64,000 nucleotides of DNA from Gammaproteobacteria bacterium Ga0077554. Its GTDB lineage: Bacteria; Pseudomonadota; Gammaproteobacteria; Ga0077554; Ga007554. The notes under the pieces were generated by a model, which was given only the letters and a program-made list of their open reading frames with translations, was not told the origin of the DNA and did not search any database. The stretch covers positions 1,094 to 65,093 of the forward strand of contig LNFF01000031.1 in the NCBI GenBank assembly GCA_001464585.1, written 5' to 3'. Each line of letters opens with the position of its first letter. Positions within the stretch are counted from its first letter, which is position 1. The position numbers were made by a program, and so were the translations under genes. Below, piece after piece: positions 1 to 64,000 of this stretch.

Positions 1-565
1 TGGCCGCGCTCCACGAGAGACGTCATTTGACCCCGTCCTCCCAGAGCGCGCGGAATTTTTTTTGCAGGATCAGCAACGCGGCCGCCTCCGCCAATACACG
101 CTCTTTGCGGACCAACTCACGCTTGAGTTGGTCGTTCTCATCTTTCAATACGCGAATTTCACGGCTACCTGGTGCGACCTTGATGCCTGCACAAAAAGCC
201 GTTTTCCAGCTGATTAAATGATGGGCAAATAAGCCGTTTTCACGGCACCACGCCTGCAAGGACTCCCCCGATAAGCCGTGCGTTTCATGCAACGCCACCA
301 ACTGCTGCTCAGCTGTCCAATCCTGCGGGCGTTTCTCCTTTGCCGCCGACACGCTGACCGTGCCCGCTTCTTTTCTTTTCATCCAATTTTTTACCGTATG
401 ACAATTGACGTTCAACTCTTCCGCGACCGACTTCACAGTCCGCTTGCCACGCGAATATACCTTGAATAACGCCTGCTCGATAAATGCTTCTGAATAACGT
501 ATTACCATTGTCGCCTCCACACCTCAAAGTTAAATTTTGAGGCGACAACTAGCCTGACACTGGGG
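1..565 (-). mobile_element. End of an IS3-family insertion sequence; the rest lies off the left edge of the window
   Basis: It contains the OrfA gene at 23-520. An A AAA AAA slippery run (T-run at 56-63 on the plus strand) sits near the OrfA 3' end, and the -1 frame stays open to the window edge, as in IS3 OrfAB fusions. The host GGDEF reading frame degenerates at about 555-575, which marks the IS terminus; the exact boundary is not resolved. Confidence 0.7.
23..520 (-). CDS. IS3-family transposase OrfA (HTH DNA-binding, coiled-coil C-terminus)
   Basis: The translation ...RGKRTVKSVAEELNVNCHTVKNWMKRK...KDENDQLKRELVRKERVLAEAAALLILQKKF is typical of IS3/IS911-type OrfA. The likely ATG start is at 508, preceded by a GGAGG RBS. 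Confidence 0.8.
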   Translation of the reverse strand: MEATMVIRYSEAFIEQALFKVYSRGKRTVKSVAEELNVNCHTVKNWMKRKEAGTVSVSAAKEKRPQDWTAEQQLVALHETHGLSGESLQAWCRENGLFAHHLISWKTAFCAGIKVAPGSREIRVLKDENDQLKRELVRKERVLAEAAALLILQKKFRALWEDGVK

Positions 566-1662
566 GCACGCGCCACCAACCGTTCCAGTTCCTGCTGAAA
601 GTAACGGCGGTTAAACAAACCCGTGAGGGAATCATGTTCGGCCTGATAGGCGAGCTGCAGCTCAAAGGCTTTTTGTTTGGTAATGTCACGTGCCGTGCCA
701 CTGCTGCGCACCACTTTTCCATCTGCATCCACATAGGGTTTCGCATTGAAACTCAAGTTGTGCGCCTTACCATTACGGTCAACATGCACAGTCTCATAAT
801 GCAAAAGCTCCTTGCCATTCAGCAGCTCTGCAAAAGCGCCAGCATCCTGCGCCACATGCTTGGGAGATTGCACTTCGCTCATCAGGCAGCCGATCATTTC
901 TTCAGGATCATAACCATAAATATCACGTGCCGCCTTGTTCAGATAGATCCAGCGCCCCTGCGTATCCACGCTCCATACCAGATCATGCGCTGTCTCCACT
1001 AGATCACGGTAGCGTGCCTCGGCATTCATTAATTTTTCTGCAGCCGCTTTACGTTCAGATATATCTGACACCAGGCAGGTATACATACACCTGGCATCCA
1101 GTTGCATCATGCTCACCCGCACTGACATGGCAATAACACAACCGTTAGCGTGGATACCCGCTACTTCCTGCTTACCTCGAGTCACATTGAGCACTTGTTG
1201 CATTGTAATAATTGATGGGAGTAATCGGCTGAGAGGCTGGCCATACGCCTCTTGCGCCGTATACCCAAACAACTGCTCAGCGGCAGGATTAAATGTATCA
1301 ATGCACCCCTGATCATTCACTACGATAATGCCTTCGGCGACCGTCTCAATAATCGCGCGCACATGTGAATTCTGGTCACCCAAATGCTGAAAAACGGTGC
1401 TTAGGGTGTGCCGCAGATAGCCCACGTCATCCTGCCCTTGCGGGCTTGATTGAACTGGCGCAGGAGCAGTATTTAACCCGGCCTGTTCATTAGAAAATGC
1501 AGCGCTGTTAAGGCCAAGGGATTGCAGAGAAGGGGTTAATTTTTCGTGTGATCCTGCTTGCTCCGGCTCTCTGCCACGCACCGCACTGTGCACAACCAAA
1601 ACCATCAGAACCACCGCCAATAACCCCGGCACAGCCCACATCAACAACGACTCAGGCGACAT
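560..1662 (-). pseudogene. Membrane-anchored PAS-PAS-GGDEF diguanylate cyclase gene, truncated by the IS3 insertion
   Basis: There is an N-terminal TM helix and two PAS-like modules (…VAEGIIVVNDQGCIDTFNPAAEQLFGY…, …LVWSVDTQGRWIYLNKAARDIYGY…). The start of a GGDEF domain follows (HDSLTGLFNRRYFQQELERLVA), after which the frame runs into IS-derived sequence and stops. Confidence 0.7.
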
Positions 1663-1889
1663 AATTTAGTGCTCCCCAACACTGAATAGCTAACAACATT
1701 ATCAAGCGAACTTATAATCATGACAGAAACACAACTGCCCTGCCAAGAGGAATAATAAACTTATCGCGCTTGGCTCAGGCGTTGCATAACTATCTTAAAG
1801 ATCAAGATCGACAAAAAAATGACGCTTGTCAGCCCGTCAAAAAAGCAATGTTTACGTCCGCTGATCTCACATAGAGCCATCCACGTACA

Positions 1890-3762
1890 GTGCAAAATAA
1901 CAACGTATCCGCAAATAGCCTGGTATTTATCGTACTGACTGCGGGACTCATATTGTCGGTATTTGCATGGACTACTGCGACAAACGCTATTCAACGTGAA
2001 GAGCGCCTTGCCTTTCAGGGAGACGCCAACGACATCACGCGCCCACTGATCCGGCGGCTTGACACCTATACTGAAATACTCCATGGCGTACAAGGCCTGT
2101 TTACCGCCAGTCAAAATGTTGGCGCCGATGAATGGCAAAGTTACATTGACGCATTGCAGTTGCAAACACGTTACCCCGGCATACAGACCATGAGTTTTGC
2201 CCGGCGAGTGCCGCATGATCAAAAAGAAAAATACGAACAGCACATACGCCGTATCACCCCTCCCGGAAACCGCAATGATTACTTTGTTGTTGAATACGTA
2301 ACCCCCTACACCGGTAACGAAACCTCACGGGGATCCGAGCTGGGCCGCGAGCCAGTACGCCGTGCAGCACTTGAACAAGCACGTGATACCAACGAGGCCA
2401 GTTTCACAGGCCACATCACTTTAGCTCACGGCCCACCCAACAAGCCGCGCTCCGTCTCTTTTTACCAGTGTATCGCACCGTGTTGCCGCATAACACCGTA
2501 GAACAGCGTCGTGCTGCCTTAATGGGCTTTGTCAACATGGGATTTTACATCAATAGCTTAATGGATGGCACCGACTCCAGCGCCTCGCTCCAGGGCGTTG
2601 ATATTGAAATGTTCGACACGCCAGCCCGCTTGCAGGAAAACCAGGAGCCGCACACAGATATTGCCACCCTCCCCGACACCACGCTGCTATATGACAGGGA
2701 TAACAGCCGCGGCTCGCCGCAAAAACCCGGATCACATCACCACTTCCTGACCACGCTTGAATTTGCCGGACGCCACTGGGCACTCAGCTTTAAAAGCCTG
2801 CCGGGTTACCGAACCAGCGAAGAAAATACGCCACAGATTGTATTCGGTGTTGGCGTGGTCATTACGCTGCTACTGTCCGGCATGATATGGTCACTGGCAA
2901 GTTCACGTGCGCGCGGCTGGAATCTGGCACAGGAAATTACGGCAGAATTACGCAACAGTGAACAACATACCCGCGCCATTATCAGCAATGCACTAGACGG
3001 CATCAGAACCATAAATGAACAAGGCATGATCGCATCTCTCAATCCCGCTGCGGAACGTATGTTTGGCTATACTGAGGAAGGGATAATTGGGAAACACATT
3101 AATATATTAATACCTGATACCTGCCATAATCAGAAAAATAATTTTCTGATTATGCAGACTGACCTGAAAAAAATTGGCAATCATGGCCTGCCGGGGCAAC
3201 GTAAAGACGGCGCCACCTTCCCCCTCGAGTTTGGCATCAGTGAAACAACTCTGGATAACCAGCGCATGTTTATTGGCACGACCCATGATATCACCGAACG
3301 TAAAACGCCTGGAGAATGAATTTGTATCCACGGTGAGCCATGAATTAAGGACACCACTGACGTCTATTCGCGGGGCGTTAGGATTAATCGTGGGCGGCAT
3401 CGCGGGGGAAGTGCCGGAACAGGCGAAAAAACTCGCGGAGATCGCTTGCAATAACAGTGAGCGCCTGGTACGCCTGATTAATGATATTCTGGATATCGAG
3501 AAAATGGAATCCGGAAAAACGGTATTTGGCTGCCATCCGACAGAGATCATCCCGCTTGTGGAAGAGGCGCTGCAAGCTAACCAGGTGTATGCTGAACAAT
3601 ACCAGGTTCGTTTTGTATTAGAAAGCGGGATCCGGACTGGGACTCAGCATCACTAAAGCCATTATAGAAAACCATGGCGGAAAAATTGGCTTTGCAAGTC
3701 ACGCGGGACGAGGCGCCACATTTTATCTTGACATGCCGGAATGGCAAGCACTGGCCGGCTAA
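1890..3762 (+). pseudogene. CHASE-TM-PAS-HisKA-HATPase sensor histidine kinase, disrupted by two frameshifts and an internal deletion
   Basis: The domain order is readable across four frames. CHASE runs 1890 to about 2430 and continues in another frame as ...LRLFLPVYRTVLPHNTVEQRRAALMGFV. PAS ends ...HDITERK at an A4 run (3302-3305). HisKA (RLENEFVSTVSHELRTPL) is in a third frame. At about 3625-3630, ...QYQVRFVLES joins directly to the G2 box GSGLGLSITKAIIENHGGKIGF in a fourth frame, so the N and G1 boxes are missing. Confidence 0.65.
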
Positions 3763-3784
3763 AAAATACAGATCGGGGAAGAAT

Positions 3785-4177
3785 ATGACAACATCGGCAT
3801 TAAAACGTATTCTCTACGTAGAAGATGAGCCAGATATTCAAGCGGTGGCGAAAATCGCTCTGGAGGTTATCGGTGGCTTTACTGTAGTGATGTGCAACTC
3901 TGGAAAACAGGCCGTTGAAACTGCGCCGGACTTTAGTGCTGACCTGATACTGATGGATATCATGATGCCAGATATGGATGGCCCGAGCACCCTCAAAGCA
4001 TTACGCCACATTCCGCAAACTGCTACCACACCGGTGATCTTTATGACCGCCAAAGTTCAACCACACGAAATAAAAGAGTACATAGCTATGGGTGCGATTG
4101 GTGTTATCGCCAAGCCTTTTGACCCTATGATATTATCTCAAACCATCATTACGCTATGGAAAAAAGCCCATGAATAA
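3785..4177 (+). CDS. Single-domain CheY-like response regulator receiver
   Basis: ILYVEDEPDIQ...LILMDIMMPDMDG...IFMTAK... shows the receiver motifs. The start was moved to ATG 3785, because the longer ORF from 3674 overlaps the kinase remnant. Confidence 0.85.
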   Translation: MTTSALKRILYVEDEPDIQAVAKIALEVIGGFTVVMCNSGKQAVETAPDFSADLILMDIMMPDMDGPSTLKALRHIPQTATTPVIFMTAKVQPHEIKEYIAMGAIGVIAKPFDPMILSQTIITLWKKAHE

Positions 4178-5810
4178 TGAAAACGATCCCATCATTGCCC
4201 AATTACATGTATTACGCGCATCTTTTGCCGAACAACTACCGGAAAAAATCCAGGAAATCGAAACATGCCTGGGAGAGCTACGCGTGGGCGACGCCGCACC
4301 AGACGCGCTAAAAACCTTGCATTTTCTCATCCATAAATTGACAGGTTCCGGAGCCACCTTTGGTTTCAGCGCGCTTAGCACAGCCGCGCGCGCCCTGGAA
4401 AGCACCCTTATGGCCATTATTAATGGGAAAGCCAAGCTCACGGCAGTTCATCTTAAATCCCTCAGTGAAGATGCTGCGCTAGTTAAGCATGCTGCCATGT
4501 TTCCTGATGCGGAAAAGGATACAGCACATACCCCTATAATACCCATACAGAGCGGCCCCATTACCCAATCGATTTTTATGGTAGAAGATGATGAACTCTT
4601 CGCCAAAGACGTCGCATTGAAAATCGGCCCTTCCGGCTATACTGTGCGCTGCTTTTCAAACCTCACTTCTTTCAGGGAAGCCATCAAAGACGCTCAACCC
4701 GCTGCTATCATCATGGACATGATGCTGCCTGATGGCAACGGTGCGGATGCAATTGCTGACCTGCGTGAGACAAATAACCTGTCATTACCTGTGATATTTT
4801 TATCTTCCCATGGCGATTTATCTGTGCGCTTAAAAGCGGTGCAATGTGGCGGCTATGCTTATTTAACCAAACCGCTCGATATCAACGCCCTGGTCGATAC
4901 ACTCGATAAAGCCACACTGCAACAAAAAGTCAAGCCTTACCGTGTCTTGATAGTTGAGGATTCACAGGCGTTGGCGATGCTCTACTCCCACACCTTGAAA
5001 GCCGCAGGCATGATTACAGAAACCGTAATGGATCCCATGAACATCATGGCTACACTGGCATCATTCGTGCCAGAACTGATTCTCATGGATGTCTACATGC
5101 CGGGCTGCACCGGCCTGGAATTGGCCACCGTACTGCGCCAGCAAGAAAAATACGTCAGTGTTCCCATCGTATTTCTCTCTGGTGAAACCGATCTCAATAA
5201 ACAACTCGGCGCCATGCAGTTAGGAGGCGATGATTTTCTGGTGAAACCCATTCAACCTGATCATCTTGTTTTGGCCGTCAGTAACCGTGTCAGCCGTTAT
5301 CGCATATTGCGCTCGTTTATGAAACGTGACAGCCTCACGGGCCTGTACAATCACACTACCACCAAAGAATATCTCGAGTATGCAATGGCTGTTGCGAAAA
5401 GGCGGGGCACTTCGCTGGTTTTTGCCATGATTGATCTCGACCACTTTAAATCAGTCAACGATACTTATGGACACGCCACGGGTGACCGGGTAATTAAAAG
5501 CCTCACCCGTTTATTGCAGCAACGTCTGCGCAAAACAGATATTCTTGGCCGTTACGGTGGTGAAGAGTTTGCGGTAGTTCTGATCGATACGGACATGGAG
5601 AATGCCTGCAAAGTTATGGAAAATATCCGGAGAGATTTCTCTCAGATACGCCAGGAAGGTAATGGCGTTGGATTCACATCCACGTTCAGTTGCGGTATCT
5701 CTGCATTCCCCGCCTATGACAGCGCTGTTGCGCTCAATGACGCCGCTGACAAAGCCATGTATGACGCCAAACACAGGGGACGTAACCGGATTGCCATCGC
5801 TAACGGATAG
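4170..5810 (+). CDS. HPt-REC-REC-GGDEF response regulator and diguanylate cyclase
   Basis: There is an HPt motif (HFLIHKLTGSGATFG) and two receiver domains (IIMDMMLPDGNG; LILMDVYMPGCTG). The GGDEF domain has an intact GGEEF active site and an RxxD I-site (RKTD) five residues upstream. It overlaps the upstream REC gene by 8 nt. Confidence 0.9.
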   Translation: MNNENDPIIAQLHVLRASFAEQLPEKIQEIETCLGELRVGDAAPDALKTLHFLIHKLTGSGATFGFSALSTAARALESTLMAIINGKAKLTAVHLKSLSEDAALVKHAAMFPDAEKDTAHTPIIPIQSGPITQSIFMVEDDELFAKDVALKIGPSGYTVRCFSNLTSFREAIKDAQPAAIIMDMMLPDGNGADAIADLRETNNLSLPVIFLSSHGDLSVRLKAVQCGGYAYLTKPLDINALVDTLDKATLQQKVKPYRVLIVEDSQALAMLYSHTLKAAGMITETVMDPMNIMATLASFVPELILMDVYMPGCTGLELATVLRQQEKYVSVPIVFLSGETDLNKQLGAMQLGGDDFLVKPIQPDHLVLAVSNRVSRYRILRSFMKRDSLTGLYNHTTTKEYLEYAMAVAKRRGTSLVFAMIDLDHFKSVNDTYGHATGDRVIKSLTRLLQQRLRKTDILGRYGGEEFAVVLIDTDMENACKVMENIRRDFSQIRQEGNGVGFTSTFSCGISAFPAYDSAVALNDAADKAMYDAKHRGRNRIAIANG

Positions 5811-5820
5811 CAATATCACC

Positions 5821-5948
5821 CTTCGACAGGCTCAGGGCGGATGGGAATATTAAAAACCTTGTCATTCCGGGCACAGCGAGGAATCTTATGCGGGATCCCG
5901 CACTTAAAAACCGTTCGCGCTGAGCCTGTCGAAGCAGGAACGGTTTTT
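5821..5948. repeat. Composite palindromic repeat that also forms a bidirectional terminator
   Basis: A perfect 15-bp inverted repeat, cttcgacaggctcag (5821-5835) and ctgagcctgtcgaag (5921-5935), encloses a GTCAT-type unit gtcattccgggcacagcgaggaatc (5861-5885) and the palindrome gcgggatcccgc. The stem aaaaaccgttc/gaacggtttttt (5906-5916 and 5938-5948) carries A/T runs on both sides. Confidence 0.7.
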
Positions 5949-5962
5949 TATCATAACAGTAA

Positions 5963-6442
5963 CTATACCCTAGCGATTTCCTGGAATTGCTCACCACTCA
6001 GAGCATAAGCACGCGCAAACCCGCCGATGTAACGTATGTCTATCGGGTGCAGCCGAAACAACACGAAATCGCTAAATCCAAACAGCAACTCAGCCTCTGG
6101 CAAACGGTGAATATAAGCGGCGCGCGCTGCGGAAAATTCTTCACTGTCACGGCTTAATACACTCACCCGGCCTTGAATACTGGCACGCACCAAGGTTTGC
6201 TGATCACCCTCGCCACTGTCAGGCTGGGTAATTACCAACGACGCGCGCGCATCCTGCAACAGATTGCGGGTATGCGCGGCGAGACGGCTGAGGTGCAACA
6301 AGAAACCGCCAAAATCAGACTCAGGCACATAGGCCACCATGGATGCCAACGGCCCCTCTTCAGTAAGCGTAGCCAGCGCCGCCCAGCGCTGACTAAGAAT
6401 CAGATGCAGCAAATGATGCTTTTCTTCATCGGGGAATGTCAC
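5963..6442 (-). CDS. Pyridoxamine 5'-phosphate oxidase-like (HugZ-type) FMN-binding split-barrel protein
   Basis: This 159-aa ORF resembles the PNPOx-like family (…WAALATLTEEGPLASMVAYV…LVRASIQGRV…). Its GTG start overlaps the upstream stop codon (GTGA). Confidence 0.5.
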   Translation of the reverse strand: MTFPDEEKHHLLHLILSQRWAALATLTEEGPLASMVAYVPESDFGGFLLHLSRLAAHTRNLLQDARASLVITQPDSGEGDQQTLVRASIQGRVSVLSRDSEEFSAARAAYIHRLPEAELLFGFSDFVLFRLHPIDIRYIGGFARAYALSGEQFQEIARV

Positions 6443-7212
6443 GGCGCCACAATAAATGTCACGCTGTCTACACCAGTATTGCCATTAGCAGGATCATAAG
6501 CATATACCATCGCTTGATACGTACCCGCCTGTTTCACATCCCATGTAGCTGCAAACTGGCTAATCGCTCCGGCATATTCCAAAGCAAGCTCGCCCGCCGC
6601 TTCGCCATTACGCTTCAACAACGCTTTGACTTCATACTTGCCCGGATCCCATTGCCCGCCCGGCTCCAGCGTACAACCACACATCATGGTGACATTGGCG
6701 CGCAGCTTCATGGTTTGCGGCGTACCACTAAGTTTAATATGCACGGGAGGATCCATGACATCCACTACAAATCCGGGCATTTGCAACAGGAAACCATCAC
6801 CTGCATTAATGTGTTTGCCGGGCACAATCCATTGCGTGGCAGAAACCTTGTTGGCCGATTGGCGTTGCGCAAGTGGGCCATAGGCAGACACTTCTATCAA
6901 ACGTGGCTCGGTCAAATCAAGGGTTGCCACAAACTTGGCGGCACCCTCTGTAGACAGGCTATCACTGCGTTTTTTATCCATGGCCATAATCCGCCTGGTA
7001 TCACCGGTATCGCCCTTGGTGACTCCTTTAGCCAGCAATTCACCGCTATCAACATCACGGATGGTAATGAGTGTCCCGCCTATTGAGGTACCAATAAACT
7101 TGGCATCTTTACTGATAACACGCACTACAATTTCTGTAGGCGCCGCCTGAACCACCGTAGCCATTAATATGGCAAACGTCAGCCCTGCCATGGGAATCAA
7201 AAGTTTTTTCAT
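6439..7212 (-). CDS. Secreted hypothetical protein (signal peptide, beta-rich, no family recognised)
   Basis: The 257-aa ORF has a clear Sec signal (MKKLLIPMAGLTFAILMATVVQA|AP). It appears translationally coupled to the downstream gene. Confidence 0.6.
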   Translation of the reverse strand: MKKLLIPMAGLTFAILMATVVQAAPTEIVVRVISKDAKFIGTSIGGTLITIRDVDSGELLAKGVTKGDTGDTRRIMAMDKKRSDSLSTEGAAKFVATLDLTEPRLIEVSAYGPLAQRQSANKVSATQWIVPGKHINAGDGFLLQMPGFVVDVMDPPVHIKLSGTPQTMKLRANVTMMCGCTLEPGGQWDPGKYEVKALLKRNGEAAGELALEYAGAISQFAATWDVKQAGTYQAMVYAYDPANGNTGVDSVTFIVAP

Positions 7213-7240
7213 GGTATATCCTTATAAGGTGGCCAATTTT

Positions 7241-8080
7241 TTAAACTGGCAGCCGCACACTGGCGGGCAACTCTAACTCCAGGGAGATGGGCAGATGATC
7301 AGAGATGGCGTGATTAAGAACTCGTACATTACTGATCTTGAGTGAAGGAGTTACCAAAATATGGTCAATATTGCGGAATGGCCGCCAACTTGGAAACGTA
7401 TGTAAAGTTTCCAGGGGTTCGCACAAATGGGTACTCTCAAGGAGGAAATCCATTTCTTTGCTCTGCGGCTGACAATTCAGGTCACCCATTAACACCACAT
7501 GTTGATAAGCGTTAACAATGTCGCTAATAAATGCAAGTTGCTGCATACGCGCGCGCTTGCTCAGTGCCAGATGTGCCAGCAACACCACTAACGGATGCTC
7601 ACCCGTCCCGTAACGCGACATCATCAAGCCCCGCCCAGGAATTAACCCAGGCAGTTTGTGCTCCACGATTTCCTGTGGCTCAAGTTTGCTTAACAAGCCA
7701 TTGCTATGTTGGGCAAACTTCCCCAGATTGCGGTTGGTTTGGTGATACCAGAAAGGAAAGCGCCCGCGTCTTGCCAGATACTCGACCTGATTAATGAAAT
7801 AGCTACGCATACTCCCGCCATCGGCTTCTTGCAGGGCTACCACATCATAGTCACTCACCAGGTGTGCAATCCGGTCTAAATTCTCAAAACTGCGGGTATG
7901 GGGCAAAACATTTTTCCAGCCTTGCGTCACATAATGGTGGGCACGGGTGGAAGCGATCCCCGCTTGAATATTATAACTTAACAGGCGTAAATGCGTTCTG
8001 ATCGGGGCGAGATCATTTACACAGAGCGATGCCGCATAACGTGCTTGCGCGTCCTGGGGGGAAATAAAGGGTACATTCAT
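7241..8080 (-). CDS. Endonuclease/exonuclease/phosphatase (EEP) family protein
   Basis: EEP hallmarks are present: LLSYNIQ..., ...VVALQEADG..., ...VLMGDLN..., ...IDHILV..., and SDHLPISLELEL at the C-terminus. It overlaps the upstream gene by 4 nt. Confidence 0.8.
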   Translation of the reverse strand: MNVPFISPQDAQARYAASLCVNDLAPIRTHLRLLSYNIQAGIASTRAHHYVTQGWKNVLPHTRSFENLDRIAHLVSDYDVVALQEADGGSMRSYFINQVEYLARRGRFPFWYHQTNRNLGKFAQHSNGLLSKLEPQEIVEHKLPGLIPGRGLMMSRYGTGEHPLVVLLAHLALSKRARMQQLAFISDIVNAYQHVVLMGDLNCQPQSKEMDFLLESTHLCEPLETLHTFPSWRPFRNIDHILVTPSLKISNVRVLNHAISDHLPISLELELPASVRLPV

Positions 8081-9708
8081 AATTGAAAAATCATATTCCC
8101 AAGTTTTTCGGTCAATTTAAGATTTTCCCTATAATCAACCGGGCAGTCAATAATGCTGACAGTATTATCTGCCAACGCCATTTTTAAAATGGGCAACAAA
8201 TCCTCAGCCCGTTCTACACGATAACCCTTGGCGCCAAACGAATCAGCGTATTTGACGAAATCCGGATTGGTGAATTTAACATTGGTTTGCCGTCCATAGA
8301 TATTCATCTGCTTCCATTCGATCAGCCCATAACTACAGTCATTCCAGATTAAAATCACAATCGGCACATTCATGCGCATGGCCGTTTCAATCTCTTGTGA
8401 ATTCATCAAAAAACCCGCATCGCCGGTCACCGCCACAACTTTGCGTTGTGGATACGCCAGGCGCGCAGCAATAGCACCCGGTACCGCAATGCCCATGCTG
8501 GCAAAGCCGTTGGAGATAATGCAAGTATTGGGATGCTCACAACGGAACATGCGCGCCATCCACATTTTGTGCGCGCCCACATCACAGATCACAATATCTT
8601 CCAGACCCATTGCCGTGCGTAAATCCCAGATGATTTTTTGCGGCTTGATGGGGAAGCCCTGATCGGCACGGTGCAGATTCATTTCAGCGATCAAGGCATC
8701 GCGCAACGGACGCAAGCGGTGGCCTTGATGCGGTGTCGCCAGATCTGCAATGCGATCCAGGCTGTAGCGAAGATCACCCAGTACGCCCACCTCAACAACA
8801 TAGTGCGCATCCACTTCTGCGGGCGACATGTCGATGTGGATAATTTTACGGTCGCATGTAGGGTGCCACAAATAAGGATGGTATTCGACAAGATCATACC
8901 CTACGCAAATAATCACATCGGCCTGATCAAAACCAAAGTTGGCGTAATCATGTGCCTGCAATCCGGCACTGCCTAACGCCATCGGGTGCTTGAAGGGGAT
9001 TACACCTTTAGCCATGAAGGTGTTGGTCACCGGAATATTCAGGCGTTGCGCAAACGACGCCAGTTGTTGCCAGGCTTGCGCGCGAATCACGCCGTTACCT
9101 GCCAGAATAATTGGATTACGCGCACCGGAAATAATCTCGGCAGCGCGCATTACCCGTTCGGCAGAAGGCTCCGGGGGCGTGGGGTGCTGCGCACGCAACG
9201 GCAAATCATCAATCGGCATTTCGGCCAGATTTTCCGGGAATTCAATAAACGACGCGCCGGTCTTTTCCATCTGCGCCTGTTTGAATGCTTTGCGCACCAC
9301 TTCAGGAATAGTGTTGGGCGTCAGCAAACGCGTGGAATATTTGGTGATCGGCTCAAAAATATTTTGCAGGTCCAGCACCTGGTGCGATTCTTTGTGCAAG
9401 CGGTTGGTGCCCGCCTGCCCGGCAATCGCCACCACAGGCGCATGATCCATATTGGCGTCAGCAACGCCCGTGATCAGGTTAGTGGCGCCCGGCCCGAGGG
9501 TCGACAGGCACACCCCCGCGCGCCGTGTTAAGCGCCCATACACATCGGCCATAAACGCGGCGCCTTGCTCATGGCGCGTTGTCACAAATTTGATGGGGGA
9601 GTCCAGCAAGGCATCCATGACTGCCAGATTTTCTTCGCCAGGAATGCCGAAGATGTATTCCACCCCTTCATTTTCCAGGCACTTTACAAACAGTTCTGCC
9701 GCTTTCAT
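8077..9708 (-). CDS. Thiamine-diphosphate-dependent enzyme of the acetolactate synthase large-subunit (AlsS-like) family
   Basis: The 543-aa ORF has the N-terminal Pyr domain (GVEYIFGIPGEENL...RHEQGAAFMADVYGRLT...GPGATNL) and the C-terminal TPP-binding motif (GDAGFLMNSQEIETA). Its substrate cannot be assigned from sequence. Confidence 0.75.
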   Translation of the reverse strand: MKAAELFVKCLENEGVEYIFGIPGEENLAVMDALLDSPIKFVTTRHEQGAAFMADVYGRLTRRAGVCLSTLGPGATNLITGVADANMDHAPVVAIAGQAGTNRLHKESHQVLDLQNIFEPITKYSTRLLTPNTIPEVVRKAFKQAQMEKTGASFIEFPENLAEMPIDDLPLRAQHPTPPEPSAERVMRAAEIISGARNPIILAGNGVIRAQAWQQLASFAQRLNIPVTNTFMAKGVIPFKHPMALGSAGLQAHDYANFGFDQADVIICVGYDLVEYHPYLWHPTCDRKIIHIDMSPAEVDAHYVVEVGVLGDLRYSLDRIADLATPHQGHRLRPLRDALIAEMNLHRADQGFPIKPQKIIWDLRTAMGLEDIVICDVGAHKMWMARMFRCEHPNTCIISNGFASMGIAVPGAIAARLAYPQRKVVAVTGDAGFLMNSQEIETAMRMNVPIVILIWNDCSYGLIEWKQMNIYGRQTNVKFTNPDFVKYADSFGAKGYRVERAEDLLPILKMALADNTVSIIDCPVDYRENLKLTEKLGNMIFQL

Positions 9709-9853
9709 ATCCTGACCCTAGGTTGCATTATTGATTATTTTTGAGAAAGCCCCACAGGGTGTCTCTATAAAAAATAACGGCATGGTGCTCAATTTCTTGA
9801 CCGGAATGCACTATAAATTCACGAAATTCCCGCCAATAACTGCATTGATTTTG

Positions 9854-10480
9854 TCAGGGCTTGCTCGCCAGGAAATCCACGATCTGTAAAAACCGTTCAT
9901 TTATTCCACCCGCCATCTGACCATCTACCCGGTATTTACCGTTCACAACAATAGACGGCGTGGAATTAATGCCATAGCGTTTCGTCAATTCACGGGCGCG
10001 GCGCACCTTGCTCTCCACGGTAAACGAATTGAATACTTTTTTGAAATCTGCATTGCTTACACCCTGCTCAGCAAACAGCGCCATCACTGCCGCTTCGTCA
10101 TTCATCTTGCGCTTTTGCGCATGAATGGCGTTAAACAGCGGGTTATGGATTTTTTCCACTACGCCCAAGGCTTCGGCGGCATAGTATGCCTTGGCCAGCA
10201 CCGCCCAATCCTCACGGAAAATCACCGGCAATCGCACAAATTTGACATTTTCAGCCTTGTTTTTCAGCCAGCGCTCAATATATGGCTCAAAGCGATGGCA
10301 ATGCGAACAGGCGTAGGAAAATAACTCCAGCACTTCAATTTTCTCTCCGCTCACCGTGGGCTGCTGGGGCGTAATCACCTGATAATGCACGCCCTCCTCA
10401 AAAGTGGGTGAAAAAAGCGCTGCCGACGCTGACAATGGCAGCAACATCATAACAAAGATCATATTTACCACATACTTCAT
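9854..10480 (-). CDS. dsbA: Thiol:disulfide interchange protein DsbA
   Basis: It has a signal peptide (MKYVVNMIFVMMLLPLSASA) and the thioredoxin-fold active site FSYACSHCHRFEP (CxxC). The start was moved to ATG 10480. Confidence 0.85.
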   Translation of the reverse strand: MKYVVNMIFVMMLLPLSASAALFSPTFEEGVHYQVITPQQPTVSGEKIEVLELFSYACSHCHRFEPYIERWLKNKAENVKFVRLPVIFREDWAVLAKAYYAAEALGVVEKIHNPLFNAIHAQKRKMNDEAAVMALFAEQGVSNADFKKVFNSFTVESKVRRARELTKRYGINSTPSIVVNGKYRVDGQMAGGINERFLQIVDFLASKP

Positions 10481-10648
10481 GTATTTATTCCCTCTATGCT
10501 GACTGAAAAGCTTTAACAAGCTTCGCCATTATTTAACAAGCTTCGCTTAAGACTATGCAACTTATCACACTAACGCAATAGGCCATGCCATGATATATTT
10601 GGAATATATTTGCTATGCTATGGACAACTAAAGCCAAGGAGTGTTGCC

Positions 10649-11137
10649 GTGACAAAAAAAGAAATTAATCTGGCGCAGTTTCTCAGCCATCACCACCTGT
10701 GTGCATCACTCACGGTTACAGAAGTAGAGAATCTGCTTAACTACCTGGAATTTGTGGAGTATAAAAAAGATGATGTCATTGCGGACATCGGTGATGTCGG
10801 CGAAGCCCTGTATTTTGTCGTAAAAGGTGAGGTGGCCCTGATACACGATGACGGTAATCAGACGCTTGAAGTCGGGCGTATGAAAGAAGGTGAATTAATG
10901 GGCGAGATGTCATTTTTTGACCGCCAACCGCGCATGTTGCGCGTGGTCGCCACCACCGACGAAACCCAGCTTCTGAAACTGCCGCGCGTCATGTACCAGC
11001 GCCTGCGCATAGAACGTCCTTATGTGGCGGTAAATCTGCTGGAACATGCTATTATTAGCCTCGACCATCTGGTGCGCCACGTCAGCGAAGCGGAAGCCAG
11101 CCTGACGCGCTATATTTTCGGGCCAGGTAAGCGTTAG
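10649..11137 (+). CDS. Cyclic-nucleotide-binding domain protein
   Basis: The cNMP-binding fold motifs are present (...GDVGEALYFVVKGEV...GELMGEMSFFD...PRMLRVVA). A GTG at 10649 is preceded by AAGGAG. The TAG stop (11135-11137) lies at the boundary of the 141-bp repeat element. Confidence 0.7.
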   Translation: MTKKEINLAQFLSHHHLCASLTVTEVENLLNYLEFVEYKKDDVIADIGDVGEALYFVVKGEVALIHDDGNQTLEVGRMKEGELMGEMSFFDRQPRMLRVVATTDETQLLKLPRVMYQRLRIERPYVAVNLLEHAIISLDHLVRHVSEAEASLTRYIFGPGKR

Positions 11138-11280
11138 AACCTGTTTAGAATCTCGATCAAGGGATGCAGCGCAAGGCGGAAACGGGCGAAAAAGCGGAGT
11201 GTACACGCAGTACATGAGCATTTTGAGCTTGTTTCCAACGCCGCGATGCGCCCTTCAGCGAGATTCTAAACAGGTTCTTA
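11134..11280. repeat. MITE-like palindromic element, copy A (141-bp core flanked by TTA)
   Basis: The core is 11137-11277. Its 19-bp terminal inverted repeat is perfect (gaacctgtttagaatctcg / cgagattctaaacaggttc). TTA is present on both flanks. It is clearly homologous along its whole length to 18312-18458. Confidence 0.85.
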
Positions 11281-11359
11281 GAATTCAACGCCTGGAAAAT
11301 TAATGTATCCCCTCTCCTCAACCCCCTCCCGCTGTGCAGGAGGGGGGGTAAAAATCACT

Positions 11360-12043
11360 ATGCTCAACCCCCTTTACCGACGCGCCGTCTTCACACTGGG
11401 CGCACCTACAGTTGCCTATCTACCCCCGGACAGCGGCTATGAAGTGGCTTTCGCTGGACGCTCCAACGCCGGAAAATCCAGCGCCATCAATAGCATAACT
11501 GGACAAAAAGCCTTGGCGCGGGTCAGCAAAACCCCGGGACGTACCCAGCATATCAATTTTTTTGAGCTGGAAGCCAGCAGTCTGGATTCCACATTAAATC
11601 AGGGTCGTCGGCTGGTTGATCTGCCCGGTTATGGCTATGCCAAAGTAGCGCACAGCGTTAAAGAACACTGGCAGGCCGCGCTCGAAGAATATCTTAATAC
11701 CCGCCAATCACTGCAAGGGCTGGTGATTGTCATGGACATTCGCCACCCGCTCACCCCGTTTGATCAGCAAATGCTGGACACCTGCCAACATGCCCGTCTA
11801 CCCACGCATATTTTGCTGACCAAAGCCGACAAACTCAGCAAAGGCGCGGCGGGCGCCACGCTGCAACAGGTGCGTCGGACGCTTACCGAACGCTACCATG
11901 AAGACGATGCGCCGCTGCCCACGACACAGCTTTTCTCCGCCCTGCGCGGTATCGGTATTGAAGATGTGCATCGGAAATTAGATGAATGGTTAAAACTGAA
12001 AACGGCGATTAAATCCGACGCCGTGACAATAGCAACTGATTGA
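11360..12043 (+). CDS. engB: Ribosome-biogenesis GTPase EngB (YihA/YsxC)
   Basis: G1 motif GRSNAGKSS, then [13 protein letters not shown]3 DLPGYG and G4 LTKADK. The start was moved to ATG 11360. Confidence 0.9.
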
Positions 12044-12053
12044 TTTAAAGCCA

Positions 12054-12180
12054 TAAAAAAAGCCCCGGCACCAAAAAGGGGGAAAGCGCCGGGGCATAAA
12101 ACACCCGGCTTGGGGAAACCGGGTGGTAAAAAATTCTGTCCCGGGAGGGATAGGACAGAACAGCGCGAAAATCTCGCAAC
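12054..12180 (-). ncRNA. Candidate small RNA, copy 1 (four hairpins, C-rich loops, intrinsic terminator)
   Basis: Read on the minus strand, there is a 5' hairpin gcgagattttcgc. Next come hairpin ctgtcc-tatCCCTCCcg-ggacag, hairpin cacccgg-tttCCCCaag-ccgggtg and terminator gccccggc-gctttCCCCCtttttggt-gccggggc followed by T8. Confidence 0.6.
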
Positions 12181-12312
12181 CTATACCTGAGACGCCAGGC
12201 TTTCCGTAAAGTTCACGGCAAACACCAGAATTTTTATTGAATGGCCTGATTTGTGCAGGTCGGCAATAGAGACTATATAAAACCCATACGGTTCAAATAG
12301 CTGGGAGGGCAT

Positions 12313-12441
12313 AAAAAAATCCCGGCCTTCATAAAGGGGGAGAAGGCCGGGACAAAGAGCACCCGGTTTGGGGAAACCGGGTGCAAGGGGTTTCCGTCCC
12401 GGGAGGGGGTGGGACGGATAAGTGTGAAAAATCACACTATA
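12313..12441 (-). ncRNA. Candidate small RNA, copy 2 (same architecture as copy 1)
   Basis: Read on the minus strand, there is a 5' hairpin agtgtgatttttcacact. Next come ccgtccc-aCCCCCTCC-gggacgg, gcacccgg-tttCCCCaaa-ccgggtgc and terminator tcccggcc-ttCTCCCCCtttatgaa-ggccggga followed by T7. The stem sequences differ from copy 1 but the pairing is kept. Confidence 0.6.
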
Positions 12442-12490
12442 CTTAGTTAATGGGGATGACGATCTTCAACTTCAAGGGTACAAAATTTCT

Positions 12491-12520
12491 AATTTTAACC
12501 CCGCTACTGCATAAGCGGGG
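12491..12520 (-). terminator. Hairpin immediately after the polA stop codon
   Basis: On the minus strand, ccccgc-ttatgcagta-gcgggg is followed by ttaaaatt, which is only a weak U-tract. Confidence 0.45.
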
Positions 12521-12521
12521 A

Positions 12522-15368
12522 TTAATGCGCTTCGTCCCAATTATTTCCAATACCAATATCCACCACCAAAGGTACGGCTAAATTAGCGGCACACCCCATG
12601 CATTCTCTGATGCTGATCACGGCGCGATCAAGCACTCCCTCGGCCACTTCAAACACCAGTTCATCATGCACCTGCATGATCATGCGCATTTCAGTGCCGC
12701 CGTGGGAAACGGCTGTAGAATTACGCGCAATCATCCCATCTGTCTTGAGCATGGCAAGTTTGATTATATCCGCCGCCGTGCCTTGCATGGGCGCGTTGAT
12801 GGCGGCACGCTCGGCATATTGGCGGCGCTGGCCATTGCGTGACTTGATGTCCGGCAAATACAGGCGTCGACCGAACAATGTTTCAACATAACCACGCTCT
12901 GCGGTTTGCGCGCGCGTGGCATCCATAAAAATCTTTACGCCGGGGTAACGTGCAAAGTAACGGTTCATGTATTCCTGTGCGCTGCTGCGATCCACATCCA
13001 GTTGCCGCGCCAGGCCAAAGGCAGACATGCCATAAATCAGACCAAAATTAATGGCCTTGGCGCTGCGGCGTTGATCGCTGCTCACCTGATCAACCGCCAC
13101 ACCAAAAATTTCTGCGGCAGTGGCGCGATGAATATCATCGCCACGCGCAAACGCGCTCAACAACCCGGCGTCTTGCGACAGGTGCGCCATGATGCGCAAT
13201 TCAATTTGCGAATAGTCGGCGGCGACAATTTTATATCCCGGTGGCGCGATAAACGCCTGTCGTATGCGCCGCCCTTCGGCGCTGCGAATCGGAATGTTCT
13301 GCAAATTAGGATTCGAGGAAGACAAGCGCCCAGTGGCGGCCACCGCCTGGTGATACGAGGTGTGTACACGACCGGTGCGCGGATCAATCTGTGCGGGTAA
13401 TTTATCAGTATAGGTTGATTTCAATTTGCTGAGCGTGCGCGACTCCAGAATCAATTTTGGCAAGGGGTGGACGAACGCCAATTCCTGCAAAACTGATTCG
13501 CCGGTGGAGGGTTGGCCAGTGGGCGTTTTCTCGATTACAGGCAAGCCCAGCTTATCAAACAAAATCATCTGGATCTGCTTGGGCGAATCAAGATTAAACG
13601 GCTGCCCTGCAACCACATAAGCTTGCTCCTGAAGGCTCAATATTTGCCGCGCCAGTTCATCGCTTTGACGATGCAACATCTGCGCGTCCACCAGCACGCC
13701 ATTGCGCTCGATGCGTGATAACACCGGCACCAGTGGCATTTCGATGTCATCAAACAATTTCTGCAAGCCCGGCTCGGCGCGGAGGCGCGGCCAGAAGACG
13801 TGATGCAAACGCAGCGTAATATCGGCATCTTCGCAGGCATAGGGCGACGCCTGCTCCAGCGCTATTTGATTAAAGGTGATCTGACGCGCGCCCTTGCCGG
13901 CGATGTCCTCAAAATGCACGGTCTTGTAGTCGAGGTGCGCCAACGCCAGCGTGTCCATGTCATGACGCGAGCCAGTGCTGTTGAGCACATAGGATTCGAG
14001 CATGGTGTCATAGCGTATGCCCGCCAGGGTAATCGCGTAATTGGCAAGCACGCTCATGTCGTATTTCAAGTTCTGCCCGAGCTTCGACCGCATGGCATCT
14101 TCCAGCAGCGGTTTAAGTTGCGCCAGCACTGCGTCACGCGATAACTGATCGGGTGCGCCGGGATAATCATGCGCCAGCGGCACATACGCCGCTTCGCCCG
14201 GCTGCACCGCAAACGACACGCCGACAATTTCGGCCTGCATGTAATCCAGTGAGGTGGTTTCGGTATCAAAGGCAAATAATTCAGCTTGCGCAAGACGCGC
14301 CAACCAGTGGTCGAGTTGCGCCTGCGTGAGCACGGTATCATAGCGGCTGGAAAGTTGCTCCTGCATTTCCAGCACTTCCGCCATCCGTGGCGGTCGAATT
14401 GCAAGCGGAACGGGATCTGTGGCGAGAACTGCAACGGGGACATCACGGGCGATGTCCCCCTGTTGCACAACATCAACACCCTGTTCCTCCTGCCCGACAA
14501 GTTGCGCTGTATCTGCAAGCTGCGCCAACCAGGTCTTGAACTCCATGCGCTTATACCATTCGCGCAAGGTACTTACGTCCGGCGGTTGGCGATGCAGATC
14601 AAGCGGCGCCACCGCCAGTGGCACATCGCAACGAATCGTGGCGAGTTGCCGCGACAATGGCAGCAGGTGCATATTCTCGCGCAGGCTTTCACCGACTTTG
14701 CCACTGATCTGATCCGCATGCGCCACAAGATTGTCCAGCGTGCCATATTCCTGCAACCATTTAGCGGCGGTCTTGGGGCCAACTTTGGGAATGCCAGGAA
14801 TATTGTCTGAGGTATCACCCACCAGCGCCAGGTAATCAATGATCTGCGTCGGCGACACGCCAAATTTTTCAACTACCCCCGGCACATCCAGCGCGGTGTT
14901 GCTCATGGTGTTAATGAGTCTGACGTGGCTGTCAACCAGTTGCGCCATGTCCTTGTCGCCTGTTGAAATCACGGTATGCAATCCGGCCGCCGTGGCTTGC
15001 GTTGCCAACGTGCCAATCACATCATCGGCCTCGACGCCGTCCACCATCAATAACGGCAATCCCATCGCCACGACAATGGCATGCAGCGGCTCGATCTGGC
15101 TGCGCAAATCATCCGGCATGGGCGGGCGGTGCGCTTTATATTGCGCAAACAAATCATCACGAAATGTTTTGCCTTTGGCATCAAACACCACGGCAATCCG
15201 GTCTGGCTGATAATCTGCCAGCAGCTTACGCAGCATATTGGCGACGCCGTACACTGCGCCAGTCGGCTCACCGCGCGAATTAACCAGTGGCGGCAACGCA
15301 TGGAAGGCGCGATACAGATAAGATGAGCCGTCGATCAGCAGCAACGGCTTGGGAGAAGTTTCAGTCAT
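12522..15368 (-). CDS. polA: DNA polymerase I
   Basis: It has the 5'-3' exonuclease N-terminus (LLLIDGSSYLYRAFHA), a 3'-5' exonuclease domain (FAFDTETTSLD) and polymerase motifs (DYSQIELRIMAH, QVHDELVFE). ATG 15368 is preferred over the TTG at 15380. Confidence 0.97.
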   Translation of the reverse strand: MTETSPKPLLLIDGSSYLYRAFHALPPLVNSRGEPTGAVYGVANMLRKLLADYQPDRIAVVFDAKGKTFRDDLFAQYKAHRPPMPDDLRSQIEPLHAIVVAMGLPLLMVDGVEADDVIGTLATQATAAGLHTVISTGDKDMAQLVDSHVRLINTMSNTALDVPGVVEKFGVSPTQIIDYLALVGDTSDNIPGIPKVGPKTAAKWLQEYGTLDNLVAHADQISGKVGESLRENMHLLPLSRQLATIRCDVPLAVAPLDLHRQPPDVSTLREWYKRMEFKTWLAQLADTAQLVGQEEQGVDVVQQGDIARDVPVAVLATDPVPLAIRPPRMAEVLEMQEQLSSRYDTVLTQAQLDHWLARLAQAELFAFDTETTSLDYMQAEIVGVSFAVQPGEAAYVPLAHDYPGAPDQLSRDAVLAQLKPLLEDAMRSKLGQNLKYDMSVLANYAITLAGIRYDTMLESYVLNSTGSRHDMDTLALAHLDYKTVHFEDIAGKGARQITFNQIALEQASPYACEDADITLRLHHVFWPRLRAEPGLQKLFDDIEMPLVPVLSRIERNGVLVDAQMLHRQSDELARQILSLQEQAYVVAGQPFNLDSPKQIQMILFDKLGLPVIEKTPTGQPSTGESVLQELAFVHPLPKLILESRTLSKLKSTYTDKLPAQIDPRTGRVHTSYHQAVAATGRLSSSNPNLQNIPIRSAEGRRIRQAFIAPPGYKIVAADYSQIELRIMAHLSQDAGLLSAFARGDDIHRATAAEIFGVAVDQVSSDQRRSAKAINFGLIYGMSAFGLARQLDVDRSSAQEYMNRYFARYPGVKIFMDATRAQTAERGYVETLFGRRLYLPDIKSRNGQRRQYAERAAINAPMQGTAADIIKLAMLKTDGMIARNSTAVSHGGTEMRMIMQVHDELVFEVAEGVLDRAVISIRECMGCAANLAVPLVVDIGIGNNWDEAH

Positions 15369-15600
15369 GGGTATTCGCAAATCTAATAATTAAAGGATCG
15401 ACAACCAGAAGCAGGTAGCTCCAGGCAAGGGTATCACGGATGCCAGTGGCACCGTAATGCACAACGAGCACAATGCCAGTAACCACCGCCTATGCCGCGC
15501 CGTTTTTTTGGTTTATCATGGGATGAACCGTGCCGATACTATACTAGAAGCCTGTCCACCTACGTGCCCACCATCACTTAACATTGGCAACACACCACTT

Positions 15601-16326
15601 ATGAATGCAGAAGAAAGATCGGTTCACCCCAGTTTCCAGAGCATTAATGACGCCGCGTTGACGCGCGAGTCGTGGAAGATTTTTCAGATCATGGCAGAAT
15701 TTGTGGAAGGCTTTGAACGCCTGTCGCAAATCAAACCCTCCGTCAGCATCTTCGGTTCGGCGCGCACGCCAGTGGATCACCCCTATTATAAACTCGCGGA
15801 AGACATTGGGCTGATGTTGTCAAATGCGGGGTTCAGCGTGGTGAGTGGTGGTGGGCCAGGCATTATGGAAGCGGCCAATAAAGGCGCGTTTGCGGGTAAA
15901 TCGCCCAGTATTGGCCTGAACATTGTGCTGCCGCATGAACAAGTCACCAATCCATACCAGAACATTTCTTTGAATTTCAGGCACTTTTTTTCACGAAAAG
16001 TAATGTTTGTGAAATATGCCTCAGCTTATGTAGTGTTACCGGGCGGATTTGGCACGCTCGACGAGCTGGCCGAAATTCTGACATTGGTGCAAACGCATAA
16101 AACCCGGCAGATCCCGATTATTCTGGTGCATAAGCCCTTTTGGGAAGGCTTGCTGGCGTGGTTTCAAAACACGCTGGTGATGGAACACGTTATCAGCCCT
16201 GGCGACATGAATCTGATGCAAATTGTGGATACCCCGCAAGAAGTGGTTGACGCAATTTTCAACCACTATGAGCATCGCGGCTTTGAACCCTCGGCAGATG
16301 AAAAAGCCACGCTGCTGGATCTCTAA
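15601..16326 (+). CDS. LOG/TIGR00730-family Rossmann-fold nucleotide-binding protein
   Basis: The GGGPGIMEAANKGA and PGGFGTLDEL motifs are present. The start was moved to ATG 15601. Confidence 0.8.
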   Translation: MNAEERSVHPSFQSINDAALTRESWKIFQIMAEFVEGFERLSQIKPSVSIFGSARTPVDHPYYKLAEDIGLMLSNAGFSVVSGGGPGIMEAANKGAFAGKSPSIGLNIVLPHEQVTNPYQNISLNFRHFFSRKVMFVKYASAYVVLPGGFGTLDELAEILTLVQTHKTRQIPIILVHKPFWEGLLAWFQNTLVMEHVISPGDMNLMQIVDTPQEVVDAIFNHYEHRGFEPSADEKATLLDL

Positions 16327-16353
16327 TCTAAACGGCCATTGGAGTCAACGACC

Positions 16354-16704
16354 ATGCGTTACATTGTAATTATTCTGGCATCGTTTCTCACCCCGGGTTT
16401 CGCGGTCGCCGCCGATGTTGCGGCGCCGGTCGATGCCGCAGCGCCGGCCGATCTGCCGCCCCCACCCACGGACAGCCTGGACGGCGAGACTCCAGAACCC
16501 GAGGTGCGCATTATCCGCCGACCGCAGGAAACCGTGGAAGAATACCGGGTGGGCGGCGCGCTCTACATGATAAAAGTCACCCCCAAACAGGGTGTCGCCT
16601 ATTATCTGGTGGATACCGATGGCGATGGTAACCTTGAAACCCAGCACAATGCCCTGGAGCCGCGCATGGCGATCCCCGGCTGGGTCATATTGCGCTGGAA
16701 GTAA
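16354..16704 (+). CDS. DUF2782-like small secreted protein
   Basis: It has a signal peptide and a conserved core (VRIIRRPQETVEEYRVGGALYMIKVTPKQGVAYYLVDTDGDG). It sits between polA and thrB, as in other proteobacteria (from memory). Confidence 0.65.
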   Translation: MRYIVIILASFLTPGFAVAADVAAPVDAAAPADLPPPPTDSLDGETPEPEVRIIRRPQETVEEYRVGGALYMIKVTPKQGVAYYLVDTDGDGNLETQHNALEPRMAIPGWVILRWK

Positions 16705-16765
16705 CTTACGTAATCATCACCCATAGTTTAAAATATCAGGCATATCCCACTAAAAAAGCCCCCAC

Positions 16766-17725
16766 ATGTCTGTCTACACGCGCATTGAGCGCAATGATCT
16801 TGAAGAGTTTCTGCACCATTATCCGCTCGGTACGCTGATAAACTTCGAGGGAATCCGCGCCGGCATTGAAAACACCAATTATTTCGTCACAACAACTACG
16901 GCTGGCGCACCTCCCGCGCAGTTTGTGTTAACCCTGTTTGAACAGTTGAAGTATGATGAACTCCCCTATTTTCTTGACTTGATGGCTTTTTTCGCTGAGC
17001 GTGGCATCCCCAGCGCGCATCCCCTCGCCGATCACCAGCAGCATTATCTACGCATATTACACGGCAAGCCCGCTGCCCTGGTGCAACGCTTGAACGGTGG
17101 GAGCACAGAATATCCCACCCCCGCACAGTGCCACGCTCTGGGTAACGCCTTGGGACGCATGCATGTAGTGGGGCAGGCTTACCCGGCACAGCGTGCCAAT
17201 ACCCGTGGACTTGCGTGGTACCAAAAAACCATGAGCAACGTGTTACCACGTTTAACTACATCAGACGCCGCCCTGCTCCAGGAAGAAGTGCGCTTTCAAA
17301 CGGCGTTTCACGCCACCCCGGCCGCAAACGCCTTGCCACGCGGGGTGATTCATGCTGATTTATTTCGTGACAATGCCTTGTTTGTGGGAGACACCCTCAC
17401 GGGCATTATCGACTTTTACTACGCCTGCAACGACGTGCTGCTATACGATGTGGCAGTTACGGTAAATGACTGGTGCAGCCAGCCTGATGGCACTTTGAAT
17501 GACGCTCTCACCCCCACGCTGCTGCAGGCTTACCAGCAGCAGCGCCCCCTTGGCACCGCCGAACAGGACGCCTGGCCCGTGATGTTACGCGCTGCCGCGT
17601 TGCGGTTTTGGCTGTCGCGGCTACATGATTTACACTTCCCCCGCACCGGGGAAATTACCCATACCAAGGATCCTGAGGTATTCAAACACATTCTTGTACA
17701 AAGAAAGCACAGGACAACTTTATGA
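16766..17725 (+). CDS. thrB: Homoserine kinase, ThrB type II (aminoglycoside-phosphotransferase fold)
   Basis: MSVYTRIERNDLEEFLHHYPLGTL...GIENTNYFVTT... and the catalytic VIHADLFRDN are characteristic. Confidence 0.85.
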   Translation: MSVYTRIERNDLEEFLHHYPLGTLINFEGIRAGIENTNYFVTTTTAGAPPAQFVLTLFEQLKYDELPYFLDLMAFFAERGIPSAHPLADHQQHYLRILHGKPAALVQRLNGGSTEYPTPAQCHALGNALGRMHVVGQAYPAQRANTRGLAWYQKTMSNVLPRLTTSDAALLQEEVRFQTAFHATPAANALPRGVIHADLFRDNALFVGDTLTGIIDFYYACNDVLLYDVAVTVNDWCSQPDGTLNDALTPTLLQAYQQQRPLGTAEQDAWPVMLRAAALRFWLSRLHDLHFPRTGEITHTKDPEVFKHILVQRKHRTTL

Positions 17726-17797
17726 AACATAGCTATAGAAAGTGATAGAAATTTGATGGATTAACGCTAAGTTATTGGTGTCATACTGAATTCTGCG

Positions 17798-17832
17798 TTA
17801 TGCACAAAATCTGTGGATAACTCTGTGGAAAG
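17798..17832. promoter_or_regulatory. Cluster of three DnaA-box-like 9-mers
   Basis: TTATGCACA (17798-17806) fits TTATNCACA. TGTGGATAA (17812-17820) is the perfect reverse complement of TTATCCACA. TGTGGAAAG (17824-17832) matches at 7 of 9 positions. All three lie within 35 bp of a non-coding stretch that looks AT-rich by eye. Confidence 0.45.
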
Positions 17833-18001
17833 TTTGGGGTCACAGGCTGTAAACGGCTATTACAGTAGTGTTACAGCCGCTTTGGACAAAAAACGATCTA
17901 AAATAATATCATTATTAAAACAATAAGTTAGGACACATAACGAAACCCTGTCAATTATCAGGCGGGGTGATGCCCCTTAAACCCCGGAGCCTGCGTGTAT
18001 T

Positions 18002-18994
18002 GTGCATAAGAAAGCGCATGACCCTCACCGTCAAAGCGGAAAAACGGCTGTCCCGCCAAACCATTACTCCAATCATGACACGGGCTGTCACCCGATTCAC
18101 CCCCGGAGCCGTTATCCGATTGTGGATGCCGCACGGGGCGCAGCTATTGTGCTGATGTTCGTGTATCATTTCATGTTTGATTTACGCTATTACAACGTGG
18201 TGGCGATTGATTTTAATAATGACCCTGTATGGTTAGGATTACGTACGCTGATTGTGGGTCTGTTTTTAGGGGTGATGGGCGTCAGCCTGCACCTGGCCAC
18301 AGCCAGTGGCCTTAGAAACTGTTCACGATCTCGATCAAGGGATGCAGCGCAAGGCAAAAGTGTCCGAAAAAGCGGAGTATACACACAGTATATGAGCATT
18401 TTGAGGACACTTTTAACGCCGCGATGCGCCCTTCAGCGAGATCGTGAGCAGTTTCTTAATCAACGCGCGTTTGTGCGACGGCTATTACAGGTGGTGGGAT
18501 GTGCGGCGCTGGTAAGCATCTCCAGTTACATGATGTTCCCGAAAAGTATGATCTTTTTTGGTATCCTGCATTTTATTGCTGCCGCCAGTGTGCTGGGATT
18601 ACTATTTTACCGCTGGTTCTGGGTCAATTTAGCCATGGGCGTGGCGCTGATTGTGGTGGGGCTGACTGTGCAGCACCCATGGTTTGATCAACCCGGCTGG
18701 CAATGGATAGGGTTAATGACACATAAACCCCTAACCGAAGATTATGTTCCTCTGCTGCCCTGGTTTGGGGTGGTATTATTAGGTCTTTTTGTGGGCAAAT
18801 GGATTTTCTCCACGCCGCCAGTTGCCGGACCCTTTACCGAATGGGCCGGGTCATTGGGCAAAAGCCTGGTGCAATGGCAAGGAAAATCCCGTTTATCCCG
18901 CCTGCTGATCTTTGGTGGAAGGCATAGCCTGCCGATTTATATGCTGCATCAACCGGTATTTTTTGCGATTTTGTATCTGTTTTTAGGGACATAG
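18002..18994 (+). CDS. DUF1624-like (heparan-alpha-glucosaminide N-acetyltransferase-like) membrane protein carrying an in-frame repeat insertion
   Basis: It has the ...VDAARGAAIVLMFVYHFMFDL... motif and multiple TM helices. A hydrophilic 48-codon segment (RNCSRSRSRDAAQGK...QRDREQFL) coincides exactly with MITE copy B. The start codon is uncertain. Confidence 0.6.
   Translation: MHKKAHDPHRQSGKTAVPPNHYSNHDTGCHPIHPRSRYPIVDAARGAAIVLMFVYHFMFDLRYYNVVAIDFNNDPVWLGLRTLIVGLFLGVMGVSLHLATASGLRNCSRSRSRDAAQGKSVRKSGVYTQYMSILRTLLTPRCALQRDREQFLNQRAFVRRLLQVVGCAALVSISSYMMFPKSMIFFGILHFIAAASVLGLLFYRWFWVNLAMGVALIVVGLTVQHPWFDQPGWQWIGLMTHKPLTEDYVPLLPWFGVVLLGLFVGKWIFSTPPVAGPFTEWAGSLGKSLVQWQGKSRLSRLLIFGGRHSLPIYMLHQPVFFAILYLFLGT
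18312..18458. repeat. MITE-like palindromic element, copy B (141-bp core flanked by TTA), inside a CDS
   Basis: The core is 18315-18455. The TIRs are gaaactgttcacgatctcg / cgagatcgtgagcagtttc, with one mismatch. TTA is present on both flanks. Core plus one TTA is 144 bp, or 48 codons, and is open in the host frame. Confidence 0.85.
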
Positions 18995-19005
18995 TGGTTG
19001 GCATA

Positions 19006-20055
19006 ATGGAAGCAAGGCAGAACAACAGGGTCAAGCTCATGGCTTTTTTTAAAAAAAACCCCAATACAGCCACGCCCAGCGTTTCGCTGGAATCACCCCG
19101 CGTCTCGCTGGCATCGCTGAATTGGCAAAGGCCGGGCGGATTCCTGCTGTTGTTATTGCAACCTTTATTACAAAAAACCACATCCAATCTCCGCGCCATT
19201 CTTTGGGTTAACGGGATATTGGTGCTACTAATTGCTTATTACTTAGCCAAATTAACGTGGTTGGCCCTCCCCGCCCCGCCTCAAGAAGACGCGCCACCCC
19301 CTTTAATACAACCTGCATTACAAGGGGCCGTAATGCCAAATCAGCCAAACCCACAAGCCACGGCGGGCAACGCTCTCATCACGCCGCAAGATATAGCCAA
19401 TTGGCATTTATTGGGTGAGGTTAATACGGCAGTGTCGACTAGCGCAGTGGAAAACGCGCCCCCAACCAGCCTGGCCCTCAGCTTGCATGGCATTATCGCC
19501 AGCCGCGACAGAAAAACCGCACGCGCTATTATTGCGGATAGCAGCGGCACTGAAAATTTTTATGCACTTGACGCGCAAGTGCCAGGCGGGGCGGTCCTGA
19601 AGGAAATCCATGCAGATCGTGTTATTCTGTTGCGCGGTGGCGGCCATGAAACATTGATGCTGCCCAAAGATGCGCTGGAGGGTGGCCTGGAGGGCGATGG
19701 GGAGCAGTTCGGCGCACCACCTTTACCGATAGCCAACCCCGATGAAGCCATGCTGGATGAATACCGCGATGCCTTGCAAAATCATCCGGAAACCCTGGCG
19801 GATCGCATTCAACCCATGCCGGTGCATGAAGGAGGAAAATTTGTCGGGTACCGTTTTATCTCGCCGCGCGACCCAACATTATTATCCCGCCTGGGCATGC
19901 AGCCCGGTGACGTGGTGACGGCGGTTAATGGCACACAACTCGACAACCCGCTCAAGGGCATGCAGGTATTGCGCGGGATATCAGCAGAAGATGAAATCAG
20001 GGTGGACACCGTGCGCAATGGCACGCCGCGCTCTTTCATCCTGCGGATGAATTAA
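19006..20055 (+). CDS. gspC: Type II secretion system protein GspC
   Basis: It has a single N-terminal TM helix (ILWVNGILVLLIAYYLAKLTWLAL) and a C-terminal PDZ-like domain (GMQPGDVVTAVNGTQLDNP). It sits directly upstream of gspD. The start is uncertain (GTG 18994, ATG 19006 or ATG 19039). Confidence 0.8.
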   Translation: MEARQNNRVKLMAFFKKNPNTATPSVSLESPRVSLASLNWQRPGGFLLLLLQPLLQKTTSNLRAILWVNGILVLLIAYYLAKLTWLALPAPPQEDAPPPLIQPALQGAVMPNQPNPQATAGNALITPQDIANWHLLGEVNTAVSTSAVENAPPTSLALSLHGIIASRDRKTARAIIADSSGTENFYALDAQVPGGAVLKEIHADRVILLRGGGHETLMLPKDALEGGLEGDGEQFGAPPLPIANPDEAMLDEYRDALQNHPETLADRIQPMPVHEGGKFVGYRFISPRDPTLLSRLGMQPGDVVTAVNGTQLDNPLKGMQVLRGISAEDEIRVDTVRNGTPRSFILRMN

Positions 20056-20080
20056 TTTAAAGCTCCTGCGGATTTTCCAT

Positions 20081-20149
20081 GTCATTCCGCGCATAGCGAG
20101 GAATCGTGGGCAAGATCCCTCTCTTCGCCTGAAATGATAAGGGCGATGA
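20081..20149. repeat. Two GTCAT-type palindromic units in the gspC-gspD spacer
   Basis: gtcattccgcgcatagcgaggaatc (20081-20105) is a near copy of 5861-5885. It is followed by gatccctctcttcgcc...gggcgatgac (about 20113-20149), a longer variant in the opposite orientation. Confidence 0.65.
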
Positions 20150-20198
20150 CAAGAGCCAAAACCGAAGAGATTAATAAAACCACCGGATGGATTGATAA

Positions 20199-22358
20199 AT
20201 GGCACACATCAAAAAACGGGATAACATATTTATGCCTAACATGCGCCGGGCAGGATGCCCAAGTGCGGTGAGCGCAGGGAAGAGCGGCAGCGAAGGGTTC
20301 CGCAAGAACCTCCTGCGGGCAAGCTGTTTGGCCGCATTGTTGACAATTTCACCTTACACGCAGGCGCAGCCGGTTACGTTGAATTTAAAAGATGCCGACA
20401 TTGCGGCGGTGATTGCCACAGTATCAGACATTACTGGCAAAAACTTTATTGTCGATCAGCGCGTCAAAGGCAAGGTAACGATTATTTCCGCGCGCCCGAT
20501 GAGCAAGGAAGAAGTCTATCAAGTGTTTTTATCGCTGCTGGAAGTGAATGGCTTTGCAGCGGTGCCCAGCGGCAAAGTCATCAAAATCATACCTGACGTC
20601 AACGCCAAACAAAGCAGCACACCCGTTGCAACCGACGATCAGCCCGGCAAGGGTGATGAGGTAGTAACGCGCGTCATTCATGTCAAAAATATTTCAGCGA
20701 CACAACTGGTGCCCGTGTTGCGGCCGCTTTCACCGCAACAAGGCCATATGGTGGCCTACCCGGGCACCAATGCGCTGATTATTTCTGATCGCGCTTCAAA
20801 TATCGAACGGCTGACAAAGATCATTGAGCGTATTGATCAGCCCTCGGATACCGCCGACGTAGAAGTAATCGCGCTGCGTCACGCCGCCGCCGCTGAGGTG
20901 GTGCGCATTCTCAATGCGCTGGATCAGGAAGGGCGCAAAAATGATCCGGCCAGCGCCTCGGGCATTACGGATCGTCCGGTATTGATTGCCGATGAGCGCA
21001 CCAATAGCCTGCTGGTGGGCGGTGGACAGAGTGGCCGGTTGCGCCTGCGCGCGCTGATCTCGCATTTGGATACACCACTGCAAACCAGCGGTAACATTCG
21101 CGTGGTATATTTACGCTATGCCAAAGCCAAAGATCTCGTACCAGTACTCACGGGTGTAGCCAGCCAGGTGCAAGACAAATCCAAGCCGGGCGGCGGCGCT
21201 GTGCCGGGCGGTGCTCCGATGAGCATGAGTACGCCCGGCAGTGGCATTAATATTCAAGCTGACGAAAGCATCAATGCACTGGTGATTACCGCACCGCAAG
21301 ATGTGTTTCAGTCGTTGCAATCAGTGATCAGCCAGCTTGATGTGCGTCGCGCACAAGTGCTGGTCGAGGCGGTCATCGTTGAAGTTACCTCCAGCCGCGC
21401 TGCAGAGTTGGGTATCCAATGGGGCACCTTTGACCAATCTACAGGCAGCAGCAAACCAATAGGTATCACCAACTTCACTAATGGCGGCGCGGGATCCAGC
21501 ATTGCAGCCATTGGCGCCGCTATCGCCAATAACACGGCTCCCGCAATTGGTGCAGGTTTGACATTTGGGCTAGGCAAATTCAACAGTGGCGGCTCAAGCT
21601 TCGCCGCCTTGATTCGCGCTCTGGAAGCCGACGGGACTTCCAACATTTTGTCTACTCCTACCTTGCTCACCATGGATAATACTGAGGCAGAAATAGTCGT
21701 GGGGCAAAACGTACCATTCATTACCGGTTCGTTCACCTCACCTGGCGCGACTGGCGGCGCTGCGACCAATCCATTTCAAACAATTGAACGTAAAAATGTC
21801 GGTATTACGCTGAAAATCAAGCCGCAAATCAATGAAGGCAACGCCATCAGGATGGAGATCGAGCAAAAGGTCGACAGCCTCTCTCCCAGTACGGTAGCCG
21901 GTGCCTCTGACTTGATTACCAATACACGCTCAATTCGCACCAATGTCATGGTGGACGATGGCAAGGTGATTGCCTTGGGTGGATTAATTACCGATGATCT
22001 GCGGGAAAGTGTGCAGAAAATTCCCTTGCTCGGTGACTTACCCCTGCTTGGCAGTTTATTCCGTTACAAGAGAAACAGTAAAGACAAAACCAATCTGATG
22101 GTATTTTTGCATCCCGTGATTATGCGTGACGGTGAACTGGCGGAGCGCATGACACATGGTAAATACGAGTTCATGCGCGCGCGGCAAATCGAAGCCAGAG
22201 AAAAAGGCATGGGGATATTACGTAATGAAGAAGCCCCCATGCTGCCTACCATGCAGGACATAATGAAGCTGCCACCGCCCTTCGGCCCATCTTCCGCAGG
22301 CGGCAATGCTGAGCCTGCTGCCAGTCCCGCAGTCGACCCTGCGGTCACTCCACAGTGA
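20199..22358 (+). CDS. gspD: Type II secretion system secretin GspD
   Basis: It has N0-N3 domains (PVTLNLKDADIAAVIATVSDITGKNFIV...) and a secretin domain (…IALGGLITD…IPLLGDLPLLGSLFRYK). The true start is probably downstream (ATG 20241 or an in-frame GTG), because the 5' end is repeat-derived. The signal peptide ends ...PYTQAQ. Confidence 0.9.
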   Translation: MAHIKKRDNIFMPNMRRAGCPSAVSAGKSGSEGFRKNLLRASCLAALLTISPYTQAQPVTLNLKDADIAAVIATVSDITGKNFIVDQRVKGKVTIISARPMSKEEVYQVFLSLLEVNGFAAVPSGKVIKIIPDVNAKQSSTPVATDDQPGKGDEVVTRVIHVKNISATQLVPVLRPLSPQQGHMVAYPGTNALIISDRASNIERLTKIIERIDQPSDTADVEVIALRHAAAAEVVRILNALDQEGRKNDPASASGITDRPVLIADERTNSLLVGGGQSGRLRLRALISHLDTPLQTSGNIRVVYLRYAKAKDLVPVLTGVASQVQDKSKPGGGAVPGGAPMSMSTPGSGINIQADESINALVITAPQDVFQSLQSVISQLDVRRAQVLVEAVIVEVTSSRAAELGIQWGTFDQSTGSSKPIGITNFTNGGAGSSIAAIGAAIANNTAPAIGAGLTFGLGKFNSGGSSFAALIRALEADGTSNILSTPTLLTMDNTEAEIVVGQNVPFITGSFTSPGATGGAATNPFQTIERKNVGITLKIKPQINEGNAIRMEIEQKVDSLSPSTVAGASDLITNTRSIRTNVMVDDGKVIALGGLITDDLRESVQKIPLLGDLPLLGSLFRYKRNSKDKTNLMVFLHPVIMRDGELAERMTHGKYEFMRARQIEAREKGMGILRNEEAPMLPTMQDIMKLPPPFGPSSAGGNAEPAASPAVDPAVTPQ
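20244..20282 (+). repeat. 38-nt core repeat, copy 1 (cgccgggcaggatgcccaagtgcggtgagcgcagggaag)
   Basis: It is nearly identical to the reverse complement of 42033-42071 and partly to 43184-43261. It overlaps the first codons of the longest gspD ORF. Confidence 0.7.
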
Positions 22359-22368
22359 ACGACACGCG

Positions 22369-23943
22369 ATGAACGCAGCCATTGACATCACAACTGGCAT
22401 CACTGCGCTGGAAACCGGGGAACCGATCCTTGATTCATCGTCTGCGCCTTCTCATACGCCAGCGCAGGTCATGGAAAAACGCGTATCGTTTCCCTATGCA
22501 AAGCGCCACGGCGTATTGGTAAAAGGCTGGGAAGACGGCTGCGCAATTGTCGTATGCCGCCCCGATGCGGGCACCTTGGCGCTCACTGAATTACGCCGCT
22601 TTCTCGGCGCGCCGCTGAAACTGCAACAGGCTACACCCCAAGATTTTGAAGCCCTGCTGGCGCAATCTTACGAGCATGACTCGACTCAAGCCATGCAAAT
22701 GATGGGTGATCTCGGCGAAACCATTGATCTGTTCAGCATTGCCCAGCAACTGGCAGAGCCGGAAGATCTTCTCGAAACCGAAGATGATGCCCCGATTATT
22801 CGCCTGATTAACGCCCTGCTCACCGAAGCGATCAAGGAAAACGCGTCGGATATCCACATCGAACCTTTTGAGAATCGTTTGCTGGTGCGCTTTCGCGTCG
22901 ATGGCATGCTGCACGAAGTGCTGGAACCGAAACGGGTGCTCGCGCCGTTGATTGCCGCGCGTATCAAGATCATGGCCAAACTTGATATTGCTGAAAAACG
23001 CCTGCCGCAGGATGGACGCATCTCGTTACGCGTGGCGGGGCGTCCCGTCGATGTGCGCGTCTCCACCCTGCCCTCGGGCCACGGCGAACGCGTGGTGCTG
23101 CGGCTGCTCGACAAACAGGCCGGGCGTCTTAATCTGGAACAGCTTGGCATGTCACCCACCGGGCTGGAAGTCATGCACCGCATCGTTGAAAAACCACACG
23201 GCATTATTCTGGTGACTGGCCCCACTGGCTCCGGTAAAACCACCACGCTGTATGCGGCGCTGACACGGCTCAACACCAAAACGCGCAACATCATGACGGT
23301 GGAAGACCCTATCGAATATTATCTGGATGGCGTGGGACAGACCCAGGTGAACACCAAGGTCGATATGACCTTTGCACGCGGCCTGCGCGCCATTTTGCGT
23401 CAGGATCCTGATGTGGTGATGGTCGGAGAAATACGAGACCTGGAAACCGCTGAAATTGCCGTGCAAGCCAGCTTGACAGGACACATGGTGCTGTCCACGC
23501 TGCATACCAATACCGCTGTCGGCGCAGTCGCGCGGTTGAGTGACATGGGCGTGGAACCCTTTCTGTTATCGTCGAGCCTGGTCGGTGTATTGGCGCAGCG
23601 GTTGGTACGCCTGCTATGTCCGCACTGCAAACAAGCCGTCAGCGCCACGCCCGCTGATTGCAACCTGTTTGGTTTGCCTCATGACCAACCTCCGACACTG
23701 TATAACGCCGTCGGCTGTGAATCATGCAGCTTTTCCGGTTATCGCGGCCGCACCGGTATTTATGAAGTGATTGAAGTGGATCATGCGCTGCGCACCCTGA
23801 TTCATGAGGGCGCGGGTGAACAAGCGCTGGAAACTCACGCCCGCACCATGTCGCCAGGCATCCGCCAGGATGGCCTGCGGCGCGTATTGGCGGGCGTAAC
23901 CACATTGGAAGAAGTGCTGCGTGTTACGCGTGAAGACGCTTGA
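22369..23943 (+). CDS. gspE: Type II secretion ATPase GspE
   Basis: It has Walker A (GPTGSGKTT), Asp and His boxes, Walker B (VVMVGEIRD) and a tetracysteine motif (CPHC...CESC). The start was moved to ATG 22369. Confidence 0.95.
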   Translation: MNAAIDITTGITALETGEPILDSSSAPSHTPAQVMEKRVSFPYAKRHGVLVKGWEDGCAIVVCRPDAGTLALTELRRFLGAPLKLQQATPQDFEALLAQSYEHDSTQAMQMMGDLGETIDLFSIAQQLAEPEDLLETEDDAPIIRLINALLTEAIKENASDIHIEPFENRLLVRFRVDGMLHEVLEPKRVLAPLIAARIKIMAKLDIAEKRLPQDGRISLRVAGRPVDVRVSTLPSGHGERVVLRLLDKQAGRLNLEQLGMSPTGLEVMHRIVEKPHGIILVTGPTGSGKTTTLYAALTRLNTKTRNIMTVEDPIEYYLDGVGQTQVNTKVDMTFARGLRAILRQDPDVVMVGEIRDLETAEIAVQASLTGHMVLSTLHTNTAVGAVARLSDMGVEPFLLSSSLVGVLAQRLVRLLCPHCKQAVSATPADCNLFGLPHDQPPTLYNAVGCESCSFSGYRGRTGIYEVIEVDHALRTLIHEGAGEQALETHARTMSPGIRQDGLRRVLAGVTTLEEVLRVTREDA

Positions 23944-23955
23944 CCCAAGACAATG

Positions 23956-24049
23956 AACCACGGAGGGCACGGAGAACACGGAGTTTTTTAGTGAAGAATA
24001 CGGCTACATTTACATTTTTTTCTCCGTGCCCTCCGTGTTCTCCGTGGTT
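23956..24049. repeat. Large imperfect palindrome built from CACGGAG repeats, between gspE and gspF
   Basis: The arms aaccacggagggcacggagaacacggag (23956-23983) and ctccgtgccctccgtgttctccgtggtt (24022-24049) are separated by a 38-nt loop. Each arm holds three decameric repeats, with the 3-nt spacers swapped between arms. Confidence 0.75.
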
Positions 24050-24067
24050 AAAGGATCAAAATAAGCA

Positions 24068-25285
24068 ATGGCTGCATTTGCATATATAGCACTGGACGCC
24101 ACTGGCCGCGAACGTAAAGGTGTACTGGAAGGCGACACGCCCCGCCAGGTGCGCCAACAGTTGCGCGAACAGGGTTTGGCGCCCGTCAGCGTCGCTGAAG
24201 TGCGCCAAAGCGAAGATAATCGCTCTGCCGCACGTTTTTCATTCGGACGTGGCATCAGCGCCACAGACCTGGCGTTGATTACGCGGCAGTTTGCTACTTT
24301 GGCGCGCTCCGGCCTGCCGATTGAAGAAGCCTTGCAGACCGTGTCACGACAAACCGAAAAGCCGCGCTTGCGTAATATGCTGATGGCGGTGCGCTCGAGA
24401 ATTATGGAAGGCCATTCGCTGGCCACGGCATTGCGCGATTTTCCGCATATTTTCTCGCAATTATACTGCGCCACCGTCGCTGCCGGCGAGCAATCGGGGC
24501 ATCTGGATATTGTACTGGAACGCTTGGCCGACTACACCGAGGCACGGCAAACGCTGCGACAAAAGATGCTGCTGGCGCTGCTTTACCCGTCGATAGTCAC
24601 GGTCGTGGCGATTCTGGTGGTGGTTGCTTTGCTGACCTTTGTGGTGCCACAAGTAGTCGATGTGTTTGATAATATCGGTCAGGAATTACCGATACTGACA
24701 CGCATGCTGATTGCGGTCAGTGACTTTCTAAAAGAGTATGGTGTGGTATTGCTGCTGGCATTAATTGTGCTGGGTTTTATTATTGCCCGAGCGTTACGCC
24801 AACCCGGCCCCAAACAGCAATTTCATCGGTTATTATTAGCATTGCCGCTGATATCGCGGCTGGTGCGCAGCATGAATACAGCGCGTTTTATGCGCACCTT
24901 CAGTATTCTTACTGCCAGTGGTGTGCCAGTGATTGAGGCGATGCGCATTTCGGCGCAGGTGATTTCCAATCTGCCGATGCGTGCGGCGGTAGAAGAAGCC
25001 GCGCGGCGTGTACGTGAAGGTGCAAACTTGCATAAATCGCTTGAGCGTAGCGGCTATTTTCCGCCGATTGCGATTCATCTGGTCGCCAGCGGTGAAGCGA
25101 GTGGCAAACTGGAAAGCATGCTGGATCGTGCCGCGATCAGTCAGGAAAAGGAAATTGAAACCCTGCTGGCAGCGCTGATGGGGCTGTTTGAACCTCTCTT
25201 GATTATCGGCATGGGCGGCGCTGTATTGGTTATTGTCATTGCAATTCTGCTACCGATTTTTGATCTTAACCAACTTGTGAAATGA
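24068..25285 (+). CDS. gspF: Type II secretion inner-membrane platform protein GspF
   Basis: The 405-aa ORF has a duplicated GspF domain and three TM segments. Its position in the operon fits. Confidence 0.93.
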   Translation: MAAFAYIALDATGRERKGVLEGDTPRQVRQQLREQGLAPVSVAEVRQSEDNRSAARFSFGRGISATDLALITRQFATLARSGLPIEEALQTVSRQTEKPRLRNMLMAVRSRIMEGHSLATALRDFPHIFSQLYCATVAAGEQSGHLDIVLERLADYTEARQTLRQKMLLALLYPSIVTVVAILVVVALLTFVVPQVVDVFDNIGQELPILTRMLIAVSDFLKEYGVVLLLALIVLGFIIARALRQPGPKQQFHRLLLALPLISRLVRSMNTARFMRTFSILTASGVPVIEAMRISAQVISNLPMRAAVEEAARRVREGANLHKSLERSGYFPPIAIHLVASGEASGKLESMLDRAAISQEKEIETLLAALMGLFEPLLIIGMGGAVLVIVIAILLPIFDLNQLVK

Positions 25286-25288
25286 TAT

Positions 25289-25798
25289 ATGGAACATACC
25301 TCTATGAAACTAAAAACTTCCAATCCGAATCCGGGACTGGCTCAACGCGGCTGCGCTTGTATCTCACCGCGTGGCTTCACGCGCATTCCACAGCGTGGTT
25401 TCACGCTCATCGAAGTGATGATCGTGGTGATTATCCTGGGCATTCTGGCTTCGTTTATTTTACCACGTATTATGGATCGTCCCGATGCTGCGCGCATCGT
25501 TAAGGCCAAACAGGACATACGCACACTGGTCAGCGCGCTGGATCTCTACAGACTCGATAATTTCAAATACCCTACGACAGATCAAGGCCTGGAAGCATTA
25601 ACCAAAAAACCTGCCGATGCGACACGCTGGAAAGAAGGTGGCTATATCGACCGTCTTCCTAATGACCCGTGGGGCAAACCTTACCAATATTTAAGCCCCG
25701 GCACACAAGGCGCAATTGATGTGTTTACGCTAGGTGCGGATGGACAAGTGGGCGGTGAAGGCAGTGATGCCGATATTGGCAACTGGAATCTTGAATAG
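25289..25798 (+). CDS. gspG: Type II secretion major pseudopilin GspG, with an unusually long leader
   Basis: The prepilin motif QRG|FTLIEVMIVVIILGILA and the conserved GspG body (DLYRLDNFKYPT...LPNDPWGKPYQY...GADGQ) are present. The cleavage site is 29-34 residues from the possible ATG starts (25304 or 25289). Confidence 0.92.
   Translation: MEHTSMKLKTSNPNPGLAQRGCACISPRGFTRIPQRGFTLIEVMIVVIILGILASFILPRIMDRPDAARIVKAKQDIRTLVSALDLYRLDNFKYPTTDQGLEALTKKPADATRWKEGGYIDRLPNDPWGKPYQYLSPGTQGAIDVFTLGADGQVGGEGSDADIGNWNLE
25343..25414 (+). repeat. Three tandem 24-bp units inside the gspG leader
   Basis: The units caacgcggctgcgcttgtatctca / ccgcgtggcttcacgcgcattcca / cagcgtggtttcacgctcatcgaa encode QRGCACIS / PRGFTRIP / QRGFTLIE. 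Only the third keeps G|F...E(+5). Confidence 0.8.
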
Positions 25799-26348
25799 TT
25801 CAAGATCTGTTGACACCCACTCTCAGCGCGGATTCACGCTGCTGGAGTTGCTGCTGGTGATATTGATCATCGGCATTATTTTAAGTTTTGCCGCCTTGTC
25901 GATCGGACGCGGCAATGAGCGTGGAATCGAAGATGAAATGAAACGCCTGGCGGGATTAATTGAGCTGGCGGCACAGGAAGCCACTCTGGAATCACGTGAA
26001 CTAGCCGTGCAGTTCAATGGCAATAAATACGAGTTTCTGGCATTTAAAGACAACAAATGGGCGCGCATCACGGGTGATGAGACATTCCGCCCACGCACGC
26101 TGCCAGAAGAAATGCGTTTAACCGTCAGGATTGAAGATGAACCGGTGAACCTTGGCACAGCAACGTCTCAGGAAACCGAAAACGTACTGCCGCGTATTTA
26201 TCTGTTATCCAGCGGAGAAATAACGCCCTTTCAACTGATCTTGAAAGATGCCACAAACAATCGGGAAGGCGCCAACAGTTATCAACTTAATGGCAATATC
26301 AACGGCAAGATTGAGATGCGCATGATGAACGGCGCACCAGCACCATGA
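25767..26348 (+). CDS. gspH: Type II secretion minor pseudopilin GspH
   Basis: The prepilin motif SQRG|FTLLELLLVILIIGII is present. The start is uncertain (ATG 25767 or TTG 25791). Confidence 0.85.
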   Translation: MPILATGILNSSRSVDTHSQRGFTLLELLLVILIIGIILSFAALSIGRGNERGIEDEMKRLAGLIELAAQEATLESRELAVQFNGNKYEFLAFKDNKWARITGDETFRPRTLPEEMRLTVRIEDEPVNLGTATSQETENVLPRIYLLSSGEITPFQLILKDATNNREGANSYQLNGNINGKIEMRMMNGAPAP

Positions 26349-26740
26349 ATACCGCCGGAATATTTGGTGCCCGCAGGCGCGCTCACGGGTTTACTCTGAT
26401 TGAGGTACTAATAGCGTTAGCCGTGCTGGCGATTGCCTTATCTGCCGTGATTAAAGGTGTGGGGGCAAATGCCAATAATGCCGCGCATCTGCGCGACCGC
26501 ATGCTGGCACACTGGGTGGCCATGAATAAAGTTGCAGAATTGCAGGCAGATACTGTATTCCCTGCGCCGGGAGTAACCACAGGCACGATGCTGATGGCGG
26601 AACATGAGTGGACGTGGCAAGTCACGGTATCCCCCACCCCGAACGCGACCATACAACGGCTGGATGTGGAAGTGCGCAGCAGAAAAGAAGATAAACAACC
26701 TCTGGACAGCCTGATAGCATATGTAGGGCAACCCCAGTGA
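26345..26740 (+). CDS. gspI: Type II secretion minor pseudopilin GspI
   Basis: It has AHG|FTLIEVLIALAVLAIAL, is 131 aa long and overlaps its neighbours by 4 nt. Confidence 0.88.
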   Translation: MNTAGIFGARRRAHGFTLIEVLIALAVLAIALSAVIKGVGANANNAAHLRDRMLAHWVAMNKVAELQADTVFPAPGVTTGTMLMAEHEWTWQVTVSPTPNATIQRLDVEVRSRKEDKQPLDSLIAYVGQPQ

Positions 26741-27393
26741 GCAAGCTGATCAGTGCCAATAAAACTCAGCACGGCTTTACGCTGATTGAACTGATGATCG
26801 CCTTAGCCATCTTTGCCGTGCTATCAGCGATGACCTACGGGGGATTGCGCGCGGTGCTGAATGCCCGCAACCATTCCGATCAGCAAGCCGAGCGCCTGGC
26901 GACATTGCAAACGGCATTGATGATTATGGGCCGCGACATCGAACAAGCCACACCACGCTCGATCCGGGATGTGGGCAGCGGTGGTCAACCGGCGATGATG
27001 GGTGGTGGCAACAATACGGCAAGTCTCACTGGCGCCATGCTGGAATTTACACGCACCGGCTGGCGCAATCCGGCCGGGCGTGCGCGCAGCAATTTGCAGC
27101 GCGTGGCGTATACAGTGCAAAACAAGCAACTCTTGCGCATGACATGGACGGCGCTCGATCAGGCGCCTAACCAGCTACCGCAAACGACGGTATTACTCGA
27201 CAAGGTTAATGGACTGGAGATTCGCTTTCTTGACCAGCAAATGCGCTGGCAATTGCTATGGCCACTCGCCACTACCGCTACTACCGCGCAAGTTGTTTTA
27301 CCGCGCGCGGTTGAAGTCAGTATTGACGTTGAAGGCTGGGGACGTATTCCGCGTTTGTTTGGCGTTGCGGGCACGGGCGGAAAAGCAGGATGA
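26737..27393 (+). CDS. gspJ: Type II secretion minor pseudopilin GspJ
   Basis: It has QHG|FTLIELMIALAIFAVL and is 218 aa long. Confidence 0.88.
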   Translation: MSKLISANKTQHGFTLIELMIALAIFAVLSAMTYGGLRAVLNARNHSDQQAERLATLQTALMIMGRDIEQATPRSIRDVGSGGQPAMMGGGNNTASLTGAMLEFTRTGWRNPAGRARSNLQRVAYTVQNKQLLRMTWTALDQAPNQLPQTTVLLDKVNGLEIRFLDQQMRWQLLWPLATTATTAQVVLPRAVEVSIDVEGWGRIPRLFGVAGTGGKAG

Positions 27394-28325
27394 ATGGGGC
27401 ACGAAACGCATCACAATCGGGCGTCGCACTCATTACCGCGCTACTGGTGGTTGCCATTGTCACAGTGATTGCAACGGGTATGGCCACCCGCCAGCAACTG
27501 GATATCCGGCGCAGCAGCAACGTACTGGACCGCGATCAAGCGTATATGCTGGCATTGGGCGTGGAAAGCTGGGGTAGAAGTATTTTGATACAGGATCGCC
27601 GTGAGAATACCGTAGATAATTTATCGGAGGTGTGGGCTACCGTGCTACCCCCCTTGAGTGTAGAAGGTGGCAATGTCGCAGGACACATTGAAGATATGCA
27701 AGGACGATTCAACATCAACAACCTCGTCAAAGACGGCAAACCCAGCCCCATTGATGTAAAGCGCTTTGAACGCCTCTTGAAAGCCCTGGAATTAAACCCC
27801 AATCTGTCCGAAGCCGTAATCGACTGGATTGATAGCGACAGCGAAACCATGCCAGGGAATGGCGCGGAAGACGGCGAGTACATGGGACACACTCCCCCGT
27901 ACAGAACCGCCAATAACATAATTAACAGTGTCAGCGAGCTACGTCTGGTCAAGGGATTCACCAAAGAGGCGGTTGCGCGCCTGGAACCCTTTATCAGCGC
28001 ATTACCTGCCTACACGCCTATTAATATTAATACCGCGCGCCCCGAAATATTAATGACATTGGCCGATGATTTAACCAAAACCGATGCTGAGGCGATGATA
28101 GAAGACCGTGGCACAAAAGGTTATACAGACATCCAGAAATTCATTACCAGTCCTACGGTAAAAAGCCGCAACATTCCTGCTGAGGGCCTGGGTATCAACA
28201 GCGATTATTTTATAGTGGATGCCGCATCACGTTTCGGTAAAGGACAAGTGCGATTATTGGGCTTGATTCACCGAACGGCCGATAACAAAGCGCAAACGCT
28301 GGTTCGTGCACAAGGAGTTTACTGA
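27390..28325 (+). CDS. gspK: Type II secretion minor pseudopilin GspK
   Basis: The 311-aa ORF has an N-terminal hydrophobic helix without the +5 Glu (GVALITALLVVAIV). The motifs ...DMQGRFNINNL... and a helix-hairpin-helix-like region are typical of GspK. Confidence 0.88.
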   Translation: MNGARNASQSGVALITALLVVAIVTVIATGMATRQQLDIRRSSNVLDRDQAYMLALGVESWGRSILIQDRRENTVDNLSEVWATVLPPLSVEGGNVAGHIEDMQGRFNINNLVKDGKPSPIDVKRFERLLKALELNPNLSEAVIDWIDSDSETMPGNGAEDGEYMGHTPPYRTANNIINSVSELRLVKGFTKEAVARLEPFISALPAYTPININTARPEILMTLADDLTKTDAEAMIEDRGTKGYTDIQKFITSPTVKSRNIPAEGLGINSDYFIVDAASRFGKGQVRLLGLIHRTADNKAQTLVRAQGVY

Positions 28326-28327
28326 CA

Positions 28328-29605
28328 ATGCGCGCAAAATTATTTATTTATTTACAGTCGGACTCGTCTGATGCCGCCAGTTGGGTGCGTGTAGAAGAGC
28401 CTGCGCGCCAAAGCCTGAACGTGAGCCATGGGACATTACAGGACATTGCCACCGTGAGTGCAGGATGCCGTATTATTGTGCTGATTCCTGGCGCAGATGT
28501 TTTACTCGCCATCGCCAATATACCTGCGGGTAACCGTCAGCGCGCCATGAATGCGATTCCCTATGCGCTTGAAGATCAACTGGCAACCGATGTTGATACC
28601 CTGCATTTTGCGCTGGGTGAGCGAATTGATAATATCCGCATTCACGCTGCCGCAGTTGACCGTACACATATGGATGGTTGGTTAGAGAAGCTGCGTCAAG
28701 CCCATATCGAACCCGATGTTATCACTTCCGAAATTCTTGCCCTGCCCTGGTCGGGATCAGGAACAGAATCAAGATTAGCCACCTCATGGGTGATTATCGT
28801 CACTGGTAATCAGGCCCTGGTGCGTACCGGCCCACAGACAGGCTGGGTAGCCGACATCGACAATCTTGATGCGTTATTACGCATTGCCTTACATGAATCC
28901 AACGGGACGAAACCCGAACAGGTGCGCGTAATTAACTGTGCTCCCGCCGCTGCTTTTTCTGGGTTGCTGGCTGACACAGGCATTACAGTAAATATTGAGC
29001 AAAGCGATGAAGCGGTGTTGTCGGTACTGGGCCGTGGTTACAATGAAAAAAATGCCATAAATTTGCTGCAAGGTTCTTATAATCGCCGCGAACAGTTGGG
29101 CAAATTGTGGAAACCCTGGCGCCCTGCCCTGATCATGCTGGTATTCCTGCTGATGATACAAAGCGGCATGACCATTGCGGATTACATGCGCCTTAAAACC
29201 GAAAGCGATGCACTTACCCAACAGATCGCACAGACTTATTTACGTACTTTCCCGGATGCGCGCAAAGTCGTAAACCCACGTGCGCAAATGGAACAACGCT
29301 TAAAGGAATTACGCGGTGGTGATATTGAAACGGGTGGATTTATTTCTTTACTGGGCAGCATTGGACAGCCTTTAAAAGAAACACCGGGGCTCGAAATACA
29401 GCGCATCAATTACACCGAAGGAAAGATTGATCTTGCCTTATCCATTGGCGATCTGCAAAGCCTCGATCAACTCAAACAGCGCCTTGCGACCCAAGGCAGA
29501 GTAACTGTTAATATCGAGTCAGCGGCCAGCAGTGACAACAAGGTAGAAGCCCGGCTGCAAATCACAGGGCAAATCCCCGGGCAAATCAAGGATAAAGCCT
29601 CATGA
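28328..29605 (+). CDS. gspL: Type II secretion protein GspL
   Basis: The 425-aa ORF has a cytoplasmic actin-like N-domain, a single TM helix (ALIMLVFLLMIQSGMTI) and a periplasmic domain. Its position in the operon fits. Confidence 0.85.
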   Translation: MRAKLFIYLQSDSSDAASWVRVEEPARQSLNVSHGTLQDIATVSAGCRIIVLIPGADVLLAIANIPAGNRQRAMNAIPYALEDQLATDVDTLHFALGERIDNIRIHAAAVDRTHMDGWLEKLRQAHIEPDVITSEILALPWSGSGTESRLATSWVIIVTGNQALVRTGPQTGWVADIDNLDALLRIALHESNGTKPEQVRVINCAPAAAFSGLLADTGITVNIEQSDEAVLSVLGRGYNEKNAINLLQGSYNRREQLGKLWKPWRPALIMLVFLLMIQSGMTIADYMRLKTESDALTQQIAQTYLRTFPDARKVVNPRAQMEQRLKELRGGDIETGGFISLLGSIGQPLKETPGLEIQRINYTEGKIDLALSIGDLQSLDQLKQRLATQGRVTVNIESAASSDNKVEARLQITGQIPGQIKDKAS

Positions 29606-30111
29606 AATCATCCTTTACAAACATGATGGGGAATCTCAATCCGCGCGAGCGTAATGCCCTGATCGTTGGCGGCATCATTCTCGGCGTGTTATTGATTTAC
29701 ACCGTATTGTGGAAACCCTTCAGCAACAAGGTTGAAAAACTCGAACACTCTGTTCAGGAACAACGCGCCTTGCAACAATGGATCAATACCGCTTCAGCCG
29801 AAGCGCAACGCTTGCGCGCCACAAAAAATACTAACTCTGCGATGCAAAATACAGCAGGGCAATCTTTGCTTTCGCTGGTGGATCAAGCCGCCAAACAAGA
29901 CCGCCTGGGCACTGCGCTGAAACGTATCGAACCGGAAGGCGCCGCCAAAGTGCGTGTATGGATAGAGCAGGCGCCTTTTGATGATGTGGTGTTATGGATG
30001 GGCAATCTGAAAGACACTTATGGCGTTCAGGTCACTAATGTGAGTATTGACCGGCAAGGCACCTCTGCACTGGTGAATGCGCGCATCACGGTTGAGGGAG
30101 GCGCGCCATGA
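29602..30111 (+). CDS. gspM: Type II secretion protein GspM
   Basis: The 169-aa bitopic protein (LNPRERNALIVGGIILGVLLIY) follows gspL with a 4-nt overlap. Confidence 0.85.
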   Translation: MKSSFTNMMGNLNPRERNALIVGGIILGVLLIYTVLWKPFSNKVEKLEHSVQEQRALQQWINTASAEAQRLRATKNTNSAMQNTAGQSLLSLVDQAAKQDRLGTALKRIEPEGAAKVRVWIEQAPFDDVVLWMGNLKDTYGVQVTNVSIDRQGTSALVNARITVEGGAP

Positions 30112-30947
30112 AATTATTTCCAGCAAAGCTATCATCACCCAGCCTGGCCATGCCCTCCTTTGCCCACAGTGGGCGCTATATTATTTTTGCGCTGTTGGCT
30201 TACATAATATTTTTGTGCGTTATGCTGCCTGCGGAACGCGGCTATAGCTTGATTAAAGAAAAAGTAGCGCCATTACGTTTATATCAACTGCATGGATCAG
30301 TATGGTCTGGCAGCGCTGGCATGGCCGTGACAGGTACACGGCAAATGCAGAATATCCACTGGACGCTGCATCCATGGATGTTGTTATTAGGGCGCATCGA
30401 AGCTTCCGTGGAATTCGATGAAGCCGGTCGCCACACCCAAACAGTGCTTGGCCGCACCGTGGGCGGCACAATTTATCTTGCCGATGTAAAAACACAACTG
30501 CCACCCACCGCCCTGGAAAATGCCCTGAATATTCCAGGATCAGGCCTTGATGGCGCCGTGGATGTCGCCTTATCCGATGTGAAATTTACTAACGGAAAAT
30601 TAACCACGCTGGATGGCACGCTCTCATGGAATAATGCCGGCCTGTTTGTTACCCGCACTTCGCCCAAAACAAAACTCGGCAGTTTCGTCATGACCCTCAC
30701 CACCAAGAGCGGCGGCACCGGCAACGAAATCAACGGCGTACTCAAGGATAATCCCGCCAGCCCCCTGCGCGCTGACGGCATCTTGCGCATCAAGCCAGAC
30801 GGCACGTATCAATTCACTGGCTCACTTGCATTGCGGGACGCCAGCCGCGCCGACCTGGTGCAAGCATTGCGTCTGTTCGGTAGCCCAGGGCCAGGCGGCA
30901 AAATCCCGCTTTCCGCAGCGGGCACCGTTCCTGTGCTCTCGTTCTAA
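30108..30947 (+). CDS. gspN: Type II secretion protein GspN
   Basis: The 279-aa ORF has an N-terminal TM helix and is the last gene of the operon. Its size and position are typical of GspN. Confidence 0.75.
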   Translation: MKLFPAKLSSPSLAMPSFAHSGRYIIFALLAYIIFLCVMLPAERGYSLIKEKVAPLRLYQLHGSVWSGSAGMAVTGTRQMQNIHWTLHPWMLLLGRIEASVEFDEAGRHTQTVLGRTVGGTIYLADVKTQLPPTALENALNIPGSGLDGAVDVALSDVKFTNGKLTTLDGTLSWNNAGLFVTRTSPKTKLGSFVMTLTTKSGGTGNEINGVLKDNPASPLRADGILRIKPDGTYQFTGSLALRDASRADLVQALRLFGSPGPGGKIPLSAAGTVPVLSF

Positions 30948-31080
30948 ATCCTATAACCTCTTCATTCTGCCATTAAATACATTTCATTTTGCCTTATCCG
31001 GCAGTAATTGCGTAAAATAGCCCGGTAATCTGTTTTATAATAGACCGAAGTATTAATTTTTAGCCAAACAGCAGGTAACA

Positions 31081-31851
31081 GTGAAACAATCCACCAGGGA
31101 AGATTTCAAAAAAAACACTCACGGAAAAGACTCGGCACTGGACATCAAAGGATCGGTCTTCACGCTGACCGTGCTGTGCCTAAAAAGCACGGACAATGCG
31201 GCGATAGAGCTTGCCCTGCACGAACACCTGTCGCGGGCGCCGCGTTTTTTTCATAATGCGCCGGTGGTTATTGATGTAAAAGCGCTGCCACATGACGTTA
31301 GCGGGGACGCCGCGACTACCCTGGATTTTGCATTACTGACGGCGTTGTTGCGCAAACATAACTTGGTTCCCGTGGGTGTGCGTCATGCCGCCCCCGAACA
31401 ACTTGATGGTGTCATTGCCGCTGGTCTTGCGATACTGCAAGGGGGCACCAAACCTGAGCCTGTCGAACGCGCTGTAGCGCCCACTACACGAGCAAGTGCC
31501 GCGCCTCCGCCTCAAACCACCACGACAAAAATCGTGCGTCAGCCAGTGCGCTCCGGACAACAAATCTATGCGAAAGGCGGTGACCTGATATTACTGGCCC
31601 CCGTCAATGCCGGCGCAGAAGTGCTGGCCGATGGCAACATCCACATCTACGCACCGTTACGGGGCCGCGCCCTGGCGGGTGTAACCGGTGACATGAACGC
31701 ACGTATTTTCACGCATTCACTGGAAGCCGAACTGGTATCCGTGGCCGGGCATTACCGTATTTTTGAGCAGCAACCGGCAGCAGACGTACACGGTAAATCC
31801 GTGCAAATATATCTGGAAAATGAGCGCCTCATCATCACGCCATTAATTTAA
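31081..31851 (+). CDS. minC: Septum site-determining protein MinC
   Basis: The C-terminal beta-helix region (VRSGQQIYAKGGDLILLAPVNAGAEVLADGNIHIY) is present. It has a GTG start and lies upstream of minD and minE. Confidence 0.9.
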   Translation: MKQSTREDFKKNTHGKDSALDIKGSVFTLTVLCLKSTDNAAIELALHEHLSRAPRFFHNAPVVIDVKALPHDVSGDAATTLDFALLTALLRKHNLVPVGVRHAAPEQLDGVIAAGLAILQGGTKPEPVERAVAPTTRASAAPPPQTTTTKIVRQPVRSGQQIYAKGGDLILLAPVNAGAEVLADGNIHIYAPLRGRALAGVTGDMNARIFTHSLEAELVSVAGHYRIFEQQPAADVHGKSVQIYLENERLIITPLI

Positions 31852-31884
31852 CAACTTATTTTTTTATCATCCAAGGAGCACACA

Positions 31885-32694
31885 TTGACCAAAGTTATCG
31901 TCGTTACTTCGGGCAAAGGCGGGGTAGGCAAAACTACCAGCAGCTCCAGCTTTGCCAGTGGACTCGCCTTGCGTGGCCACAAAACTGCCGTGATTGATTT
32001 TGATGTTGGCTTACGCAACCTCGATCTTATTATGGGCTGTGAGCGCCGCGTGGTATATGATTTTGTCAACGTCATCAACGGCGAATCCACACTGAAACAA
32101 GCACTCATCAAAGACAAACACTGCGACAACCTGTTTGTGTTACCCGCCTCACAAACGCGCGATAAGGATGCGCTGGATACCGCAAGCGTGGGCCGTGTCA
32201 TCAACGAATTGCGTGACAGTTTTGATTATATTGTTTGCGACTCACCCGCAGGCATCGAGAAAGGCGCGCTTATGGCGCTGTATTACGCCGATGAAGCGCT
32301 GATCGTCACCAACCCGGAAGTATCTTCGGTACGTGACTCCGACCGCATTCTCGGCATTCTCGCCGCCAAATCAAAACGTGCCGAAGATGGCGCCGAACCA
32401 ATTAAAGAACACCTGCTAATCACGCGTTATTCGCCACGCCGCGCCGCCGCAGGCGAAATGCTCAGCGTCACCGACGTGCAGGAAATTCTCAGCATTCCCC
32501 TGCTCGGCGTCATTCCCGAAACCGAAGCCGTGTTACAGGCATCCAACGCCGGTGTACCAGTAATTCATGATATAGAAAGTAACGCGGGTCAGGCGTATCG
32601 CGATGTAGTCGCGCGCTTTCTCGGTGAAGATGTGCCGATGCGCTTCTTGACCGCCGACAAAAAAGGCTTCTTCAGCCGCTTATTTGGAGCCTGA
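31885..32694 (+). CDS. minD: Septum site-determining ATPase MinD
   Basis: It has the deviant Walker A (VVTSGKGGVGKTT) and a C-terminal amphipathic helix (KKGFFSRLFG). The start is TTG. Confidence 0.97.
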   Translation: MTKVIVVTSGKGGVGKTTSSSSFASGLALRGHKTAVIDFDVGLRNLDLIMGCERRVVYDFVNVINGESTLKQALIKDKHCDNLFVLPASQTRDKDALDTASVGRVINELRDSFDYIVCDSPAGIEKGALMALYYADEALIVTNPEVSSVRDSDRILGILAAKSKRAEDGAEPIKEHLLITRYSPRRAAAGEMLSVTDVQEILSIPLLGVIPETEAVLQASNAGVPVIHDIESNAGQAYRDVVARFLGEDVPMRFLTADKKGFFSRLFGA

Positions 32695-32697
32695 GCC

Positions 32698-32976
32698 ATG
32701 TCATTTCTTGATTATCTGCTTGGCACACGCAAGAAAACCGCCACTGTCGCCAAAGACCGTTTGCAAATCATTCTCGCCCGCGAGCGCGTAGACCGCAAAG
32801 GCCCCGACTTTTTGCCAGAGTTGCGCCAGGAATTACTGCAAGTGATTTCAAAATACGTAAAGATTGACCTTGATCAAGTCAAAGTTAATCTTGAGCACGA
32901 TGGAAACTTTGAAGTGCTGGAGTTAAATATTGTATTGCCTGAATCAATCAACACCGTAAAAAAAACCGCGCCTTAA
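32698..32976 (+). CDS. minE: Cell-division topological specificity factor MinE
   Basis: [28 protein letters not shown]... is the canonical MinE N-terminus. Confidence 0.95.
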
Positions 32977-33000
32977 ATTACGGAAATCATTGATAATCGC

Positions 33001-33390
33001 TTATCCACCAAAAATCAGTGTCGCCAACCTGCGGCCAGGGAAAAGCGCCAGCAGCCCTGCAATGGTCAGCCCGAGAAAGGTGCTGACCATTGCTTTGCGA
33101 TGTTCAGTAACCCTGCCGTTACGAATAAAATAGACTGCGTATCCTAGCGAGAACAACGTCCATACTGATAGCAAATGAATCCAGCTAAATCCTGCAATCC
33201 CGCCTATTTCCTGTATCCAGAAAGAACTGCCTGCAGCAACAAACATCACTACCACCCAGACGCGCCCCAAGCTACGGTGCAGCACGGTTCCTTTCCTCAG
33301 GAAAAGAACTGTTATACCTACAATCAATGCTGCAATGGCTGCATACAAATGAATTATGATCTGTGGTGACATGGGGCTACTCATTGCCAT
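33001..33390 (-). CDS. Small four-TM membrane protein, DUF2306-like
   Basis: The hydrophobic pattern with conserved His/Arg positions (HRSLGRVWVV...TEHRKAM) fits. It overlaps the upstream DUF4188 gene. Confidence 0.45.
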   Translation of the reverse strand: MAMSSPMSPQIIIHLYAAIAALIVGITVLFLRKGTVLHRSLGRVWVVVMFVAAGSSFWIQEIGGIAGFSWIHLLSVWTLFSLGYAVYFIRNGRVTEHRKAMVSTFLGLTIAGLLALFPGRRLATLIFGG

Positions 33391-33886
33391 GACCCCGATT
33401 CACAACAGGTGAATGTAACGTCAAACGCCCTTGCGCCGTTTCTCGCTTTCCCGTCGCAGCCACAAGTCGCGCCGCCGCGCCCAAGCCGTATGCAGGCATG
33501 TTGTTATATACCGTCTCGTACTGTCCGGCGCTCACTTTATAAGTCTCGTGCCAAATACCCACATCACCATTGCTGGCGATTTTCTTATTGAATGCCGCCC
33601 ATGCTGGCAAATGCGCTTTGCTCTTATCAAGAGCATAGGCTTCCAGATGCTCAACGCTGCGCCAATATTGCACCAGCAGCGTATTGGGCAATCCAAAGTG
33701 AGAATGCACGCCCAGCAATCCACTGTCAGGGTTTTGCAATAATTCCTTGAGCATCGGCGGCATTGCCATCGCAACGGGAAGCCATTGGTGAATCTTCCAG
33801 AATTTATTGACACGCATACCAATCAGAAACACCACAAAGTCACCTTCAATGTCAGCAGTCATACGCTGCGCAATAATATTAGACAT
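33377..33886 (-). CDS. DUF4188 domain protein
   Basis: FVVFLIGMRVNKFWKIHQWLPV...LVQYWRSVEHLEAYA...HLPAWAAFN...GIWHETYKV matches my recollection of DUF4188. Confidence 0.65.
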   Translation of the reverse strand: MSNIIAQRMTADIEGDFVVFLIGMRVNKFWKIHQWLPVAMAMPPMLKELLQNPDSGLLGVHSHFGLPNTLLVQYWRSVEHLEAYALDKSKAHLPAWAAFNKKIASNGDVGIWHETYKVSAGQYETVYNNMPAYGLGAAARLVAATGKRETAQGRLTLHSPVVNRGHGNE

Positions 33887-34460
33887 GCTGCGCTCCTGGT
33901 GATTTTAATGGAGGGCATTGATTAACGATAACGCGGGCATCCCGCCCCAACCGTTCCTGGTTTTCTTTAATGCAGGCTATCGCGGCATGCGTGGCTGCCA
34001 ACCCATAATGAATAGTGAACTTCATTCCTGCGGGCATCTCACGTTTGGCAAGATCTTCCAGTATTGCAAGCTCACGCTGGGATTCATCGAGCCGCTCTTG
34101 CAGCACTTCAGCCAGTCGCTGTGGCGACAACAAATGGGCAAAGAACATCAGCACCAGAAATTCAGAACGTAATTTTTCCCGTGGTGGGGTCTGGGTTAAC
34201 TCTGCAATGAATGTTTCCCGACCTGCCGCCGTAATACTAAACACCTTTTTGTCAGGGCGTTTTTCCTGCTGCTGGCGGTCATACGCCACCTTGCCTTCTT
34301 CAGTCAATTTTTCCAGTGCCGGATAAATAGAGCCGTACCCCGCTACAAAAAAATGGCTGAACGCCTCATCAAACAGCTTTTTGATGTCATAACCCGTCGC
34401 ATCCCCCAGACTCAGCGCGCCCAGACACAGCGTTTTAATGTCCACATACCCTCCGTTCAC
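33879..34460 (-). CDS. PadR-family transcriptional regulator
   Basis: It has a winged-helix motif (GDATGYDIKKLFDEAFSHFFVAGYGSIYPALEKLTEEGKV). It is the first gene of a three-gene overlapping operon. Confidence 0.85.
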   Translation of the reverse strand: MNGGYVDIKTLCLGALSLGDATGYDIKKLFDEAFSHFFVAGYGSIYPALEKLTEEGKVAYDRQQQEKRPDKKVFSITAAGRETFIAELTQTPPREKLRSEFLVLMFFAHLLSPQRLAEVLQERLDESQRELAILEDLAKREMPAGMKFTIHYGLAATHAAIACIKENQERLGRDARVIVNQCPPLKSPGAQHV

Positions 34461-34477
34461 AATATAACGTCACAAAT

Positions 34478-34512
34478 ATATATCTATACGATATATGCCG
34501 TCAAGATATATC
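34478..34512. promoter_or_regulatory. Candidate PadR operator (ATATATC/GATATAT palindrome plus a third half-site)
   Basis: atatatc (34478-34484), a tatac spacer, gatatat (34490-34496) and then gatatatc (34505-34512). These lie 18-52 bp upstream of the padR start. Confidence 0.3.
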
Positions 34513-34581
34513 ATCGAAAAATCCCCACAATCCGCATTCACAGAGTAAAATGCGCAGTCATTCAACAAGATAAAGTGCCCC

Positions 34582-35784
34582 ATGAACCTCCCTCCGCTAC
34601 GCCTCAAAAAGAACGAAGACCGCCGCCTGCGTGCCGGGCACCTGTGGGTGTTCAGCAATGAAGTAGACACCGCCAAAACCCCATTGAACGCCTTTGAAGC
34701 CGGGCAGCCGGTCGAGATTCAGGACAGCAAGGGCGAGGCCATCGGCAACGGTTATGTCAACCCGCATTCGTTGATCTGCGCCCGCCTGGTGAGCCGCGAT
34801 GTGGAGCATGTGCTGGGCAAGTCGTTGCTGGTGCATCGCCTTAACATGGCGCTGTCATTGCGTGAAAGACTGTTTGGCACGGACAAGCCCTATTACCGCC
34901 TGGCGTTTGGTGACAGCGACGGGTTGCCGGGGCTGGTGGTGGATCGTTTTGGTGATGTGTTAGTCGCGCAAATTACGACAGCAGGTATGGAACGCTGCAA
35001 AGCTGATGTGGTAACAGCCCTGGAGCAGGTGATAAAGCCCACGGCGATTCTATTTCGCAACGATACCAGCAGCCGTGCCATGGAAGGGTTGGAAAGTTAT
35101 GTGGAAACCGCGCTCGGCACGGTGCCGGAGCAGGTCATGCTGGAAGAAAACGGTGTGCGCTTCAACGTACCGTTGCTCAGCGGCCAGAAAACCGGCTGGT
35201 TTTACGATCACCGCCTCAACCGCGCACGCATGCAGCACTACGTGCAGGGCAAGCGCGTGCTGGATGTGTTCAGTTATATCGGCGGCTGGGGCATACAGGC
35301 AGCGACTGCGGGCGCGGCTCAAGTAATCTGCGTCGACAGCTCGGCGGCTGCACTGAGCCAGGTTCAGCAAAATGCCACACTCAACAATGTTGCCGAACGT
35401 GTGTCGATCATGGAAGGTGATGCCTTCGAAGTGCTCAAGGCATTGCGCGCTGACCACGAAAAATTCGACGTGGTGATTCTCGACCCACCCGCCTTCATTA
35501 AACGCAGCAAAGATATGCGCGCCGGGCTGGAAGCGTATCAACGTATCAATCAACAAGCCATGCAGGTGCTTGCCAAGGACGGCATTATAATCTCCGCCTC
35601 ATGCTCGTTTCATCTGCCGCGTGCTGGCTTGCGTGATGCGATGCTGCGCGCCAGCCGTCACATCGACCGCAACCTGCAAATTCTTGAGCAGGGCCATCAA
35701 GGGCCAGACCATCCCGTGCATCCGGCGATTTCCGAAACGGATTATCTGAAAATGTTCATTGGCCGGGTGGTGCCGAGCGCGTGA
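34582..35784 (+). CDS. rlmI: 23S rRNA (cytosine-C5) SAM-dependent methyltransferase, RlmI-like
   Basis: It has an N-terminal PUA-like region (LRLKKNEDRRLRAGHLWVFSNEV) and a class I methyltransferase core (VLDVFSYIGGWG...ILDPPAF). Confidence 0.8.
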   Translation: MNLPPLRLKKNEDRRLRAGHLWVFSNEVDTAKTPLNAFEAGQPVEIQDSKGEAIGNGYVNPHSLICARLVSRDVEHVLGKSLLVHRLNMALSLRERLFGTDKPYYRLAFGDSDGLPGLVVDRFGDVLVAQITTAGMERCKADVVTALEQVIKPTAILFRNDTSSRAMEGLESYVETALGTVPEQVMLEENGVRFNVPLLSGQKTGWFYDHRLNRARMQHYVQGKRVLDVFSYIGGWGIQAATAGAAQVICVDSSAAALSQVQQNATLNNVAERVSIMEGDAFEVLKALRADHEKFDVVILDPPAFIKRSKDMRAGLEAYQRINQQAMQVLAKDGIIISASCSFHLPRAGLRDAMLRASRHIDRNLQILEQGHQGPDHPVHPAISETDYLKMFIGRVVPSA

Positions 35785-35790
35785 TGGAAA

Positions 35791-36243
35791 TTACTGCGGC
35801 GCTTCGCCGCCACGCACCAACAGCACTGGCAGGGGTGAAAAACGCACAACACCCTCTGCAAGACTGCCAAAAATCATGTGGTCTAATCCGCGTCGGCCGT
35901 GCGTGCCCATCACAATTACATCGGCGCTCCACTGTTTGGCATCATCCACAATAATGCGCGAGGCGCGTTCGCCGTGAGCCTCAAGCAGCGCCTGTTCACA
36001 CTTCAAACCTGCTTGTGCGGCAAGCGTTGTGGCCTTGCCTAAAATGCGGTGGCCTTGCTGGCGAACCGCATCGCGCAATACGGCAATATCTATATAACCT
36101 TCAGTGTAAGGCAGGTATGTTTCTTCCATGACATGAATGAAACGCAGGTCAGCGTGTTGATCTGCGGCCAACTTGATAGCCTCTTGCATAGCGAAACCAG
36201 ATGTTTCGCTACCGTCTATCGGCACCAGGATGCGTTTATACAT
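35791..36243 (-). CDS. Universal stress protein (UspA family)
   Basis: MYKRILVPIDGSETS...VMGTHGRRGLDHMIFGSLAEGV is characteristic. The start was moved to ATG 36243. Confidence 0.88.
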   Translation of the reverse strand: MYKRILVPIDGSETSGFAMQEAIKLAADQHADLRFIHVMEETYLPYTEGYIDIAVLRDAVRQQGHRILGKATTLAAQAGLKCEQALLEAHGERASRIIVDDAKQWSADVIVMGTHGRRGLDHMIFGSLAEGVVRFSPLPVLLVRGGEAPQ

Positions 36244-36405
36244 GGGATTATCTCCATCATCATTGAGCATATTGCCACGACTTTACCGTGGGGTTTGGCA
36301 CTGAAGAATGTAACTTGTATTCTGTAAAATGCAAACAGATATTCACTGTGGCACAGGCCATCAATCCTGTAAACTATCATATACAATTTTTTTAAAAAGC
36401 CGCCA

Positions 36406-38232
36406 ATGCATACGCAACCTACCGAAAATACTACAACACCCCGCAGGGACTGGCAAACCATTGGCATTTTAATGCCGTATTTATGGGAATACCGGTTGCG
36501 CGTGATTGTAGCGATGGGTTTTCTGGTATTAGCCAAGCTGGCGGGCGTTACCGTGCCGCTGGTATTAAAAGAAGTGGTTGATGCGCTCGATAGCACACAT
36601 AACGCGGCGGTAATTTTACCGTTAGCGTTGCTGATTGGCTACGGTGCATTGCGCCTGGCCAGCACGCTGTTTAACGAGTTGCGTGATCTGGTGTTTGCCA
36701 AGGTGGCGCAACGCGCCATTCGCAACATTGCCCTCAAGGTATTTCGCCATTTGCATTCCTTGGCGTTACGCTTTCATCTGGAGCGTCAAACTGGCGGCAT
36801 GTCGCGCGACATCGAACGCGGTACACGCGGCATGAGCTTTTTATTGTCCTTCATGCTCTTCAACATTTTGCCGACTCTTCTTGAAATTGCCCTGGTAGCG
36901 ATTATTTTATTTGTTACCTATAACGCCTGGTTTGCCATTATCACCACGGTCACCATTGTGGTTTATATTGTTTATAGTCTGGTAGTAACCGAGCAGCGCA
37001 TGGCGGTGCGCCGTGTCATGAATGACATGGATTCAAAAGCGAACACGCGCGCCATTGATAGCCTGATCAATTATGAAACGGTAAAATATTTTAATAATGA
37101 AGACTATGAAGCGCGTCGTTACGATGAACACATGGCGACCTGGGAGCAGGCAGCACTCAAAAACCAGGGGTCGCTCTCGGTACTGAATTTTGGACAGGGC
37201 GCGATTATTGCTGTGGGCGTAACGCTGTTGATGATTCTGGCCGGGCAAGGGGTCGTAGATGGCAGCATGACCATGGGTGATCTGGTGCTGGTGAACGCTT
37301 ATCTGTTACAGCTTTTCATCCCGCTTAATTTTCTGGGATTTGTCTACCGCGAAATTAAACACTCGCTCACAGACATGGAAAAAATGTTCAGCCTGCTGGA
37401 CAAACCGCAAGATATTAAAGACCGGCCTGGCGCTCCTCCACTTGATGTGGGCGAAGGAGCCGTACGTTTTGAGCATGTTGATTTCGGCTATCAGGCAGAA
37501 CGGCAGATTCTGTTTGATCTTGATTTTGAAATCCCCCCCGGCAAAAAAGTCGCCATCGTAGGCTCCAGCGGCGCTGGAAAATCAACATTATCACGCCTGT
37601 TATTCCGCTTTTATGATGTGGACGGCGGACGCATTCTCATTAATGGGCAGGATATCCGTGAAGTCAGCCAGCAAAGCGTGCGCGCCGCCATTGGCATCGT
37701 GCCACAAGACACCGTGTTATTTAACGACACCATTTATTATAATATCGCCTACGCCAAACCGGATGCCAGCCGGGAAGAAGTAATCCGGGCGGCAATCATG
37801 GCACACATCCATACCTTCATTGAATCAATTCCGCAAGGCTATGAAACCCTGGTGGGCGAACGCGGGCTGAAACTTTCAGGCGGCGAAAAACAACGCATTG
37901 CCATTGCACGCACCATCCTCAAAAATCCACGCATTCTGATTTTTGATGAAGCAACGTCGGCACTTGACTCTCATTCAGAACAGGCGATTCTGTCTGCGCT
38001 TGCGGAAGTTGCTGCCAACCACACCACACTGGTGATTGCGCACCGCTTATCAACGATTGTCGACGCCGACCAGATTCTGGTGATGGAACATGGACATGTG
38101 GTGGAGCGCGGCACGCACAGCGCATTACTGCAACAGGGCACACTCTACGCACGCATGTGGGCTTTGCAGCAGCAGGAGCGCGGCAAAGAGATTGCGCCCG
38201 ACCCTGACGCGCCAGGTTTAATTGCAAACTAA
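36406..38232 (+). CDS. ABC exporter, fused permease and ATPase (Atm1/ABCB-like)
   Basis: It has a six-TM domain, Walker A (GSSGAGKST), the signature LSGGEKQR and Walker B (ILIFDEATSALD). Confidence 0.88.
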   Translation: MHTQPTENTTTPRRDWQTIGILMPYLWEYRLRVIVAMGFLVLAKLAGVTVPLVLKEVVDALDSTHNAAVILPLALLIGYGALRLASTLFNELRDLVFAKVAQRAIRNIALKVFRHLHSLALRFHLERQTGGMSRDIERGTRGMSFLLSFMLFNILPTLLEIALVAIILFVTYNAWFAIITTVTIVVYIVYSLVVTEQRMAVRRVMNDMDSKANTRAIDSLINYETVKYFNNEDYEARRYDEHMATWEQAALKNQGSLSVLNFGQGAIIAVGVTLLMILAGQGVVDGSMTMGDLVLVNAYLLQLFIPLNFLGFVYREIKHSLTDMEKMFSLLDKPQDIKDRPGAPPLDVGEGAVRFEHVDFGYQAERQILFDLDFEIPPGKKVAIVGSSGAGKSTLSRLLFRFYDVDGGRILINGQDIREVSQQSVRAAIGIVPQDTVLFNDTIYYNIAYAKPDASREEVIRAAIMAHIHTFIESIPQGYETLVGERGLKLSGGEKQRIAIARTILKNPRILIFDEATSALDSHSEQAILSALAEVAANHTTLVIAHRLSTIVDADQILVMEHGHVVERGTHSALLQQGTLYARMWALQQQERGKEIAPDPDAPGLIAN

Positions 38233-38252
38233 TCGCGGCTACCAGGGAAGCA

Positions 38253-39137
38253 TTACGCTTTTTTCAATCGATAAACCAAACCGCCCTGATAACGCACGGT
38301 TTCAAAAAAATCCACATACCCTGACACTGATTCAGAGGCTCCTAGGCACAAATAGCCACCGGGCTCTAACACTTGGGAAAAGCGCGCAAGAATCTCCCGT
38401 TTCAATTCAGCAGAAAAATAAATCAGTACATTACGGCAAAAAATCACATCAAACTTTCCCAGCGCAAGATAATCTTTTTTCATCAGGTTCATTTCTGCAA
38501 AAGTAATGCGCTTGCGTATTTCAGGTTTAACTTGCCATGCCTTGGCTTTAACATCACCGGCCTTAGCCTGGACATCAAAAAAACGCTTCTTGCGCTCATC
38601 GGACAAACCACGCGCCAGAGCCATGGCATCATATACCCCTTCCCTGGCATTCTTAAGTACAGAGGGTGAAATATCAGTGGCAGTAATCTGTGCGTCATGC
38701 GACAAACTTCCCGGTTTGGCTTGCAGATATTCCTGAATTATCATGCTCATTGAATACGGCTCTTGCCCTGATGAACACGCTGCCGACCAGATACGCACCG
38801 GGCGAGCGCGTAAGCCAGATAATTCTGGCAAGATATGTGATTTAAGTATTTCAAAAGGAGAATGATCACGAAACCACAACGTCTCATTGGTGGTCATGGC
38901 ATCGATAATGCGCTCACGCAAGCCGGGCTTCATGTCGCATTTAACACATTCTATCAGCTCCCCAATGGAACCTAGTCCCATTTCGGAGACTAAACCACCC
39001 AGGCGACTATTGACCAGATATTGCTTGTTGTCACCCAGTGCGATGCCGCTCGCGGCCTCGAGAAATTCACGAAACTCCTGATATTCCCTGGAAGTAATAG
39101 ATTGATTTACCACATATGTCACCGAATTTTTCCGCAA
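38253..39137 (-). CDS. cheR: Chemotaxis protein methyltransferase CheR
   Basis: It has an N-terminal helical domain (EYQEFREFLEAASGIAL), then TNETLWFRD, the SAM-binding IWSAACSSGQEPYS and FCRNVLIYF. The start codon is uncertain (TTG 39137 or a downstream GTG). Confidence 0.9.
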   Translation of the reverse strand: MRKNSVTYVVNQSITSREYQEFREFLEAASGIALGDNKQYLVNSRLGGLVSEMGLGSIGELIECVKCDMKPGLRERIIDAMTTNETLWFRDHSPFEILKSHILPELSGLRARPVRIWSAACSSGQEPYSMSMIIQEYLQAKPGSLSHDAQITATDISPSVLKNAREGVYDAMALARGLSDERKKRFFDVQAKAGDVKAKAWQVKPEIRKRITFAEMNLMKKDYLALGKFDVIFCRNVLIYFSAELKREILARFSQVLEPGGYLCLGASESVSGYVDFFETVRYQGGLVYRLKKA

Positions 39138-39314
39138 ATACAGACGACCGCCACGTATGGCGGAAGGTAGAGCAACGCAGGAGCAGTTTCCGGATGTGAA
39201 AAAACTGCTGATATTCCGACAGCCCTATCACTGACTACTGCGCGACTTTAATTAAAGGGCACCTCTATAAATTCGATCAAGCCACGATGACGGCGAAACT
39301 TACAATCACCGCTT

Positions 39315-40229
39315 TCAGGTCAAACGCTTTAACACTGCCATTGCCAAATCATCCGCGCTGAACTTCGCAATGAATTGATTAGCGCCAACGCGTTTCACCA
39401 TCGCGTCATTAAATACCCCGCTTAGTGAAGAGTGCAGCAAAACGTAAATATCTTTCAGATGCTCATCTTTTCTGATTTCAGCAGTCAGCGTATAACCATC
39501 CATCTCTGGCATTTCAATATCAGAGATTACCATGTTCAGGCGCTGCAATAACGGGTCTTGATTTGCAACCCAGGCTTTAAGTATCTCAAGCGCCTCTTTG
39601 CCATCCATAGCCAGCGTATATGAAATGTTGATTTGTTCAAGCGTACGTTTTATTTGATTACGCGCCACACTGGAATCATCAACTACCAGAATATGGGGTT
39701 GCATGGTAGTTTTCCGTGCCATATCAACCACGCTACTGGATACATCCAACGCGCAATGGATAACCTCTGAAAAAACCTTTTCCACATCCAGAATCCCAAT
39801 CATCTGGTCGCCGACCTGCGTTACCGCAGTCAAATAATTATCATGCCCCGCGCCCTTGGGGGGCGGCCAGACCGATTCCCATTTCATGTTAATAATCTGC
39901 TCTATACCTTTGACCAATAAGCCTTGCACAGAGCGATTATATTCAGTCACGATCACAAAACAACCGCTGGTATCACCCAGCGACCGGCCACCAATGGCCA
40001 GGGATAAATCAATAACCGGCAAAGTTTTGCCGCGAATACTTGCCACACCGCACACTGACGAGTGAGATTTAGGTAAATGTGTCAAGGGTGGGCATTGCAT
40101 CACTTCACGCACCTTAAATACATTAATCCCGAAAATCTGGCTGCCACACAAGCGAAACAACAGCAATTCAAGGCGATTCTGCCCCACCATCCGGGTGCGC
40201 TTATCAACATCTTCCAAAACACTCGACAT
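39315..40229 (-). CDS. cheV: Chemotaxis coupling protein CheV (CheW domain plus receiver)
   Basis: A CheW-like N-domain (LLLFRLCGSQIFGINVFKVREV) is fused to a REC domain (ILVVDDSSVARN...VISDIEMPEMDG). Confidence 0.9.
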   Translation of the reverse strand: MSSVLEDVDKRTRMVGQNRLELLLFRLCGSQIFGINVFKVREVMQCPPLTHLPKSHSSVCGVASIRGKTLPVIDLSLAIGGRSLGDTSGCFVIVTEYNRSVQGLLVKGIEQIINMKWESVWPPPKGAGHDNYLTAVTQVGDQMIGILDVEKVFSEVIHCALDVSSSVVDMARKTTMQPHILVVDDSSVARNQIKRTLEQINISYTLAMDGKEALEILKAWVANQDPLLQRLNMVISDIEMPEMDGYTLTAEIRKDEHLKDIYVLLHSSLSGVFNDAMVKRVGANQFIAKFSADDLAMAVLKRLT

Positions 40230-40262
40230 GGTTCTCTCCGTGCGCGTACTTGCTTCTATAGA

Positions 40263-40289
40263 TTATCGGCAAGTGGGGATGATTCTTAA
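40263..40289 (-). promoter_or_regulatory. Sigma-28 (FliA) promoter of cheV
   Basis: The minus strand reads TTAAG-aatcatccccactt-GCCGATAA, a near-perfect match to TAAA-N15-GCCGATAA, about 35 nt upstream of the cheV ATG. Confidence 0.7.
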
Positions 40290-40341
40290 CCGCGATATTC
40301 TTGCCGGAAAATATGGCTCGGTAATTGCATGAATCAAACTC

Positions 40342-41040
40342 ATGACATGCGCTCTAAAATCAGGATTGCTCTTATTGCTGGTGACGATCTCGCTCCCCTC
40401 TGTCCATGCCGAGACTTACCAGCCTTTATCGTCCATTCACGATGCCGCCAAAGCTTTCGTCCTGCAGCACGCCCGTGGCGGGCGCGTGGAAGTGGATACG
40501 GGCACGGTTGATCCCCGCCTGAAGCTTCCCCTCTGCACGGATACCTTACAGGCGTTTTTGCCGCCGGGGGGGCGCGTCGGGAGCATCAGCAGTGTCGGCA
40601 TCCGCTGTCAAAAACCCAAGCCCTGGTCCCTTTACGTCCCGATGCGCGTCAAAATTTTTACGCACGTAATCACTGCCAGCCATCCCCTGTTACCGGGTAG
40701 CCGCATCAGCCTTGGCGATTTTCAAACAATCGAGATGGATGTTGCCAACCTGCCGACAGGATACCTCAGCACATCAGAACAGGTGCTCAACAAAGTCCTG
40801 AAGCGCCCTCTGGGCATGGGCGCCGTTTTTAGCCCGGAGGTCGTTGGCGCCGCCCCATTGATACGTCGCGGCGAACAGGTGATTCTGCTGGCAGAAACAC
40901 AGGGAATGCAAATACGCGCTTCCGGAAAGGCGCTCAAGGACGGCGCGGAAGGCGCGGTAATTCAGGTACGCAATTTATCATCGCAACGGATTATTGAAGG
41001 CGTTGTAACCTCTGCGGGGATTGTTAAAATTATCATGTAG
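40342..41040 (+). CDS. flgA: Flagellar basal-body P-ring formation chaperone FlgA
   Basis: It has a signal peptide and a SAF-domain C-terminus (…GEQVILLAETQGMQIRASGKALKDGAEGAVIQVRNLSSQRIIEG). It is divergent from cheV and upstream of flgM. Confidence 0.85.
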   Translation: MTCALKSGLLLLLVTISLPSVHAETYQPLSSIHDAAKAFVLQHARGGRVEVDTGTVDPRLKLPLCTDTLQAFLPPGGRVGSISSVGIRCQKPKPWSLYVPMRVKIFTHVITASHPLLPGSRISLGDFQTIEMDVANLPTGYLSTSEQVLNKVLKRPLGMGAVFSPEVVGAAPLIRRGEQVILLAETQGMQIRASGKALKDGAEGAVIQVRNLSSQRIIEGVVTSAGIVKIIM

Positions 41041-41090
41041 ATGCACAAACTTAACCGCCATGAACTATTGCTAACAGGGATTTTTAGGTT

Positions 41091-41117
41091 TAAAGTTATT
41101 GGGCGATTTGCCGCTAA
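41091..41117 (+). promoter_or_regulatory. Sigma-28 (FliA) promoter of flgM-flgN
   Basis: TAAAG-ttattgggcgattt-GCCGCTAA matches the -10 element at 7 of 8 positions and lies 30 nt upstream of the flgM ATG. Confidence 0.6.
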
Positions 41118-41146
41118 CTTTATAACCGATTCATAGAGGTATCACC

Positions 41147-41464
41147 ATGCCCATTGAAATTTCTGGTAAACCTGTTTCGAATATCCGCGTCATGGATAGC
41201 AGCGCCGCGTCATCCATTGCCAAGTCAGCCACTCTCGCTCGGCAAGACGTTGCCCGGCCTGTCGCAGATACCGTTAACCTGACGGATACTGCCGCTTACC
41301 TGCGCAAGCTGGAAAGCTCGTTGTCGTCATTACCAGTAGTGGACGCACAACGCACTGAAAGCATCAAAAAAGCCCTCGCTGATGGCCGCTTCATCATTGA
41401 CCCCGTGCGCGTGGCAGATAAGTTATTGCGTTTTGAAAGCATGCTTTATCATAACGCCGCGTAA
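41147..41464 (+). CDS. flgM: Anti-sigma-28 factor FlgM
   Basis: The 105-aa ORF has the C-terminal motif ...RTESIKKALADGRFIIDPVRVADKLL. Confidence 0.88.
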   Translation: MPIEISGKPVSNIRVMDSSAASSIAKSATLARQDVARPVADTVNLTDTAAYLRKLESSLSSLPVVDAQRTESIKKALADGRFIIDPVRVADKLLRFESMLYHNAA

Positions 41465-41494
41465 CCTGGGCGCGCGCTCAATAAAAAGGTACAC

Positions 41495-41974
41495 ATGAAT
41501 TTGACGCCCCTTACCACACACTTGCGGCAAGAAATTTCCATGGCCTCCGTCTTGCTCGACGCGCTCGAGCAAGAACAAACCGTGTTGCTGGGCAAAAGCG
41601 CATCTGCGATTGAGCATGCGCTTGCCAATAAACAGCAATCCATGACTGATCTTGAGAAAACCAGCCAACAGCGTGAGGCGTATTTACGCCAAAATAATTA
41701 TCCTGCCAATCATGCAGGCATGCTTGCATGCATTCATGATCATGACCCCCAAGGCCACTATCAGCTTGATGCATTATGGCAGCAACTCAATACACTCGGC
41801 ACACAGTGCTTGCAGCAAAACCAACTCAACGGCAGCATCATTGCGACGCGACGCTTATCGGTTCAGGCTGCGCTAGGTATCTTGCGCGGCTCAGAACCAG
41901 GGCACCTCCCCTGCTATACATCTACCGGACAAGGCCAAATAAAACCTGATTCACATTCTCTTGGTCAGGCATAA
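41495..41974 (+). CDS. flgN: Flagellar export chaperone FlgN
   Basis: The 159-aa helical protein (…LLDALEQEQTVLL…) lies immediately after flgM. Confidence 0.75.
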   Translation: MNLTPLTTHLRQEISMASVLLDALEQEQTVLLGKSASAIEHALANKQQSMTDLEKTSQQREAYLRQNNYPANHAGMLACIHDHDPQGHYQLDALWQQLNTLGTQCLQQNQLNGSIIATRRLSVQAALGILRGSEPGHLPCYTSTGQGQIKPDSHSLGQA

Positions 41975-41985
41975 GTCTGCCAGGA

Positions 41986-42189
41986 GTCAAACATGGATAA
42001 CTTGAACAATTGGCCGCTTGGCGGTTCCTACGCTTCCTTGCGCTCACCGCACTTGGGCATCCTGCCCGGCGTAGGCGAGATGCCATGCGAGGCGTCGAAT
42101 GCGCGGTGTGGCAAGCCACATAAGCATTCGACAATGACGCAGGGCGCTCGCATGCAAGATGGACAATGGTCAAGTTATCCATGTTTGAC
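41986..42189. repeat. 204-bp MITE-like element with 19-bp perfect terminal inverted repeats
   Basis: gtcaaacatggataacttg (41986-42004) pairs with caagttatccatgtttgac (42171-42189). The interior folds into long hairpins (cctacgc...gcgtagg; catgcgag...ctcgcatg; tcgaatgc...gcattcga) and contains the 38-nt core repeat at 42033-42071. Confidence 0.75.
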
Positions 42190-42206
42190 GACTTAGATTG
42201 TCCCCC

Positions 42207-42941
42207 ATGGACAAAATCACAAACACCGCGCAAATCATCGGGATTTTAAAAAAAATCCATAAACGCCGGGCAACGCTCAACATCAGCGTAGCCGGCGCGC
42301 CCCCAGGCCCAGAAAAACCTTACAGCAGCGCCATTCTCGAAATTAAATCCGACGGCACACGCGGGCACATCATCATTGATGAACTCACCCCCAAAGAGGG
42401 CCACGATTTACTCTTAAAAACCGGAAAATTGAAAGCACGCCTGCAATTGGACGGTATAAAAATATCTTTTGCCACGACACTTGAATCCAGCGGCAACGAT
42501 GCCGGTATTGCTTTTTACACCCTGGCACTCCCCCAGGAAATGGATTACATGGAGCAGCGCGCCCATCATCGCGTGCGCCCCAGCCTTGCCAAACCACTCA
42601 CAGTGGATCTGACGCATGCCCTTATCGATAACGGCGAGACGGTATTTCATGGAGAAGTTTATGATCTGTCTGCAGGCGGGCTCTCCATAAAGCTTAAAAG
42701 CGACCCCCTGACCACCACGCTAAAACCTACCGACATCCTCACCGGTTCATTTACTCTACCGCCCAAAGAAGAAATCATCTGCAAACTGGAAGTACGCTCC
42801 ATTCATGCAGCCAATCAACAAAATCTCATACGGATTGGGGTACGCTTCAACAATCTGCCCAGCATCGTGCAGAAACTTATTCAGCGTTACATCATCACCC
42901 TCGAAAGGGAGCAGATCAAGAAAATGCCGCACGGCACGTAG
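42207..42941 (+). CDS. PilZ-domain c-di-GMP receptor, YcgR-like flagellar brake
   Basis: It has a YcgR-type N-domain followed by PilZ motifs: QRAHHRV (RxxxR) and DLSAGGLSI (DxSxxG). It is adjacent to flagellar genes. Confidence 0.8.
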   Translation: MDKITNTAQIIGILKKIHKRRATLNISVAGAPPGPEKPYSSAILEIKSDGTRGHIIIDELTPKEGHDLLLKTGKLKARLQLDGIKISFATTLESSGNDAGIAFYTLALPQEMDYMEQRAHHRVRPSLAKPLTVDLTHALIDNGETVFHGEVYDLSAGGLSIKLKSDPLTTTLKPTDILTGSFTLPPKEEIICKLEVRSIHAANQQNLIRIGVRFNNLPSIVQKLIQRYIITLEREQIKKMPHGT

Positions 42942-43013
42942 CTGTTATGCTTTGCTCATGGTAGAATCGATATGCTTTTGCAAGGAAGGTTCAGCCGTTA
43001 AGTGCGGCTTTTT

Positions 43014-43089
<76 letters not shown>

Positions 43090-43183
43090 AACCCAAAAGA
43101 ATTTTGCGCTTCACACAGCACCCACTCTGTTTAGGCACTATTCTAATAAGTCTGCGGACCACGCCTTTACAGCGGCCGCTCCT

Positions 43184-43261
43184 GCGCCGGGCAGACCGCT
43201 TTCGGCATCCTGCCTCGTGCATCCCTGCACGGCGGATGCCCAAGTGCGGTAAGCGTAAGAA
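43184..43261 (+). repeat. Split copy of the 38-nt core repeat in the tRNA spacer
   Basis: gcgccgggcag (43184-43194) and ggatgcccaagtgcggtaagcgtaagaa (43234-43261) match the two halves of the core. They are separated by a 39-nt insert. Confidence 0.55.
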
Positions 43262-43298
43262 CCACCACACAGCCCGGAATCATCCCCATCATTAACCC

Positions 43299-43375
43299 GT
43301 CCCGGTAGCTCAGATGGATAGAGCATCCCCCTCCTAAGGGGAAGGTCAGCCGTTCGAATCGGCTTCGGGACACCA
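43299..43375 (+). tRNA. tRNA-Arg (anticodon CCU)
   Basis: The cloverleaf has acceptor gtcccgg/tcgggac, anticodon stem tcccc/gggga with loop ctCCTaa, a T-arm agccg-ttcgaat-cggct and an encoded CCA. Confidence 0.9.
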
Positions 43376-43405
43376 TACTCATGCCAAATCTATTGCACAG
43401 ACATT

Positions 43406-43433
43406 AAAAAAGGGGACTTTCGTCCCCTTTTTT
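43406..43433. terminator. Bidirectional intrinsic terminator (tRNA-Arg and pstS)
   Basis: aaaaaa-ggggac-tttc-gtcccc-tttttt. Confidence 0.85.
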
Positions 43434-43455
43434 AAGGTTGCCTTTATACTACAAC

Positions 43456-44460
43456 TTACAATTTGGCTTCACGCGCCAGCAAGTCTTCTACTTTCAAACC
43501 CACCTCGGCTTCACCACCAAACACAGTGCCCAGCTTACGGTTTTTTAAATGTTCCAGACCCAAGGTATAAGCCTTGGTTGGCAAGGGCACGTAGCTGACT
43601 TCTTTGACCAGCTTTGGGGCTTGCTTCAGATAAAATTCTACAAACTCCTTCACTTCTGGCTTATCCAAGGATTTGGCGCTGACATAAATGAAGATGGGGC
43701 GTGATAACGGTTGATAAGTACCGTCATTTACCGCCTGCTGCGAGGGCATGACCGGACCTTTGCCACCATCAATCGGTACTGCCTTTAATTTATTGGCGTT
43801 TTCAACATAATAAGCAAAACCAAAATAACCCAAAGAGTTCTTTTCGCCAACCACGCCTTTCACCAGTACGCTATCATCTTCGCTGGCAGTAAAATCCCCG
43901 CGGCTGGATTTGGATTTACCGGTGACGGCCTCGGTAAAGTAATCAAATGTACCGGAATCTGAACCCGCGCCAAACAACACTAAAGGCTTATCTGGCCATT
44001 CCGGGCGCACCTGTTTCCAGGTGGTGATGGTGCCTTGTGCAGCCGGCTCCCACATCTTCTTCAAATCTGCCATCGTCAAACTTTTTACCCAATCATTTTT
44101 GGGATTGATGACTACTGTCAAAGCGTCATAAGCGACCGGCAATTCGATATATTGAATTCCCGCTTCACGGCAGGCGTCCATTTCCTTTTTCACAATGGGG
44201 CGAGATGCATCCGCAACATCTATTTCACCTCGGCAGAATTTCTTGAAACCTCCACCCGTACCGGAGATGCCGACAGTCACATTCACGGCGCCTTTCTTGG
44301 CGGCCTGAAACTCTTCTGCCACCGCTTCGGTAATTGGGAATACCGTGCTGGAACCATCTACTTTAATGACAGCAGCGGCATTAGCCAAGGCGCTGACACT
44401 CAGCGCACCTATCATTAAAGCCACTGCACTTAAACCCTTTACTGTTTTGATTGCGCTCAT
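43456..44460 (-). CDS. pstS: Phosphate ABC transporter substrate-binding protein PstS
   Basis: It has a signal peptide (…ALANA|AAV) and the PBP fold motifs [20 protein letters not shown] and [12 protein letters not shown]. The start was moved to ATG 44460. A Pho box lies upstream. Confidence 0.88.
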
Positions 44461-44522
44461 GTATGAACTTTCTCCCATAGTTAAAATGACAAACTTTGTA
44501 TTGTGTCTACTATCGCAGGGTA

Positions 44523-44552
44523 TTGTGACAATATTATGACAATGGCGTGACA
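44523..44552 (-). promoter_or_regulatory. Pho box (PhoB binding site) of the pstS promoter
   Basis: The minus strand reads GTCAC-gccat-TGTCAT-aatat-TGTCAC, with half-sites phased at 11 bp. It overlaps the last codons and the stop codon of phoR. Confidence 0.7.
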
Positions 44553-45889
44553 TGCTCAGCCTTTATTGAGTCAACGCGCACCGTTAACAGCAAAGGAAAA
44601 TCACATATAAAGGTACTGCCCTTGCCCAACTCACTTTCAATACGCAATTGTGCGTCATGGCGGTTAAGCACATGTTTGACGATCGCCAACCCTAAGCCCG
44701 TACCGCCGCTGTCGCGTGAACGTGCCGTATCTACCCGGTAAAAGCGTTCGGTAAGGCGCGGAATATGCTCTGCAGCAATACCCAGGCCAGTGTCTTGCAC
44801 CTCAAGATGCGCGCCACTTTCATCCGCATACCATCGCACATTAATTTCACCCTGGCTGGGGGTGTACTGCACGGCGTTAAATATTAAATTAGAAAAGGCG
44901 CTGCGTAATTCTGTGTTATTGCCGCACAAACACACCTTGGAGTCAGCCACAACAGAAAAAATATGGCGCGGCTCCCCATTCAGGGCGCCACTCAACGCCA
45001 CGGCCTCTTCACTGATCATGGCCAGCATGCCAGATACCGCAATAACTTCACGGCGATGCACGCCTTTATCCATTTCCAGGCGCGATAACAACAATAGTTC
45101 TTCCACCAGATGCTGCATGCGCGAAGCCTCTTGCCGCATTAAATGCACTGAACGTCCCCATTGCCGCGCCCATTGCTGTGGATAGCCGCTGTGTTCATCG
45201 GCCATGGTTTCAAGAAATCCGCTGATGACAGTCAGCGGGGTGCGCAGCTCGTGGGAAACATTAGCGACAAAATCACGGCGCACCTGGTCAAGCCGGTAAA
45301 TTGGGGTTACATCACGCGCTACCAACAGCAAATGCTCTTTGCCATAACGCACGAGGCGCACTGCGAGCATAACCTGTTCATTGATAGGTGAAGGAAATTG
45401 CACCGTACCTGAATAATCACCTGCCGCTAAAAATTCGGCAAATGCCGGATGCCGTACCAGATTGGCAATGCGCTGGCCTTTATCCTGGGGAAAACGCAAG
45501 CCAAACAACCCACCTGCGGCTTCATTCCACCATTCGATATCGCCCTGCCCACCCAACACCACTGTGGCGTCAGGCATAATGGCGGTGGCCTCCTGAAAGC
45601 GTTGCAACATACGGATAATACGGCGGCGGCGCAGGCGATTACGCTGTTGCAGGCGATAGACATTGTAAAAAACTTCACCCCATACACCCCATACTTCAGG
45701 AGGATGAAAGCGCTTGCCCGTTTCAAACCAGCGCTGGAAGCGCACCAGATTAAACACGTGCCATGCCAGATAAGCCAGGACACCTAACAATAAAAATAAC
45801 GCGACGTGCCCTGTGAGCAGACCAACAATCAACAATAACACTGCAAGGCCGACAACCCTGCGTATTTCACTTAGCACAGATTCGGACAA
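44534..45889 (-). CDS. phoR: Phosphate regulon sensor histidine kinase PhoR
   Basis: It has two N-terminal TM helices, a PAS domain, HisKA (FVANVSHELRTPLTVI) and HATPase motifs (NLIFNAVQYTP, DTGLGI, GGTGLGLAIVKH). It lies downstream of phoB. Confidence 0.92.
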   Translation of the reverse strand: MSESVLSEIRRVVGLAVLLLIVGLLTGHVALFLLLGVLAYLAWHVFNLVRFQRWFETGKRFHPPEVWGVWGEVFYNVYRLQQRNRLRRRRIIRMLQRFQEATAIMPDATVVLGGQGDIEWWNEAAGGLFGLRFPQDKGQRIANLVRHPAFAEFLAAGDYSGTVQFPSPINEQVMLAVRLVRYGKEHLLLVARDVTPIYRLDQVRRDFVANVSHELRTPLTVISGFLETMADEHSGYPQQWARQWGRSVHLMRQEASRMQHLVEELLLLSRLEMDKGVHRREVIAVSGMLAMISEEAVALSGALNGEPRHIFSVVADSKVCLCGNNTELRSAFSNLIFNAVQYTPSQGEINVRWYADESGAHLEVQDTGLGIAAEHIPRLTERFYRVDTARSRDSGGTGLGLAIVKHVLNRHDAQLRIESELGKGSTFICDFPLLLTVRVDSIKAEHVTPLS

Positions 45890-45892
45890 TGA

Positions 45893-46582
45893 TTAATCCC
45901 GCGCTGAAAAACGATACCCAGTACCCCGCACCGTCTGAATCAGGCGGTCATGGCCATGTTCAGAAAGGGCTTTACGCAAACGACGTATATGTACATCCAC
46001 AGTGCGCTCTTCAATGTACACATCGGTGCCCCATACCTTGTCGAGCAATTGTCCCCGGCTATAAACACGCTCGGGATGCGCCATAAAAAAATGCAGCATA
46101 CGAAACTCCGTGGGCCCCAGGTCTACCGCACTCCCATGCGCGGTAACACGGTGGCCGCTGGGATCGAGCCGTAAACCCTCTACTTCCATGACCCTCTCTT
46201 GAGAGACCGGCGCAGCACGGCGCAATACCGCCTTGATGCGGGCCACCAGTTCACGCGGCGAAAAAGGTTTGGTTACGTAGTCGTCCGCACCTACGTCAAA
46301 CCCTTGAACCTTGTCCATTTCATCCCCGCGCGCCGTGAGCATGATAATGGGGATACGGCGGCTGGCCTCGCTATTTTTCAAGCGCCGCGTAAAATCAATA
46401 CCGCTTAAGCCGGGCATCATCCAGTCGATCAGCATCAAATCCGGTGTACGTTGAGCCATCATTACTTGAGCCTGGGCAGCATCACCCGCCGCCATAATGA
46501 CAAAGCCCGCCCGCTCCAGGGCAAATACGATCATCTCCCGCACCGAAGACTCGTCTTCCACCACCAGTATTGTCCCAGCCAT
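45893..46582 (-). CDS. phoB: Phosphate regulon response regulator PhoB
   Basis: It combines REC ([13 protein letters not shown]...[13 protein letters not shown]) with an OmpR-type winged helix (...[28 protein letters not shown]...[11 protein letters not shown]). Confidence 0.93.
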
Positions 46583-46646
46583 ACGTCATCCTCAAAAGGC
46601 TTGCCCAGATATTAAACAAGTATTTCAGATGTATTACACTCAAAAG

Positions 46647-46673
46647 ATGTTACAGGCGTGTGACACATGACGA
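46647..46673 (-). promoter_or_regulatory. Possible Pho box upstream of phoB
   Basis: The minus strand reads cGTCATgTGTCACacgccTGTAACatc. TGTCAC and TGTAAC are 11 bp apart, about 65-90 nt upstream of the phoB ATG. Confidence 0.45.
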
Positions 46674-46835
46674 ATATTACAAAACCAGCTACCAAACATT
46701 ATTTTGACGCAGTATTCAATTTCTGGCTTGAAAGTGATGGACACGCGTCCAGTTTCCGTCATGGTAAATAATTAAATGATTGTATTTTAAGTAAATAATT
46801 GGATGGCATTGTTTGTGCTTAGCTATAAATGTGTC

Positions 46836-46908
46836 ACCCGTTACAAGTGACATATTGCTTTAAACCTCCCACTTTCCAGGGGTACGCAAGTGCCCCTGAT
46901 TTTTTTAT
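46836..46908 (+). ncRNA. Candidate orphan small RNA or orphan plus-strand terminator
   Basis: The intrinsic terminator cagggg-tacgcaagtg-cccctg plus T-run (46877-46907) is oriented on the plus strand, but no plus-strand gene lies upstream. It is preceded by the unpaired stretch aaaCCTCCCacttt. A TATAAAT box (46824-46830) and a TGTCAC-N9-GTGACA palindrome also precede it. Confidence 0.35.
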
Positions 46909-46917
46909 TTTGCATGC

Positions 46918-48315
46918 TTACTCGCGGCGCCAGGTGGTGCCTGCAGCCCCATCTTCCAGCAGAATACCCTGCTCTTTCAACACATCACGAATACGGTCGG
47001 ATTCTTTCCAGTTTTTATTGGCCCGTGCCGCGTTGCGTTGAAGAATCAGGTGCTCGACGGCAACACTCCCACCAGCCATGATTTTGGCATCCGACTCACC
47101 TTTGAAAAATGATTCTGGATGGGTTTGCAATAAACCCAATACCCTGCCCAGAGTTCGCAACGCGCTTGCCAAACGCGCGGCCTGGGCGGTATCTTCCGTA
47201 CGCAGACGATTGATCTCACGCACCAGATCAAACAACACCGCCAGCGCTTCAGCAGTATTAAAATCATCATCCATCGCCGCATTAAAACGCTGTTCATAAG
47301 CAGCCTCTGGAGATTCTTCAACTGCCCCAGCAGTGAAACCACGTAACGCCATGTAAAAACGCTCTAATGCAGCTTTGGCATTATTGAGATGTTCCGTGGA
47401 ATAATGCAGCGGGCCGCGGTAATGGCTGCTGAGAATGAAATAGCGCACTACTTCTGGCTTGTAATGTTTCAATACCTCGCGCACCGTGAAAAAATTACCC
47501 AGCGATTTTGACATCTTCTCGTTGTCGACCTGCACAAAACCATTGTGCATCCATACATTCACGAATTTATGCCCGGTCGCCGCTTCCGATTGCGCAATTT
47601 CGTTTTCGTGATGCGGAAATTTCAGATCCATGCCACCGCCGTGAATATCAAAATGCTCACCCAGGCTAGTGCATGACATCGCGGAACATTCGATGTGCCA
47701 ACCGGGACGGCCGTTTCCCCACGGCGATGGCCAACTTGGCTCGCCGGGCTTGGCGGATTTCCATAACACGAAATCCAGCGGATCATCTTTGGCTTCGTCG
47801 ACATCAACGCGCGATCCAGCGCGCAGGTCTTCAAGACGCTTGCCGGATAACTCACCATAGTGTTCGAAGCGGCTGACATCATAATACACATCACCATTAG
47901 CGGCCTGGTATGCGTAACCTTTTTCGATTAAGGTCTGCACCAGCTTGATAATGCCATCTATTGAATCCGTAGCGCGCGGCTCAATGTCGGGCGGCAACAC
48001 GCCCAACGCTCGCTCATCTTCGTGCATGGCATTGATGAAGCGTTGCGTGAGCGCATCTATAGGCTCATTATTTTCTGCGGCGCGCTTGATGATCTTGTCG
48101 TCGATGTCAGTAATGTTGCGCACGTAAGTGACGTTATAGCCCAGCGTGCGCAGGTAACGCGCCACCACATCAAACACCACCATGACGCGCGCATGACCCA
48201 GATGACAGTAATCATAAACTGTCATGCCGCACACATACATGCCGATTTTTCCGGGCGCGATGGGAATCAGCGGTTCTTTTTTTCCAGTGAGACTGTTATG
48301 GATGTGTAATGTCAT
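46918..48315 (-). CDS. cysS: Cysteine--tRNA ligase
   Basis: It has the HIGH motif (CHLGHAR), the KMSKS motif and Zn ligands. The ORF is 465 aa. Confidence 0.97.
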
Positions 48316-48332
48316 GTACTTTGGGTTTTATG

Positions 48333-49757
48333 TTATGGGGAGGTTGTCATTGCTACGCACGCCTGCAAGCGTGTGCGCATACGTTCTACGGTTAACAGCG
48401 TTACCAGTTGCGCCATTTCCGGGCCATCCAATTCGCCGGTGAGTGCGGCGCGCAAGGGATGGAATAATGCTTTGCCCTTGGCGCCGGTTTCCTGCTTGAT
48501 GTGATTGACCAGTGCCTTGTAATCTGCGCCATGTTGATCCAGTGCGGCAAGCGCATGTTCGAAGAACGCGCCGCCAGCCTCTTCCACCGCCTTGCACGCA
48601 TCCGGGCTCAATGCCACCGGATAAATATACAAGGTGCGCGCCCATAGCAGCGCATGTTCTGGAAAAATCACGTTGGTGCGCACGGCCGCAACAAATGTTG
48701 CTTGTTGCGCATCAGGCACCAGCGCGTGGACGTCAGTGCCCATCCACTGCCACAGCGTATCCGCATCGGCGCGCATCAAGGCTTCGCGCTGCCAATGCAG
48801 CAAATGGGTGGTGTCGTAGTGCGCGGGCGCGCGCCCCAGATTGCTGATCTCAAACTCGGATGCCAGCGCATCCAGATCCATAAACGCGTTATTCGGGTAA
48901 TAGTGGCCGAGACGCGCCATGTAATTGGTGATCGCACCCGGCAGATAACCGGTTTGGCGCAATTCGCGGATACTGCGGCTGCCATGGCGCTTGGAAAGCG
49001 GCGCGCCGTCAGCGCCGACGATCATCGAAATATGACCGTAACGCGGCACCTGCAAGCGTAGCGCATCCAGCAACATGATCTGGCGTGGGGTATTGGTGAG
49101 ATGGTCTTCGCCACGCAACACATGCGTCACGCCCATCAGCGCATCGTCAATGGCGTTGCTGAAGAAAAACGCGGGCGTGCCATCACCCCGGCGAATCACA
49201 AAGTCGCCAATGTCATCGCTGTTGAATTTTTGCGGACCGCGCACCGCATCGTCAAACTCCACGGTGCGGTGCGCGGGCACACGAAAACGCAGGGTAGGCT
49301 GGCCACCATTTTGTAATCGTGCCGCGACTTCTTCGCCATTCAAACGCGCGCAGGTGCCAGCGTAACGCGGCGGCTGACCCGCAGCAATTTGCGTTTTGCG
49401 CGTCAGATCCAGCTCGCGCTCGCTGCAAAAACACAGGTATGCCAGACCTTGCTGCTCCAGGCTATCAAAATAATTACGGTACACGGCGCCGCGTTGCGAT
49501 TGCAAATAGGGCGCATGGGCACCGCCCACGCCCGGCCCTTCCTGCCACGTCAGCCCCAGCCAATTCATGTCGTCTTCAATGCCCTGGATGTATTGGGTCT
49601 GGCTGCGCTCCTGGTCAGTGTCTTCGATGCGCAGCAGAAAAACCCCGCGTTCTTTGCGGGCAAGCAGCGTGCTGAACAAAGCCGTACGGGCATTACCCAG
49701 GTGCAGAAAACCACTGGGACTGGGGGCAAAACGGGTTTTGGTGATATTAATAGTCAT
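48333..49757 (-). CDS. gltX: Glutamate--tRNA ligase
   Basis: TRFAPSPSGFLHLGNARTALF (HIGH-like) and LSKRHGS (KMSKS-like) are present. The ORF is 474 aa. Confidence 0.96.
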   Translation of the reverse strand: MTINITKTRFAPSPSGFLHLGNARTALFSTLLARKERGVFLLRIEDTDQERSQTQYIQGIEDDMNWLGLTWQEGPGVGGAHAPYLQSQRGAVYRNYFDSLEQQGLAYLCFCSERELDLTRKTQIAAGQPPRYAGTCARLNGEEVAARLQNGGQPTLRFRVPAHRTVEFDDAVRGPQKFNSDDIGDFVIRRGDGTPAFFFSNAIDDALMGVTHVLRGEDHLTNTPRQIMLLDALRLQVPRYGHISMIVGADGAPLSKRHGSRSIRELRQTGYLPGAITNYMARLGHYYPNNAFMDLDALASEFEISNLGRAPAHYDTTHLLHWQREALMRADADTLWQWMGTDVHALVPDAQQATFVAAVRTNVIFPEHALLWARTLYIYPVALSPDACKAVEEAGGAFFEHALAALDQHGADYKALVNHIKQETGAKGKALFHPLRAALTGELDGPEMAQLVTLLTVERMRTRLQACVAMTTSP

Positions 49758-49878
49758 AACCTCCCATGTTAACGGAAACCTGCACCAAGCTCAAAATTAT
49801 CATTGATGGCTTGGCTTTTTATCCCCCGCTCCTTTACACTTCACTATTGATACCCACTTACATAACGGAACACTGACC

Positions 49879-50481
49879 ATGAACTACCTTTTAAAATCTT
49901 TGACGCTGGGCACCCTGATGGCGATCAGCGCGCAAGCCGGCGCCGCGACTGACCCGGTGGGCGACCACCCGCGCATCCTGATGGAAACCAGCATGGGCAA
50001 TATTGTACTGGAACTGGATCGCGCCAAAGCGCCCAAGAGCGTCGATAACTTCGTCAAATACGTACAAGATGGCTTTTATGACGGCACTATCTTCCACCGT
50101 GTTATCAAAGATTTTATGGCTCAGGGTGGCGGATTCACACCTGACTTCGCGCAAAAATCAGTACGTGCGCCCGTCAGCAACGAAGCCGACAATGGCCTGA
50201 AAAATGTGCGCGGCAGCATCGCCATGGCGCGCACCAATGATCCACACTCTGCCACCGCGCAATTTTTCATCAACACGGTAGACAACGATTTTCTTAACTT
50301 CAGCGCACCCACCGCGCGCGGCTGGGGTTACACGGTATTCGGTAAAGTTGTGGAAGGCATGGACGTAATTGATAAAATTCGCAGTACGCCCACCGGTTCC
50401 GGCGGCCCCTTCCCGACTGACGTGCCTAAAACCACCGTGCTGATCAAAAAAGCCAGCATGGTTGCTGTGAAAGCGAAATAG
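49879..50481 (+). CDS. ppiA: Periplasmic peptidyl-prolyl cis-trans isomerase (cyclophilin type)
   Basis: It has a signal peptide and the cyclophilin core (…FHRVIKDFMAQGGGF…GSIAMARTNDPHSATAQFFIN…). Confidence 0.92.
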   Translation: MNYLLKSLTLGTLMAISAQAGAATDPVGDHPRILMETSMGNIVLELDRAKAPKSVDNFVKYVQDGFYDGTIFHRVIKDFMAQGGGFTPDFAQKSVRAPVSNEADNGLKNVRGSIAMARTNDPHSATAQFFINTVDNDFLNFSAPTARGWGYTVFGKVVEGMDVIDKIRSTPTGSGGPFPTDVPKTTVLIKKASMVAVKAK

Positions 50482-50547
50482 CATTACATGGCAGCGGACG
50501 GAAGCGCGAAGAAAGCCTCCGTCCACGCCTGAACGAGGAAGCGCGTC

Positions 50548-50634
50548 ATGCCCGCAGTAATCCTGGAGTCGGTATTGACTTGCCCGCACTGTGGGCACGC
50601 CAAACGCGAAACCATGCCCACCGATTCAGGCTGA
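50548..50634 (+). pseudogene. 28-codon remnant resembling the N-terminus of a GDCCVxC-domain small metal-binding protein
   Basis: ATG...MPAVILESVLTCPHCGHAKRETMPTDSG* matches, from memory, the start of that family (…TCPxCGHxKxETMPTDACQ…). It stops before the GDCCVxC motif, and repeat units follow immediately. Confidence 0.4.
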
Positions 50635-50700
50635 GCGGGTCTGTTGTTAATTCCGAAAAATCCAATAGGCGTTTTATCGTGAATTGTCGCTCAAAACCAA

Positions 50701-50822
50701 GATCCCTCACTTTGTTCGGGATGACAACCCTCTGTCATTTCGACCGAAGGGAGAAATCCTTGTCTCGAACGAATATGAGAGATCTTTCAGCATTCCTCGC
50801 TGCACTTATTCGGCGTGGGATG
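50701..50822. repeat. Cluster of three GTCAT-type palindromic units upstream of lpxH
   Basis: gatccctcactttgttcgggatgac (50701-50725, minus orientation), gtcatttcgaccgaagggagaaatcc (50734-50759) and cattcctcgctgcacttattcggcgtgggatg (50791-50822, minus orientation). Confidence 0.65.
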
Positions 50823-50842
50823 TGTGGGTTAATGTTAGCACC

Positions 50843-51571
50843 ATGACCACCCTATTCATCTCTGATCTGCACCTGTGTGCAGAGCGACCCGAAATCACCG
50901 CAACCTTTATCGAATTTCTGCGTACCCGCGCGCGTCAGGCCGAGGCGCTGTACATTCTGGGTGATTTGTTTGAAGTATGGATTGGCGATGACGCCGCCAT
51001 TACCGCGCATCAGCCTATCATTGATGCTTTAAAAAACCTCACAGACAGCGGTGTTCCCGTCTATGTGATGCACGGTAACCGGGACTTTCTGATGGGCGAT
51101 GCTTTTGCAACCGCCAGTGGTTGCCAGTTGATTGCCGAGCCACTCGTCATTAACCTGCATGGCACGCCCACGTTACTCATGCACGGTGATGTGTTGTGTA
51201 CCGATGATGTCGACTACCAGCGCTTTCGCGCCCAAGTGCGTAACCCCATATGGCAACAAAAAATCCTGGCGCTTACACCCCAGCAACGCGCTGCACTGGC
51301 GCAGGATTATCGCAGCCAAAGCCGCGAACAATCCAGCCAGAAATCCATGGAAATTATGGATGTAAATCCGCACGCCGTAGAAAACACCTTGCGTGAACAC
51401 GGCGTATCACACCTGATCCATGGCCACACCCACCGCTTAGCCGTTCACGATATACAGGTGGATGGCAAACCGGCACAGCGTACTGTGCTCGGCGACTGGC
51501 ATCATCAAGGCAACGTGCTGGTATGTGATGATGCGGGATGCAATTTTTCATGGCTACCTTTCCAGCGCTAA
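50843..51571 (+). CDS. lpxH: UDP-2,3-diacylglucosamine diphosphatase LpxH
   Basis: MTTLFISDLHLC...LYILGDLFEVWIGDD...MHGNRDFL...HGHTHR are the calcineurin-like LpxH motifs. The longer ORF from 50684 is repeat-derived. Confidence 0.92.
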   Translation: MTTLFISDLHLCAERPEITATFIEFLRTRARQAEALYILGDLFEVWIGDDAAITAHQPIIDALKNLTDSGVPVYVMHGNRDFLMGDAFATASGCQLIAEPLVINLHGTPTLLMHGDVLCTDDVDYQRFRAQVRNPIWQQKILALTPQQRAALAQDYRSQSREQSSQKSMEIMDVNPHAVENTLREHGVSHLIHGHTHRLAVHDIQVDGKPAQRTVLGDWHHQGNVLVCDDAGCNFSWLPFQR

Positions 51572-51641
51572 CATCTTTCGCGCAGATGACGATAACCCTG
51601 ACAAGAGTCTACTCTCACGGACGGAATAACCCAGCACTGCC

Positions 51642-52511
51642 ATGTATCCTGAAAACCATTTGTATGGTGCATTGTTCGCCATCAGCGCCGCATTGATGTT
51701 CGCAGCGATGGGCGCCACCATCAAAATCATCTCAGCCGACCTGCCTACTGAAATGGCAGTATTCTTCCGTAATTTCTTTGGTTTGATTGTCCTGTTGCCG
51801 TGGCTGTGGAGTGGCGGCGTGCGTGCCCTGGCAACACAGCATTTTAATGCGCACCTGATGCGCTCGCTGGCGGGCGTGGCGGCGATGTATTGTTTTTTTT
51901 ACGCGATTCATTATTTGCCCCTCTCAGAAGCCGTGCTGCTGAATTTTACCGCGCCGTTATTTATGCCTTTTGTAGTGTTATTCTGGTTTAAAGAATCCGT
52001 ATCACGCGCGCTGTGGTGGGCAATCCTGGTGGGGTTTATGGGCATCCTCCTGATTTTAAAACCGGGCATGGCGATGTTCTCGCCCGCCGCCTTGATCGGC
52101 CTGGCCTCGGGCGCATTGGCAGCAGTGGCAGTGGCCAACATCCGGCGCATGGCAGAAACCGAACCGACCACGCGCATCGTATTTTACTTCTGCATCATCA
52201 GCACGCTGGTATCAGCGATACCCTTGGCATGGTATTGGCAAACACCGGAGCCTGCGCTGTGGGGTTTTATGATTTTATCCGGCGTGTTCGCCACGGCGGG
52301 GCAACTGTTACTCACACGCAGTTACGCACTCGCCTCTGCCTCATTTATAGGCCCATTCACTTACAGCTCAGTAGTATTTGCGACCATCATCGGCTGGCTG
52401 TTGTGGGATGAAAGTCCGCACGCGCTGACGTTGGCAGGGGCATTACTGGTGTGTATGGCAGGGATTATTGCCATGCGCCAGGTGGGCGCGCCTGCCGGGA
52501 TAAAAAAATAG
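51642..52511 (+). CDS. DMT-superfamily (EamA) transporter
   Basis: It has ten predicted TM helices in two EamA-like halves. Confidence 0.8.
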   Translation: MYPENHLYGALFAISAALMFAAMGATIKIISADLPTEMAVFFRNFFGLIVLLPWLWSGGVRALATQHFNAHLMRSLAGVAAMYCFFYAIHYLPLSEAVLLNFTAPLFMPFVVLFWFKESVSRALWWAILVGFMGILLILKPGMAMFSPAALIGLASGALAAVAVANIRRMAETEPTTRIVFYFCIISTLVSAIPLAWYWQTPEPALWGFMILSGVFATAGQLLLTRSYALASASFIGPFTYSSVVFATIIGWLLWDESPHALTLAGALLVCMAGIIAMRQVGAPAGIKK

Positions 52512-52515
52512 CGGC

Positions 52516-53358
52516 TCAACACTTTGTTAAATAATGATGGTGGTACTTGAGATGCTCGCCTATAAAAGTAGCCACGAAGTGATAGCTATGACCGTAGCCT
52601 TCGTGGAACCTGAGGTTAATGGGTTGGCCATATTTCTCACAGGCGGCGCTTAAGTTTTCAGGCAATAACTCCCCCGCCTCATAGTATTCATCAGCCAGTC
52701 CTACATCAATCAAAAGCTCAGCACACCTGGCTCCGGCTTCAACCAGGCATGTTGCATCATAGGTTTTCCACAACTTCACATCATCACCCAAATAAGCGCT
52801 CATACATTCCCTGCCCCACGCCATGCCCATCGGGTTGCAAAGCGGGGCAAACGCGGAAACAGACGCGTAGACACCGGGATTTTTCAACGCGCAAATCAGC
52901 GCGCCATGTCCACCCATGGAGTGCCCGCTAATCGACTTCAGCCCTGGAATTAAAGGCAAATGGACTTCGAGCAAAGCAGGTAATTCTTTAGTCACATAAT
53001 CATACATATGGTAATGCGTAGACCACGGCGCCGCTGTAGCGTTGACATAATAACCCGCGCCCTTGCCCATGTCATAACGGCTTTCATCATCAGGAATATC
53101 GGTGCCACGCGGGCTGGTGTCAGGAAAAACCAGCGCCATGCCAAGTTCAGCAGCATAACGCTGCGCGCCAGCTTTAACGCGGGCATTATCATCGGTGCAA
53201 GTTAAACCTGATAACCAATAGAGCGCGGGTACTTTTTCTGTTTGTGCTTTTGGCGGCAGATAAACGGAAAATGTCATCTCACAATGACAGGCGGCAGACG
53301 CATGCGTGTAGCGATTGAGATAGCCGCCAAACTCTTTGATGCTTTCAATGCGAACCAT
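52516..53358 (-). CDS. fghA: S-formylglutathione hydrolase (esterase D)
   Basis: …FSVYLPP…PALYWLSGLTCTDDN…, the nucleophile elbow GHSMGGHGA and …GYGHSYHF are present. Confidence 0.9.
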   Translation of the reverse strand: MVRIESIKEFGGYLNRYTHASAACHCEMTFSVYLPPKAQTEKVPALYWLSGLTCTDDNARVKAGAQRYAAELGMALVFPDTSPRGTDIPDDESRYDMGKGAGYYVNATAAPWSTHYHMYDYVTKELPALLEVHLPLIPGLKSISGHSMGGHGALICALKNPGVYASVSAFAPLCNPMGMAWGRECMSAYLGDDVKLWKTYDATCLVEAGARCAELLIDVGLADEYYEAGELLPENLSAACEKYGQPINLRFHEGYGHSYHFVATFIGEHLKYHHHYLTKC

Positions 53359-53386
53359 TCATACATCCCTTCTTCTGATAAACAAA

Positions 53387-54010
53387 TCACTTGCGCAACA
53401 TGCCCTGCAAATGCGTCCACACATTATTCAGCACTTTCGCTTGGGCAGCGGCGGCGGGATGCAAGCCATCCTGCTGCATCAACGTTACATCAGTAGCGAC
53501 ACCTTCAAGTAGAAACGGCACCAGTGGAATGCGGTGGCGCGCCGCCAGATCAACATACACTTGATGGAACTTCCTGGTATAACTTGGGCCATAGTTAGGG
53601 GGCAAATGCATGCCCACCAGCAACACCTGGGCATTGCGGCGGCGGCTTTGTGTGATAATGGCATCAAGATTGGCCTGCATTTCGCCCAACAACAGGCCGC
53701 GCAACCCGTCATTGGCGCCTAATTCAACAATGACAATAGCGGGATTATGGGTTTTAAGCGCTTGCGCCAGCCGCGCCAGACCGCCTCGGGTGGTTTCGCC
53801 GCTGATGCTGGCATTGACTACCTGGTAGCGGTAGCCGCGTTCGGCGAGGCGTTGTTGCAGCAAATGCACCCATCCGGCGCGTTGCTCTATGCCATAGGCG
53901 GCGCTGAGGCTGTCGCCCAGCACCATGATGGTGGGTGCAGATACAGTAGTCGTAGCGTAGCTTGCTACGGGCATCAACAGAAACAGTAATAACAGGATTT
54001 TTTTCAACAT
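53387..54010 (-). CDS. tesA: SGNH/GDSL arylesterase / acyl-CoA thioesterase I (TesA-like)
   Basis: It has a signal peptide, GDSLSAAYG, ...ELGANDGLRG... and ...DGLHP.... The start was moved to ATG 54010. It is divergent from ybbA, as in E. coli. Confidence 0.88.
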   Translation of the reverse strand: MLKKILLLLFLLMPVASYATTTVSAPTIMVLGDSLSAAYGIEQRAGWVHLLQQRLAERGYRYQVVNASISGETTRGGLARLAQALKTHNPAIVIVELGANDGLRGLLLGEMQANLDAIITQSRRRNAQVLLVGMHLPPNYGPSYTRKFHQVYVDLAARHRIPLVPFLLEGVATDVTLMQQDGLHPAAAAQAKVLNNVWTHLQGMLRK

Positions 54011-54776
54011 GACCGAAGATTCCATACGCCCGATTATACGCACTGAGCAGTTAGCCAAACGGGTGAACAGCGCCGAATCGCCCTCGGCTGATTCACCCAT
54101 GAATGGCGAGTTAATATTATTGCACGACATTAATCTTACCATTGCGCGCGGCGCGGCGGTGACGATTGTCGGCGCGTCGGGGTCGGGCAAGTCTACCCTG
54201 CTGGGGCTGTTGGCCGGACTGGATACTCCCAGCCAAGGGCGGGTGTGGATTGACGGCGTTGATCTGTTTGCGCTTGATGAAGACGGCCGCGCCCGCTTGC
54301 GTGGCGCGATGATCGGTTTCGTGTTTCAGTCCTTTCAATTATTACCTAATCTTACCGCACTGGAAAACGTGATGCTGCCACTGGAACTGGCCGGGCGACG
54401 CGATGCGCGCGAGGTAGCGCATGCGGTGCTGGTGCGCGTTGGCCTGGAACCGCGCGTACACCATTATCCCAAACAACTGTCCGGCGGTGAACAACAGCGC
54501 GTGGCGATTGCGCGCGCCTTTGCCCCGCAACCTAAATTGCTGTTTGCCGATGAACCCACCGGCAATCTTGACCGCGCCACGGGCACTCGCATTGTTGATC
54601 TGCTGTTTGAACTCAACCGTGAACAACACACCACATTGATTCTGGTAACACACGACGAGACACTGGCGCGGCGCTGCAACCAGCGCCTGACACTTGATGC
54701 GGGCCGCCTGTTAGTTGCAGGGTCACTTGCAGATCCCCTGATAGATCCCATTATAAATCAGGGTAACGCGGCGTGA
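54009..54776 (+). CDS. ybbA: ABC transporter ATP-binding protein YbbA-like
   Basis: It has Walker A (GASGSGKSTLL), the signature LSGGEQQRVAIARA and Walker B (LLFADEPTGNLD). Confidence 0.9.
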   Translation: MTEDSIRPIIRTEQLAKRVNSAESPSADSPMNGELILLHDINLTIARGAAVTIVGASGSGKSTLLGLLAGLDTPSQGRVWIDGVDLFALDEDGRARLRGAMIGFVFQSFQLLPNLTALENVMLPLELAGRRDAREVAHAVLVRVGLEPRVHHYPKQLSGGEQQRVAIARAFAPQPKLLFADEPTGNLDRATGTRIVDLLFELNREQHTTLILVTHDETLARRCNQRLTLDAGRLLVAGSLADPLIDPIINQGNAA

Positions 54777-57289
54777 ACACCTTTGCCTTAGCCATGCGCA
54801 TGCTACGCCGTGACTGGCAGGCCGGTGAATTGCGCGTGCTCGCCGCCGCGCTGATTGTCGCCGTTACCAGCATCACTGCAGTGGGATTTTTCACTGACCG
54901 CATCAACCAGGCGCTGCATCGCCAGGCCAATGAATTGCTGGGCGCGGATCTGTTAATCGCTTCCGATCAACCACTCGCCGCCAATGTGCGTGATCTGACA
55001 CGTCAGCACGGCCTGCACAGCACCGAAACGCTGGATTTCCGCAGCATGGTAGTCGCAGGCGACAACACTCGCCTGGCAGAAATTAAAGCCGTCAGTGACG
55101 GCTACCCGTTGCGTGGCACGCTACGCACGGCGCCACAACGCTTTGCGCCCGATGCGCCTGCCGTTGGCGTCCCCGCGCCTGGCACGGTATGGCTTGATGC
55201 CGGGCTGCTCGGCCCGTTAAATCTCAACATCGGGGATGCCATCACACTGGGTGAAGCGCGGCTCACCGTCGCCGCCGTGCTCACCCACGAACCGGCGCGC
55301 GGCGGAGACTTGTTCAGCATCGCACCACGCCTGATGCTCAACGCCGCCGATGTGCCGCGCACTCAATTAGTCCAGCCCGCCAGCCGTGTACGCTATCACT
55401 TGCTGGTGGCGGGCGATAACGCGCAGGACATCAGCGCTTATCGCGCTGCCATCACACCCCTGTTAAAAACCGGTGAACGCATCGAAAGTATCGAAGATGC
55501 GCGCCCTGAATTACGCTCGGCACTGACGCGTGCTAGGAGCTTTCTCGGCCTCGCCGCGCTGGTGAGCGTGATGCTGGCCAGCGTCGCCATCGCCACCGCC
55601 ACACGCCGCTTTGTACTGCGGCATCTCGACAACTGCGCCATGATGCGTTGCCTGGGTGCGGTGCAGCGTGACATCACGCGTCTTTATGTATACCAGATTC
55701 TCGTGCTGGGTCTGACGGCCAGTGTGCTGGGCTGTGTGCTGGGTTATGCCGCGCAGGGCGTGCTGGTGAATATACTGGGCAGCATGGTGTCTGCAGAATT
55801 GCCGCCGCCTTCACTGTGGCCTGTGGTATCCGGCCTGCTTACTGGCATGATTACTCTGCTCGGTTTTTCCTTGCCCCCGTTGCTGCAACTGAAATCGGTA
55901 TCACCGCTACGCGTGCTGCGGCGCGATATTGGTGCGCCGCAAATATCTAATCTCACCGCGTATGGCGCAGGCATCACTGCGCTGGCGGCATTGATGCTAT
56001 GGCAAGCCGGTGAGATTAAACTCGGCCTGTATATGCTGGGCGGCACGGTGGTGACATTGCTGGCGCTTGGCGTGTTTACTGTGCTGCTCATGCGCGGCCT
56101 CCGGTTGTTACATCGCCATCACAGCGGACACAACAGCGTAGCCTGGCGCTTTGGCATGGCCAACATCACGCGCCGCGCCCAGGGCAGCGTAGTGCAAGTG
56201 GTCGGTTTCGGCATTGGCATCATGGCGCTGCTGCTGCTCACGCTGGTGCGTGGTGACTTGCTCGACGACTGGCAAAAAAGCCTGCCCGCCGACGCACCGA
56301 ATCGCTTCCTCATCAACATTCAGCCGGATCAAGTCGCGCCCATCCGCAGTTTTCTTGCAAACGCCCCAGCGATGGAAAAGCACGGTAAGCCAGTGCTATT
56401 CCCCATGATTCGCGGTCGCCTCACTGGTGTTAACGACAAACCCATCACACCTGAAAATTACACCGACGAACGCGCGCAACGCCTGGTCGCGCGCGAATTT
56501 AATTTATCGTGGGCGGCTGATATGCAAGCCGATAATAAAATTGTGGCGGGGTCATGGTGGAAACAAACTGATCCAGACAAACACGTCATCTCCGTCGAAG
56601 AAGGCCTCGCCACCACCCTCGGGTTGAAGCTGGGTGACAGCATGCAATTTTCCATCGCTGGCAGTGAATTCAACGCCACCATCACCAGCCTGCGCAAAGT
56701 GGAATGGGATTCCATGCACCCCAACTTCTTCGTGCTCGCCCCGCCCGGCGCGTTTGACACCTATCCCGCCAGCTTCATGACCAGCCTCTATGTGCCCATT
56801 GATAAACCCGACATCATGAATGCGCTCGTCAAAACCTTTCCCAACGTCACCATCATCGACGTCGCCGCCATCATGGCGCAAATCCGCCAGATCATGGAAC
56901 GCGTCACCCTCGCCGTGGAATACGTTTTCATGTTTACGCTGCTCGCCGGCCTGCTGGTGCTCTACGCCGCCATCCAGTCCACCCTCGACGAACGCATCCA
57001 CGAAAGCGCCATCCTGCGCACCCTCGGCGCGCGGCGCGGCCAGCTCCTCACCGGCCTGTTCGCCGAATTCGCCACCCTCGGCCTGCTCGCCGGCCTCGTC
57101 GCCGCCTGCGCCGCCACCCTGCTTGGCTACGTACTCGCCACCCAGTTATTTCACCTGCCCTACACCTTCAACCCCTGGCTATGGATCATCGGCGTGACCG
57201 GCGGCACCCTCGGCGTCGGCCTGGCCGGACTGCTCGGCACCCAGTTCATACTGCGCCAACCGCCATTGCAGACATTGCGGAATGCCTGA
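54773..57289 (+). CDS. ybbP: FtsX-family ABC transporter permease YbbP-like
   Basis: The 838-aa ORF has two FtsX-like four-TM modules. It overlaps ybbA by 4 nt. Confidence 0.88.
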   Translation: MNTFALAMRMLRRDWQAGELRVLAAALIVAVTSITAVGFFTDRINQALHRQANELLGADLLIASDQPLAANVRDLTRQHGLHSTETLDFRSMVVAGDNTRLAEIKAVSDGYPLRGTLRTAPQRFAPDAPAVGVPAPGTVWLDAGLLGPLNLNIGDAITLGEARLTVAAVLTHEPARGGDLFSIAPRLMLNAADVPRTQLVQPASRVRYHLLVAGDNAQDISAYRAAITPLLKTGERIESIEDARPELRSALTRARSFLGLAALVSVMLASVAIATATRRFVLRHLDNCAMMRCLGAVQRDITRLYVYQILVLGLTASVLGCVLGYAAQGVLVNILGSMVSAELPPPSLWPVVSGLLTGMITLLGFSLPPLLQLKSVSPLRVLRRDIGAPQISNLTAYGAGITALAALMLWQAGEIKLGLYMLGGTVVTLLALGVFTVLLMRGLRLLHRHHSGHNSVAWRFGMANITRRAQGSVVQVVGFGIGIMALLLLTLVRGDLLDDWQKSLPADAPNRFLINIQPDQVAPIRSFLANAPAMEKHGKPVLFPMIRGRLTGVNDKPITPENYTDERAQRLVAREFNLSWAADMQADNKIVAGSWWKQTDPDKHVISVEEGLATTLGLKLGDSMQFSIAGSEFNATITSLRKVEWDSMHPNFFVLAPPGAFDTYPASFMTSLYVPIDKPDIMNALVKTFPNVTIIDVAAIMAQIRQIMERVTLAVEYVFMFTLLAGLLVLYAAIQSTLDERIHESAILRTLGARRGQLLTGLFAEFATLGLLAGLVAACAATLLGYVLATQLFHLPYTFNPWLWIIGVTGGTLGVGLAGLLGTQFILRQPPLQTLRNA

Positions 57290-57345
57290 AATCCCACGCC
57301 ACCACTTAACTGCACAAACAGCGCCGCTATACCCTCACAATCCCC

Positions 57346-57376
57346 CTTGAAAGAAACAGGCAGCGATCCCATTTTA
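57346..57376 (+). promoter_or_regulatory. Sigma-32 (RpoH) heat-shock promoter of hsp20
   Basis: CTTGAAA (57346-57352), a 14-nt spacer, then tCCCATTT (57367-57374). The consensus is CTTGAAA-N13-15-CCCCATNT. Confidence 0.75.
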
Positions 57377-57456
57377 AAAAAACGCATCCTGATTGGGGAT
57401 GTGCAGGGAATTTTTCCCTGCTCTTTCCAGATCAAACTCAAGTAAGGAGGTTAACC

Positions 57457-57909
57457 ATGAATCTGAAACGTTATGAACCCTTAAGTCTGTTTAGCCAGTT
57501 ACAAAATGAAGTCAATAAGCTGTTTGACAATCGTGCCGGAATATTGGACGGAGGTGAAAATTTCCCCACTATTACCACTGCCGAGTGGGCGCCTGCCGTT
57601 GACATCAAAGAAGAGCCTGACCGTTTTGTCGTCAAAGCCGATCTGCCGGGAGTGCAGAGCAAAGATGTTGATGTGAGCATGGAAAATGGGATGCTGTCCA
57701 TCAAAGGCGAGCGCAAAGCCGAAACTCAGGACGAGCACGATGGCTACAAGCGCGTTGAGTGCTCTTATGGCAGCTTTTATCGCCGCTTCAGCTTGCCCAC
57801 TACTGCAAATGCCGACAAAATCACCGCCAAACTCAAGGACGGCGTACTGGAAGTGGTCATTCCCAAAAAAGAGGGCGTGCAGCCACGTAAAATTTCCGTA
57901 CAAGGATAA
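57457..57909 (+). CDS. Small heat-shock protein (Hsp20/alpha-crystallin family)
   Basis: The alpha-crystallin domain is present (WAPAVDIKEEPDRFVVKADLPGV...GVLEVVIPKKE). Confidence 0.93.
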   Translation: MNLKRYEPLSLFSQLQNEVNKLFDNRAGILDGGENFPTITTAEWAPAVDIKEEPDRFVVKADLPGVQSKDVDVSMENGMLSIKGERKAETQDEHDGYKRVECSYGSFYRRFSLPTTANADKITAKLKDGVLEVVIPKKEGVQPRKISVQG

Positions 57910-57941
57910 TCCTTTGAAGTGGATTAAAGGTATCCAGCAAA

Positions 57942-57968
57942 GGGCAGGGGCTTGTTCCTGCCCTTTTT
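57942..57968 (+). terminator. Intrinsic terminator of hsp20
   Basis: gggcagg-ggcttgtt-cctgccc followed by ttttt. Confidence 0.8.
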
Positions 57969-58034
57969 AGTGGAACTGTTTTTATGCAGACAAGGTCTCA
58001 CGCCACGATGGGTGCACGCGCCCTTTGTATGATT

Positions 58035-58110
58035 GTCATTTCGAATGCAATGAGAAATCCTGGCTTTCAATCTCAAAAAATAAAGGATTTCTCATTGCAT
58101 TCGAAATGAC
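58035..58110. repeat. Inverted pair of GTCAT-type units
   Basis: gtcatttcgaatgcaatgagaaatcc (58035-58060) and its exact reverse complement (58085-58110) are separated by 24 nt. Confidence 0.8.
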
Positions 58111-58163
58111 ATTGATCATCAAAAGATCTTATCAACAACCCCAAGATATGGCATAGTAACCTC

Positions 58164-59543
58164 ATGACAAACCCTCAAAAATCTCTCACCACCCTGCTGT
58201 TCACCGTGATTTTAGCAAGTGTCACGCCCACCCTGGCGGCATTGCCGGACGCGGACAGTCAGGGCAATATATTACCCACCCTGGCCCCCATGCTCGACAA
58301 AGCCACGCCCGCCGTCGTGAACATTTCCACGCGTGGCCGGGTGCGGATAGAAGATAATCCGCTGCTACAAGACCCCTTCTTCCGCCGCTTTTTTGGCGCG
58401 CCCCCGGATATGCCCCGCGAACGCCCCACCCAAAGCCTCGGCTCCGGCGTCATTATTGATGCCGCCAAAGGCTATGTGTTGACCAATAATCATGTCATCG
58501 CCAAAGCCGAAGAAATTACCGTCACCCTGCGTGACGGGCGTACTATGACGGCCAAACTGGTGGGCACAGATCCCGAAACCGACGTGGCCGTGATTCAGAT
58601 TCCCGCCAAAAATATCGCCGCGCTGCCCATCGCCGATTCCGAAAAACTGCGCGTGGGTGATTTCGTGGTCGCCATCGGCAACCCGTTTGGCCTCGGGCAA
58701 ACCGTCACCTCCGGCATCGTCAGCGCACTCGGGCGCACGGGTCTTGGCATTGAAGGTTACGAAAACTTTATCCAAACCGACGCCTCGATCAACCCCGGTA
58801 ACTCCGGCGGCGCGCTGGTGAATTTGCGCGGTGAACTGGTCGGCATCAACACCGCCATTTATGCACCAGGCGGCGGCAACATCGGCATCGGCTTTGCCAT
58901 TCCCACCAACATGGCGCGCGACATCATGCGGCAACTGGTCGAGTTTGGCGAAGTAAAACGCGGCCGACTCGGCGTGCAAATGCAAAACCTCACACCCGAT
59001 CTCGCCAAAGCCTTTAACATTGAGGAACAGCAAGGCGCAGTGATTGCCAAAATCACCAAGGGCTCACCCGCAGACAAGGCCGGGCTGGAAGTGGGCGACA
59101 TTGTCACCACCATCAATGGCCGCCCGGTGAACGATGCTTCAACGATACGCACCACGGTAGGCCTGATGCGCGTCGGCGAAAAAATTGCCATGGGTATCCT
59201 CCGCAATGGCAAGCCACGCAACATAACCCTGGTATTAGGCGCAGCCGAACAAGTCAAGGTAAACGCGGAAAATCTCACCCAGCGCCTGGCAGGCGCAACA
59301 CTGGCGCCCATTGAAGAAGGATCCCCGTTATACCGGCGCGTGGAAGGCATGGTCGTGGTTAATGTCGAGCCCGGCAGCCGCGCCTGGAACGCCAGCTTGC
59401 GCAAAGGTGATATTATCATCTCCATTAACCGTCAGCCCGTGCGCACCACCGAAGAACTGGAACGTGCCATAAAAGGCAGCGACAAACGCATGCTGCTGAA
59501 TATCCGGCGCGGCAATAGCTCAATGTTTATTGTAATTCAATAG
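58164..59543 (+). CDS. Periplasmic Do-family serine endoprotease (DegP/DegQ/HtrA) with two PDZ domains
   Basis: It has a signal peptide and a catalytic triad context (TNNHVI; DVAVIQI; GNSGGALVN), followed by two PDZ regions. Confidence 0.93.
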   Translation: MTNPQKSLTTLLFTVILASVTPTLAALPDADSQGNILPTLAPMLDKATPAVVNISTRGRVRIEDNPLLQDPFFRRFFGAPPDMPRERPTQSLGSGVIIDAAKGYVLTNNHVIAKAEEITVTLRDGRTMTAKLVGTDPETDVAVIQIPAKNIAALPIADSEKLRVGDFVVAIGNPFGLGQTVTSGIVSALGRTGLGIEGYENFIQTDASINPGNSGGALVNLRGELVGINTAIYAPGGGNIGIGFAIPTNMARDIMRQLVEFGEVKRGRLGVQMQNLTPDLAKAFNIEEQQGAVIAKITKGSPADKAGLEVGDIVTTINGRPVNDASTIRTTVGLMRVGEKIAMGILRNGKPRNITLVLGAAEQVKVNAENLTQRLAGATLAPIEEGSPLYRRVEGMVVVNVEPGSRAWNASLRKGDIIISINRQPVRTTEELERAIKGSDKRMLLNIRRGNSSMFIVIQ

Positions 59544-59593
59544 TATACTTTAGTAACTGATTTCAGGCGATTGAGCGCCACTGGAAACTTTTC

Positions 59594-59854
59594 GTGGGAA
59601 AATACACAAAGATTCTTCAAAGCATTCTTGGCGGGAAGTCGGATGCGAATATTCGCTTCCCGGATCTTGTCCGGTTTTTGTTGCGCCTGGGATTCGATGA
59701 ACGAATTCGCGGGAGCCATCACATTTTCACCAAAAAGAATATTGATGAAATCGTGAATCTGCAACCCAAAGATTCTATGGCTAAACCCTATCAGGTGAAA
59801 CAAGTGCGGAATGTGATTCTCAAATACAAGCTGGGAGTAGGCGAAGATGAATAG
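59594..59854 (+). CDS. hicA: HicA-family type II toxin (mRNA interferase)
   Basis: The 86-aa ORF has a GTG start and a core motif (LLRLGFDERIRGSHHIF...) typical of HicA/YcfA. It overlaps the hicB-like gene by 8 nt. Confidence 0.65.
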   Translation: MGKYTKILQSILGGKSDANIRFPDLVRFLLRLGFDERIRGSHHIFTKKNIDEIVNLQPKDSMAKPYQVKQVRNVILKYKLGVGEDE

Positions 59855-60056
59855 ATACGAGATGATCATTTATTGGAGCGGGGAAGATCAGGCTTTTGTC
59901 GTGGAAGTGCCTGAGTTACCGGGGTGCATAGCGGACGGCGCCACCTACGTAGAGGCCGTAGCCAATGCCGAAAAAGTGATTGGGGAGTGGATTCAAGTGG
60001 CCAAAGAACTTGGCCGTCCAATCCCCGAGCCTCGTGGGCGATTGATGTACGCCTGA
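59847..60056 (+). CDS. hicB: HicB-family antitoxin (UPF0150 fold)
   Basis: YEMIIYWSGEDQAFVVEVPELPGCIADGATYVEAVANAEKVIGEWI is a typical short HicB. Confidence 0.7.
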   Translation: MNRYEMIIYWSGEDQAFVVEVPELPGCIADGATYVEAVANAEKVIGEWIQVAKELGRPIPEPRGRLMYA

Positions 60057-60083
60057 ATCAGCTTATAACCCGGACACTCCCAA

Positions 60084-62879
60084 ATGAAAAAAAATATGCC
60101 ACTTTCTATTCGCACACGAACCATTTTACTCGCCAGCCTGATAGCAACAGGAAGCTTGGCCGGTTGCGGCAAAACCAACCTCAGCGACATTGAACACATC
60201 GAACGCGCCAAGGATTTTCAGGACAAAGGCGACCTCACCGCCAGCGTCATTGAGCTCAAGAGCGCCTTGCAGCAAAGCCCGGACAATTTGGAAGCGCGAT
60301 GGCTTTTGGGGGAGATTTATGTCAAGAAAGGCTTTGGGGCCGAGGCAGAAAAAGAATTGATCAGGGCCCGCGAGCTTGGTGTTGAAGGTGAATCGATCAA
60401 GATCCCCATGGGTCGGGCGCTCTTGATGCAAGGGAAGTTCAAGCGTGTGCTCGAAGAAATCAGCCCCTCAGCCAGCACCTCCCAGAGAAATAAGGCAGCA
60501 ATCCTCCAGATGCATGGTGACGCCAAACTCGGCCTGAACCAGATGGAAGAGGGCTGCCAGTTATATAAGGACTCGCTCGGCGTTGATCCCAAGCACGTGC
60601 CAGCCTATTGGGGTCTTGCCAATTGCGCCCTTGCAAAAAGGAATCTCAGCGAGACCCGGGCCATGATAGATACGGCCATCAAAATCGACGGCGCCGATCC
60701 TGAGAGTTGGGTGGTTCTCGGGGAATTCGAGCGCCTGAACAACAAACATCAGGCGGCGGCGCAAGCCTACTCTACAGCCTTGAAGCACGACCCGAACAAT
60801 CTCAATGCGTTATTTGGCCGCGCCCAGATTTATGCCTATACCGGCAAACCGACGGAAGCGAGAGCGGATCTGGAGAACCTCAAGAAGCTCGCCCCCGGTT
60901 ACTTCGGAATCCACTTTGTGGAGGCCGTGCTGAACTATAGCGCGGGCAAGACAGACCAAGCTCTGGATTCCGTCCAGCGAGCACTCAAATCTCATCCCGA
61001 CTATTTGCCTGGCAAGCTGCTCTTCGCCCTGGTGCAATATGACAGAAAGGCCTATGAGGAGGCAGCGATAGCATTGACCGGTTACCTGGAACGGGCTCCC
61101 GGTCACCTTGATGTACGCAAGCTGCTGGCCGCCGCCTATCTGAAATTGGGCCAGCCGGATCGCTCCCTAGAGCTGCTGAAGCCGTACATTGCCGCAGGCA
61201 AAGCCGATGCCCAGGTGCTGGCTCTGGCAGGGGAGGCCCATCTGCGCAGCGATGATCCTTCTTCAGCCAAAGTGTTTTTCGAGAAGGCGGCCGACCTGGT
61301 TCCCACCAGCACCGCCCTTCGCACCCAAGTGGGTTTGAGCCATCTGGTAGCCGGAGAGGAAGCCCAGGCCATCAAGGAACTGGAAGCTTCTTCCGCTATG
61401 GCTGGCAAGGATTACAGGGCAGACGTAGCGCTCGCCTATTATTTCCTCTCTGAGGGGCAATTCGACAAAGCGCTGGCGGCAATAGCCGTACTGGAGAAAA
61501 AACTGCCTGACAGCCCCGGCACCTACAGCCTCAAAGGCCAGGCCTACCTGGGCAAAAAGGACTTCGCCCAGGCGCGCAAGAACTTTGAGCGCGCTATGGC
61601 TTTGGAACCCACCCTCGTCTCCGCCGCGGTGAGGCTAGCGGCGATAGATCTGCAGGAGAAGAACTTCTCTGCCGCCCGGGGTCGCTACCAGGCAATCCTG
61701 GACAAAGACAGCAAGAACGTCCCGGCCATGGTCGGTCTGGCCGAGTTGGCAGCGTTGGAGAAAAAAGAGAGTGAATACCTGGCCTGGTTGGAGCGGGCGG
61801 CGAAGGCCAGCCCTGCGGCGCTTGTGCCCCGCGCTTTTCTGGCCAATTACTATCTCGGTAAAAACCAGTTGCAGAAAGCATTGACTCTTGCCCGTGAGGC
61901 GGTAACCAGTAACCCCGGCAGCACCGATGCCCTGGAACTCCTTGGCCGGATGCAACTGGCAGCGGGTGAGAAAGAAAATGCCGTGGCAACTTATACCAAA
62001 CTCGCAGCCATTGCACCGAAATCGCCTACCGCCCAGTATGATCTGGCCAAAGCCCACGCGGCCATGGCTGACGAAAAGGCGATGCGCGGCGCCTTACTCA
62101 AGGCTCTTGAACTCAAGCCCGACTATAGCGATGCGCTGGCTGCCCTCTCTGCGCTGGAACGCCGCACCGGCAAGCAGACGGAAGCCATAAGGCTCGCCCG
62201 CAAGCTTCAGGCCAGCGTTGCGGATTCGCCCCGCGGGTTTGCCTTGGAAGGGGATGCACTGATGGTAGAAAAGCGCTATACCGAGGCGACCAGCGCCTAC
62301 GAGAAGGCGCTGGCAAAGGGCAAGGACAGTGAGTTGGTAGTCAAGCAGCATCTGGCGCTGCTACGTTCAGGGAACGCAAGCAAGGCGGACGACATGCTCC
62401 TGGGCTGGCTCAGGGCGCATCCCCAAGACCAGATAGCCATGGCCTACCTCGCAGAGAGCTATACCAGACGGGGGCTTAGACAAGAGGCGATCAGGCAGTA
62501 CGAAACCGTTCTAAGCTCGGTACCAAATAATGCCGTGGTACTCAATAACCTGGCGGTTCTCTACCAGCAACAGCAGGATCCCAGAGCCTTGCCGATGGCA
62601 GAGAAGGCCTACAAGCTCGATCCAGACAGTCCTGCCTATGCCGATACGCTTGGCTGGATCCTGATCCAACAAGGTCAGTCTGGGCGCGGCCTTCAACTCC
62701 TTGAAAAAGCCGTCGCCGATGCCCCAAAGAACCAGGAAATACGTTTTCATTTCGCCTACGCGCTAGTCCATGCGGGTCAAACGTCTCAGGCACGCCAGGA
62801 AATAGGCCGGTTGCAGAACATGAAGCTCAGCCCGGAATTGGAACAGCAGGTGGGGCAGTTATTGCAGCGACTCCACTGA
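60084..62879 (+). CDS. prsT: PEP-CTERM system TPR-repeat lipoprotein (PrsT-like)
   Basis: The 931-aa ORF has a lipobox (SLAGC) and is almost entirely TPR repeats. Its size and architecture fit the PrsT family, and a PEP-CTERM protein gene is adjacent. Confidence 0.75.
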   Translation: MKKNMPLSIRTRTILLASLIATGSLAGCGKTNLSDIEHIERAKDFQDKGDLTASVIELKSALQQSPDNLEARWLLGEIYVKKGFGAEAEKELIRARELGVEGESIKIPMGRALLMQGKFKRVLEEISPSASTSQRNKAAILQMHGDAKLGLNQMEEGCQLYKDSLGVDPKHVPAYWGLANCALAKRNLSETRAMIDTAIKIDGADPESWVVLGEFERLNNKHQAAAQAYSTALKHDPNNLNALFGRAQIYAYTGKPTEARADLENLKKLAPGYFGIHFVEAVLNYSAGKTDQALDSVQRALKSHPDYLPGKLLFALVQYDRKAYEEAAIALTGYLERAPGHLDVRKLLAAAYLKLGQPDRSLELLKPYIAAGKADAQVLALAGEAHLRSDDPSSAKVFFEKAADLVPTSTALRTQVGLSHLVAGEEAQAIKELEASSAMAGKDYRADVALAYYFLSEGQFDKALAAIAVLEKKLPDSPGTYSLKGQAYLGKKDFAQARKNFERAMALEPTLVSAAVRLAAIDLQEKNFSAARGRYQAILDKDSKNVPAMVGLAELAALEKKESEYLAWLERAAKASPAALVPRAFLANYYLGKNQLQKALTLAREAVTSNPGSTDALELLGRMQLAAGEKENAVATYTKLAAIAPKSPTAQYDLAKAHAAMADEKAMRGALLKALELKPDYSDALAALSALERRTGKQTEAIRLARKLQASVADSPRGFALEGDALMVEKRYTEATSAYEKALAKGKDSELVVKQHLALLRSGNASKADDMLLGWLRAHPQDQIAMAYLAESYTRRGLRQEAIRQYETVLSSVPNNAVVLNNLAVLYQQQQDPRALPMAEKAYKLDPDSPAYADTLGWILIQQGQSGRGLQLLEKAVADAPKNQEIRFHFAYALVHAGQTSQARQEIGRLQNMKLSPELEQQVGQLLQRLH

Positions 62880-63234
62880 AACGGGCAGGCGATCAACGAG
62901 CGCTAAACACGCTACCTACCTGATTCGCGAGCCGCAGACGTAGCCCGCTTGTTAGCTGGGGGGTTTATTCCTCCGTGCCAATGACTTCGATGGTTCGCAG
63001 GTGGATTGTTGCAGGTGAACCGGGAAAACGCCGAAGCGTGGCACGTCCTGGGGCAGTCACACACAAGGAGAAGAGTTTTTCGGAAGTGGGGGGGGTTGTT
63101 CATGTTCATGCGGGTGCACAGGCTAACCGAGTGGGCTGACACTGCCGTGCCATCAATCGACAGTTCGTCGAGCCGAGCCGCCGGCTGAGGACTTGCACCT
63201 CCAAATGAATGCGGCACTCTGCCGTACAGGCCAC

Positions 63235-63259
63235 AAAAAACCCCCTCACAGGGAGGGGG
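63235..63259 (-). terminator. Intrinsic terminator of the PEP-CTERM protein gene
   Basis: The minus strand reads ccccctc-cctgt-gaggggg followed by tttttt, 43 nt after the stop codon. Confidence 0.8.
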
Positions 63260-63301
63260 TCAATCATAGTCTAACTTATTGTTGTGCAGGGTTTGTCAGG
63301 A

Positions 63302-64000
63302 TTAGGCGCGACGGCGACGCATTGCACCCAAGCCCAGCAGTCCGATTCCCAGCAAGGCCAAGCTGGCCGGTTCGGGCACGAATTTTTGGGCATCGAAATC
63401 GCTATGGGCAACGGCTCCATTCGCAAGACCTCGCCCTCCTGTAAGGGTACCGCTGCCCGTGAGTTGCACACAGCCATCGGCAATGTAACCCGGGGTACCA
63501 CAAGGGAGCCCCGTTGCTATGTTGGTGAATTCCACCGCGCCAGTTGAATTAAAAAGAGTGCTTAACGCCACGTTGAATGAGGCTACCAGTATCGAATTGT
63601 TTGTGCCCAAAACAGTGCCTATATCACCACCACCTGGAAGGATCTGGGTTGCGACCCACAACTCATCTGGATCGCCCAGGAACCCGTCTACCTGATACAA
63701 AGTACCCAAGGTTGCCTGCTCAACACAGTCGCTGAAGCTGGTGCAATTGGTAGCTGCATTAACAGCCCTGTCAAGTTCGAGGTTTCTATCTATGCCTCCA
63801 CCTGGCGCACCATTGAAAAACATGGCGACTGCTGCCCCTGCACCGAGGGCTGGCCCAGAATAGCCAGCGAGCGAAGATAGTGGGATGCTAGGAGTTCCAA
63901 AGATATATTGGGCGCCGACCCCTGCACCAATTATGGCTTGTAACGTAACTGCCGCCACACCGGTTAGTTCCTGGCCAGCAGGAATACCGTTACTACCACC
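63302..64000 (-). CDS. PEP-CTERM sorting-domain secreted protein (5' end probably off the window)
   Basis: The C-terminus VPEPASLALLGIGLLGLGAMRRRRA is the canonical PEP-CTERM motif, TM helix and Arg cluster. The frame stays open to the window edge. Confidence 0.85.
   Translation of the reverse strand, partial: GGSNGIPAGQELTGVAAVTLQAIIGAGVGAQYIFGTPSIPLSSLAGYSGPALGAGAAVAMFFNGAPGGGIDRNLELDRAVNAATNCTSFSDCVEQATLGTLYQVDGFLGDPDELWVATQILPGGGDIGTVLGTNNSILVASFNVALSTLFNSTGAVEFTNIATGLPCGTPGYIADGCVQLTGSGTLTGGRGLANGAVAHSDFDAQKFVPEPASLALLGIGLLGLGAMRRRRA

Follow-up and report, generated by a model that had tools for sequence, protein, structure and literature searches.

Two copies of a 141-nt palindromic MITE with a conserved hairpin core in a gammaproteobacterial genome

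Results

Two copies of the element beside and inside protein genes

The window, a stretch of 64,000 nt from Gammaproteobacteria bacterium Ga0077554 (contig LNFF01000031.1), carries two complete copies of a 141-nt palindromic element, which lie 7.2 kb apart in the same orientation. Copy A (11137-11277, + strand) is located between a cNMP-binding gene (10610-11137, + strand; PF00027, E 8e-17; TAG stop at 11135-11137) and engB. Copy B (18315-18455, + strand) lies within a 330-codon ORF (18002-18994, + strand) of the HGSNAT_cat (formerly DUF1624) membrane acyltransferase family (PF07786, E 9e-60), whose true start is probably downstream of 18002; orthologues without the insert have 255-284 codons. 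A truncated subfamily-2 copy at 39257-39295 (+ strand) has kept only about 35-40 nt of its left end (GGGCACCTCTATAAATTCGATCAAGCC...).

The boundaries were read directly from the sequence. The left terminal inverted repeat of copy A (GAACCTGTTTAGAATCTCG, 11137-11155) is complementary at all 19 positions to the right one (11259-11277), and that of copy B (GAAACTGTTCACGATCTCG, 18315-18333) at 18 of 19 positions to 18437-18455, the single mismatch being a U-G pair on the + strand. TTA flanks both copies, at 11134-11136 and 11278-11280 for A and at 18312-18314 and 18456-18458 for B. The core strand GCGAAAAAGCGGAG... of copy A is the + strand. Apart from the one mismatch in B, this is the arrangement of two 141-nt copies with 19-nt inverted ends and TTA flanks that the earlier note had described from the letters.

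Positions 11131-11280 and 18309-18458 are 83% identical over 150 nt (blastn E 1e-38). As proposed before, alignments show the differences between the arms to be compensatory, both at the ends (TTTAGA/TCTAAA in A versus TTCACG/CGTGA in B) and in the interior (GGAAACGGGC/GCTTGTTTCC versus AAAAGTGTCC/GGACACTTTT). The copies share one 141-nt hairpin fold of -78.1 (A) and -77.1 kcal/mol (B; z about -11.5 for both), an energy equalled by none of 200 shuffled sequences, and score 104.5 and 103.3 bits with the covariance model R1.

Empty sites and effects on the host genes

Empty sites for both insertions were found in relatives, in the orthologous genes where the earlier note had suggested looking. 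The site of copy B reads GGCC-TTA-ATCAACG in the congener G003 and that of copy A GCG-TTA-GAATTC in G004. Since these sites carry a single TTA, the flanking TTA is a genuine target duplication of 3 bp and not only a target preference, the two options left standing before. Formally, a 2-bp TA duplication plus one asymmetric end base would also fit the two empty sites; the duplication is imperfect in 5 or 6 of 13 subfamily-1 copies. Because close relatives have empty sites, and both insertions are absent from all congeners, the insertions are recent.

The TAG of the cNMP-binding gene consists of the TA of the left TTA and the first G of copy A, so that the stop does span the junction between duplication and element. 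The further claim that the element supplied this stop did not hold: the G004 orthologue already reads CGT TAG in this position, and every orthologue has GPGKR or GPGKK before its stop. Judged by this comparison, copy A inserted at a TTA overlapping a pre-existing TAG, leaving the cNMP protein unchanged.

Copy B is inserted in frame and in sense orientation. The element (141 nt) and one TTA (3 nt) together make 144 nt, and since the element is open in this frame, 48 codons (RNCSRSRSRDAAQGKSVRKSGVYTQYMSILRTLLTPRCALQRDREQFL) are added to the 330-codon ORF, as the earlier note had stated. The insert is hydrophilic and basic (11 K/R versus 3 D/E) and is flanked, again as expected, by hydrophobic stretches (about residues 75-102 and 160-178), the TM2 and TM3 predicted by hydropathy. 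By the positive-inside rule, the TM2-TM3 loop is likely to be cytoplasmic. None of the 11 orthologues compared (four from the same genus, seven from other genomes of the family) has the 48-residue segment. The element itself is not notably stop-depleted (on average 1.1 of six frames open versus 0.7 in shuffled sequence), and copy B is the only clearly intragenic copy among 42. The predicted 48-residue insertion would be a tolerated accident and no sign that the element has adapted to coding sequence.

Genomic copies and candidate partner insertion sequences

The genome contains 48 blastn loci and 42 covariance-model matches, all of about 141-143 nt, in line with the reading of the element as a MITE with many further copies. 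They fall into four subfamilies with a common core hairpin of about 105 nt and different terminal repeats. Subfamily 1, to which both window copies belong, makes 3-bp duplications and subfamilies 2-4 make 4-bp duplications. An exact 3-bp duplication flanks 8 of the 15 elements caught by the subfamily-1 pattern, a set in which about four are subfamily-3 or similar GAGACC-ended elements; exact 4-bp duplications flank 21/33 copies of subfamily 2, 3/4 of subfamily 3, 6/8 of subfamily 4 and 13/23 of the CAGGCTG class. The nearest copies elsewhere are 95-96% identical to A and 92-93% to B; blastn found no near-identical copies in the genome and thus no sign of current activity.

As noted earlier, the window holds no transposase with matching ends. 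Outside it, on another contig of the same genome (G000:C5:3975-4839), lies an 865-bp IS5-family element of the IS427/IS1031 type (DUF4096 and DDE_Tnp_1, flanked by TAA/TAA). Of the 17 positions compared at its ends (GAACCTATTCAATATCT), 13-16 agree with subfamily-1 copies: only 13 for copies A and B, 15-16 for other members. This copy may be defective or mis-assembled, because a 1-nt deletion puts a TAA between orfA and orfB; a 97.8% identical copy at a different site in G003 has canonical orfA/orfB with an A7 slippery run. Moreover, a 1293-bp IS5-group element at C24:25207-26499 (DUF772 and DDE_Tnp_1, flanked by CTAA/CTAA) has ends (CAGGCTGTTGAAA) that are identical to those of the terminal-repeat class seen most often in the MITE superfamily.

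A widespread superfamily with a conserved core

A 35-base core pattern has matches in more than 117 contigs of Beta- and Gammaproteobacteria and Desulfobacterota, and of the 301 Pseudomonadota genomes sampled, 81 have a match to model R1. The element forms one branch of a large MITE superfamily (139-143 nt) with a strand-asymmetric core of about 105 nt, in which the terminal repeats are swapped among IS5-family subgroups (duplications of 3 bp here, 4-bp NTAN-like ones elsewhere). In the alignment, 94.9% of cells are paired in the hairpin versus 33-43% with the partners slid, and 252 cells carry double changes versus 83 +/- 7 in shuffles, none of 500 shuffles reaching the observed number. Together with the compensatory changes, this bears out the view that the long hairpin is maintained. 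The top strand is the more stable in 51/53 superfamily members and in all 37 copies from the genome itself, and in 46/53 members when the arms alone are folded. The asymmetric internal loops are kept as well, with their tandem G-A pairs, a G-U pair that is fixed, and GGAG/TGAG. The MITE type as such is ordinary; what is unusual is so conserved a hairpin core in so widespread a group.

The E. coli K-12 GenBank annotation lists six copies of a 150/151-bp "RSA" repeat (PMC5172473, Table 1). Model R1, built from non-enterobacterial members, found exactly six sites in K-12, five with E from 1.6e-10 to 7.6e-4 and one weak (E 4.3); in another E. coli strain, the covariance model found four. RSA repeats share with the MITE a palindrome of about 150 nt, the apical hairpin GGAG-yGTAC-loop-GTACr-TGAG, tandem G-A loops and covarying stems, whereas their terminal repeats differ, they are about 9 nt longer, and their inner stems have diverged (GAGAAACC/GGATTTC versus GAAAAAGC/GCATTTT). 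They are very probably members of the superfamily; the six K-12 sites were equated with RSA by size and copy number and not by annotated coordinates. To our knowledge, little has been published on the nature of RSA repeats.

The model of sX9 (Rfam RF02228) also finds a match on the bottom strand of the core, where the alignment runs outward from the apical hairpin. Its scores of 17.8 bits for a window copy and 31.7 bits for an E. coli RSA copy are below the gathering score of 44, and the MITE was rejected as a curated family member. Unlike the MITE, sX9 has been described as an sRNA and not as a transposon: it is a Northern-verified 75-nt Xanthomonas sRNA (Schmidtke et al., 2012, PMC3300014), and a review places it among the most frequently annotated bacterial sRNAs (PMC9029176), which would make sense if its model were detecting a repeat family.

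Discussion

It is highly probable that a MITE branch of a wider superfamily, mobilised by IS5-family elements, gave rise to two recent insertions. Copies A and B would be non-autonomous elements moved in trans by an IS427/IS1031-type DDE transposase, which would recognise the 17-19-nt terminal inverted repeats and cut a TTA/TAA target with a 3-nt stagger, duplicating it; copy A would have hit a TTA over the cNMP stop and copy B one in the TM2-TM3 loop. Inverted ends, target duplication, empty sites in relatives, many copies and an IS with matching ends were observed; movement of the element by this transposase is inferred. Simple cut-and-paste of double-stranded DNA gives no explanation for the strand asymmetry of the hairpin. 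We prefer the reading that the hairpin serves the propagation or persistence of the element itself; it would bring the two element ends together or be read as a single strand.

Other origins of the copies deserve far less credence. An origin of the pair by segmental duplication or gene conversion inside the window, to which its two copies in the same orientation might point, is ruled out for practical purposes by 42 copies on many contigs, precise boundaries, target duplications and clean empty sites; besides, A and B have diverged by 17% and each is nearer to copies elsewhere. None of the findings named in the earlier note as pointing to such a duplication was made, as the 48-residue segment occurs in none of the 11 orthologues and further copies and empty sites exist. 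Mobilisation of a REP/REPIN-type element through single-stranded DNA by a RAYT (Y1) transposase would suit the long, strand-specific hairpin and the GTAG-like motifs in the arms of some superfamily branches, but is very improbable given the 3-4 bp target duplications and ends like those of IS5-family DDE elements in the same genome, which are not properties of REP/RAYT systems.

We consider it doubtful, though clearly less far-fetched, that the core is the functional unit, as structured RNA or single-stranded DNA, with the transposon ends only its vehicle, and that a cellular or element-level role (e.g., an sRNA, a processing site or a protein-binding site) keeps the copies. Across phyla, conservation is higher in the core than in the ends; moreover, the core is combined with at least five terminal-repeat classes, covaries strongly and folds strand-specifically; its asymmetric internal loops are kept even in E. 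coli RSA copies, which were not selected by the search pattern, and sX9 aligns to it. However, invariance of the centre is partly built in by that pattern, the sX9 matches are below threshold, scoring gave neither a promoter-like nor a terminator-like site within or close to copy A, the copies are oriented at random with respect to co-directional flanking genes (34 sense, 31 antisense), and the insertions are scattered and lineage-specific, as for selfish DNA. A somewhat stronger alternative, still the less likely one, concerns copy B, which may have inactivated its host, the open frame marking a young pseudogene yet to decay. Copy B is recent, a hairpin of -77 kcal/mol and 48 residues could harm a polytopic membrane protein, and with only one or two open frames in the element an open frame by chance is plausible. 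Against this, the ORF is intact to the C-terminus common to all orthologues, is 89% identical to that of G003 and has no further lesions, and the insert lies in an inter-helix loop with already basic flanks; insertions in such loops are often tolerated.

For the preferred IS5-mobilised MITE, the best mechanistic precedent is MITEPsy1 with ISPsy2 of Pseudomonas syringae, an IS5-family MITE whose transposition was shown experimentally (Bardaji et al., 2011, PMC3189936). It likewise has IS5-family ends and duplicates a short TA-centred target (CTAG/YTAA), but it is 100 nt long and shifts the frame in genes, because its duplication is 4 nt. Like copy B, Rickettsia RPEs are palindromic repeats of about 150 bp that add a peptide in frame to a protein, and as a rule they are inserted in ORFs (PMC10969869). 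The resemblance, raised in the earlier note, is superficial, because among the 42 MITE copies only one lies clearly within a gene and the element is not notably poor in stop codons. ERIC/IRU, an enterobacterial MITE-like repeat of 127 bp, is shorter and has different ends, and our model scored it at 13.3 bits (E 0.0035 in 1.3 kb, not significant genome-wide). In architecture it is, however, alike, being an imperfect palindrome whose central hairpin is conserved. Compared by eye, the centres are similar (...AG-GAGCTTACAT-AAGTAAGTGA-C... and ...AGCGCAGTTTACA-loop-GTAAATGAGC...), and a AACGCAGC..ATG.CAAC segment is common to both. ERIC is reported to duplicate TA and to have an orientation-dependent effect on mRNA stability (PMC2759123, PMC10969869).

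Two copies of one palindromic element and their empty sites

The repeat search of the window returned a single family of 150 nt, located at 11131-11280 and 18309-18458, whose two members are 83% identical. Direct reading of the sequence gives both the same layout, TTA followed by 141 nt and a second TTA, with the 141-nt element at 11137-11277 in copy A, which lies 3' of a gene for a protein with a cNMP-binding domain, and at 18315-18455 in copy B, which lies inside a gene of the HGSNAT_cat (DUF1624) family. The 19-nt terminal inverted repeats described in the earlier note are indeed present, complementary at 19/19 positions in copy A and 18/19 in copy B. Being 141 nt long, non-coding and without an ORF of its own, the element falls in the size class of MITEs (<300 bp) and carries the terminal inverted repeats of one. 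Where the copies differ, whether near the termini or further in along the arms, each change is mirrored on the opposite arm, and the two fold alike into a hairpin over their full length (-78.1 and -77.1 kcal/mol for A and B, z about -11.5), so that the compensatory character of the changes, first noticed by eye, is upheld by the alignments.

Whether the flanking TTA is a 3-bp target duplication or a mere target preference had been left undecided. The unoccupied site of copy B was found in the congener G003, whose sequence is GGCC-TTA-ATCAACG against GGCC-TTA-[141 nt]-TTA-ATCAACG in the window, and that of copy A in a second congener, G004 (95% protein identity), with AAGCG-TTA-GAATTC against AAGCG-TTA-[141 nt]-TTA-GAATTC. 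Since two independent empty sites carry one TTA each, the TTA was duplicated upon insertion, and both insertions are younger than the split from the congeners; both are missing from 11/11 relatives examined. A TA duplication combined with one asymmetric end base would formally fit the same sites, but the symmetric TTA reading is simpler.

The two copies are members of a dispersed family. A search of their own genome assembly (2.9 Mb, 44 contigs, 53% G+C) gave 48 loci by blastn and 42 hits with R1, a covariance model of the core, and nearly all of these are 141-143 nt long.

Consequences for the two genes

Copy A had been credited with supplying a stop codon. The stop does lie at the element junction, but it is not new: the ancestral gene ended in ...GPGKR-TAG, this stop shared its TA with the target TTA (T-TA-G), and after insertion TAG is completed by the G with which the element begins. 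All orthologues of the cNMP-binding protein end in GPGKR* or GPGKK*. The stop therefore predates the element, and the insertion left the protein as it was.

Copy B lies in frame within the ORF 18002-18994, whose product is an HGSNAT_cat (DUF1624) protein (PF07786, E 9e-60), and the ORF is open throughout, as had been claimed. The 144 nt (48 codons) encode RNCSRSRSRDAAQGKSVRKSGVYTQYMSILRTLLTPRCALQRDREQFL, placed between ...TASGL and NQRAFVRR; the peptide SGVYTQYMSILR is part of this predicted translation. The reading frame could survive since the element and one TTA add up to 141 + 3 nt, which is divisible by three, and since copy B has one sense frame free of stops. The insert falls between hydrophobic segments at residues ~75-102 and ~160-178 and has 11 K/R against 3 D/E, which by the positive-inside rule makes the loop probably cytoplasmic, a location where such an insert may be tolerated. 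In the orthologues from four genomes of the same genus and seven of the same family, the residues matching ~1-105 and 152-330 are adjacent blocks, and the 48-residue segment is absent from 11/11 orthologues. The remainder of the ORF is intact and its C-terminus is the same as in the orthologues. Recent insertion of one mobile element thus explains both the 48-residue loop in a putative membrane acyltransferase and the palindrome abutting a stop codon. Copy B represents a clean, dated case of a MITE that persists in frame within the gene of a polytopic membrane protein and whose site is empty in congeners.

The earlier comparison with the palindromic elements of Rickettsia (RPE) turned out to be weak. 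RPEs lie predominantly in frame within ORFs, whereas only 1/42 copies in this genome, copy B itself, is clearly intragenic in the sense of lying well within a long ORF and being flanked on either side by genuine coding sequence. Stop-free frames average 1.1 of 6 per element against 0.7 in shuffles. Six copies in long open frames of relatives were considered as signs of recurrent in-frame insertion and discarded, being spurious frames or lying upstream of the true start, in 5' leaders. With one intragenic copy in 42 and open frames near the shuffle level, the in-frame survivor is a rare accident.

Subfamilies and candidate partner insertion sequences

Four subfamilies can be told apart among the 42 copies; about 105 central nt are common to all four, and the ends are unrelated. 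Subfamily 1, to which both window copies belong, has the terminal repeat GAACCTGTTTAGAATCTCG and a target duplication of 3 bp (TTA/TAA); subfamilies 2, 3 and 4 have the terminal repeats GGGTGCCTCTATAAATTCG, GAGACCTCTGAGAAACTCG and TTCTACTGTGTCACAAAGCG, each with a duplication of 4 bp. Exact TTA/TAA flanks are found in 7/13 subfamily-1 copies of this genome. When copies from this genome and from public contigs are pooled, an exact 3-bp repeat flanks 8/15 elements matching the subfamily-1 pattern (about four of these being subfamily-3 or similar GAGACC-ended elements), and exact 4-bp duplications flank 21/33 elements of subfamily 2, 3/4 of subfamily 3 and 6/8 of subfamily 4. In the same pooled counts the CAGGCTG class of related elements has an exact 4-bp repeat in 13/23 elements (e.g., CTAG, TTAA, TTAG, GTAA) and a 2-, 3- or 5-bp repeat in 0/23. 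Membership in the REP/REPIN-RAYT elements, which make no target duplication and depend on a Y1 transposase, was rejected in view of these duplications.

A search for Pfam DDE_Tnp_1 across the genome, followed by inspection of the ends, led to two insertion sequences. The one on contig C5 (3975-4839; 865 bp, TAA/TAA flanks, DUF4096 and DDE_Tnp_1) is of the IS427/IS1031 type of the IS5 family. Over its first 17 nt, GAACCTATTCAATATCT, it agrees with the window copies at 13/17 positions and with other subfamily-1 copies at up to 16/17, and its 3-bp TAA duplication is of the same TNA/TWA kind as the TTA/TAA of the MITE, seen also at the two empty sites. G003 carries a 97.8% identical copy at a different site, in which the two ORFs expected of this type stand in the usual orfA/orfB order with an A7 slippery run. 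Compared with it, the C5 copy lacks one T just before the A7, which gives an in-frame TAA between orfA and orfB, so that it may be defective or mis-assembled. The other sequence, on contig C24 (25207-26499; 1293 bp, CTAA/CTAA flanks, DUF772 and DDE_Tnp_1), belongs to the IS5 group, and its ends, CAGGCTGTTGAAA, correspond to the most frequent terminal-repeat class among related MITEs in other genomes; no MITE with such ends was seen in the genome under study. The transposase with the same terminal repeats that had been sought in vain in the window therefore has a counterpart outside it, on C5, but the exact ends of copies A and B, or of subfamilies 2-4, were found on no full-length IS of this genome in a scan for terminal-repeat pairs, which returned only the related C5 and C24 elements.

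An IS5-family MITE is the best-supported account of the element, given its ends, target duplications, empty sites and copy number, the matching insertion sequences and the hairpin kept by compensatory change. From the similarity of its ends, the C5 insertion sequence is the likely source of transposase for subfamily 1. By analogy with MITEPsy1 and ISPsy2, a precedent for mobilisation in trans (PMC3189936), an IS5-family transposase would act in trans on the 141-nt element.

A core widespread in Pseudomonadota

A 35-base pattern taken from the core matched at least 117 contigs of a species-representative collection, among others in Nitrosomonadales, Gallionella, Usitatibacteraceae and Burkholderiales, in Pseudomonas, Halopseudomonas, Cellvibrio, Endozoicomonas, Chromohalobacter, Cycloclasticus and Rahnella, and in Chromatiales, Ectothiorhodospiraceae, Desulfobacterales, Desulfobulbaceae and one Desantisbacteria MAG. 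Every match listed belongs to a palindromic element some 139-147 nt in length; the ends vary. The model R1 gave 25 hits in one Pseudomonas genome, 2 in Rahnella and 4 in one E. coli strain; at E <= 1e-5 it found at least one copy in 81/301 Pseudomonadota genomes sampled (43/168 genera). Elements with this core, here called the superfamily, thus occur in about a quarter of the Pseudomonadota genomes sampled, and in Desulfobacterota too.

Although R1 was built without enterobacterial sequences, it recognizes the homologous core hairpin by sequence and structure in E. coli K-12 MG1655, at six sites (2543663, 2689545, 2746322, 1007702, 1799007 and 3456354), five with E values of 1.6e-10 to 7.6e-4 and one weak (E 4.3). 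The superfamily elements of E. coli are palindromes of about 150 nt, and the GenBank annotation of K-12 holds six "RSA" repeats of 150/151 bp (PMC5172473); the K-12 RefSeq record has no RSA features. From this agreement in copy number and size, rather than in coordinates, RSA appears to be the E. coli branch of the superfamily. The window element thereby joins a group of IS5-type MITEs with a very wide distribution, in which the RSA repeats, long without an explanation, appear to be included.

In Rfam nothing reached the gathering threshold. The only matches were weak ones to sX9 (RF02228), whose model aligns to the bottom strand of the core: copy A scores 17.8 bits and an RSA copy from E. coli 31.7, both short of the gathering threshold of 44 bits. 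sX9 is a 75-nt sRNA of Xanthomonas visible on Northern blots (PMC3300014), and a review counts it among the most often annotated sRNAs (PMC9029176), a frequency which fits a repeat family. A literature search with the core and end sequences as strings returned no relevant paper. A likeness to ERIC is suggestive by eye, but homology is not claimed, since R1 aligned to a whole ERIC copy with 13.3 bits only (E 0.0035 in 1.3 kb). The RU-3 repeat of Delihas is of the REP/BIME kind and lies outside the superfamily.

In E. coli strain 120899, and in this strain only, an RSA-type copy separates the stop of glnA from the GlnZ seed region, whereas K-12 has ordinary REP sequences further downstream in its glnA 3' UTR instead, so that this 3' UTR was struck by different repeats in different E. 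coli lineages. A REP insertion in K-12 GlnZ and cleavage of GlnZ by RNase III have been described (bioRxiv 10.1101/2022.04.01.486790); a link of the superfamily to these was dismissed, as the glnA 3' UTR of K-12 gives no match to R1. In Pseudomonas sp. WN033 (L031:2779-3022), the aptamer of a yybP-ykoY manganese riboswitch scores 48.8 bits, which is above threshold; a superfamily copy at 2878-3022 abuts it with an overlap of about 20 nt, and may lie within the expression platform of the riboswitch.

Covariation and strand of the core hairpin

The tests of the hairpin, like R1 itself, rest on an alignment of 53 diverse superfamily members. RNAalifold predicted 31 pairs for these, 17 of them with double compensatory changes. 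Paired cells amount to 94.9%, against 33-43% when the partners are slid, and double-change cells to 252, against 83 +/- 7 in shuffles, none of 500 shuffles reaching 252. The invariance of the central 42 nt in this set is partly built in by the search pattern; in the E. coli copies, which stand outside that selection, the GA/GA loops, GGAG...TGAG and the G-U pair are retained and the stems covary. G-U/U-G cells outnumber A-C/C-A cells by 64 to 12 (19 to 6 as column-types), and the top strand is predicted to be the more stable in 51/53 superfamily members and 37/37 copies of the own genome, by 9-10 kcal/mol; with the centre swapped for a tetraloop this still holds in 46/53. The fold as modelled is therefore strand-specific.

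These data raise the question why the core is more conserved than the transposase-binding ends, and on one strand only. In the MITE account the hairpin would serve the propagation of the element itself. The main alternative gives the core itself a function, either at the RNA level or in the form of single-stranded DNA; the covarying, strand-specific fold bears on this, as do the missing orientation bias relative to co-directional neighbouring genes (34 vs 31) and the lack of any scored promoter-like or intrinsic-terminator-like site in or near copy A. A combined reading, which we offer tentatively and consider rather doubtful as a whole, treats the 141-nt element as one branch of an essentially undescribed superfamily that would include E. 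coli RSA and the Xanthomonas sX9 locus. The strand-specific hairpin of about 105 nt, with its covarying stems, two tandem G-A internal loops, fixed G-U pair and variable 5-nt loop, would be the selected, conserved module, and the ends would be interchangeable adaptors borrowed from different subgroups of the IS5 family (3-bp vs 4-bp duplications). Either the transposition machinery or a host factor would recognise one strand of the hairpin, in the form of single-stranded DNA or of RNA. Such a one-strand reading, if true, would account for the fixed length of about 140 nt and for the asymmetry. The reason for the one-strand conservation of the core matters for the mobilisation of MITEs and for the fixed length that many of them keep.

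Other repeats in the window and the genome

At 39257-39295 a subfamily-2 copy is represented by its left end alone (GGGCACCTCTATAAATTCGATCAAGCC...), which departs from the family after about 35-40 nt and is a truncated remnant. On the minus strand between engB and polA, the direct repeat D2 consists of two tandem units (12055-12203 and 12311-12427, each about 100-150 nt long, 78% identical to one another). Their scores against the C-rich-loop sRNA families anti-hemB, ErsA/Pseudomon-1, sX13, CcsR1 and ar14 stay below threshold; each unit is probably an sRNA gene, the two being arranged in tandem and convergent with engB. Further repeats in the window are one of 49 nt at 5857-5905 and 20077-20125 containing GTCATTCCG...CGAGGAATC, a palindrome with 33-nt arms and GTCATTTCGAATGCAATGAGAAATCC at 58029-58116, and an inverted pair of 39 nt at 20244-20282 and 42033-42071, 97% complementary and 21.7 kb apart. 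Elsewhere in the genome, an IS of about 1.3 kb on contig C12 (69500-70797) has the ends ACTACTGTCCGGAGATTTCC and GGTTCGAAT on both sides, and its flanks resemble a tRNA T-arm, so that it possibly lies in or beside a tRNA gene.

Follow-up and report, generated by a model that had tools for sequence, protein, structure and literature searches.

Two tandem structured RNA units with C-rich loops and candidate sigma32-type and sigmaE-type promoters beside engB in an uncultured gammaproteobacterium

The spacer between the convergent genes engB and polA in a 64,000-nucleotide stretch of gammaproteobacterial DNA (the window) contains two structured units on the minus strand that are, very probably, genuine small RNA (sRNA) genes, each transcribed independently of the other. 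The two would be paralogs of about 130 nt, members of a family whose genetic linkage is to the engB 3' end. They are probably siblings acting in trans, by masking G-rich ribosome-binding sites, with one induced by heat and the other by envelope stress. An earlier reading of the DNA letters (here, the sequence-only reading) had proposed two structured minus-strand RNAs with anti-Shine-Dalgarno (anti-SD)-like loops and a structure under selection, and this core is supported by the analysis described below. The features of the locus are listed in Table 1.

Table 1. Genes, predicted promoters, and RNA elements in and around the engB-polA spacer (window coordinates)
Feature	Position	Strand	Details
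engB/yihA	11360..12043	+	TIGR03598, 3.7e-66; conserved convergent neighbor of both units
Unit 1 sRNA, engB-proximal, sigmaE-type sibling (candidate)	12055..12182	-	~128 nt; R1 134.8 bits, R2 128.6 bits
Unit 1 terminator hairpin and U7 tail	12055..12095	-	loop UUCCCCCUUUUU; tail 12061-12055
Unit 1 hairpin B	12102..12125	-	apical UUUCCCCAA
Unit 1 hairpin A	12133..12161	-	loop AUCCCUCCC (12151-12143)
Unit 1 hairpin 0	12162..12181	-	predicted fold
Unit 1 -10 GTCTCA, candidate sigmaE/AlgU-type promoter	12188..12193	-	
Unit 1 -35 TGAACTT, candidate sigmaE/AlgU-type promoter	12209..12215	-	invariant: 5/5 unit-1 copies, L025, L047
Unit 2 sRNA, polA-proximal, sigma32-type sibling (candidate)	12313..12442	-	~130 nt; R1 144 bits, R2 137 bits
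Unit 2 terminator hairpin and U7 tail	12313..12353	-	loop UCCCCCUUUAU; tail 12319-12313
Unit 2 hairpin B	12359..12384	-	apical UUUCCCCAA
Unit 2 hairpin A	12393..12418	-	loop ACCCCCUCCC (12410-12401), includes anti-SD core CCUCC
Unit 2 hairpin 0	12421..12438	-	AGUGUGA/UCACACU, loop UUUU
Unit 2 -10 CCCCATTA, candidate sigma32-type promoter	12448..12455	-	
Unit 2 -35 CTTGAA (within CCCTTGAA), candidate sigma32-type promoter	12471..12476	-	conserved position
Terminator-like hairpin beside polA end	12499-12520		
polA	12522..15380	-	NF004397; upstream neighbor of units in window

The spacer measures 478 bp, and the 3' end of unit 1 lies 11 nt away from the engB stop codon. The true start of engB is at position 11360; the mechanically called open reading frame (ORF) start at 11303 was wrong. 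The source organism is known from a metagenome-assembled genome (MAG) of an uncultured bacterium recovered from an activated-carbon metagenome.

Positions 12055 to 12442 of the minus strand hold the two units, each comprising four hairpins (0, A, B, and a terminator hairpin), three C-rich loops, and a U7 tail after the terminator. The 5' end of unit 2 was placed from the predicted promoter and the covariance-model boundary. Unit 2 folds with -66.7 kcal/mol (z = -11.1) and unit 1 with -57.9 kcal/mol (z = -6.4), and in neither case did any of 200 shuffled sequences fold as well. The sequence-only reading was accurate on the architecture: the four hairpins per unit, the C-rich loops (ACCCCCUCCC/AUCCCUCCC in hairpin A, UUUCCCCAA in hairpin B, and UCCCCCUUUAU/UUCCCCCUUUUU in the terminator), the GTATAG ahead of both units, and the T-runs, which number seven T each in the minus orientation and are missing after the terminator hairpin on the plus strand. 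Additionally, a U-rich linker (AAUUUUUUACC) separates hairpins A and B in unit 1.

At about 12 related loci of uncultured gammaproteobacteria (designated by L numbers), the units are found again, running convergently toward the 3' end of engB, and their conservation in relatives can be seen from engB synteny alone. Alignment of these loci, a check proposed along with the sequence-only reading, showed that the hairpins and C-rich loops are conserved and that the pairs covary. Across 19 units, 22 of 31 pairs were compensatory and 95.7% of cells were paired (28 to 55% in a slid-partner control, with 0 of 500 shuffles reaching any of the measures), while alignment A3, being fitted to the covariance model, is biased toward pairing and a MAFFT/RNAalifold alignment fitted to no model gave 13 of 31 compensatory pairs. 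The divergence of the stems between the two copies, with pairing retained, had been taken as a mark of selection on structure; compensatory changes were indeed found in all four helices, at all five model pairs of hairpin 0 and, in the family alignment, at 6 of 8 pairs in hairpin A and likewise in the terminator hairpin. The pairing also points to the minus strand as the RNA strand: many G-U pairs (e.g., pair 77-86, which is U-G in 15 of the 19 units) would be A-C on the opposite strand.

The loop sequences are better conserved than the stems. The motif CUCCC in hairpin A and the motif CCC(C)A in hairpin B were each kept in 19 of 19 units, and both were also present in the loci located through synteny alone (L006-L009, L039, and L041); for loci found by a DNA pattern specifying these two motifs, loop conservation is circular. 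At several pattern-found loci (L011, L019, L020, and most of the metagenome loci L023-L036), the DNA pattern was present but the covariance-model score was at most 20 bits, and these were therefore taken as chance matches. Within the window, the hairpin-B motif with up to three mismatches occurred twice (0.01 expected), and covariance models R1 and R2, run with filters off, matched these two copies and nothing else. Across genomes, unit-1 copies are 83% identical and unit-2 copies 80%, whereas unit 1 and unit 2 within one genome share 59 to 68% identity. Genomes with a single copy have the sigma32-type unit, and identity to these single-copy units is 70% for unit 2 versus 64% for unit 1. A related RNA was absent from the engB loci of Neisseria gonorrhoeae, Legionella adelaidensis, and Acinetobacter baumannii (PLSDB chromosomes), as well as from Methylomonas koyamae, a Methylococcaceae MAG, and an Ectothiorhodospiraceae MAG with an IS110 insertion.

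Two discrete classes of promoter motif were found, each at a constant distance from the RNA. The sequence-only reading had treated the units as independent transcription units, which agrees with the conserved predicted promoter and terminator that each possesses. Its RpoE/AlgU-type site for unit 1 held up as well: GAACTT-N16-TCTCA (12214-12188) is the sole such site in 64 kb, and the fuller motif, TGAACTT-N15-GTCTCA, is conserved in all five tandem genomes. The weak GAAGTT-N16-ATTAA promoter that it had offered for unit 2, however, gives way to a conserved sigma32-type motif, CCCTTGAA-N15-CCCCATTA (CTTGAA-N15-CCCCAT at 12476-12450), whose spacing to the RNA is the same in every unit-2 copy and every single-copy unit. 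CTTGAA-N12-17-CCCCAT matches once in 64 kb, at unit 2. With a sigma32-type weight matrix built from the relatives only, the unit-2 promoter ranked first in the window; third among all positions was the promoter of an Hsp20 gene, which carries CCCTTGAA-N15-TCCCATTT. For the other class, GAACT-N16-18-GTCTCA has just two occurrences in the window, one at unit 1 and the other ahead of a DegP-like protease gene (0.02 expected, with the DegP-like comparator spotted by eye and the search pattern picked afterwards). A sigmaE weight matrix from four relatives, which was too rigid, left the DegP-like promoter outside the top 12. Because the strict motifs by themselves have a 7 to 10% chance of occurring somewhere in 64 kb, support for the promoters rests on their positional conservation. 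We take the sigma classes to be those indicated by likeness to the Escherichia coli and Pseudomonas consensus sequences and by one in-window comparator per class. On these motifs, a sigma32-type promoter for unit 2 and a sigmaE-type promoter for unit 1 are a reasonably likely assignment.

The promoters bear directly on a rival reading, in which both units would be duplicated orthologs of Pseudomonas ErsA and the sigma32-like motif of unit 2 would be due to chance, the actual promoter being of the sigma70 type or a weak sigmaE type. ErsA occupies the same spacer and has a very similar terminator stem, and its Rfam model (Pseudomon-1, RF01719) gave 29.1 bits over model positions 34-107 on unit 2, 17.4 bits on unit 1, and up to 31.5 bits among the relatives (L009). 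These scores are nevertheless far under the gathering threshold of 50, and the matches cover only model positions of about 32-116. Likewise, a GAA(C/G/T)TT sequence overlaps the -35 element of unit 2, and L009 and L012 also fit GAACTT-N16-TCTAA, but the bases kept by the unit-2 promoters are C-T-T-G-A and CCC(C/G)AT, and not the sigmaE features (the CTT of GAACTT and a TC-containing -10). The occurrence of the same motif at the Hsp20 gene, the failure of a sigma70-like promoter scan to find any site within the spacer, and the lack of conserved polA adjacency in relatives also count against this rival reading, which we regard as unlikely.

The conserved loops suggest how the RNAs may act. Each unit would present three single-stranded C-rich loops on stable hairpins, namely CCCUCCC (within which lies CCUCC, the anti-SD core of 16S rRNA), UUUCCCCAA, and, at the terminator, CCCCC. 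The loops would pair with G-rich or SD-like translation-initiation regions of target mRNAs (GGGAGGG-type or UUGGGGAA-type) and thereby prevent ribosome binding, as shown for sX13 and proposed for CcsR, anti-hemB, and toxic-sRNA types. Anti-SD-type pairing of this kind is the mode of action toward which we lean. Such loop-target pairing is generic, since any SD sequence is G-rich. When the loops were scanned with RNAduplex against every candidate start region of the window, spurious starts and stem sequence dominated the output and no usable targets emerged. The engB leader was considered as a target and rejected; its G-tract is complementary to loop A in the window and L006 only.

Alternatively, the RNAs might mainly titrate a protein or another RNA, i.e., serve as a sponge for a protein that binds C-rich loops or as a decoy that captures G-rich sRNAs or fragments of tRNA. 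Three similar loop motifs on stable stems are the layout of a sponge RNA, the in-window duplex scan gave no specific mRNA target, and ncS04 (see below) binds Hfq. The closest tested analog, sX13, acts instead through loop-to-mRNA pairing without a need for Hfq (PMC3771888). The exact anti-SD core in the loops and the lack of a candidate partner protein linked to the locus also speak against titration as the main role, and we give this alternative little probability.

The constant neighbor of the sRNA units is engB, not polA. On the upstream side, polA is found in the window, L007, L038, and L039, and other genes are found in L006, L008, L009, L012, and L014-L018, such that the upstream-side gene differs among relatives (polA, grx, a glyoxalase gene, gyrB, or an MsrB-like gene). 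This variation excludes the units as a 3' untranslated region (UTR) of polA. The hairpins could still act in cis, as terminators or insulators or as stabilizers of the engB or polA mRNA 3' ends, with no function in trans. Their position between convergent genes, with unit 1 stopping so close to the engB stop codon, would suit such a role, the opposite strand folds nearly equally well (-56.9 versus -60.3 kcal/mol), and a simple terminator scan labels hairpin B, wrongly, as terminator-like. Yet four hairpins per unit are more than termination requires, the loops are more conserved than the stems, each unit has its own conserved promoter, the plus-strand terminator hairpin lacks a T-run, and the unit in L025 is located away from engB. 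A purely cis-acting role thus seems very unlikely. That the units are REP/MITE-like repeats or encode a small protein is improbable in the extreme: the window does contain other palindromes, gene-calling software had put a 43-amino-acid ORF at 12181-12312, and an 84-amino-acid frame is open at 12181-12435, but these ORFs have no Pfam match and are absent from L006 and L008, substitutions keep base pairs rather than codons, and the two copies in 64 kb belong to one locus per genome (nine genomes) with a constant orientation to engB, which argues against REP repeats and against the scattered distribution that the sequence-only reading had named as contrary to its proposal.

Under the preferred reading of the units as trans-acting sRNAs, the siblings would differ chiefly in input, with 12442-12313 transcribed by means of sigma32 (RpoH) and 12182-12055 by means of sigmaE/AlgU. 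The sigmaE-type unit may be an older duplicate with a changed sigma factor, a switch that would need only the conversion of the overlapping CTTGAACTT -35 element and a new -10 element; it would additionally have gained an ErsA-like U-rich linker. Responses governed by sigmaE include the sRNAs MicA, RybB, MicL, and ErsA. We know of no established sRNA arm of the sigma32 heat shock regulon in Gammaproteobacteria. A 2026 review gives examples of sigma32-dependent sRNAs from Rhodobacter only. A conserved sigma32-type promoter directly before a conserved structured RNA is new here, and the unit-2 type, if the assignment is true, would represent the first family of regulatory sRNAs under sigma32 control to be described from Gammaproteobacteria. 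The pair would then also offer a clean natural example of siblings dividing roles through promoter rewiring.

A broader, joint reading is possible but doubtful. It holds that the pair forms a two-input (sigma32 and sigmaE) noncoding stress arm that dampens translation from G-rich ribosome-binding sites and, at the same time, that the engB-linked C-rich sRNAs share one ancestor. The window family, anti-hemB/ncS04, ErsA, and perhaps sX13 would in that case be divergent descendants of one ancient proteobacterial gene, which kept its place next to engB through repeated rewiring of its promoter. Apart from this joint reading, the window units are probably distant relatives of sRNAs that other bacteria encode in this position. 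The window family lies below Rfam thresholds and grades into anti-hemB, and its slot is common to ErsA, sX13, and Spot 42; this suggests that the engB/polA spacer is an old and long-lasting site for sRNA genes and that kinship may exist among several families now named separately.

In the Rfam scan that had been proposed for the spacer, the window units reached no family at gathering thresholds. At relaxed thresholds, many families with C-rich loops matched the spacer at 14 to 35 bits, so homology and convergence are inseparable by such scores. The closest curated family is anti-hemB (RF02837) of Burkholderia and other Betaproteobacteria, which includes ncS04 of Burkholderia cenocepacia. It was the most consistent subthreshold match (28.3 and 24.6 bits for the window units; gathering threshold, 49.5), and its full model (1-81) matched 11 of 12 units at seven scanned loci with 22 to 37 bits. 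In one relative, L039, which R1 connects with the window units (53 bits), it scored 50.1 bits, above the gathering threshold. The likeness extends to the layout, in which a hairpin whose loop reads CCUCCC is followed by another hairpin and then by a U-tailed terminator, and to convergence with the gene on the 3' side ("<- -> <-"; BCAL0265 in B. cenocepacia). Unlike anti-hemB, the window units have an additional 5' hairpin, are about 25 nt longer, and lie next to engB and polA rather than hemB; unlike ncS04 as described, they are tandem and have sigma32/sigmaE-type promoter motifs. The transcript of ncS04/anti-hemB has been confirmed by Northern blotting and copurifies with Hfq (PMC5688073, PMC4603805). 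Both ncS04 and ErsA were compared through their Rfam models only.

Three other families show resemblance of a more limited kind. The sequence-only reading had likened the units to CcsR/cuckoo and Betaproteobacteria toxic sRNAs, and membership in either was not borne out. The alphaproteobacterial CcsR and alpha-r14 cuckoo models (RF02791 and RF02344) gave 29.7 and 35 bits against gathering thresholds of 65.3 and 58.8. CcsR1-4 of Rhodobacter are C-rich and under RpoH (sigma32) control (PMC13501541), and like the window units they form tandem hairpin arrays with C-rich anti-SD-like loops. Their hallmark loop CCUCCUCCC is, however, absent from the window units, whose loops are CCCUCCC or CCCCCUCCC, and CcsR arises by processing of a small protein gene's 3' UTR, whereas each window unit has its own predicted promoter and terminator. 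The toxic sRNA model (RF02278) gave 20.4 and 15.1 bits (gathering threshold, 50), and that RNA is a double hairpin of about 60 nt, compared with four hairpins and about 130 nt here. Spot 42 of Enterobacterales and Vibrionales (RF00021; 13.8 bits versus 80) occupies the same polA-yihA/engB slot and is likewise linked more durably to yihA than to polA, but it lacks C-rich loops and is an Hfq-dependent RNA under CRP-cAMP repression, making it a positional analog only.

ErsA and sX13 are analogs in both position and architecture. ErsA, encoded between polA and engB, is sigma22 dependent (PMC8575079). It has in common with the window units this location (of which engB alone holds across the relatives), 3' hairpins whose loops are C-rich, and a terminator stem much like theirs, CCCGGnCUUC/GAAGnCCGGG. 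Unit 1 further resembles ErsA domain II in its U-rich linker between hairpins. The GAACTT-N16-TCTCA of unit 1, conserved in relatives and lacking in unit 2, may by its motif be a sigma22/AlgU-type promoter. ErsA differs in its unrelated 5' part, in being single copy, and in having no counterpart to the sigma32-type promoter motif of unit 2. sX13 of Xanthomonadaceae (RF02232; 28.9 and 24.9 bits for the window units versus a gathering threshold of 50) is located downstream of polA and uses three C-rich loops to repress mRNAs with G-rich ribosome-binding sites (PMC3771888). It is single copy, its 5' region is unstructured (i.e., there is no hairpin 0), its linkage is to polA rather than engB, and its promoter is not known as a sigma32 or sigmaE type. 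Nevertheless, its stem-loops with 4C/4C/5C apical motifs correspond to the three stable C-rich stem-loops of the window units, and by this analogy sX13 provides the best mechanistic model for how the window RNAs might work.

The 478-bp spacer between the convergent genes engB and polA encodes two candidate small RNAs (sRNAs), unit 1 (engB proximal) and unit 2 (polA proximal), each with four helices designated hairpins 0, A, and B and the terminator, from 5' to 3'. The predicted folds of unit 2 (-66.7 kcal/mol; z = -11.1) and unit 1 (-57.9 kcal/mol; z = -6.4) were bettered or matched by no shuffled sequence, which confirmed the pair of minus-strand units proposed in a sequence-only reading. The C-rich loops and T-run terminators described there were also recovered: loop A is ACCCCCUCCC or AUCCCUCCC, the apex of hairpin B is UUUCCCCAA, and the terminator loop, UCCCCCUUUAU or UUCCCCCUUUUU, is followed by seven U residues in both units. 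The units are not generic REP-like repeats, since the hairpin B motif (≤3 mismatches) occurs twice in 64 kb (0.01 expected) and each genome carries one locus. Two covariance models (R1 and R2), run with filters off, detected no further copies in the window. A weak R2 match (19.8 bits) at 20193-20316 (minus strand), opposite the start of gspD, was regarded as noise because it scores like known chance matches, e.g., comparison locus L020 (17.8 bits).

Coordinates of features in the window
Feature	Position	Strand	Remarks
engB/yihA	stop 12043	+	TIGR03598, E = 3.7e-66
polA	stop 12522	-	NF004397
Unit 2	12442-12313	-	four hairpins
Unit 1	12182-12055	-	four hairpins
Unit 2 sigma32-type promoter	12478-12448	-	CCCTTGAA-N15-CCCCATTA
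Unit 1 sigmaE/AlgU-type promoter	12215-12188	-	conserved motif upstream of unit 1
sigma32-type site	57344-57374	+	CCCTTGAA-N15-TCCCATTT, near-consensus, just upstream of Hsp20 gene
Hsp20/IbpA-type small heat-shock gene	57457-57909	+	Pfam HSP20, 5.6e-27
sigmaE-type motif	57973-58000	+	GAACTG-N17-TCTCA, upstream of DegP/HtrA-type gene
DegP/HtrA-type protease gene	58164-59543	+	sigmaE-type motif upstream

A public gene caller placed a 43-amino-acid open reading frame (ORF) between the units (12181-12312, minus strand), beginning right after the unit 2 terminator. This ORF, which is probably spurious, had no Pfam match; L006 and L008 lack it, and conservation of the DNA upstream of the unit 1 promoter accounts for its partial similarity in L007. 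Alignment with homologues placed the true start of engB at 11360 (MLNPLYRRA), and the mechanical 246-amino-acid ORF, which starts at 11303, overshoots by about 19 codons. Between a cNMP-binding gene and engB lies an inverted repeat (11136-11278; 28-nt arms, 93% complementary, 87 nt apart) that looks like an inserted palindromic element. Elsewhere, the window contains a type II secretion cluster (18994-30947, plus strand; GspC, D, E, F, K, L, and N), chemotaxis genes (cheR and cheW-like), flgA, a ycgR-like gene, phoR with a PstS-like gene, cysS, gltX, and two tRNA genes (43014-43086 and 43299-43372).

Selection on RNA structure, as first proposed, was supported by compensatory changes. In a model-fitted alignment of 19 units, which is biased towards structure and composed of mutually related sequences, such changes were found in 22 of 31 pairs, with covariation in all four helices, and 95.7% of the cells were standard pairs, versus 28 to 55% with partners slid by 1 to 3 columns; none of 500 column shuffles attained any of five measures. 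An alignment of 14 units fitted to no model (MAFFT and RNAalifold) gave 13 of 31 pairs. Loops were better conserved than stems, and CUCCC (loop A) and CCC(C)A (loop B) did not vary among the 19 units, even in those recovered through synteny only. The opposite strand folds nearly equally well (average, -56.9 versus -60.3 kcal/mol), recalling the strand ambiguity first described for hemB/anti-hemB (PMC1950547). The proposed minus-strand orientation is fixed by the U-tails, the promoters, and frequent G-U pairs, e.g., pair 77-86 (U-G in 15 of the 19 units), which on the opposite strand would read A-C.

The units also recur in relatives. An identical engB protein sequence was found on activated-carbon metagenome contigs, and the nearest named homologues (Methylococcaceae, Ectothiorhodospiraceae, and Thiohalomonas) share only 57 to 60% identity. 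Because only the engB protein was used to retrieve loci of closer relatives, this sample carries no bias as to the RNA; it contained tandem units in L006, L007, and L008 and a single unit in L009/L010, in line with the conservation that the sequence-only reading had expected. Searching 185,579 species genomes for both loop motifs yielded nine true loci, all in metagenome-assembled genomes (MAGs) labelled Gammaproteobacteria, with one locus per genome; three further matches failed the covariance model and were attributed to chance. A metagenome scan added L038 (tandem units; engB 95% identical) and L025 (54 bits; a divergent unit in another gene context). Among distant engB loci, units convergent with engB were detected in L041 (Thiohalomonas type; 62.7 bits), L039 (53 bits), and L047 (Thiohalomonadaceae MAG; 33 bits with R2), the noise floor of the models being about 20 bits. 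No related RNA was found beside engB in Methylomonas koyamae, a Methylococcaceae MAG, Legionella adelaidensis, Acinetobacter baumannii, or Neisseria gonorrhoeae. In L042, a distant MAG, a GC-rich sRNA-like unit with a terminator lies directly downstream of polA in an 865-bp polA-engB spacer, and its three C-rich loops, read by eye, are CCCAUUCCCAC, CCUGCCCCCAAG, and CCAUCCCCCAUGG; this region (3767-3960, minus strand) scored 19 to 23 bits with R1/R2, near the noise floor, and matched no Rfam family. In L041, the sRNA is preceded by tandem copies of an approximately 105-bp repeat (GCTGTCATTACGAGGAGCCCCGGCGACGAAGTAATCTCC...; 3560-3917), which reach the contig end.

With the single exception of L025, all loci have their unit or units convergent with engB at its 3' end. 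On the promoter side, the window, L007, L038, and L039 have polA; L006 has a glutaredoxin gene there, L008 a glyoxalase-family gene, L009, L010, and L012 have gyrB, and L014, L016, and L018 have a putative MsrB-like gene (read from translation). Because this neighbor varies, the RNAs are not a polA 3' untranslated region; their durable partner is engB. Spot 42 of Alteromonadales was likewise reported to be tied durably to engB rather than to polA (bioRxiv 10.64898/2026.07.10.737749).

Two promoter classes emerged when the 70 nt upstream of each unit were aligned at the model boundary. All unit 2 copies and closer-clade single-copy units carry C(C/T)CTTGA(A/G)-N14-15-CCC(C/G)AT(n)T(A), which matches the Escherichia coli sigma32 consensus, CTTGAA-N13-15-CCCCATnT (Cowing 1985; Nonaka 2006). 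All unit 1 copies carry (G/T)TGAACTT-N15-GTCT(C/G/T)A, with close -10 variants in L025 (GTCATA) and L047 (GTCCATA), and this motif matches the sigmaE/AlgU consensus from other organisms, GAACTT-N16-17-TC(T/A)nA (Rhodius 2006; Firoved 2002). The classes differ in both elements: the unit 2 class conserves C-T-T-G-A and not the following CTT, and the unit 1 class conserves TGAACTT and not the leading CT. The RpoE/AlgU-type promoter initially proposed for unit 1 is thus upheld by conservation in all unit 1 copies; the weak GAAGTT-N16-ATTAA proposed for unit 2 was replaced, as the conserved positions show a sigma32-type motif instead. A weight matrix built from the sRNA promoters of relatives only ranked the unit 2 promoter first in the window and, third among about 0.5 million positions, the site preceding the Hsp20 gene, a classic sigma32 target. 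The pattern GAACT-N16-18-GTCTCA occurs at two sites in the window, before unit 1 and before the DegP/HtrA-type gene, a classic sigmaE target, versus 0.02 expected, a rarity that is overstated because the pattern was written after both sites had been seen. A four-sequence sigmaE matrix failed to recover the DegP site in the window. The leader of the DegP/HtrA-type gene contains an inverted repeat (58029-58061/58084-58116; 33-nt arms, 94% complementary), unique in the window and missing from all fetched loci, which could be an operator, an attenuator, or an inserted palindrome.

Across genomes, unit 1 copies cluster together (83% identity), as do unit 2 copies (80%), and units 1 and 2 within one genome share just 59 to 68% identity; the duplication therefore predates the five tandem genomes, and the copies have not been homogenized. 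Single-copy units are nearer to unit 2 (70%) than to unit 1 (64%) and share hairpin 0 and a C-rich linker with unit 2. In unit 1, hairpins A and B are joined by a U-rich linker, AAUUUUUUACC, resembling the U-rich domain II of ErsA (PMC8575079). Within CTTGAACTT, the two classes have overlapping -35 elements, and the single-copy promoter of L009 (3270-3300) and L012, CCTTGAACTTTTGCAAGAACACCCCATCTAA on the minus strand, fits both CTTGAA-N14-CCCCAT and GAACTT-N16-TCTAA. A sigma factor switch would thus take few changes. Judging from its sequence, the L009/L012 promoter may be dual input and is perhaps the ancestral state before duplication.

In the predicted fold, each RNA exposes three accessible C-rich loops, and loop A contains CCUCC, the core of the 16S anti-Shine-Dalgarno sequence. 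By analogy, the best-tested counterpart is sX13, which consists of three stable stem-loops (loops 4C/4C/5C), maps downstream of polA, does not need Hfq, and represses mRNAs via G-rich motifs at the ribosome-binding site, an effect abolished by loop mutations (PMC3771888). The loops would similarly pair with G-rich or Shine-Dalgarno-like start regions of mRNAs and block initiation, one sibling doing so in cytoplasmic protein-folding stress (sigma32) and the other in envelope stress (sigmaE). All of the evidence comes from sequence analysis of uncultured organisms, and a duplex scan within the window named no targets. The engB leader can form a hairpin (-20.1 kcal/mol; plus strand) in which CCCCCTCCC (11322-11330) pairs with GGAGGGGGGG (11339-11348). 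Its C arm is identical and its G arm complementary to the loop A motif, so the sRNA could compete with it; this hairpin is a lead only, being present in the window and L006 and missing from L007 to L009.

By the formal Rfam test, the window units qualify for no family, the best scores lying below the gathering scores for ar14 (35 versus 58.8 bits), ErsA (29.1 versus 50, model positions 34-107 only), sX13 (28.9 versus 50), anti-hemB (28.3 versus 49.5), and Spot 42 (13.8 versus 80). The CcsR/cuckoo and Betaproteobacteria toxic sRNA families, to which the sequence-only reading had likened the units, also scored below threshold and are resemblances only (CcsR1, 29.7 versus 65.3; toxic sRNA, 20.4 versus 50). 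The most consistent match across the family was anti-hemB (full length, 22 to 37 bits, 11 of 12 units in seven loci scanned), which barely exceeded its threshold on L039 (50.1 bits); L039 and the window share the gene order acetolactate synthase, dsbA, cNMP-binding gene, engB, RNA, and polA. Anti-hemB is ncS04 of Burkholderia cenocepacia, a Northern-confirmed 105-nt RNA that copurifies with Hfq and lies between BCAL0264 and BCAL0265 ('<- -> <-'), convergent with its 3' neighbor (PMC5688073, PMC4603805). A 2026 preprint placed anti-hemB near ResB, and ResB and cytochrome c genes flank engB in L041 and L047. Together with L039, these arrangements suggest a putative engB as the 3' neighbor of Burkholderia ncS04. 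Most plausibly, the window units represent a divergent gammaproteobacterial branch of the anti-hemB lineage that works like sX13, with unit 1 regulated like ErsA. A trans-acting C-rich-loop sRNA at the engB/polA slot is an already known kind. Three aspects are new: the family scores under present Rfam thresholds and has an additional 5' hairpin; the two members of a conserved tandem pair have different predicted stress sigma factor promoters; and a sigma32-dependent sRNA is predicted in Gammaproteobacteria, such sRNAs being listed only from Rhodobacter in a 2026 review (PMC13501541).
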